Shown here: in pieces, positions 1 to 29,364 of the stretch
How the letters are laid out: every line of letters starts with the position of its first letter
Position numbering within the stretch: the first letter of the stretch is position 1
IMG/VR virus record: IMGVR_UViG_3300009435_000037
Coordinates: 1 to 29,364 of that record
Length of the DNA: 29,364 nucleotides
Strand: one strand, 5' to 3'
Origin: a virus
Lineage: Duplodnaviria; Caudoviricetes
Notes under the pieces: model-generated
What the model saw: the letters and a program-made list of their open reading frames with translations, nothing else
Databases searched by the model: none
What the model was told of the DNA's origin: nothing
Program-made: the position numbers and the translations under genes

Positions 1-2
1 CA

Positions 3-437
3 GAGATTGACCGTGTAGGTGCCATTTTAGAGATGGCTATGATTACATTTGAAAAGCAGACATTTTACACGGCATCTAAATTAATAGCAGCGAAGACAGC
101 ATGGGCTGTGATTTTGGCTTGCGCCTGGGCGTATGATAATAGCTTTATGATCGCGGACCACAACGCATTCTTTAATGCTGTGAAAAAGAATGATGACGAA
201 TTAATCGATCAAGGAGAAAGAGCTTTTATCGCCGCTAAGGACGCTACGATTGCCAATGGTGGGGATCCTACCGATGTGACAAGAAATCGCTACTACCACG
301 CATGGCCGGGGCTTCCCCATCAAAAGGGCCCCCGAGCTAAGCGTAATCGCGATCTTTGCGCGCGCCTCGACACTTTTGTGACGAGTAGTGATCTCGGAAG
401 CTTAGGCTTAGTAGAAGTAAAAGACTTGGCCGCATAG
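3..437 (+). CDS. Hypothetical protein, probably 5'-truncated by the window edge
   Basis: The frame of the 33..437 ORF is open back to position 3 (gag att gac cgt gta ggt gcc att tta gag atg); no recognisable motif. Confidence 0.6.
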   Translation, partial: EIDRVGAILEMAMITFEKQTFYTASKLIAAKTAWAVILACAWAYDNSFMIADHNAFFNAVKKNDDELIDQGERAFIAAKDATIANGGDPTDVTRNRYYHAWPGLPHQKGPRAKRNRDLCARLDTFVTSSDLGSLGLVEVKDLAA

Positions 438-452
438 GGCCACAACCGCAGG

Positions 453-475
453 GAGGCATGGGTTACAGATGCCTC
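453..475 (+). other. Intergenic stem-loop (GAGGCAT-9 nt-ATGCCTC)
   Basis: Perfect 7-bp inverted repeat in the 438-510 intergenic gap, with no poly-T tail. Confidence 0.45.
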
Positions 476-510
476 AACTTATCACAACAACAACATTATA
501 AAGGAAGAAA

Positions 511-1041
511 ATGAGTGATTTTATTAACAAGCTCCGCGAGCTTAACGTTTCAGAGGATACGTTCCTAACCCTATCATACACCGAGGGAAATGATGTATGG
601 CATATTAACGACGGTTACGTCAACGATTCAGTTTATGAGACTGAGACAGCAGGATACTTAGGTAATCTTCTGGCTTCTAATATTCCAGTGTATTCCCAGT
701 ATGGTAGTACAAGTGAAGGAAATGATCTTCTAAACGCAATGCGCGCCGATGGAGAGCTTGACGAGTATGAGCGAGGAGATGAGTATTTTAATGAGTTCCT
801 AACCGAGAGGCTTCAGGTAACCATTTATGAGGGTGAGTATTCACTAGAGTATTCAACCGAGCAGTATGACTACAAGCGTGGTCGCTGTGATATCTCTACA
901 TCTGTCCGTGTTCGTGCTGGTGATCTTTATGCCGCACAAGCAGCAACCAATGGGCGATTCGCAACATTTGATGCTGATACTTTCGTTCTTGGGTTCAACG
1001 TTTCAGTTGAAACCGACAACGGCACACTAACTCTAAACTAG
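511..1041 (+). CDS. Hypothetical acidic protein (176 aa)
   Basis: ORF with AAGGA RBS upstream, co-directional with neighbours; no recognised motif. Confidence 0.75.
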   Translation: MSDFINKLRELNVSEDTFLTLSYTEGNDVWHINDGYVNDSVYETETAGYLGNLLASNIPVYSQYGSTSEGNDLLNAMRADGELDEYERGDEYFNEFLTERLQVTIYEGEYSLEYSTEQYDYKRGRCDISTSVRVRAGDLYAAQAATNGRFATFDADTFVLGFNVSVETDNGTLTLN

Positions 1042-1054
1042 AAAGGATAAGAAT

Positions 1055-1270
1055 ATGTTTAAAAACCTAAATAAGATGATGCTTTTTATATTTTTGATTT
1101 GCTTTATGGGTCTCGCCACTGTATTGTTCAGTGGCTGTCCTTCTGAGGCTGATGACGATGATTCGTCAGTAGCTGACGACGACGACTCTGGTGACGACGA
1201 CGACTCATCTGATGATGATGATTCCTCTGATGACGACGATTCGGCCGACGACGACGACAGCGCGGAGTAA
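1055..1270 (+). CDS. Small predicted lipoprotein with Asp/Ser-rich (DDDDS)x6 tail
   Basis: Basic N-terminus, hydrophobic stretch, lipobox-like LFSG|C, then six DDDDS units; AAGGA RBS. Confidence 0.7.
   Translation: MFKNLNKMMLFIFLICFMGLATVLFSGCPSEADDDDSSVADDDDSGDDDDSSDDDDSSDDDDSADDDDSAE
1151..1261 (+). repeat. Coding tandem repeat, six DDDDS units
   Basis: GAY-GAY-GAY-GAY-Ser repeats with mixed GAT/GAC codons. Confidence 0.85.
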
Positions 1271-1429
1271 ATGATGCTGACGGTGATGGCTCTAATATTG
1301 ATGTTCATTTATATGTTGGAGCTTCACCGTCAGGTTACTCAAATAAGCGAACAAGTAACTCAACTACATCGCGATTTCATAGAAGACACAAATACAAGAT
1401 ACGGAGAGAAGATAGATGGCGAAAAGTAA
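1271..1429 (+). CDS. Small membrane-anchored protein (52 aa, not in ORF track)
   Basis: Manual translation MMLTVMALILMFIYMLELHRQVTQISEQVTQLHRDFIEDTNTRYGEKIDGEK*. GGAG RBS just upstream; fills the gap between the lipoprotein and recA; N-terminal hydrophobic helix followed by a heptad-like pattern. Confidence 0.6.
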   Translation: MMLTVMALILMFIYMLELHRQVTQISEQVTQLHRDFIEDTNTRYGEKIDGEK

Positions 1430-2537
1430 ATCAAAGGCGGGTAAGATCTCAATTGACGGCCTACGTTCTTTAATCAATAAGACTTCGGGCGTGGAAGTCG
1501 CTCATAACCTAAGAGAGGCAAATCCAACAGAAGTTAAAGAGTGGATTCCCACTGGCTCACGCTGGCTAGATTCTATTATATGTCGGGGCAGACTTGCTGG
1601 TATTCCAGTAGGCAAGATTTCCGAGATTGCTGGATTAGAAGCAACAGGCAAGTCTTTTATGGCTGCGCAGATTGCTGCTTCTGCTCAAAAGATGGGAATG
1701 GTGGTTGTTTATCTAGACTCAGAGTCAGCCATTGATCCAGAGTTCTTAGAGCGAGCAGGATGTAACTTGGAGGATCTGATTTATGTTCAAACTCAATCAG
1801 TAGAGCATGTTCTTGAAACTGTTGAAAACATCTTGAATACTGGAACCGAAAGAGTTCTTTTCATCTGGGACTCTTTGGCTTTAACACCAACTATTTCAGA
1901 TGTTGAAGGAGACTTTAATCCACAGTCATCAATGGCGATGAAGGCTAGGATTCTATCAAAGGGAATGTCTAAACTTACAATCCCGATTGCGAATACTAGA
2001 TCAGCATTCTTGGTTCTAAACCAGTTAAAGGTTAATATCCCATCTGGTCCAAATGCGCGTATTATCGCTATGACTACTCCGTATGTTACTCCTGGCGGTA
2101 AGGCGATGCATTATGCTTACTCACTGCGAATCTGGCTAACTGGACGAAAGGCAAAGTCTTCTTTCATTGAGGACGAAAGCGGCTTCCGTATTGGCTCAGA
2201 GGTAAAGGTAAAGTTGGAGAAGTCACGATTTGGAACACAAGGCCGAAACTGTGCTTTTAAGATTCTCTGGGGCACTAATGAAGTAGGAGTTCAAGATGAA
2301 GAGAGTTGGCTAGAAGCAATCAAGGGCTCGGATAATCTAAGGAATGCGGGAGCTTGGTATACACTCTTCTATGCTGACGGTAAAGAAGAGAAGTTTCAAA
2401 AGGCTCACTGGACTGAAAAGTTACAGAACGAAAACTTTAGAAACCGAGTGTTTGAGATTATGGATGAGGAAATCATCGGCAAGTTTGATAAAAGGGAGGG
2501 ATCCGCTGAGGACTTTTACGACGTAGACAAAGAGTAG
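1416..2537 (+). CDS. recA: RecA/UvsX-family recombinase
   Basis: IPTGS..LD, GIPVGKISEIAGLEATGKS (Walker A), YLDSE, IWDSL (Walker B), LNQL, TPGGKAMHYAYSLRI, AGAWY. Confidence 0.95.
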   Translation: MAKSKSKAGKISIDGLRSLINKTSGVEVAHNLREANPTEVKEWIPTGSRWLDSIICRGRLAGIPVGKISEIAGLEATGKSFMAAQIAASAQKMGMVVVYLDSESAIDPEFLERAGCNLEDLIYVQTQSVEHVLETVENILNTGTERVLFIWDSLALTPTISDVEGDFNPQSSMAMKARILSKGMSKLTIPIANTRSAFLVLNQLKVNIPSGPNARIIAMTTPYVTPGGKAMHYAYSLRIWLTGRKAKSSFIEDESGFRIGSEVKVKLEKSRFGTQGRNCAFKILWGTNEVGVQDEESWLEAIKGSDNLRNAGAWYTLFYADGKEEKFQKAHWTEKLQNENFRNRVFEIMDEEIIGKFDKREGSAEDFYDVDKE

Positions 2538-2552
2538 AATCTTAAACGGTTC

Positions 2553-2581
2553 TTGACAAACAGGCGGCTATGGGGTATTAT
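2553..2581 (+). promoter_or_regulatory. Sigma70-type promoter overlapped by an inverted repeat
   Basis: TTGACA (2553-2558), 17 nt, TATTAT (2576-2581); GCGGCTATGG/CCATAGCCGC arms at 2564-2573 and 2586-2595. Confidence 0.8.
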
Positions 2582-2616
2582 AACTCCATAGCCGCTTCAT
2601 ATATAGGAGATTACAG

Positions 2617-3585
2617 ATGAAGAGAGTAATGATTGTTGATGCCCTGAATGCTTATTTCAGGGCTTTTATTGTAAACCCAAGCATTTCCATCCACGGACAA
2701 CCGATTGGAGGACTCAAGGGTTTCTTAGGGATCCTACAGAAGCTTTGCCGAGATATTAAGCCAGATAGTATTGTGATTATCTGGGATGGCCCCGGAGGCT
2801 CTCGCAAGCGCCGCGAACAAAACAAGAACTATAAAGCAGGAAGAAAGCCTATTCGGGTTAATCGCCCAAACAATCTTTCTCCAGAGCAGCAGCAGGAGAA
2901 TATGGTATGGCAGCAGGTTCGCTTGCTTGAATACTTGAATGAACTACCAGTGATCCAGTTTCGTTTTGATGAGATCGAAGCAGACGACGTTATCTCCTAT
3001 GTAAGCCGCATGTCTCATTATGATGGATGGCAGAAGGTTATTGTTTCTAATGATAAGGACTTCATTCAACTTTGTGACGATGAAACAGTCTTGTTTCGAC
3101 CAACTCAAAAGGTAGTTCACAACAAGATGAATGTTGTAGAACAGTTTGATATTCACCCTCGTAACTTTGCTATTGCTCGCGCCATTGCCGGGGATCCATC
3201 CGACAATCTTGATGGAGTTCCAAGAGCAGGATTGAAATCTATCGCAAAAAAGCTTAATTTTTTGAGGGAAGATAAAGACGTAACATTACACGAACTTTTT
3301 GATTTTTGCGAAAATATTGACTCCAAAGCAAAGTTTTTTACGAACATTTTAAGTCACAAGGATGTAGTTATTAGTAACTATAAACTTATGCAACTGTATG
3401 CGCCCGCTATTTCGTTGCAAAGCCAAGAAAAGGTTCATTATACCCTAAACAACTTTGAGCACGACTATAATAAGACCGAGATTCTTCGAATGATGAATCA
3501 GGACGGTTTTGGTGTTTTTAACTGGGAGGATTTACACGCAACTATGAATAGAATTTGTATTGACAAAGCATTGGTGAAGGAGTAA
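2617..3585 (+). CDS. 5'-3' exonuclease / flap endonuclease (T4 RNase H / Pol I N-terminal family)
   Basis: IVDALN, WDGPGGSRKRR...YKAGR, EADDVI, SNDKDFIQL and GDPSDNLDGV acidic metal-binding motifs; AGGAG RBS. Confidence 0.93.
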   Translation: MKRVMIVDALNAYFRAFIVNPSISIHGQPIGGLKGFLGILQKLCRDIKPDSIVIIWDGPGGSRKRREQNKNYKAGRKPIRVNRPNNLSPEQQQENMVWQQVRLLEYLNELPVIQFRFDEIEADDVISYVSRMSHYDGWQKVIVSNDKDFIQLCDDETVLFRPTQKVVHNKMNVVEQFDIHPRNFAIARAIAGDPSDNLDGVPRAGLKSIAKKLNFLREDKDVTLHELFDFCENIDSKAKFFTNILSHKDVVISNYKLMQLYAPAISLQSQEKVHYTLNNFEHDYNKTEILRMMNQDGFGVFNWEDLHATMNRICIDKALVKE

Positions 3586-3588
3586 GAT
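3560..3588 (+). promoter_or_regulatory. Sigma70-type promoter for the helicase gene
   Basis: TTGACA (3560-3565), 17 nt, TAAGAT (3583-3588), inside the 3' end of the exonuclease gene. Confidence 0.65.
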
Positions 3589-3594
3589 GTGGCT

Positions 3595-4974
3595 ATGACT
3601 CAAACGATTATTGGAAAGCCTGAGAACTCTAGTTTCTCAAAGTATGGAAAGTCCTTTCAAGAAAAGCTTTGTATGGTGATACTAGATGACCGTGCTTTTG
3701 CGGATCAGATAGAAGAAGTGCTAGATATTAACTTTTTAGAGTTGAACTATCTTAAGTTATTCTTAAACAAAGTATTATCTTACCGCGTAAAGTATGGAGT
3801 TCATCCCTCACGCGACATTATGAAGACTATTCTTCGTTCTGACTTGGACAATGAAAATGAGCTTACTGCAAAGCAAGTAAGAGAGTTCTATGTTCGATCA
3901 CAAATCACAGATCTAACGGATATTGATTATATCAAGGATACATCGCTAGATTTCTGTAAAAAGCAGAATCTTAAGTCTGCGATGGTTAAGTCTATTGGCT
4001 TGCTACAATCATCATCATTTGATGAGATTTCAAAGGTGATAAATGACTCACTTAAGCTTGGAATGGACAATGAAGAAGGATATGATTGGAAGAGAGACTT
4101 TGAAGAAAGGTTCAAGCCAAAGTTTAGAAACCCGATTTCTAGCGGATGGGATCTGATTGATAATATCAGCAAGGGTGGATTAGGACAAAAGGAACTTGGG
4201 GTGGTTATTGCTCCAACTGGTGCCGGAAAGTCAATGGCTTTGGTTCACTTAGGAACAGAAGCCCTTCGTGCTGGTAAAACAGTGGTTCATTACACCCTAG
4301 AACTTCAAGATACAGTGGTAGCATCACGCTATGACTCCTGTCTTACTAAGATTCCACTAGGAAGCCTTACATCCTTTAAAGAGAAGATTTATGAAGAGGT
4401 TCAGGACATTGAAGGCAGACTGATTGTAAAGGAATACCCAACAAAGTCAGCCAGCACGCAAACAATCCGAAATCACTTGGAAAAGTTGCGAATGCGCAAT
4501 ATTGAAATCGATATGATTATCATTGATTATGGTGATCTATTGCGTCCAGTTAGATACCAGAAAGAAAAGAGAAACGAACTAGAATCCATCTACGAAGAGT
4601 TGCGTGGTCTTGCGTCTGAATACGAAGCGCCAGTTTGGACTGCTTCACAAACAAACAGATCCGGCTTAAACGCAGAAGTCATTACAATGGAATCTATTTC
4701 AGAAGCGTTCAGCAAATGCTTTGTCGCTGATTTTATCTTTAGTATTTCACGAACTGTGGATGATAAGGTCGCCAACACTGGTCGTCTCTTTATAGCAAAG
4801 AATCGTAATGGTCCCGATGGGATTGTCTTTCCATTATTTATGGATACAAGCACAGTCAGTATTAAGGTACTGGAACAAAGTGAGGAAGATGAGAATGTAG
4901 AAGTGAATGCTACAAAGTATAAGCAGACACTTGCCGAGAAATACAAGAACTTTAAGAAAAACAAAAAGGAATAA
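3595..4974 (+). CDS. Replicative DNA helicase, DnaB / T4 gp41-like (SF4)
   Basis: APTGAGKS (Walker A), YTLE, IVKEYPT, IIIDYGDLL, TASQTNR, AKNRNGP. Start may be GTG 3589 or ATG 3595. Confidence 0.93.
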   Translation: MTQTIIGKPENSSFSKYGKSFQEKLCMVILDDRAFADQIEEVLDINFLELNYLKLFLNKVLSYRVKYGVHPSRDIMKTILRSDLDNENELTAKQVREFYVRSQITDLTDIDYIKDTSLDFCKKQNLKSAMVKSIGLLQSSSFDEISKVINDSLKLGMDNEEGYDWKRDFEERFKPKFRNPISSGWDLIDNISKGGLGQKELGVVIAPTGAGKSMALVHLGTEALRAGKTVVHYTLELQDTVVASRYDSCLTKIPLGSLTSFKEKIYEEVQDIEGRLIVKEYPTKSASTQTIRNHLEKLRMRNIEIDMIIIDYGDLLRPVRYQKEKRNELESIYEELRGLASEYEAPVWTASQTNRSGLNAEVITMESISEAFSKCFVADFIFSISRTVDDKVANTGRLFIAKNRNGPDGIVFPLFMDTSTVSIKVLEQSEEDENVEVNATKYKQTLAEKYKNFKKNKKE

Positions 4975-4979
4975 TAAAA

Positions 4980-7394
4980 ATGTACAATGAGGAACAAGTA
5001 AAAGAAGCAACACTAGCTTATTTTAATGGTGATGAACTAGCCACAAATGTCTTTATGACAAAGTATTGTTTAAGAGACAAGAAAGGCAACTATGTTGAGA
5101 AAACACCTGATGATATGCATAGACGCCTTGCGGCAGAGTTTGCTCGTATGGAAGATAAGTTTGGGGATACAGGTCCCACTGAAAACGAGATCTATTCTTT
5201 CTTAAAAGACTTCAAATACATCGTTCCTCAGGGTTCTCCTATGATGGGTGTGGGAAATGATTATGTTAATGTTTCGCTCTCTAACTGCGTGGTTGTCGAC
5301 AATCCTCAGGACTCTGTTTCTTCTATTATGGATGCCGGTAAAGATATTGCTAATCTATTTAAGCGTCGTTGTGGGGTTGGTCTGGATATTTCTGATTTAC
5401 GTCCCGAAGGCGCTCCCGTTAACAACTCTGCTCGCACTACAACTGGCGCTTGGTCTTTTGCTGATTTTTATTCTTACGTCTGTCGTATGATCGGACAGAA
5501 TGGTCGTCGCGGTGCTCTAATGCTTTCAATGGATATTCGCCATCCGGATATTCAAAAGTTTGTTAGAATGAAGCACGATCTTACAAAGGTCACAGGAGCC
5601 AACGTATCTGTTAAGATAAGCGACAGTTTTATGGAAGCAGTTGAGAAAGGAGAACAGTTCACTTTACAGTTCCCGGTTGATGCTGAAACTCCAACACATT
5701 TAAGCGAGGTTAATGCTGTTGAACTTTGGAATGAGATTGTAGAGTCTGCTACAAAGACAGCAGAGCCTGGACTTCTTATGTGGGACAACATCACAAAGAA
5801 CCTTCCAGCACATTCTTACCCACAGTTCCAAACAAAGACAACAAACCCTTGTGGAGAGATTCCTCTTTCTGCTTATGATTCTTGTCGTTTGATTTCTTTA
5901 AACCTCAAACATCTCGTTACAGACGCCTTTACAGACAAAGCAGCATTTGACTTTAATAAGTTAAAGCAGATTGTTGCTGTTGGTATGCGACTTTCTGACG
6001 ATCTTGTAGAGTTAGAGTTGGAGAAGTTACAGAACATCCGGAATGTAGCAGATTCGGAAGATGAAAAGGTTTTATGGACAAAGTTATACGATGCCGCCGC
6101 CAATGGTCGCCGCACAGGCTTGGGGACACATGGTCTTGCTGATGCTGTTGCTAGAATGAACTTGTCGTATGACTCTGATGAGGCTGTAACCTTGATTGAG
6201 CAGATATATGAGATTGTTAGAGATACGGCTTACACAGAAAGTTGCTATCTTGCGCAAGAGCGTGGAGCATTCCCAGCATTTAACTGGGAGACAGAAAGCA
6301 ACAACGCTTACATTCAGCGTCTTCCACAAGAGATACAAGCTTTGATCCAGACGACTGGACGACGTAACATTTCTATTCTTACAAATGCGCCAACTGGTTC
6401 TGTTTCTATTATGTCGCAGACTTCATCTGGTTTGGAGCCTGTATTCAAGAACTTCTACATTCGTCGTCGTAAGTTGTCTCACAATGAGTTGGGTGTTGAA
6501 GCAGATTTCGTTGATGATCTAGGAGATCGTTGGTTGGAGTATAAGGTATTCCACCACAATGTTCGCGAATATCTCAATCTAATGAAAACAGAGGATATTC
6601 CAAGCTTCTTTGTAGAATCTGATTCTATTGATTGGTCACAGCGAGTCGTTATTCAAGCCGCGATCCAAAAGTCTATTGATCACAGTATTAGTTCTACTAT
6701 CAATCTTCCAAAGGGCACATCCCCGGAGGTTGTTGGAAAACTATACCAGCAAGGTTGGAAGATGGGGTTGAAAGGCATTACTGTATATGTTGACGGATCC
6801 CGAACAGGAGTTCTATTAACCGAGTCAGAAAAAGAAGAGAAAGAAGCATTTCCACAGTATTCCGCACCTAGACGCCCGGAAGAACTGGAATGTGATATTC
6901 ACCACACTACTATCAAGGGTGAAAAGTGGGCGATTGTTGTTGGATTATATGAAGGCAAGCCATACGAACTAATGGGTGGTCGTTCTGATTTGATCGAGAT
7001 CCCAAGAAGTAGAGTTACAGGATTTTTGGTTAAACATCGATTTAAGACAAAAAACTCTGTTTATGACTTGCGCATCGGAACGAATGGTGATACAGTTATC
7101 GTGAAGGACCTAGTAAAGACCTTTGATAACCCAAACCACAGTGCTTTCACTCGTATGATCTCACTTGGTTTGCGTCACGGAGCAAACATACAATATGTTG
7201 TAGAGCAGTTACAGAAAGACAAGGACTCTGATATGTTCTCGTTTTCAAGATGTATCGCTCGTATATTAAAGAACTACATTCCTGATGGACAGGAAGCAAC
7301 AGAGAAGACTTGTCCTGAATGTGGTGAAGATGGTTTGGTTTATGTTGAAGGTTGTGTAACTTGCACCTCTTGCGGTTTTGCAAAGTGCGGATAG
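4980..7394 (+). CDS. nrdJ: Class II (adenosylcobalamin-dependent) ribonucleotide reductase
   Basis: SLSNC, TNPCGEIPL active-site loop, APTGSVS, SISSTINLP, GLKGITVYVDGSR, C-terminal CPECG...EGCVTCTSCGFAKCG; no nrdB-like beta subunit in the window. Confidence 0.88.
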   Translation: MYNEEQVKEATLAYFNGDELATNVFMTKYCLRDKKGNYVEKTPDDMHRRLAAEFARMEDKFGDTGPTENEIYSFLKDFKYIVPQGSPMMGVGNDYVNVSLSNCVVVDNPQDSVSSIMDAGKDIANLFKRRCGVGLDISDLRPEGAPVNNSARTTTGAWSFADFYSYVCRMIGQNGRRGALMLSMDIRHPDIQKFVRMKHDLTKVTGANVSVKISDSFMEAVEKGEQFTLQFPVDAETPTHLSEVNAVELWNEIVESATKTAEPGLLMWDNITKNLPAHSYPQFQTKTTNPCGEIPLSAYDSCRLISLNLKHLVTDAFTDKAAFDFNKLKQIVAVGMRLSDDLVELELEKLQNIRNVADSEDEKVLWTKLYDAAANGRRTGLGTHGLADAVARMNLSYDSDEAVTLIEQIYEIVRDTAYTESCYLAQERGAFPAFNWETESNNAYIQRLPQEIQALIQTTGRRNISILTNAPTGSVSIMSQTSSGLEPVFKNFYIRRRKLSHNELGVEADFVDDLGDRWLEYKVFHHNVREYLNLMKTEDIPSFFVESDSIDWSQRVVIQAAIQKSIDHSISSTINLPKGTSPEVVGKLYQQGWKMGLKGITVYVDGSRTGVLLTESEKEEKEAFPQYSAPRRPEELECDIHHTTIKGEKWAIVVGLYEGKPYELMGGRSDLIEIPRSRVTGFLVKHRFKTKNSVYDLRIGTNGDTVIVKDLVKTFDNPNHSAFTRMISLGLRHGANIQYVVEQLQKDKDSDMFSFSRCIARILKNYIPDGQEATEKTCPECGEDGLVYVEGCVTCTSCGFAKCG

Positions 7395-7402
7395 GAGATA
7401 AA

Positions 7403-7678
7403 ATGAACTTTGTACCAGTAAACAATTACCTATACATTAGGACAATAGATGAAGAAGACGACAACACAGGAATCTTGCTTCCACAAGATTATCGATCAGT
7501 GGAATCACCACACGCAGTTGCCGAGTTATTGCAAACTCACACAACTACTAATAATGTAATGTGGGCTCGCGGTATTCATTTGGTTGTTGAGGCGCATATG
7601 ATGAAGGACATACAATATAACGGAGATACTTTCACGGTTGTTAAGGAAAACCACGTAATAGGGATTTTATCCGATTAA
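7403..7678 (+). CDS. groES: GroES-like co-chaperonin (divergent)
   Basis: From ATG 7403 (AGGAG RBS): MNFVPVNNYLYI, GILLP mobile loop, YNGDTFTVVKENHVIGIL C-terminus; 91 aa. Confidence 0.7.
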   Translation: MNFVPVNNYLYIRTIDEEDDNTGILLPQDYRSVESPHAVAELLQTHTTTNNVMWARGIHLVVEAHMMKDIQYNGDTFTVVKENHVIGILSD

Positions 7679-7682
7679 ACAA

Positions 7683-7689
7683 CTATTTA
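7683..7689 (+). promoter_or_regulatory. Candidate phage late-promoter motif CTATTTA upstream of the leader array
   Basis: Intergenic AACTATTTAAGTTG; the same or a one-mismatch motif precedes genes at 23857, 24944, 25624 and 28986. Confidence 0.45.
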
Positions 7690-7738
7690 AGTTGTTGAGT
7701 AAAATAGAAACTTAGCAGAACATCCTAGGATTAATAAA

Positions 7739-8128
7739 ATGAAGCTTATAATGGAAAACTGGCGCAAGCTTCTTAAAGAAGAGATTGAACCTGTTGGCGA
7801 TCAACGCGCGCGAATGGCGGCTGCCCACGGCCGGCCCATGGGAGTCTATAATTCTGGACTTAGCCCTGAAGTCAAGAAGGGCACAGAACTTTTTTGGTAT
7901 GAGACTGCTGATGGCGAACATGTGCCTGTAGAAGATCCCCGGTTCGGTGGCCCCGATACAAAGAAAGTTTCTGGCGTTGTTGTTAGGATTGACCCAGGAT
8001 CACCGTCCGAAGATGTCGATTCGACGAACCTCGCCGGCTGGTTCCCCGGGCCATATGTGCTAATAAAGTTTCCCGGTGGCACTATGGAAGTAAATAGAGA
8101 GTGGTGGGACTCGATATTTATCAAATAA
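7739..8128 (+). CDS. Leader-array protein 1 (variant leader MKLIMENWRKLLKEEI + unknown cargo)
   Basis: 129-aa ORF with AGGA RBS; shares MKL...KEEI length and register with the six downstream leaders. Confidence 0.8.
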   Translation: MKLIMENWRKLLKEEIEPVGDQRARMAAAHGRPMGVYNSGLSPEVKKGTELFWYETADGEHVPVEDPRFGGPDTKKVSGVVVRIDPGSPSEDVDSTNLAGWFPGPYVLIKFPGGTMEVNREWWDSIFIK

Positions 8129-8141
8129 AAAGATTTATAAA

Positions 8142-8546
8142 ATGAAGTTAACAAAAGCAAGATTGCGACAGATTATCAAAGAAGAGATCAGCGCATTACA
8201 GAACGAGCCCCGTCCCTCGGTCACTGAGGCTTACCCCGACGATGCCGAAGCCGGACTCGACTCCATCGGTCATGGCTTCATTAAACGCGACGACCCCAGG
8301 CTGCAGCTACTTGATAATGCAGTTGAATATTTCTCTGACAATATACATCAGCCTCCTACCGATATTGATGTAGAAGAGTTTAGATACTATTACAACATAT
8401 ATCAAAAACTGCGATCCTTCCTCACGTCTATCCGCGGCCGCAGATTCGCCTCCAGGCTAGACAGGGGAATCAGGTCACAGTTAAGAGCAATACAAACAGC
8501 TTATGATAAGCAGCTCTTAGACCTCGACGTTAACGATGAGATTTAA
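8142..8546 (+). CDS. Leader-array protein 2 (MKLTKARLRQIIKEEI + unique cargo)
   Basis: 134-aa ORF with the conserved N-terminal leader. Confidence 0.85.
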   Translation: MKLTKARLRQIIKEEISALQNEPRPSVTEAYPDDAEAGLDSIGHGFIKRDDPRLQLLDNAVEYFSDNIHQPPTDIDVEEFRYYYNIYQKLRSFLTSIRGRRFASRLDRGIRSQLRAIQTAYDKQLLDLDVNDEI

Positions 8547-8563
8547 ACAAAAGGATTTATAAA

Positions 8564-8833
8564 ATGAAACTTACAAAAGCAAGATTGCGACAGATCATCA
8601 AAGAAGAAATAAGCACATTACAGAACGAATCTGCCCCGGCAGGTCGCCCACACAAGGTTCGTATGAATAGGTTCGGACGCGTTCTTATTATTAAGGACGC
8701 TGATCACCCTAGTTCTTATGCCGAGCCCGCCCCGGTTACTTTAGAAAAGTTATATGCTGATCTTAATCCTGGGGAAGAAGAGTGGATAAGTGACGAGGAT
8801 CTACAAGCGAATATGGAACTAGATAGGGCCTAA
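8564..8833 (+). CDS. Leader-array protein 3
   Basis: 89-aa ORF; first 22 aa nearly identical to protein 2 (MKLTKARLRQIIKEEIS[A/T]LQNE). Confidence 0.85.
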   Translation: MKLTKARLRQIIKEEISTLQNESAPAGRPHKVRMNRFGRVLIIKDADHPSSYAEPAPVTLEKLYADLNPGEEEWISDEDLQANMELDRA

Positions 8834-8837
8834 GAAA

Positions 8838-9077
8838 ATGAAACTCACCAAAGCAAGATTAAAGCAGATTATTAAAGAAGAGATCGACTTTCGAGGATCC
8901 GGTCTGGAGTTTGATACTTCCGTAGACCCAATGAATGCGTTGGGAGCCGCGCTTGAAGAGGCTATAAAGAAAGCGCAGACTGCCGTAGGGTCAAGCAAAG
9001 ATGGTTATGAAAAACGACTAGCAAGTAAAATCGCAGACACACTTTCCTCTCTAATAGAAGATATAAACGAGATATAA
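8838..9077 (+). CDS. Leader-array protein 4
   Basis: 79-aa ORF; MKLTKARLKQIIKEEI leader. Confidence 0.85.
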   Translation: MKLTKARLKQIIKEEIDFRGSGLEFDTSVDPMNALGAALEEAIKKAQTAVGSSKDGYEKRLASKIADTLSSLIEDINEI

Positions 9078-9078
9078 A

Positions 9079-9402
9079 ATGAAACTAACAAAAACAAAAC
9101 TAAAGCAGATCATCAAAGAAGAAATAGACAGCATACGGGAAGACCGCGATGCCGCAGCCACTGAATATGAGTTATACGCAAGTCTACAAGCAATCTCGAA
9201 AGATCTACAACAGTTCAAAGACGATCTAGATTTTTCTATGGGATTGACGGCTGGTTCACCGAGAACATCACAGATCTCGGAAAAAGTATATGAAATGATA
9301 AGAAAGGGCGCCTACGCGATGGAGCTAGCCCGAAACGCACTCGCACAGGAGATCGGCCAAGACCCGCATCCTGAACTAGCATCAGTAAGACAAGAGGATT
9401 AA
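9079..9402 (+). CDS. Leader-array protein 5
   Basis: 107-aa ORF; MKLTKTKLKQIIKEEI leader. Confidence 0.85.
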   Translation: MKLTKTKLKQIIKEEIDSIREDRDAAATEYELYASLQAISKDLQQFKDDLDFSMGLTAGSPRTSQISEKVYEMIRKGAYAMELARNALAQEIGQDPHPELASVRQED

Positions 9403-9406
9403 CAAA

Positions 9407-9733
9407 ATGAAACTAACAAAAGCAAGATTAAAGCAAATTATTAAAGAAGAGATCGAGGGTCAAGCCGCTCCAGCTCCAAGAGGCACTGAAGTTTATGTGG
9501 TTGAGCTTTATTCACATGATGGCCAAAGTAGAGCTATCTTTACAACTGAGGAAAGCGCAAAAGAACTTGTAGCGAGACTAGAGAAGCAAAAAAAGTTTGT
9601 TGAAGATAATAGTAGAACTCTTCGACCGCGCGATCTTAAGTACAATGACAAAGAAACAGGACAACAATTCCTGTTCTCGTCTATTACCTCTCCTACACGT
9701 ATATCTCTTTATACAATGCGCCTTCATCAGTAA
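9407..9733 (+). CDS. Leader-array protein 6
   Basis: 108-aa ORF; MKLTKARLKQIIKEEI leader; GAGGA RBS. Confidence 0.85.
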   Translation: MKLTKARLKQIIKEEIEGQAAPAPRGTEVYVVELYSHDGQSRAIFTTEESAKELVARLEKQKKFVEDNSRTLRPRDLKYNDKETGQQFLFSSITSPTRISLYTMRLHQ

Positions 9734-9751
9734 AACAAGAGGTTTAACAAA

Positions 9752-10144
9752 ATGAAACTAACAAAAGCAAAACTACAGAAGATTATAAAAGAAGAGATCG
9801 AGAAGGCTTATAAGCACCCGCTAGCCCGCGGCGTCCAAGTTATTAGAACGAGCCGGACGAAGCGCCCAGCAGACCCGGATGATTCTTATGACCCGGCAGC
9901 CGGAACCACAGACTCAACCTATGATATCTTAGATCAGCAAGGCAACAAGATCGGCTTCTTAGAGTACGATGAATACTTTGGCAATCTGGACGGTGAGTTA
10001 TACGACAGATACCTTCCTAGATTGCAGGGCTATCGATCCCACGGTGCGGGTCCTCTAGGAAAGCTACAATCTTTTTTCAAGTCTAAGACTGGTCAAAAGT
10101 GGCTCGACGTAAGCTTGAGACAAATGCAAAGAAACAAAACATAG
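9752..10144 (+). CDS. Leader-array protein 7
   Basis: 130-aa ORF; MKLTKAKLQKIIKEEI leader; GAGG RBS. Confidence 0.85.
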   Translation: MKLTKAKLQKIIKEEIEKAYKHPLARGVQVIRTSRTKRPADPDDSYDPAAGTTDSTYDILDQQGNKIGFLEYDEYFGNLDGELYDRYLPRLQGYRSHGAGPLGKLQSFFKSKTGQKWLDVSLRQMQRNKT

Positions 10145-10149
10145 AGCGC

Positions 10150-10178
10150 TTGACTTATCCAAGCATCAGTGGTATAGT
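10150..10178 (+). promoter_or_regulatory. Sigma70-type promoter with extended -10
   Basis: TTGACT (10150-10155), 17 nt, TGg-TATAGT (10173-10178), immediately after the array. Confidence 0.75.
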
Positions 10179-10186
10179 AATACCAT

Positions 10187-10915
10187 ATGATGAAGCTGCC
10201 TCCTCTTGAATACACCTTCGACAATATAGTTCTTGGGTGGCGAGAGGAGGCAGTTTCGTTTGCGCGAGAGAATGGCTATCACTTGATTGTGAATAGTGAG
10301 CAGCGTCCTTTCCATCACTTTGTTGGATATGAAGATATTAAAAGTGAATGGTATAAAGGAATCTATGATCTAGGAATAAGGTCATTATTACCAATACCTT
10401 TTAGCATCCAAACCATTGGATTAGAAGATAACAAGTTAAGAATCATTACCGAAGGCAACACCAAAGTTTTAATCAACTTTGGTAGTTTGCATATTTTTGA
10501 TCTTGATAACTGCGGTGATCTAGGAGTAAGCGAGGTTATAGAAGATTATCTAGTTTATGATATGTTTGATATAACACTTGGTTCTCGCCTTGGTCGCCAT
10601 ATCGTAATAAACCCCAAAGACAGTTTTATAAAGACAATAGATTTTGTTGTATCAAACCGCATTGATAAGAATACATCCGGGGATTATAAAGATATTGTTG
10701 TTACCAGCGTAATAGATTACAAAGACATAAAAAGCTTTGATTACTCTGATACTGTGATTCGCATATTTGTAGAGCGAACCTTAAAAGAAAACAACATAAA
10801 AAGACGAAGAGGACGTAGCCTTAAAATAGTTCATTCATCGCGACACATAATAAAAAATAACTTTAAGTTTAAAATATATGATGATTTAGATAAAAGGATA
10901 ACATTATATGAGTAA
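10187..10915 (+). CDS. Hypothetical protein (242 aa), possible degenerate Rossmann-like N-terminus
   Basis: FDNIVLGWREEAVSFA weakly resembles a beta-alpha dinucleotide-binding start but lacks GxGxxG. Confidence 0.7.
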   Translation: MMKLPPLEYTFDNIVLGWREEAVSFARENGYHLIVNSEQRPFHHFVGYEDIKSEWYKGIYDLGIRSLLPIPFSIQTIGLEDNKLRIITEGNTKVLINFGSLHIFDLDNCGDLGVSEVIEDYLVYDMFDITLGSRLGRHIVINPKDSFIKTIDFVVSNRIDKNTSGDYKDIVVTSVIDYKDIKSFDYSDTVIRIFVERTLKENNIKRRRGRSLKIVHSSRHIIKNNFKFKIYDDLDKRITLYE

Positions 10916-11756
10916 GTTAAATATGCCGGCTATTATTCCAGTCGCAGGACTCACCTCAGAGTTTGGTATGGAATGGGACGCATCTTTGATGCCTGTCGCC
11001 GCCAACTATACCGCTTTGGAAGCAGCAGTTTATGAATGTATCCACGCTGGATGTTCATCTATCTGGATTGTAGCAAATGATGACGTTGCGCCTTTAATAA
11101 GACGCCGCGTAGGAGAATACGCCACTGATATACGATCAGTTGAGCAAGGAACATTTAAACGCTTTGGAGGAACAAATCATATGGAAGTTCCAATATACTA
11201 TGTTCCAATCCATCCAAAACACCGAGATAAAGTTGATAACTATTCTTGGTCAATCATATATGGCGCCAATGTCGCTTATTGGATAATGAGAAGATTTTCC
11301 AGATGGACGCGCCCAAGTCAGTATTATGTTTCATTTCCATTGGGAATGTTGGATCCATTAGAAGTATTAAAGCATAGAGCCGCTGTTCGCAAGAACGCTC
11401 CATTTTATTTCTCTCATAACGGCAAAACTATCAAGGATGGGTTGCCTATAAGTTTTGTTCTTAGTCCTGATGAGTGGCGCAGAGCAAAACACACGATTAC
11501 AACAAACTCTTCTACTTGGCGAATCCCAACAGGCGACGGTCCCCCAACTGAAAAGCTTCCAATAGAAGAAAGATTGGTGTCCCGCAAATATAGTTTGATT
11601 GACGTGTTTGGAGGAGGACCAGATAATACAGAACAGGAAATCAAGACCTTTTATGACTTGACAGCCTGGGCTGGGTATGCTAAATTTATATCATCGGACC
11701 TAGGGAAACGAACCCGGCGCCCGACCACAACAACAATGTATAGAGGACGAAAATAG
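10908..11756 (+). CDS. Nucleotidyltransferase-fold (NTP_transferase / GT-A-like) protein, divergent
   Basis: PAIIPVAG...SLMPVA...ALEAAVYECIHAGCSSIWIV matches the N-terminal layout of sugar-phosphate nucleotidyltransferases; the GTR and PK residues are missing. Confidence 0.55.
   Translation: MSKLNMPAIIPVAGLTSEFGMEWDASLMPVAANYTALEAAVYECIHAGCSSIWIVANDDVAPLIRRRVGEYATDIRSVEQGTFKRFGGTNHMEVPIYYVPIHPKHRDKVDNYSWSIIYGANVAYWIMRRFSRWTRPSQYYVSFPLGMLDPLEVLKHRAAVRKNAPFYFSHNGKTIKDGLPISFVLSPDEWRRAKHTITTNSSTWRIPTGDGPPTEKLPIEERLVSRKYSLIDVFGGGPDNTEQEIKTFYDLTAWAGYAKFISSDLGKRTRRPTTTTMYRGRK
11658..11686 (+). promoter_or_regulatory. Sigma70-type promoter for dnaE, internal to the upstream gene
   Basis: TTGACA (11658-11663), 17 nt, TGc-TAAATT (11681-11686), 70 nt before the dnaE start. 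Confidence 0.6.
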
Positions 11757-14700
11757 ATGACGGATAAAAAGATTCCTTTTGTAGGACTTCACGCTCACTC
11801 GGTTGCGGGCAGCATCTTTGACGCTATGGGATATCCAAGCGAACACATGAACTTTTGCTATGAGAACGGTGGAGAAGCACTTGCTCTCACAGATCACGGC
11901 AATATGAATGGTTTTTCCCATCAGTTGCTTCATTGGAAGAAGATGAAGGCTGAGGGAAAGAACTTTAAGCCTATTTTTGGAGTAGAAGCATACTTCTTAC
12001 CTTCTATTGAAGAATGGCGTGATGATTATGAGCGTGTTAAGGCTGACGCAAAACAAGCAAAGTCCCTAGCAAAGCAAGGAGATACATCAGGAGCAACCGT
12101 TGAAGACGAAGACGCTTCAAAGAAGGCTATTAAGTCAGTTATTAACCGCCGCCGCCACCTCGTACTTCTGGTTCAAAACCAGACAGGACTAACTAATCTA
12201 TTTAAGTTAATCTCCGAGTCTTACAAAGAAGAGAACTTTTATCGTTATCCTCGCGTTGATTATAAAATGCTAAACAAATACTCAGAGGGCATTGTCGCCG
12301 CATCTGCGTGTTTGGGCGGTCCTTATGCCGGGAACTATTGGGCAAACCGTGAAGAAGGTCCAGAAGCAGTTCGCGAGGCTATGAGAGAAACAACACGCCG
12401 GTTTGTAGAGATCTTTGGAGATCGCTGGCACGGCGAACTACAATGGAACAATATTCCAGAGCAGCACGAACTAAATCAATACATTATTGAGATGAGTAAA
12501 GAGTTCGGGATTCCTCTTATCTCTACCGCAGACAGTCACTACCCTAATCCTGATGCTTGGAGGGATCGTGAACTATATAAGCGCTTAGGCTGGCTTGGTA
12601 AGGGAGCACCCGCTTGGGCAGAAGATAATACAGAGTTGCCCCCCGGTGTAGAAGAGATTGGATATGAACTTTATCCAAAAAACGGAAACCAAATGTGGGA
12701 TTCCTATAAGTATTATTCAAAGTCTTGTGGAGTAGAATATGATGACCAACTGGTTATGGATTCAATCACAAGAACGCACGATATTGCTTTCAATATGATC
12801 GAGGACTTTACACCAGATACTACAGTTAAACTTCCAAACTTTGTGGTTCCAGCCGGCTTTACGGCAGATCAGGCATTGGTGAACTATTCTTTGGAAGGTC
12901 TTCGTAATCTAAACTTCCACGACAATAAGGAATACACAGATAGACTACAAACCGAACTTGATGTTATTGAGGATCGAGGGTTTAGTAAGTATTTCTTGAC
13001 TATGAAAGCCATTTCCGACAAAGCAAACGAAGTTCAACTTACTGGCCCCGGGCGAGGCTCGGCAGCAGGATCCTTGGTTGCGTATGTACTCGGGATTACA
13101 CAAATCGATCCTATTAAGTATGGTCTTCTCTTTGAGAGATTCCTTCGTAAGGACGCAACTGACTATCCAGACATTGACTATGATGTAGCAGAGCCAATGG
13201 AACTTAAAGAACTTTTGATGGAGGAATGGGGTAAGAACTCTGTTGTCCCGATTTCAAACTGGAACACATTACAACTTAAATCCTTGATTAAGGATATTTC
13301 AAAGTTCTATGGTGTGCCTTTCATTGAAGTAAACAAAGTTACATCACAGATGATCTTTGAAGCAACTCCATTAGCAAAGGTTAAGCACGGCATTAAGGCT
13401 GGTGTTTATAACCCGACTTGGAAGGAAGTAATGGAACTTTCTCCTTCTTTGCGAGGGTTCCTTGTTAAGTATCCTCACATTAAGACACACGTTGAGGCCC
13501 TTGTAGGTCAAGTTCGCTCTTGTTCACGCCACGCTGGCGGTGTATTGGTTGCTGATGATCTAAATGAACATATGCCGATTATTAGTTCAGGAGGAGTAAG
13601 GCAATCTCCTTGGGCAGAAGGACAGCACGTTCGCCACTTGGAGCCATTAGGGTTCATTAAGTTTGATTTGCTTGGGCTTTCTACGCTTCGTATGATCGAA
13701 GGGGCAATCAGGCACATTCTTGTTAGACATAAGAATAATCCAAACCCAACATTCAAGGATGTTCAGGATTTCTACAACGCTAACCTCCACCCGGATAAGA
13801 TTGATTTTGACGACCAAAAGGTGTATAAGAATGTTTTCCAGAGCGGAAACTTCGCCGGTATTTTTCAGTTTACAGAGATGCGAGCACAAGAATTTTGCGC
13901 AAACGCAAAGCCGAAGTCATTAGTTGACATATCAGCCATCACTTCAATCTATCGCCCAGGTCCTTTGTCGGCAAATGTTCACGAGCAATACATTCAAGCG
14001 AAGAGTATGCCTCACGAGATTGATTACATTAACGAGCATATTAAGGAAGTAACACAGGAAACTTACGGGTTCTTAATCTTTCAGGAGCAGATTGCGCTTC
14101 TTGCTCACAAGTTAGGCAAGAACATTTCTCTAGATGAAGGCAATCTTCTTCGCAAGGTTCTCACAAAGAAAGGAACCGGCAAGGGTCACGAAGTAAAGAT
14201 GAGAATCCACGATAAGTTTATCAATGGTTGTATCGAAAAGGGTATTCGCCAACGAGAAGCAGAAGATATGTGGGAGCGGTTTGAGTATTTCTCCGGGTAT
14301 GGTTTTAACAAATCACACGCTATTTCTTACTCCGCAATCTCATTCCAATGTGCTTGGCTATGGAACTACTACCCAGTAGAGTGGATGGCTTCTTTCTTGG
14401 ATAAGGAACCAGAGAAGCGTAAGGAAAGAGCGATCAACATCGCAAAGCAGAACGGATTTACTATTGAAAAGGCAGACGTGAATCGTTCATCGTTTGTATG
14501 GGAGATTGATCCAAATAATGATAGAAAGTTAGTTCAGCCACTTGCAGGGTTGAAAGGCTTGGGAGACGCAGCAATCCAGCAGATTGTAGATCATAGACCA
14601 TTCGCAACAATCGAGGATTTCTTGTTCCACGACGATATTGTATACAGCAAACTAAACAAGAAAGCACTTGATCGTTTAACTCGCGCTGGCGCAATGAACA

Positions 14701-15197
14701 GTTTAATGGATGAGCGATTCTCTGGACGCAAGCATTTCTGGTCAGCTGTCGCAGTAGATAGAGTTTATAATCGCAAGAAGTTCAATGAGAACATTGAAAA
14801 GTATTACCCTGATGGCGACTTCTCTGCGGCAGAAGAAATCGAGAATCTAACATCAATCACTGGAATCTTTCCAATGCACTTGGTTGTTACACCAGAAGTT
14901 CAGCGCCAGTTGGATGAACATTACATTCCGCCGATTTCAGACTATGATCCAGAGTTAGGATTGGTATGGTTTATTCCTCGGCAGATTGTTCGAAAGAAAA
15001 CGAAGAATGGAAAGCCATATTGGATTGTCGAGGTAATCGATTCAAATTCGGCCTTGACACGCTTCCGCTGCTGGGGTATAGTAGAGGGGAAAGACAGGAT
15101 CCACCTGAACAGACCTTACATGGGCAAACTAGACTATGACCCAGCGTGGGGATTCTCAACGAGATCCATCAAAAGAAACTTAAGATTGTTAGGATAA
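11757..15197 (+). CDS. dnaE: DNA polymerase III alpha subunit (family C) with PHP domain
   Basis: LHAHS, ALTDHGNM, GVEAY, TADSHY (PHP); GPGRGSAAGSLVAYVLGIT, PDIDYD, SRHAGGV, KFDLLGL, YRPGP, YGFNKSHA. Confidence 0.96.
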   Translation: MTDKKIPFVGLHAHSVAGSIFDAMGYPSEHMNFCYENGGEALALTDHGNMNGFSHQLLHWKKMKAEGKNFKPIFGVEAYFLPSIEEWRDDYERVKADAKQAKSLAKQGDTSGATVEDEDASKKAIKSVINRRRHLVLLVQNQTGLTNLFKLISESYKEENFYRYPRVDYKMLNKYSEGIVAASACLGGPYAGNYWANREEGPEAVREAMRETTRRFVEIFGDRWHGELQWNNIPEQHELNQYIIEMSKEFGIPLISTADSHYPNPDAWRDRELYKRLGWLGKGAPAWAEDNTELPPGVEEIGYELYPKNGNQMWDSYKYYSKSCGVEYDDQLVMDSITRTHDIAFNMIEDFTPDTTVKLPNFVVPAGFTADQALVNYSLEGLRNLNFHDNKEYTDRLQTELDVIEDRGFSKYFLTMKAISDKANEVQLTGPGRGSAAGSLVAYVLGITQIDPIKYGLLFERFLRKDATDYPDIDYDVAEPMELKELLMEEWGKNSVVPISNWNTLQLKSLIKDISKFYGVPFIEVNKVTSQMIFEATPLAKVKHGIKAGVYNPTWKEVMELSPSLRGFLVKYPHIKTHVEALVGQVRSCSRHAGGVLVADDLNEHMPIISSGGVRQSPWAEGQHVRHLEPLGFIKFDLLGLSTLRMIEGAIRHILVRHKNNPNPTFKDVQDFYNANLHPDKIDFDDQKVYKNVFQSGNFAGIFQFTEMRAQEFCANAKPKSLVDISAITSIYRPGPLSANVHEQYIQAKSMPHEIDYINEHIKEVTQETYGFLIFQEQIALLAHKLGKNISLDEGNLLRKVLTKKGTGKGHEVKMRIHDKFINGCIEKGIRQREAEDMWERFEYFSGYGFNKSHAISYSAISFQCAWLWNYYPVEWMASFLDKEPEKRKERAINIAKQNGFTIEKADVNRSSFVWEIDPNNDRKLVQPLAGLKGLGDAAIQQIVDHRPFATIEDFLFHDDIVYSKLNKKALDRLTRAGAMNSLMDERFSGRKHFWSAVAVDRVYNRKKFNENIEKYYPDGDFSAAEEIENLTSITGIFPMHLVVTPEVQRQLDEHYIPPISDYDPELGLVWFIPRQIVRKKTKNGKPYWIVEVIDSNSALTRFRCWGIVEGKDRIHLNRPYMGKLDYDPAWGFSTRSIKRNLRLLG

Positions 15198-15200
15198 GAA

Positions 15201-15860
15201 ATGACTCATGAAGATGAAGCTAAATTAAAAGAATTAATTTATAAAACCCTGGAATGGACTTGGGAACCTAATGGCTGTCGAAGTTCGAAGCGTACAGATT
15301 ACCTTCACCAAGAATTAGAAAAGATAATTTTTCAAATGGTCTCAAAAAAGTTAGGATTAGAGTACAATTATGTTCATGAAACTAGGGTTCCGACAGCTAA
15401 TGACGGCGCCTTTAAGATTGACATCCTTGCATCAGATTCCAGAGGAGATTTGGCATTTTTGGTAAAGTTCATTGGAAGTTCCTATAATAAAAATCGTTTC
15501 AATTATGATAACACAGAAATCGGAGAATCGCTTAGGTTCCTTAGTCACGAACTCGAAAGAAGAAAAGTTTGTAGCTTAAACATTCTACCTGTGCATCTGC
15601 CCAGGTTCAAATCTGACGGCAGCTGTAAAGTAGAGAAGCTAAGCAAGAATGATACAAGTTACTTCCTTGATTGTCTAAAAGAAGATGTATCCCGCAGAGT
15701 GCATTCTGCTAATTTATTTTTTGAAATTGATGAAACAGTTTTGGAAGCTAAAAACAGGACAGAGTTGATCGAGCGACTGCGCAACCGCGGACAACAAGCC
15801 ATTAGAATTACGAATTTTGGAGAGTTTATCAAAAACATTGAAAAGTCACTATCAGCATGA
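15201..15860 (+). CDS. Putative Type II restriction endonuclease (PD-(D/E)xK-like)
   Basis: E...KIDIL...FLVK pattern; stop overlaps the start of the methyltransferase (ATGA at 15857-15860). Confidence 0.45.
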   Translation: MTHEDEAKLKELIYKTLEWTWEPNGCRSSKRTDYLHQELEKIIFQMVSKKLGLEYNYVHETRVPTANDGAFKIDILASDSRGDLAFLVKFIGSSYNKNRFNYDNTEIGESLRFLSHELERRKVCSLNILPVHLPRFKSDGSCKVEKLSKNDTSYFLDCLKEDVSRRVHSANLFFEIDETVLEAKNRTELIERLRNRGQQAIRITNFGEFIKNIEKSLSA

Positions 15861-17302
15861 ATTATTATGAATATCCAAAAACCCTAACAGATAAAAAGAA
15901 AAAAGAATTAGGCATCGTATACACTCCCAAGAGTGAAGTTTCTTACATAAATCAAAGTTGTTTGGATTTATGGGAAGAGGATAGTCCACCACGAGTAATA
16001 GATTTTAGCTGTGGCACGGGAGTTTTTCTTCATGATATGGCCGAGCGTATTAGCACTCGTTACAATCTTTCCTATTCAGAGGTAATGAATAACTATATTT
16101 ATGGCTCTGATGTAGATTCGGATGCGCTTAAGATATGTGAGAACCTTACTGGATGTCCGAATTTAGAAAACCGGAACGGCCTTGAAGTCAATTTGGAGCC
16201 TTATGACATGATAGTGGGAAATCCGCCTTATGTTCGGTTACAGAATTTAGATTTACTTACCCGTGAAAAGTTGGAAAGCTTTGAGTGGTGTCATGGCGAT
16301 ACAGATCTGTATATTGCATTCTTACAAAGAATTATGATGTCCGATAAGATCTATGGCTTTATTTGCCCAAATAGCTGGTTATATACAGCCGCTGGTAAAG
16401 AAGTCAGGGAAGAGCTTCTAACGTCTAGAAGGCCCACAGAACTAATAGATTTTCGAGCACATCAAGTCTTCAAAGGCGTCGGAGCTTATTGCAGCATTGT
16501 AATTGCCAACAACGTTACATCAGATAGTTATGTTTTTAAAACTAATTTAAACTCGGCTGCGGCTCACAATAGATATGACGATGTTAACGAAGAGAATTTC
16601 TATTTAAATTCACAAGAAGCTGAATTTTTATCTCGTGTCGCTGATAAGAAATTAGCTTTTGCTGATTGCTTTGACGTTAAGGTGGGTCTTGCTACGCTAG
16701 CGGATAAGGTATATTTCTTACCAGATTGTCAGATAAAAGATAATTTAATCTATTGCCCTGAAAAAGATCTATATGTAGAAAAAGATATTACAAAATTATG
16801 TTTTAAAGCTTCAAAGCTAAGCTACTATGACACCAATCGTCAAGATTATATTATCTTTCCTTATAACTCAAAGGGTAACTGCTATGAAGACCATTTTGTA
16901 AAAAATACTTATCCTTTGGCATATGAGTACCTGACTCAAAATAAAGATAAACTTTTATCTCGTGATAAAGGGAAATTTGCGAAGCTCTGTGAATCTGGTA
17001 AAGCTATTTGGTTTCAATATGGGCGCTTGCAGGCGATTAAAATGGGGGGGGAAAAGATTCTTTTGTCGACTCTTGATAAAGAAATCAGATTTAAAAGAAT
17101 AAAACAAGGATATTTTATATCTGGCTATTGCGTCCTTCCGAAGGAAGGGTATAATTTTGATGATATTGAGAACTGCTTAAGCCATCCAGATGCGACAAGT
17201 TTTTTAAACTTAAAAGGCAAACCGATGAGCGGCGGCTATTATTCTGTTAGTAAGCAGCTTTTTAATAGTTTTAGATTTAACAAAAATGAGGATAAGAAAT
17301 GA
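15857..17302 (+). CDS. N6-adenine DNA methyltransferase, gamma class (TaqI/Eco57I-like) with C-terminal target recognition region
   Basis: GIVYTP (motif X), IDFSCGTGVFL (motif I), IVGNPPYVR (motif IV), DLYIAF, FICPNSWL, WFQYGR. Confidence 0.9.
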   Translation: MNYYEYPKTLTDKKKKELGIVYTPKSEVSYINQSCLDLWEEDSPPRVIDFSCGTGVFLHDMAERISTRYNLSYSEVMNNYIYGSDVDSDALKICENLTGCPNLENRNGLEVNLEPYDMIVGNPPYVRLQNLDLLTREKLESFEWCHGDTDLYIAFLQRIMMSDKIYGFICPNSWLYTAAGKEVREELLTSRRPTELIDFRAHQVFKGVGAYCSIVIANNVTSDSYVFKTNLNSAAAHNRYDDVNEENFYLNSQEAEFLSRVADKKLAFADCFDVKVGLATLADKVYFLPDCQIKDNLIYCPEKDLYVEKDITKLCFKASKLSYYDTNRQDYIIFPYNSKGNCYEDHFVKNTYPLAYEYLTQNKDKLLSRDKGKFAKLCESGKAIWFQYGRLQAIKMGGEKILLSTLDKEIRFKRIKQGYFISGYCVLPKEGYNFDDIENCLSHPDATSFLNLKGKPMSGGYYSVSKQLFNSFRFNKNEDKK

Positions 17303-18324
17303 TTGCAGATATAGTAGTAGGTTTGTCTTATGGTGATGAAGGCAAAGGAAAAGTAACACATCACCTTTTAAGGTCTGGCAAGTATACACATTGTATTCGC
17401 TATAATGGCGGATGTAATGCTGGTCATACCATATACCACGAAGGCACCAAGTTTGTAACACATCACATTCCAGCCGGTGTGTTCTTTGGAATAAGGTCTA
17501 TCATTGGTAATGGATGCGTTGTAAATATTGATCAGTTTAATCGAGAGCTTCAAATGCTTCAAGAAGGCGGCATCAATACAGATGGTTTGATTTTTATCGC
17601 GAATAACGCTCATATCATTACTGATGCTCACTTGGAAGAAGATCGCAAAGACACAACGATCGGCACAACAAAGCAAGGCAATGGTCCAGCATACCGCGAT
17701 AAGTATGATCGTCAAGGAACATTGGCGTCAGAGGCGCTAGTTGATACACCTTATCTTATAGATTTGTATCGGGAACTTCACGAAACAGATGAAGAAGTTG
17801 TAGTCCTCTGTGAGGGCGCACAAGGCTTTGGATTGGATATTGATTGGGGAGACTACCCTTATGTAACTTCAAGCCACTGTACGTCCGCTGGTGCCCTTCT
17901 AAACGGCATCCCTCCGCAAGCTGTCCGTAAGGTTTATGGAGTAACCAAGGCTTACGATACTTATGTTGGTGCTAAGGAGTTTCACGGCGAAGGAAGAATC
18001 TTTGATTTATTACAGCAGTTAGGAAATGAGTATGGTGCGACCACTGGTCGCCCTCGCCAATGTAACTGGCTTAATGTTCGGGATCTTAAAAAGGCAATAG
18101 ATATCAATGGAGTCACCGACCTTATCCTTAATAAGGTAGATATTCTACGAGAAGCAGGAGAATGGAGCTTGCGTTCGTCGGACAACGATGCTATTATGCT
18201 TAAGCTTGGAAGCGAAGAGAACTGGAAGAGTTACATTAACGGTTATATTAATAATGAAGCGTCCTTGACATTCGGGGACACCCGAGTTAACATTACATTC
18301 TCGGAATCACCAGAAAGAATTTAA
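17299..18324 (+). CDS. purA: Adenylosuccinate synthetase (short form)
   Basis: GDEGKGK, GGCNAGHT, IGTTKQGNGPAY, EGAQG, YPYVTSS, EYGATTGRPR, NKVD. Confidence 0.93.
   Translation: MIADIVVGLSYGDEGKGKVTHHLLRSGKYTHCIRYNGGCNAGHTIYHEGTKFVTHHIPAGVFFGIRSIIGNGCVVNIDQFNRELQMLQEGGINTDGLIFIANNAHIITDAHLEEDRKDTTIGTTKQGNGPAYRDKYDRQGTLASEALVDTPYLIDLYRELHETDEEVVVLCEGAQGFGLDIDWGDYPYVTSSHCTSAGALLNGIPPQAVRKVYGVTKAYDTYVGAKEFHGEGRIFDLLQQLGNEYGATTGRPRQCNWLNVRDLKKAIDINGVTDLILNKVDILREAGEWSLRSSDNDAIMLKLGSEENWKSYINGYINNEASLTFGDTRVNITFSESPERI
18265..18293 (+). promoter_or_regulatory. Sigma70-type promoter inside the purA 3' end
   Basis: TTGACA (18265-18270), 17 nt, TAACAT (18288-18293). Confidence 0.55.
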
Positions 18325-18795
18325 ATGAACAAATCAACACAAAAGACAATGTTTTCGTCAAAGAACGATAGTTGGTCAACCCCACAAAGTTTCTTTAACA
18401 AACTAAACAAAGAATACAACTTTACACTTGACCCTTGCGCAACAGACACAAGTCATAAATGCAGCAAGTATTACACTGAAAAGCAAGACGGACTTTCCAA
18501 GAGTTGGGCTGGCGAGACTGTGTTTATGAACCCTCCTTATGGTAGGGTCATCAAGCATTGGTTAAAGAAAGCCTACGAGGAAAGCAGGGACGCGAATACA
18601 ACTGTTGTATGTCTTATTCCAGCGAGAACAGATACAAAGTACTGGCACGAATACTGTATGAAAGCAGAGAAGATTCTCTTTGTGAAGGGTCGTCTTAAGT
18701 TTGGCGGCTCTACTAACTCTGCTCCGTTCCCTTCTTGCGTGGTAGTCTTTGATTCAAACAATAAGACACCAGCAATGGATTACCTAACCCCCTAA
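18325..18795 (+). CDS. Phage-type DNA N6-adenine methyltransferase (small Dam-like family)
   Basis: WSTPQSFF, FTLDPCA, VFMNPPYG, LIPARTDTKYWH, GRLKFG, APFPS. Confidence 0.9.
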   Translation: MNKSTQKTMFSSKNDSWSTPQSFFNKLNKEYNFTLDPCATDTSHKCSKYYTEKQDGLSKSWAGETVFMNPPYGRVIKHWLKKAYEESRDANTTVVCLIPARTDTKYWHEYCMKAEKILFVKGRLKFGGSTNSAPFPSCVVVFDSNNKTPAMDYLTP

Positions 18796-18810
18796 ACAAA
18801 AGGATTTAAA

Positions 18811-19275
18811 ATGATTTTACAATACCATATGATTCACGATAATGTTTTCGCTCCAACGCGATCCAATCCAAGCGATGCTGGACTAGATTTAAGATGGAGC
18901 CCAGCAGACACTTCTTTAACAGCGCTGCGTATTGAGCCAGGAGAGAGTTGTATTATTCCAACTGGCTGTCGCTTTGCTATTCCACATGGTTATATGATGG
19001 AGATTAAGAACCGTTCTAGTATGGCCGCAAAGTATAGTTTGATTGTCGGCGCTTGTGTTGTCGATAGTGGGTATGACGGAGAAGTATTCGTCAACCTTCA
19101 CAACATTGGAAAGACATCCGCAGTCTTGGAGCCAGGACACAAGGTAGCACAAGCAGTGATTGTTCCGGTTGTTCACGCTCGCTTTGTCGCCAGCGAGACA
19201 CCAGACATTTATGACTGGCATCCAATCACGATTAGTAACCGCGCTGACGGCGCACTAGGGAGCACAGGAAAGTGA
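18811..19275 (+). CDS. dut: Trimeric dUTPase
   Basis: DAGLDL, RSS, VVDSGYDGEV, AQ, RADGALGSTG (motifs I-V). Confidence 0.93.
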   Translation: MILQYHMIHDNVFAPTRSNPSDAGLDLRWSPADTSLTALRIEPGESCIIPTGCRFAIPHGYMMEIKNRSSMAAKYSLIVGACVVDSGYDGEVFVNLHNIGKTSAVLEPGHKVAQAVIVPVVHARFVASETPDIYDWHPITISNRADGALGSTGK

Positions 19276-19835
19276 CGAACACTCTACCAAAGCCTATGGC
19301 TAGAAGCTTGTATCTACCAGAACAAGTAAATCAAGAGTCAATGAATAAGTTGACGAAGAGCATTATTGGAATCAATGAGAGCGATGAATACTTAAAGAAG
19401 TTATATGCGATCAATGATATAATCTACGATCCTAAGCCGATTAAGTTGTATATTGATTCTTATGGTGGCGCTGTGTATCAGTGCTTCGGGTTGCTTGGAG
19501 TTATGGCGAAGTCTGAAACTCCTATCCACACTATTGTAACTGGTGCCGCTATGTCTTGCGGGTTTATGATTCTAATCTCGGGACATAAGCGCTTTGGATA
19601 TGAGTTGTCCACGCCGCTTTACCATCAGGTTTCAACTGGGTTCCGGGGCAATGTTCAGGATATGGAAGAAAGCCTGGAAGAAACAAAGAGACTACAAAAG
19701 AAGATCGAGAAGATTACACTCGAACGAACCAGTATTAGTAAGAAGAAGCTTAAAAGCATTCTTAAGAATAAGGTTGACTGGCATATGACAGCAAACGAAG
19801 CGCTCGCCTTGGGCGTTATTGATGAGATCATTTAA
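19272..19835 (+). CDS. clpP: ClpP-family serine protease (paralogue 1)
   Basis: YIDSYGG, GAAMSCG (Ser), YHQ (His), DWHMTANEALALGVIDEII (Asp); GTG start overlapping the dut stop. Confidence 0.88.
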   Translation: MTNTLPKPMARSLYLPEQVNQESMNKLTKSIIGINESDEYLKKLYAINDIIYDPKPIKLYIDSYGGAVYQCFGLLGVMAKSETPIHTIVTGAAMSCGFMILISGHKRFGYELSTPLYHQVSTGFRGNVQDMEESLEETKRLQKKIEKITLERTSISKKKLKSILKNKVDWHMTANEALALGVIDEII

Positions 19836-20584
19836 TGAGTTACAGTAAGTCTGTTGAGTTATACGGCGACGGTATTGGAAAGGTAGAATATGTTTCACAT
19901 ATGGGATCTGACCTTACCGTTGTAAACTCGGCAAGAGTTTCCTTTGGGGTTGAGAAGGAACAGTTGGATGATAAAGATAAGAAGTTAATCAACTATCTAA
20001 TCAAGCACCGACACACTTCAACCTTGGAGCATAACCTTGTTACATTCCGCTTTTGTGTTCCTTTATATATTCGTAGTCAGCATCACCGCCATAGAACTTG
20101 GTCTTATAATGAGATATCCAGGCGGTATACTGATGTGGATCTCCGATTCTATGAGCCAAAGGCTTTTAGAACACAGCACAAGTCTAACCGGCAAGCATCA
20201 AACGCCGAAGAGTTGATTAATCCCGAGATCACGACTTCCGTTTTTAATGAAGACGGAAGTAAGTGGGAAGGCTTTTTTATAGACCAAGAAGTCAAAAGCA
20301 CAAATCTTGTAAAAGACCACCACAAACAAAGCCTTGAACTGTTTAACCAACTCATCGAAGCAGGAGTTTGTCGAGAACAAGCCCGTGGAGTTCTACCACA
20401 GAACCTTTACACCGAATACTACGGCACAGTCAATCTATCAAACCTCTTGAAGTTCATTGACCTTCGCACACACGAAGGGGCACAATGGGAGATTGTAAAA
20501 GTCGCTGCAGCCTGTCTAGAAATCGCCACCGACCTGTTTCCAGAAACTGTGGGTGCTTATCGTAGGATTAGGAACGAAGAATGA
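19835..20584 (+). CDS. thyX: Flavin-dependent thymidylate synthase
   Basis: NSARVS, HTSTLEH, RHRTWSYNEISRRY (RHRx7SxR), REQARGVLP, LRTHEGAQWEI. Confidence 0.95.
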   Translation: MSYSKSVELYGDGIGKVEYVSHMGSDLTVVNSARVSFGVEKEQLDDKDKKLINYLIKHRHTSTLEHNLVTFRFCVPLYIRSQHHRHRTWSYNEISRRYTDVDLRFYEPKAFRTQHKSNRQASNAEELINPEITTSVFNEDGSKWEGFFIDQEVKSTNLVKDHHKQSLELFNQLIEAGVCREQARGVLPQNLYTEYYGTVNLSNLLKFIDLRTHEGAQWEIVKVAAACLEIATDLFPETVGAYRRIRNEE

Positions 20585-20850
20585 ACAAAGACCTACAACA
20601 AGACATAGGGATTGCTGTCGCCGCTTTTACGGAGAATCAGAAGAGATTTATCGCGACTGGTGATCACAAATACTTTGAGTATTGGCTTAGTGCCGAAACA
20701 GAACTATTGGCAACTTTACAAGATGTGTTTGTGAGACACAAAAATAAGCACACTTTTAAAGAAATGATATTCTTTTCTCTCGTGATAGGCAGCGCCGTCA
20801 AAGGCACAATAGAAGACCTACACAGGTTTGTTAAGGAGAACGAAGAATGA
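20581..20850 (+). CDS. Hypothetical protein ending IEDLHRFVKENEE
   Basis: 89-aa ORF with ATGA overlaps at both ends. Confidence 0.65.
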   Translation: MNKDLQQDIGIAVAAFTENQKRFIATGDHKYFEYWLSAETELLATLQDVFVRHKNKHTFKEMIFFSLVIGSAVKGTIEDLHRFVKENEE

Positions 20851-21146
20851 GTTCCAGCATCGAAATCAAAACGGACGGATGCAAGTCTCTTTACCTTGAC
20901 ATAAAGACCACAGGCGTAGAGTTTGAGGTGGAACCCGGTTATCCAGAAGCGGAACTCATTACGATGTGGTTTGATCTGAAAGATAAGGAAGATCGAAAGG
21001 CAATCAAGAATCTTATTTCACATCTCCAACATCAGTTGCAGGTTCATGAATCACCCCCTTATTCTACTTGTCCTTCTTGTTCTTGGCTAAAAAGAGAACG
21101 AGGCATAGAAGACCTACACAGGTTTGTTAAGGAGAACGAAGAATGA
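20809..21146 (+). repeat. Perfect 42-bp direct repeat (20809-20850 and 21105-21146)
   Basis: ATAGAAGACCTACACAGGTTTGTTAAGGAGAACGAAGAATGA occurs twice; shorter 3' copies at 21281-21299 (19 bp) and 20572-20584 (13 bp). Confidence 0.95.
20847..21146 (+). CDS. Hypothetical protein ending IEDLHRFVKENEE
   Basis: 99-aa ORF with AAGGAG RBS, a CPSC motif and ATGA overlaps. Confidence 0.7.
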   Translation: MSSSIEIKTDGCKSLYLDIKTTGVEFEVEPGYPEAELITMWFDLKDKEDRKAIKNLISHLQHQLQVHESPPYSTCPSCSWLKRERGIEDLHRFVKENEE

Positions 21147-21283
21147 AAATGCCACCAAGAATGCCTAAGCTCAACAAAGAACAAAAAGCATATCAGACTG
21201 CCAGAGATTGGTGGTATGTGTTTGCTGGCTTTATTATCGGAGGCATCCCAGCTTTTATTCTGGGATTTGAGTTGGCGAAATAA
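21143..21283 (+). CDS. Small single-TM protein (46 aa, not in ORF track)
   Basis: Manual translation MKMPPRMPKLNKEQKAYQTARDWWYVFAGFIIGGIPAFILGFELAK*; AAGGAG RBS supplied by the repeat. Confidence 0.7.
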   Translation: MKMPPRMPKLNKEQKAYQTARDWWYVFAGFIIGGIPAFILGFELAK

Positions 21284-21295
21284 GGAGAACGAAGA

Positions 21296-21535
21296 ATGAG
21301 TGAAAAAGTAAATCACCCCTCACACTATCAAAGTGGCGAGGTTGAAGAAGATGGAACATCAAAATACGAAGCAATCAAAGTTATTGAAGCCTGGGATCTA
21401 AACTTTCATCTTGGTAATGTCGTCAAATACATTTCCAGAGCAGGCAAGAAATCAGAAAACAACATTGAAGATTTAAAGAAAGCAGAATGGTATTTGAATC
21501 GTTATGTCGAGTTCATACAAAGAAAAAGTAGTTGA
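21296..21535 (+). CDS. DUF3310-family phage protein
   Basis: VNHPSHY, NFHLGNVVKYISRAGKK, EDLKKAEWYL. Confidence 0.88.
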   Translation: MSEKVNHPSHYQSGEVEEDGTSKYEAIKVIEAWDLNFHLGNVVKYISRAGKKSENNIEDLKKAEWYLNRYVEFIQRKSS

Positions 21536-22061
21536 TTACATCAATGATGTTCTGGATCAAAAAAGACCAGAGTTTAATAATATCGCAACGTGCCCTTTTG
21601 CTGCGCCAGAGTTAGCGAACGATAAGTTAATGATCGCAATGTTGGGTGAGGATGATAAAGGATTAAAGGATCTACTAGAAGAATTCCAGCAATCTGATTA
21701 TGATAGCACTCTTATTTGTTTTCCTCACGATATGGATGCTGATGGAACCAAAGTTATACAAGCGCTTGTTAATAAGATCTTAAAAAGACTTGGAATGAAC
21801 GAATACAAAACAATCTGCTTTAATCCAAATGATAAGGTAGAAGTAGAAGGATTCAATCCAAGATCCAAAGCACCTTGTTTTATGATCAATGTCGCACACA
21901 AAAAAGTGTTAAATGATGCGCACAAGTCCTTGCGCAAAACAAAATACTATGATAAGATAAACAAAGAATACAGAGAGTTTTTGAAGATCAATGAAGAAAA
22001 TAAGACGCCACATCCCGGGAAAGCAAAAGAAGAACAGGAAAGCAGTTCAGGAAAGACTTGA
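21504..22061 (+). CDS. Hypothetical protein with CPFA motif
   Basis: 185-aa ORF overlapping both neighbours; function not recognised. Confidence 0.7.
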   Translation: MSSSYKEKVVDYINDVLDQKRPEFNNIATCPFAAPELANDKLMIAMLGEDDKGLKDLLEEFQQSDYDSTLICFPHDMDADGTKVIQALVNKILKRLGMNEYKTICFNPNDKVEVEGFNPRSKAPCFMINVAHKKVLNDAHKSLRKTKYYDKINKEYREFLKINEENKTPHPGKAKEEQESSSGKT

Positions 22062-22239
22062 AAAGCAAGCAGCCAACTTTGGTAAGCACCCAAAGGAATG
22101 TTGCGTTTGTTCAACTCCTTTTGAGAGAACCAAAGAAACAGTTAAAACTTGGCAAGTTGTAATAAAAAGCGAGAGAGTTCGCTTGACTTGTCCAGATTGT
22201 TGGACTACAATACAGGAAGCAATGGAGAACGCAAAATGA
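21991..22239 (+). CDS. Small basic Zn-finger-like protein
   Basis: CCVC...CPDC cysteine pairs; ATGA overlap with the next gene. Confidence 0.7.
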   Translation: MKKIRRHIPGKQKKNRKAVQERLEKQAANFGKHPKECCVCSTPFERTKETVKTWQVVIKSERVRLTCPDCWTTIQEAMENAK

Positions 22240-23249
22240 AAGAAGCCTTAACCTATTCGGACGTATTAATCACGCCCCAGTTTTCAGATATTGAATCAAG
22301 AAAAGAAGTATCATTATCATCAAAGTTAGGATTTATCGAGTGTGAACTGCCGATCATAGCATCCCCGATGGACACAGTGTCGGAAGAGCAAATGGCGACA
22401 GCAATGGATTCCAAAGGTGCCCTTGCTATACTACACAGATATAACAGTATTGAAGAACAAGCAAGTATGGTTACTGCTGTTCGAAAAGAAAGTTCATTAG
22501 TAGGCGCAGCAGTTGGAACATCAGGGGATTACCTTGAAAGAGCCTATGCGTGCTATGAAGCAGGCGCCGATGTAATATGTGTTGATGTTGCTCACGGTCA
22601 TCATATTCTTATGAAGGCTGCGTTAAGACAGTTAAGGCAGATGGTAGGTGATGATGTTCACATAATGGCTGGGAACATAGCAACCTTAGGCGGATACAAC
22701 GATCTTTGTGATTGGGGTGCGGATTCTGTTAGATGTAATATAGGTGGAGGCTCAATCTGCTCAACACGCATTCAAACCGGACACGGTGTTCCGGGTCTTC
22801 AAACAATATTTGATTGCGCCAAATCAAAGAACGCTGGATCGATTCCTATTATCGCTGATGGAGGCATTCGCAACTCGGGTGATATTGTAAAGGCTCTTGC
22901 TGCTGGCGCTGACTTTGTAATGTTGGGCTCTTTATTGGCTGGAACAACGGAATCCCCGGGCGACATTATGATTGGTCGGGATGGAAACAAACACAAGGCT
23001 TACAGAGGTATGGCTTCAAAGGACGCTCAAATGTCTTGGAGAGGCAAGACAGCATCTTTGGAAGGAATCGCCACAACGATCCCATATAAGGGGTCAGTAA
23101 TAAACATTCTGGACGATCTAGAAAGAGGAATCCGTTCAGGTTTATCATACTCCGGCGCACGAACCATTGATGAACTACAAGCAAAAGCACACTTCATCCG
23201 GCAAACAGCAAGTGGGCAAACCGAAAGTGGAACCCATATTTTAAGATGA
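22236..23249 (+). CDS. guaB: IMP dehydrogenase / GMP reductase family protein lacking CBS domains
   Basis: Likely start 22236 (GGAG RBS): LTYSDVLI, ASPMDTV, DVAHGH, AGNI, GGGSICSTR (catalytic Cys), IADGGI, MLGSLLAG, YRGMAS. GuaB versus GuaC not resolved. Confidence 0.85.
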   Translation: MKEALTYSDVLITPQFSDIESRKEVSLSSKLGFIECELPIIASPMDTVSEEQMATAMDSKGALAILHRYNSIEEQASMVTAVRKESSLVGAAVGTSGDYLERAYACYEAGADVICVDVAHGHHILMKAALRQLRQMVGDDVHIMAGNIATLGGYNDLCDWGADSVRCNIGGGSICSTRIQTGHGVPGLQTIFDCAKSKNAGSIPIIADGGIRNSGDIVKALAAGADFVMLGSLLAGTTESPGDIMIGRDGNKHKAYRGMASKDAQMSWRGKTASLEGIATTIPYKGSVINILDDLERGIRSGLSYSGARTIDELQAKAHFIRQTASGQTESGTHILR

Positions 23250-23578
23250 AAAAGTTTCCTGACCATCATTCAGTTTTATCATTCTCGATCGATTCAAAAC
23301 TTCACGAGAACTTAAAGATAAGATTGTTTTATGACGAGATTAAAACACAAAGCGAGTTCTTTCGTTATTGCGTGGAATCTTATTTAAGTCAGGATCCACT
23401 ATTCATAGCTTTCTTAGACGATTACAGAATCAATAAAAAAGTTCAATCTAAAAGAAAAGTTACGAAATCTCGCCAGTTGCGCGAGAGTAGCGAGAAAGTA
23501 TTACAAGAACTCGCATTAACCAAAGAAGATATAGAAAATATCTTTGATATACTAGAAGAGGATTTACCAGAACTATGA
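23246..23578 (+). CDS. Hypothetical protein, possible ribbon-helix-helix-like N-terminus
   Basis: SVLSFSIDSKLHENLK...TQSEFFRYCVESYL strand-helix-helix pattern (weak). Confidence 0.65.
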   Translation: MKKFPDHHSVLSFSIDSKLHENLKIRLFYDEIKTQSEFFRYCVESYLSQDPLFIAFLDDYRINKKVQSKRKVTKSRQLRESSEKVLQELALTKEDIENIFDILEEDLPEL

Positions 23579-23817
23579 AAGACTGCGCTATAAAATGTTA
23601 TACACACGATGTACCCTGTGCTCAAAAGGAATGTAGGTTACACTTAGACTATGAGGATGACTTAAACTGTACTGATATTGCTGTTTATAAGCACGGCGAG
23701 ATGACGCTAGAACAAATAGGAATAAGGCACGGTGTAAGCATCGTCAGGGCAAAGCAACTTGTTGATGGCGCTCTGTTGAAATTAAAAAAGACATTATCAA
23801 ATGAAAATACTATTTAA
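23575..23817 (+). CDS. Small Cys-rich protein with sigma70 region-4-like HTH
   Basis: MTLEQIGIRHGVSIVRAKQLVDGALLKLK resembles the region 4.2 consensus TLEEIG..fgVSrERvRQIe.kAL.KL; five Cys in the N-terminal half. Confidence 0.7.
   Translation: MKDCAIKCYTHDVPCAQKECRLHLDYEDDLNCTDIAVYKHGEMTLEQIGIRHGVSIVRAKQLVDGALLKLKKTLSNENTI
23810..23816 (+). promoter_or_regulatory. Candidate late-promoter motif CTATTTA
   Basis: TACTATTTAAAAC, 40 nt upstream of the acidic gene at 23857. Confidence 0.4.
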
Positions 23818-23856
23818 AACAGCATATTCACGAACAATGTTAGGAGTTTTGTAAAA

Positions 23857-24468
23857 ATGTCTAAGAAATCACTTTTGAACGAGTCACAGGTTCGCCAGTT
23901 CATGAAGCTAGCGAAGCTTGAGCCACTATCCCCAGGCTTTGTTGAGGGACTTAAAGAAGGCGCAGGCCGTATGAGCATGCGCGATGAAGACGAACTAGAA
24001 GAAGTTCGATCTGATGCCGCAGGTGGCGGTTTAGAGGATGCCCGAAGAGGTCACGGCAGAGGCCGAGGACCAACCGATCGTCTTGAAGAAGAAGAGGATA
24101 TGGAGATGGACGTTGACGCAGCCGAAATGGAAGACGCTGCTGGAGACGACGAAGAGATAGAGATGGATGCTGAACTAGAAGCACCAGTTGACGCCGATGT
24201 AGGTGGAAAGATGGTTGCTGTTGATGATTTCCTCTCCGCGCTAGAAACTGCTTTGGAGTCCGCAATGGGCGAAGAAGTTGAGATTGATGCTGATGCTGAT
24301 GACGCTGACTTGGATGACGAGCCAGCAGAAATTGAAGCCCCAGTTGATGATGCCCCGGCAGATGTTGAGGTTGATGATGAGATGGGAGCAGATGACGCGC
24401 TTATGGAAGCAGTCACGAAGCGAGTAGCAAAGAGAATCCTTATGGAGGCACTTTCTACAAAGAAGTAG
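23857..24468 (+). CDS. Highly acidic protein, candidate prohead core/scaffold-like
   Basis: D/E-rich low-complexity 203-aa ORF with many L-x-E sites (LNE, LKE, LEE, LME); AGGAG RBS. Confidence 0.6.
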   Translation: MSKKSLLNESQVRQFMKLAKLEPLSPGFVEGLKEGAGRMSMRDEDELEEVRSDAAGGGLEDARRGHGRGRGPTDRLEEEEDMEMDVDAAEMEDAAGDDEEIEMDAELEAPVDADVGGKMVAVDDFLSALETALESAMGEEVEIDADADDADLDDEPAEIEAPVDDAPADVEVDDEMGADDALMEAVTKRVAKRILMEALSTKK

Positions 24469-24497
24469 TTGACAACAGAAGACTCTTAACGTATATT
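24469..24497 (+). promoter_or_regulatory. Sigma70-type promoter
   Basis: TTGACA (24469-24474), 17 nt, TATATT (24492-24497). Confidence 0.75.
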
Positions 24498-24531
24498 AAA
24501 GACCGCGATCATTCGCGGTCTTTTTTATTTT
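24498..24531 (+). terminator. Rho-independent terminator
   Basis: GACCGCGA-tcat-TCGCGGTC 8-bp stem followed by TTTTTTATTTT and preceded by AAA. Confidence 0.85.
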
Positions 24532-24540
24532 GGAGGAAAA

Positions 24541-24942
24541 ATGGAAATATCAACATATGAACTATCAGTGTTCGCAGTGCTTTCTTTCTTTGCGGGCACT
24601 TTTGCTAGCATTTATATATCTCGTCTATTTGATGTGATACACGCTTGGAGAATAGTAAATGAAGCAATATTAAGTATCTTATGGATGCTAACAAAAATAA
24701 CAGAAGATATGGCATTCCTACAAGAGTTAAAACTTAAGCAGATGAGAGAGTCTGGATTCACACCGGAACAGATTAGCAAGTTTAAAGAAGTTGACGATCA
24801 CTTCTTGACAAACTGGAAGGAGTCTGCTATAGTCTCCATAGTGAAGAGAGCCCCCCGCCACTTTAAAAGCATGATGCCGTTCTATGACTGGAACAGCGCA
24901 GTGCGGCACCTATTTAAAACCCTAAAGGGAGAAAACAACTAA
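24541..24942 (+). CDS. Hypothetical membrane protein
   Basis: GGAGG RBS; N-terminal hydrophobic segment LSVFAVLSFFAGTFASIYI. Confidence 0.75.
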   Translation: MEISTYELSVFAVLSFFAGTFASIYISRLFDVIHAWRIVNEAILSILWMLTKITEDMAFLQELKLKQMRESGFTPEQISKFKEVDDHFLTNWKESAIVSIVKRAPRHFKSMMPFYDWNSAVRHLFKTLKGENN

Positions 24943-24943
24943 G

Positions 24944-25597
24944 ATGATTATGTTTAATAACGAAAGCACAGAAACAGAGCCTGAGGAAGAGGAGGAGATC
25001 TCTGAGCGCCAAGCAGCAATGTTAATGGCTGCGGCATTAGAGCAGCAAGATAAGGCACCCAACACCATTGGTTTAGTTGGAGACTTAAACGAAGAATCAG
25101 CACAAGAGTTATACCACGGTTTATTACAGTTAAACGGCGGCAGCATCTTTCCCAACCCTAGAAAGGAAGATGAAGAGGAAGAAGACGATATACACTTTCT
25201 AATCTCAACTGCCGGAGGAACTGTCTATGATATGTTTGGCGTTGTGGATATGATGAGGATTGTAAAGGAACGTCGCGACATTTCTACATTAGGCACCGGA
25301 AAGATCTTCTCTGCTGGTGTGCCTATCTTGGCGGCAGGAACCAAAGGCAAGAGGTTTATCACTCGCAATGCTCGCATTATGATGCATCGTTGTTCAGCCG
25401 GAAATATGGGAACGACAGCCGACATTAAGGCGACACACGATGAGGTGCGACTAATGGAAGATCAAATGGTACAGATAATCGCAGAAAGCTCAGAACTATC
25501 TGTGGGTGAGATACACAACATGTTTTCAAAGAACACAGATGAATATTTCTCTGCGCAAGAAGCAATTGAAATGGGTCTTGTTGATAAAATCATCTAA
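24944..25597 (+). CDS. clpP: ClpP-family serine protease (paralogue 2, with acidic insertions)
   Basis: ISTAGG, GKIFSAG (Ser), MMHR (His), TDEYFSAQEAIEMGLVDKII (Asp). Confidence 0.85.
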   Translation: MIMFNNESTETEPEEEEEISERQAAMLMAAALEQQDKAPNTIGLVGDLNEESAQELYHGLLQLNGGSIFPNPRKEDEEEEDDIHFLISTAGGTVYDMFGVVDMMRIVKERRDISTLGTGKIFSAGVPILAAGTKGKRFITRNARIMMHRCSAGNMGTTADIKATHDEVRLMEDQMVQIIAESSELSVGEIHNMFSKNTDEYFSAQEAIEMGLVDKII

Positions 25598-25623
25598 TTA
25601 GTATTAGCAACCGAGGATATAAA

Positions 25624-27321
25624 ATGAATATTGATACACTAGTTAAGAGTTTTTACTCTGATAAAGATGAAACCGAAAGTCTTATTAATGAGGTACTAAG
25701 TTTCTTAGTTGGAGAGACTAAACCAGTAATTACTGAACAAACGGAAGGAGACAGATCTTTAACAATTGATCTGATTCCATCGCCGCCTGTTAGTGAACTA
25801 GGTTGGGGCGCCCTAAAAACTCCCGAGGAGGGGGGCACTCCGGTTGATCCAAAGTCGCGCCGCGCCCTAGCTCAGTATCTCAAGAATATTCCCGGTGTAG
25901 ACATTAAAGCCAAACTAGCAGAACTAAATAAGGCTATGGATACCGAATATAAGCCAACCGGCAAGACGGCAGCGGAACAGTTGCAGCAGATTATTTCTTA
26001 TTTAGTCTTCTATAAGACATTAACTCAGGTTATAACTAATTTTAATGCCTCAGCTGCCGGTTTTGCATTTGAGTCGTTTTTGGCTGTCCTTCTAGATGCT
26101 AAGGGTGGCAAGCAGGTTCCAGCAAGCGCCGGCGCCACTATCGCTGATATTGTCTTAACTTCTAAAGATAACTTGCCCATTTCTTTGAAGCTCTACAAAG
26201 AAGGACAACTTAAAGTTGGAGGTTCATATAAACAGTTGGTCGATGATCTTACGGGCGAATACCCACTTATGCAATATATTGCAGTTACAAAAGACATATC
26301 TGGAGAAGGACCAACGGCGCAGGGTTTGCTCAACTTTTACGGATTCAATTTTACGAAGGATAACTTTCTAGAGATTCTTGCTAAGAGAGCAAAAGAGCTT
26401 AATCTAATGCAAATTCCTGGAATGTTTTTTAAACCCGTAGAAGAACTGGAAGACGAACTCAAACAGGGTGGTCTCCAACAGCTTCTAACTATCCCTGGAC
26501 GTAGCGAAGTGAATGTTCAACCAATCGCAGAAGATTATCTGAACAGAACTATAGCCTCCGTAGAAAGTGCGTTTGGCAAAGATATTGCAGAACAGTACAA
26601 AGAAGCTTTCGATGCTTATGTAGACGTGAATACCGGAGATTATAAGCTCACCAAGGGACAGTTTTCTGCTACCCCTGCCTTTAAGGGCAGCGCCAACTTA
26701 GTGAAACAGATAGAACTAGAAAAGTCCCAACGCAGCCAACTGTTACAATTGTTACGAAATGAGTACGAAAAGTCCAGAAAGGCTAGGAGCAAGAAAGCTA
26801 AAGGCGGCTCAGCACGAAGAGATAAGATCAAGGATTTAGGGTACCGCAGCCCGCGCACATCTTACAAGCGCCTCCTTAAGCTTCAAAAAGAAGCTAGCCC
26901 AGAGTTATTTGAGGCCGCAATGAAGAGTACGATTGGTTACATCACCAATAAACAGTTCGAGCTTTCAAAGGGAGATCTTCTTAAGATGGGAGAGATTGAA
27001 AATAAAGATAACCTTTACCCGTATGGAACATTTGAACTCGGCAATTTAAGAGTTGGGTCTCAAAACATTCAAAACATTTTAGATAACTCAGTTAATGAGT
27101 TCAATGAGAAAGTGTTTACTATTTTTAACGATCTCAAGACTTTATCATCTAGTCTCAATGGATATGTATCTGGAGGACTTCAAGACGATAATCTGGCAGA
27201 TACTGCAAAGTCCTCCGCTGAAGATATTGCTAGCGGTACAGAAGAAGTGGCGTCGACCAAAGACACTGACTCCCGCGACCCCGCTGCCGGTCTTGGTGGC
27301 GCAAAACAATGGGAAGAATAA
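25624..27321 (+). CDS. Large hypothetical protein (565 aa), possible PD-(D/E)xK-like core
   Basis: GAGGA RBS; AGFAFESFLAVL...IADIV...ISLK pattern; preceded by CTAATTA (25594-25600). Confidence 0.7.
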   Translation: MNIDTLVKSFYSDKDETESLINEVLSFLVGETKPVITEQTEGDRSLTIDLIPSPPVSELGWGALKTPEEGGTPVDPKSRRALAQYLKNIPGVDIKAKLAELNKAMDTEYKPTGKTAAEQLQQIISYLVFYKTLTQVITNFNASAAGFAFESFLAVLLDAKGGKQVPASAGATIADIVLTSKDNLPISLKLYKEGQLKVGGSYKQLVDDLTGEYPLMQYIAVTKDISGEGPTAQGLLNFYGFNFTKDNFLEILAKRAKELNLMQIPGMFFKPVEELEDELKQGGLQQLLTIPGRSEVNVQPIAEDYLNRTIASVESAFGKDIAEQYKEAFDAYVDVNTGDYKLTKGQFSATPAFKGSANLVKQIELEKSQRSQLLQLLRNEYEKSRKARSKKAKGGSARRDKIKDLGYRSPRTSYKRLLKLQKEASPELFEAAMKSTIGYITNKQFELSKGDLLKMGEIENKDNLYPYGTFELGNLRVGSQNIQNILDNSVNEFNEKVFTIFNDLKTLSSSLNGYVSGGLQDDNLADTAKSSAEDIASGTEEVASTKDTDSRDPAAGLGGAKQWEE

Positions 27322-27328
27322 AAATAAC

Positions 27329-27356
27329 TTGACATCTCAAACATCTGTGTTATAAT
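27329..27356 (+). promoter_or_regulatory. Consensus sigma70 promoter for groEL
   Basis: TTGACA (27329-27334), 16 nt, TGt-TATAAT (27351-27356). Confidence 0.85.
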
Positions 27357-27381
27357 ACTAAAATAAGAAAGCGAGGTATTT

Positions 27382-28956
27382 ATGCCCAAGTGTGTATTCA
27401 ATGACCGCCAGAGTTTAAGCCAAAAGGTTCTGGACGGTGTTAACAAGTTAGCAGATAATGTTTCAGCAACATTAGGACCGAAGGGTCGCAATGTTATTTT
27501 ACATCAAAAAGGAAAGGATCCTATCATCACCAAGGATGGTGTGACGGTTTCAGAGTTCGTTCATCTAACTGATGAGTTTGAGAACGCAGCAGCACAGATT
27601 GTTAAGCAGGCAACATCCCAAACCAACACAATGGCTGGCGATGGAACCACAACTGCGACAGTGCTTGCCCGGGCAATCTTAAATAAGGCACAGAGATACA
27701 TTACTGCTGGTGCTTCACCAGTAGAACTTAAGCGAGGCATTGACTTGGCTGTAGAAACTTTAGTTAGGGAACTACAAAGCGAAGCCCAACATATCGAGAC
27801 TCTTGATGATGTTGAGAACATTGCTACTATCTCTGCGAACAATGATAGAACAATTGGTAAGTTGATTACTACTGCTGTTGATAAGGCAGGCAAGGATGGC
27901 TCTATTACGATTGAAGACGCAAAGTCAGTTGAGACTTCTTTGGATGTTATTGAAGGCTTTAGAGTTGAATCTGGCTATGCTGCGTCAGCATTTGTAACTG
28001 ATGAGCGCAGAGGTGCGTGTCATTATGATTCTCCTCTCTTGCTAATAACTGATAACCGAATTGAATCAGTAGATCAGATACTTCCTGCTCTTGAGATCGT
28101 TTCCCGTGATGGAAGACCGCTTATCATTGTAGCAGAAGAGATCGAAGGTCAAGCATTGGCTGCGCTCATTATGAATACCGTTCGCGGAACAATGAAGATT
28201 GCTGCTATTAAGGCTCCCTTCTATGGAGAGAGGCGTCGTAATATCCTAACCGACCTAGCACTCTCAACCGGCGCAGAGTTCATCTCTACGGACGGCACAG
28301 CGAGCCTTAAAAACATTAAGTTGCAACACTTTGGACAGTGCCGTTCGATCGATATCACAAAGTCAAACACAACTGTTATTGGTGGTAAGGGAAACTTTGA
28401 TGAGATTGATAGAAGGATTGAACTTCTTAAGACCGAACTTGTACAGACAGACGATATACTTGAATGCGACAAGATCCAAGAGCGCATCACAAAGTTGGCG
28501 TCAGGTGTCGCAGTCATTAGAGTAGGTGCTCCAACAGAAGTTGAGATGATTGAGAAGAAGCATCGCATTGAAGATGCCCTAGAAGCAGTTAAATCAGCAC
28601 AGCAAGAGGGAGTTGTCCCCGGTGGTGGTGTTGCTTTGGTCCGCGCATCAAGCAAGCTTTCTACTGTAAACACAGAGAACGAAGATCAAGCGTTTGGTGT
28701 AGAAATCGTTCGTGAAGCCATTAAAGCACCACTACGCCAGATGGCTTTGAACTGTGGATTATCCGCTGATCTTGTTCTATCACAAGTTGAGAACGCTGAG
28801 GGCAACTATGGTTATAACTTCCGCACAGATGAGATGGTAGATATGCTTGAAGAGGGAGTCATTGATCCAGTTAAGGTTACGAGAACAGCGTTACAAAACG
28901 CAGCATCAGCCGCTGGAACTTTGATCACAACTTCTCACGCCATTGTGGAGGTATAG
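27382..28956 (+). CDS. groEL: Chaperonin GroEL (no GGM tail)
   Basis: TLGPKGRNV, ITKDGVTV, AGDGTTTATVLA, KAPFYGERR, EDALEA, GVVPGGG, GVIDPVKVTR. Confidence 0.96.
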   Translation: MPKCVFNDRQSLSQKVLDGVNKLADNVSATLGPKGRNVILHQKGKDPIITKDGVTVSEFVHLTDEFENAAAQIVKQATSQTNTMAGDGTTTATVLARAILNKAQRYITAGASPVELKRGIDLAVETLVRELQSEAQHIETLDDVENIATISANNDRTIGKLITTAVDKAGKDGSITIEDAKSVETSLDVIEGFRVESGYAASAFVTDERRGACHYDSPLLLITDNRIESVDQILPALEIVSRDGRPLIIVAEEIEGQALAALIMNTVRGTMKIAAIKAPFYGERRRNILTDLALSTGAEFISTDGTASLKNIKLQHFGQCRSIDITKSNTTVIGGKGNFDEIDRRIELLKTELVQTDDILECDKIQERITKLASGVAVIRVGAPTEVEMIEKKHRIEDALEAVKSAQQEGVVPGGGVALVRASSKLSTVNTENEDQAFGVEIVREAIKAPLRQMALNCGLSADLVLSQVENAEGNYGYNFRTDEMVDMLEEGVIDPVKVTRTALQNAASAAGTLITTSHAIVEV

Positions 28957-28985
28957 TCCTATTTAGTTGTGCCTGGAGGTAGACT

Positions 28986-29270
28986 ATGATGAACGACGAA
29001 GAACAGCAAAAACTAACAGTTATGTTGGTTGAGATGTCAAGTAAGATTGAGATTTTACTTGACAAACAAGAAGAACTAGCGGATAATATTAGTAAGATCA
29101 AAGAAGCAGTCTATAACCCAGACTCAGGATTATATGCTAGACTTAAAAATCTAGATACCCGCATTCAACACATTGAGAGTTGGCAAAGCACAAACTCAAG
29201 AATAATGTGGCTTGTTGGAGGATCCGTAGCAGGTCTATTAGTTAAAGCCGTTTGGACGGTTCTATTTTAG
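28986..29270 (+). CDS. Coiled-coil protein with C-terminal TM helix (holin/XhlA-like architecture)
   Basis: GGAGG RBS; heptad-like region then IMWLVGGSVAGLLVKAVWTVLF; CTATTTA at 28959-28965 upstream. Confidence 0.6.
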   Translation: MMNDEEQQKLTVMLVEMSSKIEILLDKQEELADNISKIKEAVYNPDSGLYARLKNLDTRIQHIESWQSTNSRIMWLVGGSVAGLLVKAVWTVLF

Positions 29271-29281
29271 GAGTTAAAGAA

Positions 29282-29364
29282 ATGAGAGTAAAGTTAGCAT
29301 ATACAGTAGAAGAAGAAGACATTCTAAAAGAAACAGCAAAGATACTTGGATTATCACAGGATGA
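29282..29364 (+). CDS. Start of a hypothetical protein, 3'-truncated
   Basis: AGGAG RBS then MRVKLAYTVEEEDILKETAKILGLSQD, open to the window end. Confidence 0.6.
   Translation, partial: MRVKLAYTVEEEDILKETAKILGLSQD

Follow-up and report, generated by a model that had tools for sequence, protein, structure and literature searches.

A peptide-selected N-terminal leader marks the joints of a variable gene array in a phage with T4-type relatives

Six consecutive, otherwise unrelated genes in the window (the whole 29,364-nucleotide stretch of viral DNA analysed here) begin with a common 16-residue leader that is under selection as a peptide. The array that they form is polymorphic among near-identical strains, the joints between strains lie at the leaders, and relatives of the phage encode T4-type head genes. 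We consider it fairly probable, reading these sequences together, that the array is expressed late, that its products are loaded into the prohead, cleaved by the S77 protease and delivered to the host, and that selection on the peptide also preserves a site of DNA exchange. The parts of the array and the associated genes are as follows.

1416..2537, + strand: RecA-family recombinase (PF00154, E 6e-36), candidate catalyst of exchange
7403..7678, + strand: GroES-like gene, which forms the conserved left border of the variable slot (PHROG 3188, E 0.003; syntenic in relatives)
7682..7689, + strand: ACTATTTA, putative late-promoter motif at the array head, proposed from its distribution in relatives
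7739..8128, + strand: first cargo gene, 129 aa, second leader type MKLIMENW...KEEI; no Pfam or PHROG match
8142..8546, + strand: cargo gene, 134 aa, leader 8142-8189; pN/pS 0.68 against strain L037
8564..8833, + strand: cargo gene, 89 aa, leader 8564-8611; preceded in L107 by an extra leader-bounded gene
8838..9077, + strand: cargo gene, 79 aa, leader 8838-8885; missing from L107 through an in-register deletion
9079..9402, + strand: cargo gene, 107 aa, leader 9079-9126; last codons contain the upstream element of the next unit
9399..9425, + strand: 27-nt stretch identical to 9744-9770; joint of an exact deletion of cargo 9407
9407..9733, + strand: cargo gene, 108 aa, leader 9407-9454; leaderless homolog in L244, replaced in L037
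9752..10144, + strand: terminal cargo gene, 130 aa, leader 9752-9799; homolog in the head operon of L243
10147..10178, + strand: right boundary, a short hairpin and the sigma-70-like promoter of gene 10187
10187..10915, + strand: right-flank gene conserved in relatives, family unassigned by Pfam or PHROG
23809..24468, + strand: second ACTATTTA together with the conserved gene 23857, whose acidic product has an LLNE-type N-terminus and is a candidate for a head-core protein

Selection on the leader peptide

The leader comprises codons 1-16 of the genes with ATG at 8142, 8564, 8838, 9079, 9407 and 9752 and has the consensus MKLTK[A/T][R/K]L[K/R/Q][Q/K]IIKEEI, in which 12 of 16 residues are invariant. 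Leader identity was 36-45 of 48 nt, whereas 465 control pairs drawn from 31 other starts in the window averaged 16 and did not exceed 27, so the resemblance is not due to chance. The sequence-only reading of this DNA had held that changes between the copies are mostly silent and that selection acts on the peptide, and had proposed a dN/dS comparison. All the synonymous sets that it named are present. Over the 15 pairs (codons 2-16), 89 synonymous differences were found on 138 sites (pS 0.64) and 34 non-synonymous differences on 537 sites (pN 0.063), giving a pooled JC dN/dS of ~0.045 from pairs that are non-independent and of which 5 of 15 are saturated. This value is not near 1 and bears out selection on the peptide, as does the convergence of three leader types on L/I-x-E.

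That reading was also correct as to the upstream strings common to 8142/8564 and to 9407/9752 and the extension to ...LQNE. Its statement that each leader carries its own RBS held for 8564, 9407 and 9752, which are preceded by a Shine-Dalgarno match of at least 4 nt, and failed for the other three, which have no clear one. Its view that similarity stops abruptly after the leader proved incomplete, in that the family has a recurrent second L/I-x-E further on, at residues 19-25. The starts at 8838, 9079 and 9407 lie 4, 1 and 4 nt, respectively, after the previous stop, which places the upstream element of these units inside the coding end of the previous cargo. A seventh array gene (7739, leader MKLIMENW) and ACTATTTA at 7682 had been missed.

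Across 63 leaders, L8, I12 and E14 are (nearly) invariant, and the silent sites of the six copies are near saturation. Both features speak against an expression cassette, in which an A-rich RBS and the first codons would serve strong late translation and the peptide itself would have little weight, as does the presence of a clear Shine-Dalgarno in just three of the six copies. The A-rich starts and the close coupling of stop to start would suit such a cassette, and so would the G-E-N-K-M context found before the leaders of fused proteins (see below), which resembles a translated RBS and could be one that is read through. We regard this explanation as very unlikely.

The median best 8-residue hydrophobicity of the leader is 0.12, and its net charge is +4; on these values it lacks the hydrophobic core of a Sec-type signal peptide, and that identity was rejected. 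AlphaFold modelled the leader as a helix (pLDDT about 50-58). Its hydrophobic moment of 0.37 is unexceptional against cargo windows (median 0.31, 95th percentile 0.58), and amphipathicity was therefore dropped as evidence. Codon identity at same-residue sites was 0.60 within and 0.56 between genomes (reached in 0 of 200 permutations). Concerted evolution of the leaders could account for this small effect, as could codon bias.

Exchange of cargo genes at the leaders

In the flanks of the array, six records (L037, L016, L105, L107, L108 and L109; most of them partial) match the window at 96-98% identity; L110 was left out as the window's own record, and L106 duplicates L037. Array content differed from that of the window in all six. 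L037 is window-like up to leader 5 and continues with three other tagged genes and a further leader at the contig end. In L107, an extra gene lies between two copies of the 8564 start, and cargo 8838 is absent through an in-register joint with 11 identical nt common with the 9079 start; single-base indels occur even in core genes of this record, so its frameshifts may be errors. The cargo switches at the end of leader 6 in L109, and L105 and L108 have upstream DNA and leader in common and diverge after codon 16. The last array gene differs wherever it is visible, with L016, L105, L107, L108 and L109 each carrying another one. Altogether, 14 tagged cargos and one leaderless gene were found in this slot across the strains.

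The sequence-only reading had suggested that leader DNA serves as the joint for gain, loss and swap of cargos, and the comparison of breakpoints agreed with it. Between the window and the near-identical records, 11 ends of colinear blocks were found in the region, corresponding to about five events: all seven internal ends lie at -19 to +47 relative to a leader ATG, the other four lie at the right boundary and none lies inside a cargo; leader zones account for about one fifth of the array. A 4,146-nt contig from run X4 (one contig, depth 4.8) skips exactly 345 nt through the 27-nt identical stretch, a leader-to-leader deletion. The assemblies of these runs presumably used a word length of 31 letters, and a repeat of 27 nt, being shorter, argues against a mis-join. 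Contigs of runs X2 and X5 contain extra leader-bounded units.

The duplicated module is not in every case the RBS plus leader that had been proposed. Distal units of L037, L105 and L108 additionally contain copies of the hairpin and -35 box that belong to the promoter of the downstream gene (the 5' part of 10147..10178), which indicates that the array grew at its 3' end by a longer module. A scan for a 14-nt promoter pattern returned mostly unrelated loci and one near-identical fragment (L129), which ends inside gene 7739. Two leaderless insertions outside the array (15205-17288 and 20581-21295) served as a control: short stop-RBS-ATG repeats bound them as well, and L016 and L030 differ from the window there. 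Leaderless genes are thus also exchanged at these repeats, pointing to exchange at gene starts genome-wide in the phage. The data support a view of the leader as a longer landing site, kept intact by selection, within this genome-wide mechanism. Selection for intact genes alone would also place surviving joints near gene starts.

Integron arrays have a promoter heading tandem exchangeable genes bounded by repeats. The array described here is similar in having a putative promoter at the head of tandem, repeat-bounded, exchangeable genes, but its variable end is promoter-distal and its repeat is protein-coding and selected as a peptide. The sequence-only reading had suggested exchange without a dedicated integrase. 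In agreement with it, none of the 5 near-complete relatives encodes a PF00589 tyrosine integrase (the control search recovered 14 of 14), the window's own genome being a fragment. This result, together with joints spread from -19 to +47 of the ATG in place of a fixed attC crossover, led us to reject an integron identity. In-register joints and the repeated hairpin of the distal units would be compatible with a repeat that is primarily an attC-like DNA site worked by a site-specific recombinase. Against this stand the same scatter of joints, the lack of PF00589 in the five near-complete relatives and the lower conservation of the DNA than of the peptide, and we hold this explanation to be extremely improbable.

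Gene order is kept in relatives as dnaB-nrdA-groES-[slot]-g10187-g10908-dnaE. Among 25 loci with both flanks, a set that contains four near-duplicate pairs, seven slots were empty, 17 held 1-4 leader genes and one (L027) held a leaderless insert. Three leader types alternate in the slots of these distant relatives, and none of the window's cargos was present in the 25 loci.

Removal of residues 1-22 from 81 distinct tagged proteins left 64 cargo families. In the comparison of the window with L037, pN/pS was 0.34 for cargos and 0.03 for core genes (Fisher P 2e-9), a tenfold faster evolution of the cargos; positive selection was not indicated, the highest cargo value being 0.68 and none exceeding 1. 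A GC and codon-usage comparison, also proposed by the sequence-only reading, placed 5 of 7 cargos above any of ten core genes in GC, most with lower codon adaptation. In L244, a homolog of cargo 9407 (67% identical) has no leader and no ACTATTTA nearby and lies among small leaderless genes, as would be expected if cargos can gain or shed the tag.

The seven array proteins matched no family above threshold in Pfam, PHROGs or PADLOC, the last consisting of defence, not anti-defence, models. Pfam matches were obtained for 4 of 95 cargos (HAD-like, ParB-like and DUF2608), and no recognisable injected-effector domain was found among the 95 with Pfam. AlphaFold models of cargos 9752 (pLDDT 69, best Z 5.2) and 9407 (pLDDT 77, best Z 5.1) had no Foldseek match at E<=0.001; given these Z scores and the lack of a match, no fold was assigned. 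The ESM Atlas gave nothing usable for 9752 and just unnamed clusters under 0.9 for 8142.

L/I-x-E motifs and the head genes of relatives

The window encodes RecA, DnaB, NrdA, DnaE, two Clp proteases and GroEL in its 29 kb. Head genes are absent from it and are known from relatives with 72-89% protein identity, which were retrieved via the gene at 10908 and across which counts are non-independent. All five near-complete relatives at the array's locus (165-194 kb) encode a T4-type gp23 capsid protein and an S77 prohead protease of the gp21 family; G006 additionally carries a T4 portal and terminase. Because gp23 and S77 occur in all five, the window phage, an uncultured marine virus, is assigned on gene content to a clade of T4-like phages. 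Within the phage collection, the cultured virus whose capsid protein comes closest is Flavobacterium phage vB_FspM_immuto_2-6A (41.5%). Runs containing most of the region came mainly from marine or sediment metagenomes, and two RNA runs of one study contained 0.56 and 0.38 of its words (word content only).

In the fetched loci, many of which came from an ATG-anchored pattern, a profile grown from the six copies matched 124 of 6,670 ORF starts, as against 3 of 441,854 internal windows, so that the leader is N-terminal there. Residue 14 closes an L/I-x-E in 62 of 64 leader representatives, and a second falls at residues 19-25 in 26 of the 64 (background 64/816, 7.8%); in the same 64, no enrichment was seen when E was replaced by K, D, Q, R or A. 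Leaders of other types have L/I-x-E within the first 20 residues in 61 of 61 cases. Among capsid, scaffold-position and protease proteins, 15 of 15 likewise carry the motif within residues 1-12, as against 85 of 602 genes overall; these 15 are three families in five genomes, so kinship inflates the counts, and "scaffold" was assigned by position.

The protease gene has type-A leader genes next to it in G006, G010 and L243; none lies beside it in G001, G003 or G004, so that the arrangement is present in 2 of 5 whole relatives. Between portal and protease of L243, behind ACTATTTA, stand two tagged genes, one of them a homolog of cargo 9752 with 60% identity, and homologs of this cargo occur at two further loci, in L240 and L242. 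In the available text of one source, T4 gp21 is described as cleaving after L/I-X-E, and T4 internal proteins as bearing 10-19-residue N-terminal propeptides that target the prohead core (PMC9026906). As judged from these sequence patterns, the leader is most likely a capsid-targeting propeptide. The hydrophobic-then-E pattern could partly reflect a continuing helix.

The motif ACTATTTA is present in 17 of 17 relatives' slots with leader genes and in 0 of 7 empty slots, and is absent from the L027 slot with its leaderless insert. It shows a strand bias of 88:7 toward the coding strand. In 5 of 5 relatives it lies upstream of the scaffold-position genes and of the tail-sheath genes, and it stands at the head of 11 of 25 leader runs versus 61 of 733 other genes; in the remaining 14 of 25 leader runs it is absent within 80 nt. 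A weak match to a late sigma factor was found in G003 (E 7e-5). This distribution suggests that ACTATTTA is a late promoter of the array.

The mechanism that we favour would then run as follows. The array would be transcribed late from ACTATTTA; the leader would bind the prohead core and guide the tagged protein inside; the S77 prohead protease would cut after E14 or at the second site (18-25); and the cargo would be packaged and later ejected into the host, where it may act in takeover or anti-defence. Cargos would be exchanged by homologous or micro-homologous recombination between leaders, probably by the phage RecA. Because selection acts on the peptide, homology of the leader DNA (45-60 nt of similar sequence per gene start) would be preserved, providing an exchange site that needs no integrase. 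Recombination of T4 at 6-10-nt microhomologies is described in the available text of PMC9391042.

A different outcome of docking on the prohead would be that the tagged proteins serve as accessories of the core or scaffold, or as outer decoration, and are degraded or retained and not ejected. Leader genes in the head operon are compatible with such a role, as are the mostly acidic cargos (42 of 64 net acidic, 15 basic) and the fragmentation of the T4 core proteins gp22, gp67 and gp68 by the same protease (PMC5694885, from the text available). Dispensable effectors, however, better fit the 64 unrelated families among 81 proteins and their fast turnover between strains; the slot is also empty in 7 of 25 relatives, and some cargos are enzyme-like (HAD, ParB-like). 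An accessory or decoration role is accordingly considered unlikely.

The peptide might instead address a non-capsid partner late in infection, such as ClpP-like proteases, GroEL/GroES (as a degron or folding tag) or a host complex, given that the window carries genes for two Clp proteases and a chaperonin and that the slot adjoins GroES. Most leader genes, however, lie far from GroES, and a partner of this kind would leave unexplained both the E-specific L/I-x-E common to capsid, scaffold-position and protease N-termini and the leader genes beside the prohead protease. We judge it distinctly unlikely.

Known propeptide systems and the scale of the leader family

T-even internal-protein loci were reportedly described by Repoila et al. 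in 1994. The internal proteins IPI, IPII and IPIII carry a capsid targeting sequence (CTS), according to the available text of PMC9026906, PMC12373910, PMC3012670, PMC9391042 and PMC7697877; Ip1-3 are described there as having only the leader in common and as each blocking one GmrSD nuclease (PMC12373910, PMC3012670). The likeness to the present array lies in unrelated, small, dispensable proteins with a common 10-19-residue N-terminal leader ending at L/I-X-E, in variable genomic hotspots and in gp20-, gp21- and gp23-type head genes. The array differs in that its leader is a basic 16-mer and at least three leader types coexist, in its putative late motif, in arrays of up to 13 copies in 6 kb, in fused multi-leader proteins and in scale (about 10^4 clusters versus about 10 reported Ips). 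Membership in the T4-type CTS/internal-protein systems is supported, at the sequence level, by the common leader, S77 and gp23 in relatives, the L/I-X-E closing the leader and the variable locus. The principle is already known from T-even internal proteins, and the tag itself appears to be a different one.

Propeptides are also described for head and ejection proteins of giant phages (SPN3US gp53/gp54 and the phiKZ inner body; PMC5694885, available text). These resemble the present leaders in identical N-termini on diverged proteins, redundant protease sites and an inferred CTS-like role, and differ, in the same text, in being paralog families with mostly long propeptides and S/A-X-E sites, whereas the tagged proteins here are unrelated, have short leaders and are exchanged between strains.

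The leader profile matched 10,175 of 1.84 billion cluster representatives at E<=0.001. Details were obtained for the best 150 of the 10,175, in a ranking that favours multiple copies: among these 150, the leader is at the start in 144, internal copies occur in 140 and Pfam matches in two, one of them spurious. L/I-x-E stands just before 43 of the 156 internal leaders in these best 150 (background 4.7%), and hydrophobic-x-E before 88 (background 8.6%), which fits multi-leader proteins being fused cassettes that the protease is predicted to cut apart. A degenerate pattern run against 596 billion bases of prokaryotic genomes found only six stretches, all in metagenome-assembled bins; four have genes like those of the phage clade within the stretch retrieved, and three have 6-13 leader genes in 6 kb. 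The densest array, in L119, has 13 leader copies in 6 kb.

The leader has no match in Pfam, PHROGs, PDB sequences or the cultured-phage collection, and a 22-residue query, of low power, found nothing in 50,697 phage records. No description of the 16-residue leader was found in the titles and abstract openings searched. Look-alike leaders of the MKKSQLRQIIKEAL type were found in 3 of 308 ORFs of Flavobacterium phage vB_FspM_immuto_2-6A (150 of 160 kb), at record positions 102294, 102880 and 113188; the head-operon layout is the same as in the present clade, and the leader differs in being a shorter variant in few copies. A full-text literature search for the virion proteome of this phage found none.

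A broader reading is offered tentatively, as a possibility and not an expectation: that a hitherto unannotated capsid-loading tag, shared by over 10,000 unrelated protein families, identifies one of the largest virion-delivered takeover and anti-defence repertoires in aquatic T4-like phages, with arrays acting as integrase-free cassettes that recruit leaderless genes and fusions as protease-cut polyproteins. In T4, the members of the virion-delivered class are specific anti-restriction proteins. Should the tag prove to be a packaging signal, a pattern of 16 residues would make ~10,000 "hypothetical" clusters screenable as virion-delivered proteins, and packaging is testable via the cultured relative with look-alike leaders. 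In wild strains, the locus presents a case in which protein-level selection maintains the DNA homology that drives integrase-free gain, loss and swap of genes.

Exchange within the cargo slot and its flank

Comparison of the window with a near strain (L037) revealed a 17-nt indel between short repeats (window 8105-8141; L037 4980-5003). As a consequence of this indel, cargo genes 7739 and 8142 are separated by 13 nt in the window, whereas their stop and start codons overlap in L037; the corresponding protein ends are unaltered in both genes. In a second near strain (L107, locus reverse strand, 4360-4460), the RBS element beyond the final cargo continues into a g10187 promoter and 5' end of the type found in the more distant relatives G006 and G010, which indicates that exchange with another lineage extended into the flanking gene. 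A single cargo family fills the slot both in L105, also a near strain, and at L007:8789-9205, in a lineage whose NrdA is only 84% identical.

Dense arrays and fused tagged proteins

Contigs L117, L118, and L119, which were recovered in bacterial genome bins, carry 6-13 leader-tagged genes per 6 kb and are probably phage contigs binned together with bacteria. Proteins P0024, P0026, and P0030-P0179 include fusions of two to four leader-cargo units, and in many of these an acidic cut site is predicted immediately ahead of the internal leader.

Leaderless slots, auxiliary genes, and split core genes

Two genes inserted in the window, one for a DNA methyltransferase of the Eco57I/N6 type and, upstream of it, one of no known family, are flanked by a short stop-RBS-ATG repeat (15190-15204 and 17288-17302). 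This two-gene insert is missing from L016 and L030, in which the sequence is joined at the repeat. A second variable slot (20581-21295) holds small leaderless genes, the content of which differs in L016 and L030; it contains an exact 42-nt repeat (20809-20850 and 21105-21146) and three copies of an RBS-ATG string. Auxiliary genes of the window are as follows:

17299-18324, adenylosuccinate synthetase gene
19272-19835, ClpP-like gene
22149-23249, putative IMP-dehydrogenase-like gene
24944-25597, ClpP-like gene

Separately, the product of a small ORF (1055-1270) starts with a signal like that of lipoproteins and has a repeat tail rich in Asp and Ser, and similar genes recur close to the corresponding region of relatives. 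Core genes are split in some relatives, with two inserts interrupting dnaE (L009/L010) and one interrupting nrdA (L025); these are likely introns, inteins, or homing endonucleases.

Head module and a possible further tag

The head module of relatives includes a ribosomal protein gene:

L100:10825-11043, same strand as the head genes, bS21 (PF01165)

By contrast, bS21 is on the reverse strand in the case described in PMC9723584. The scaffold-position protein (L100:2057-3112) has a conserved C terminus, RM..LAG[LI], that resembles the N termini of the acidic 23857 family (window 23809-24468) and of one gene of the cultured Flavobacterium phage immuto (L113:11676). This is perhaps an additional core-binding tag.
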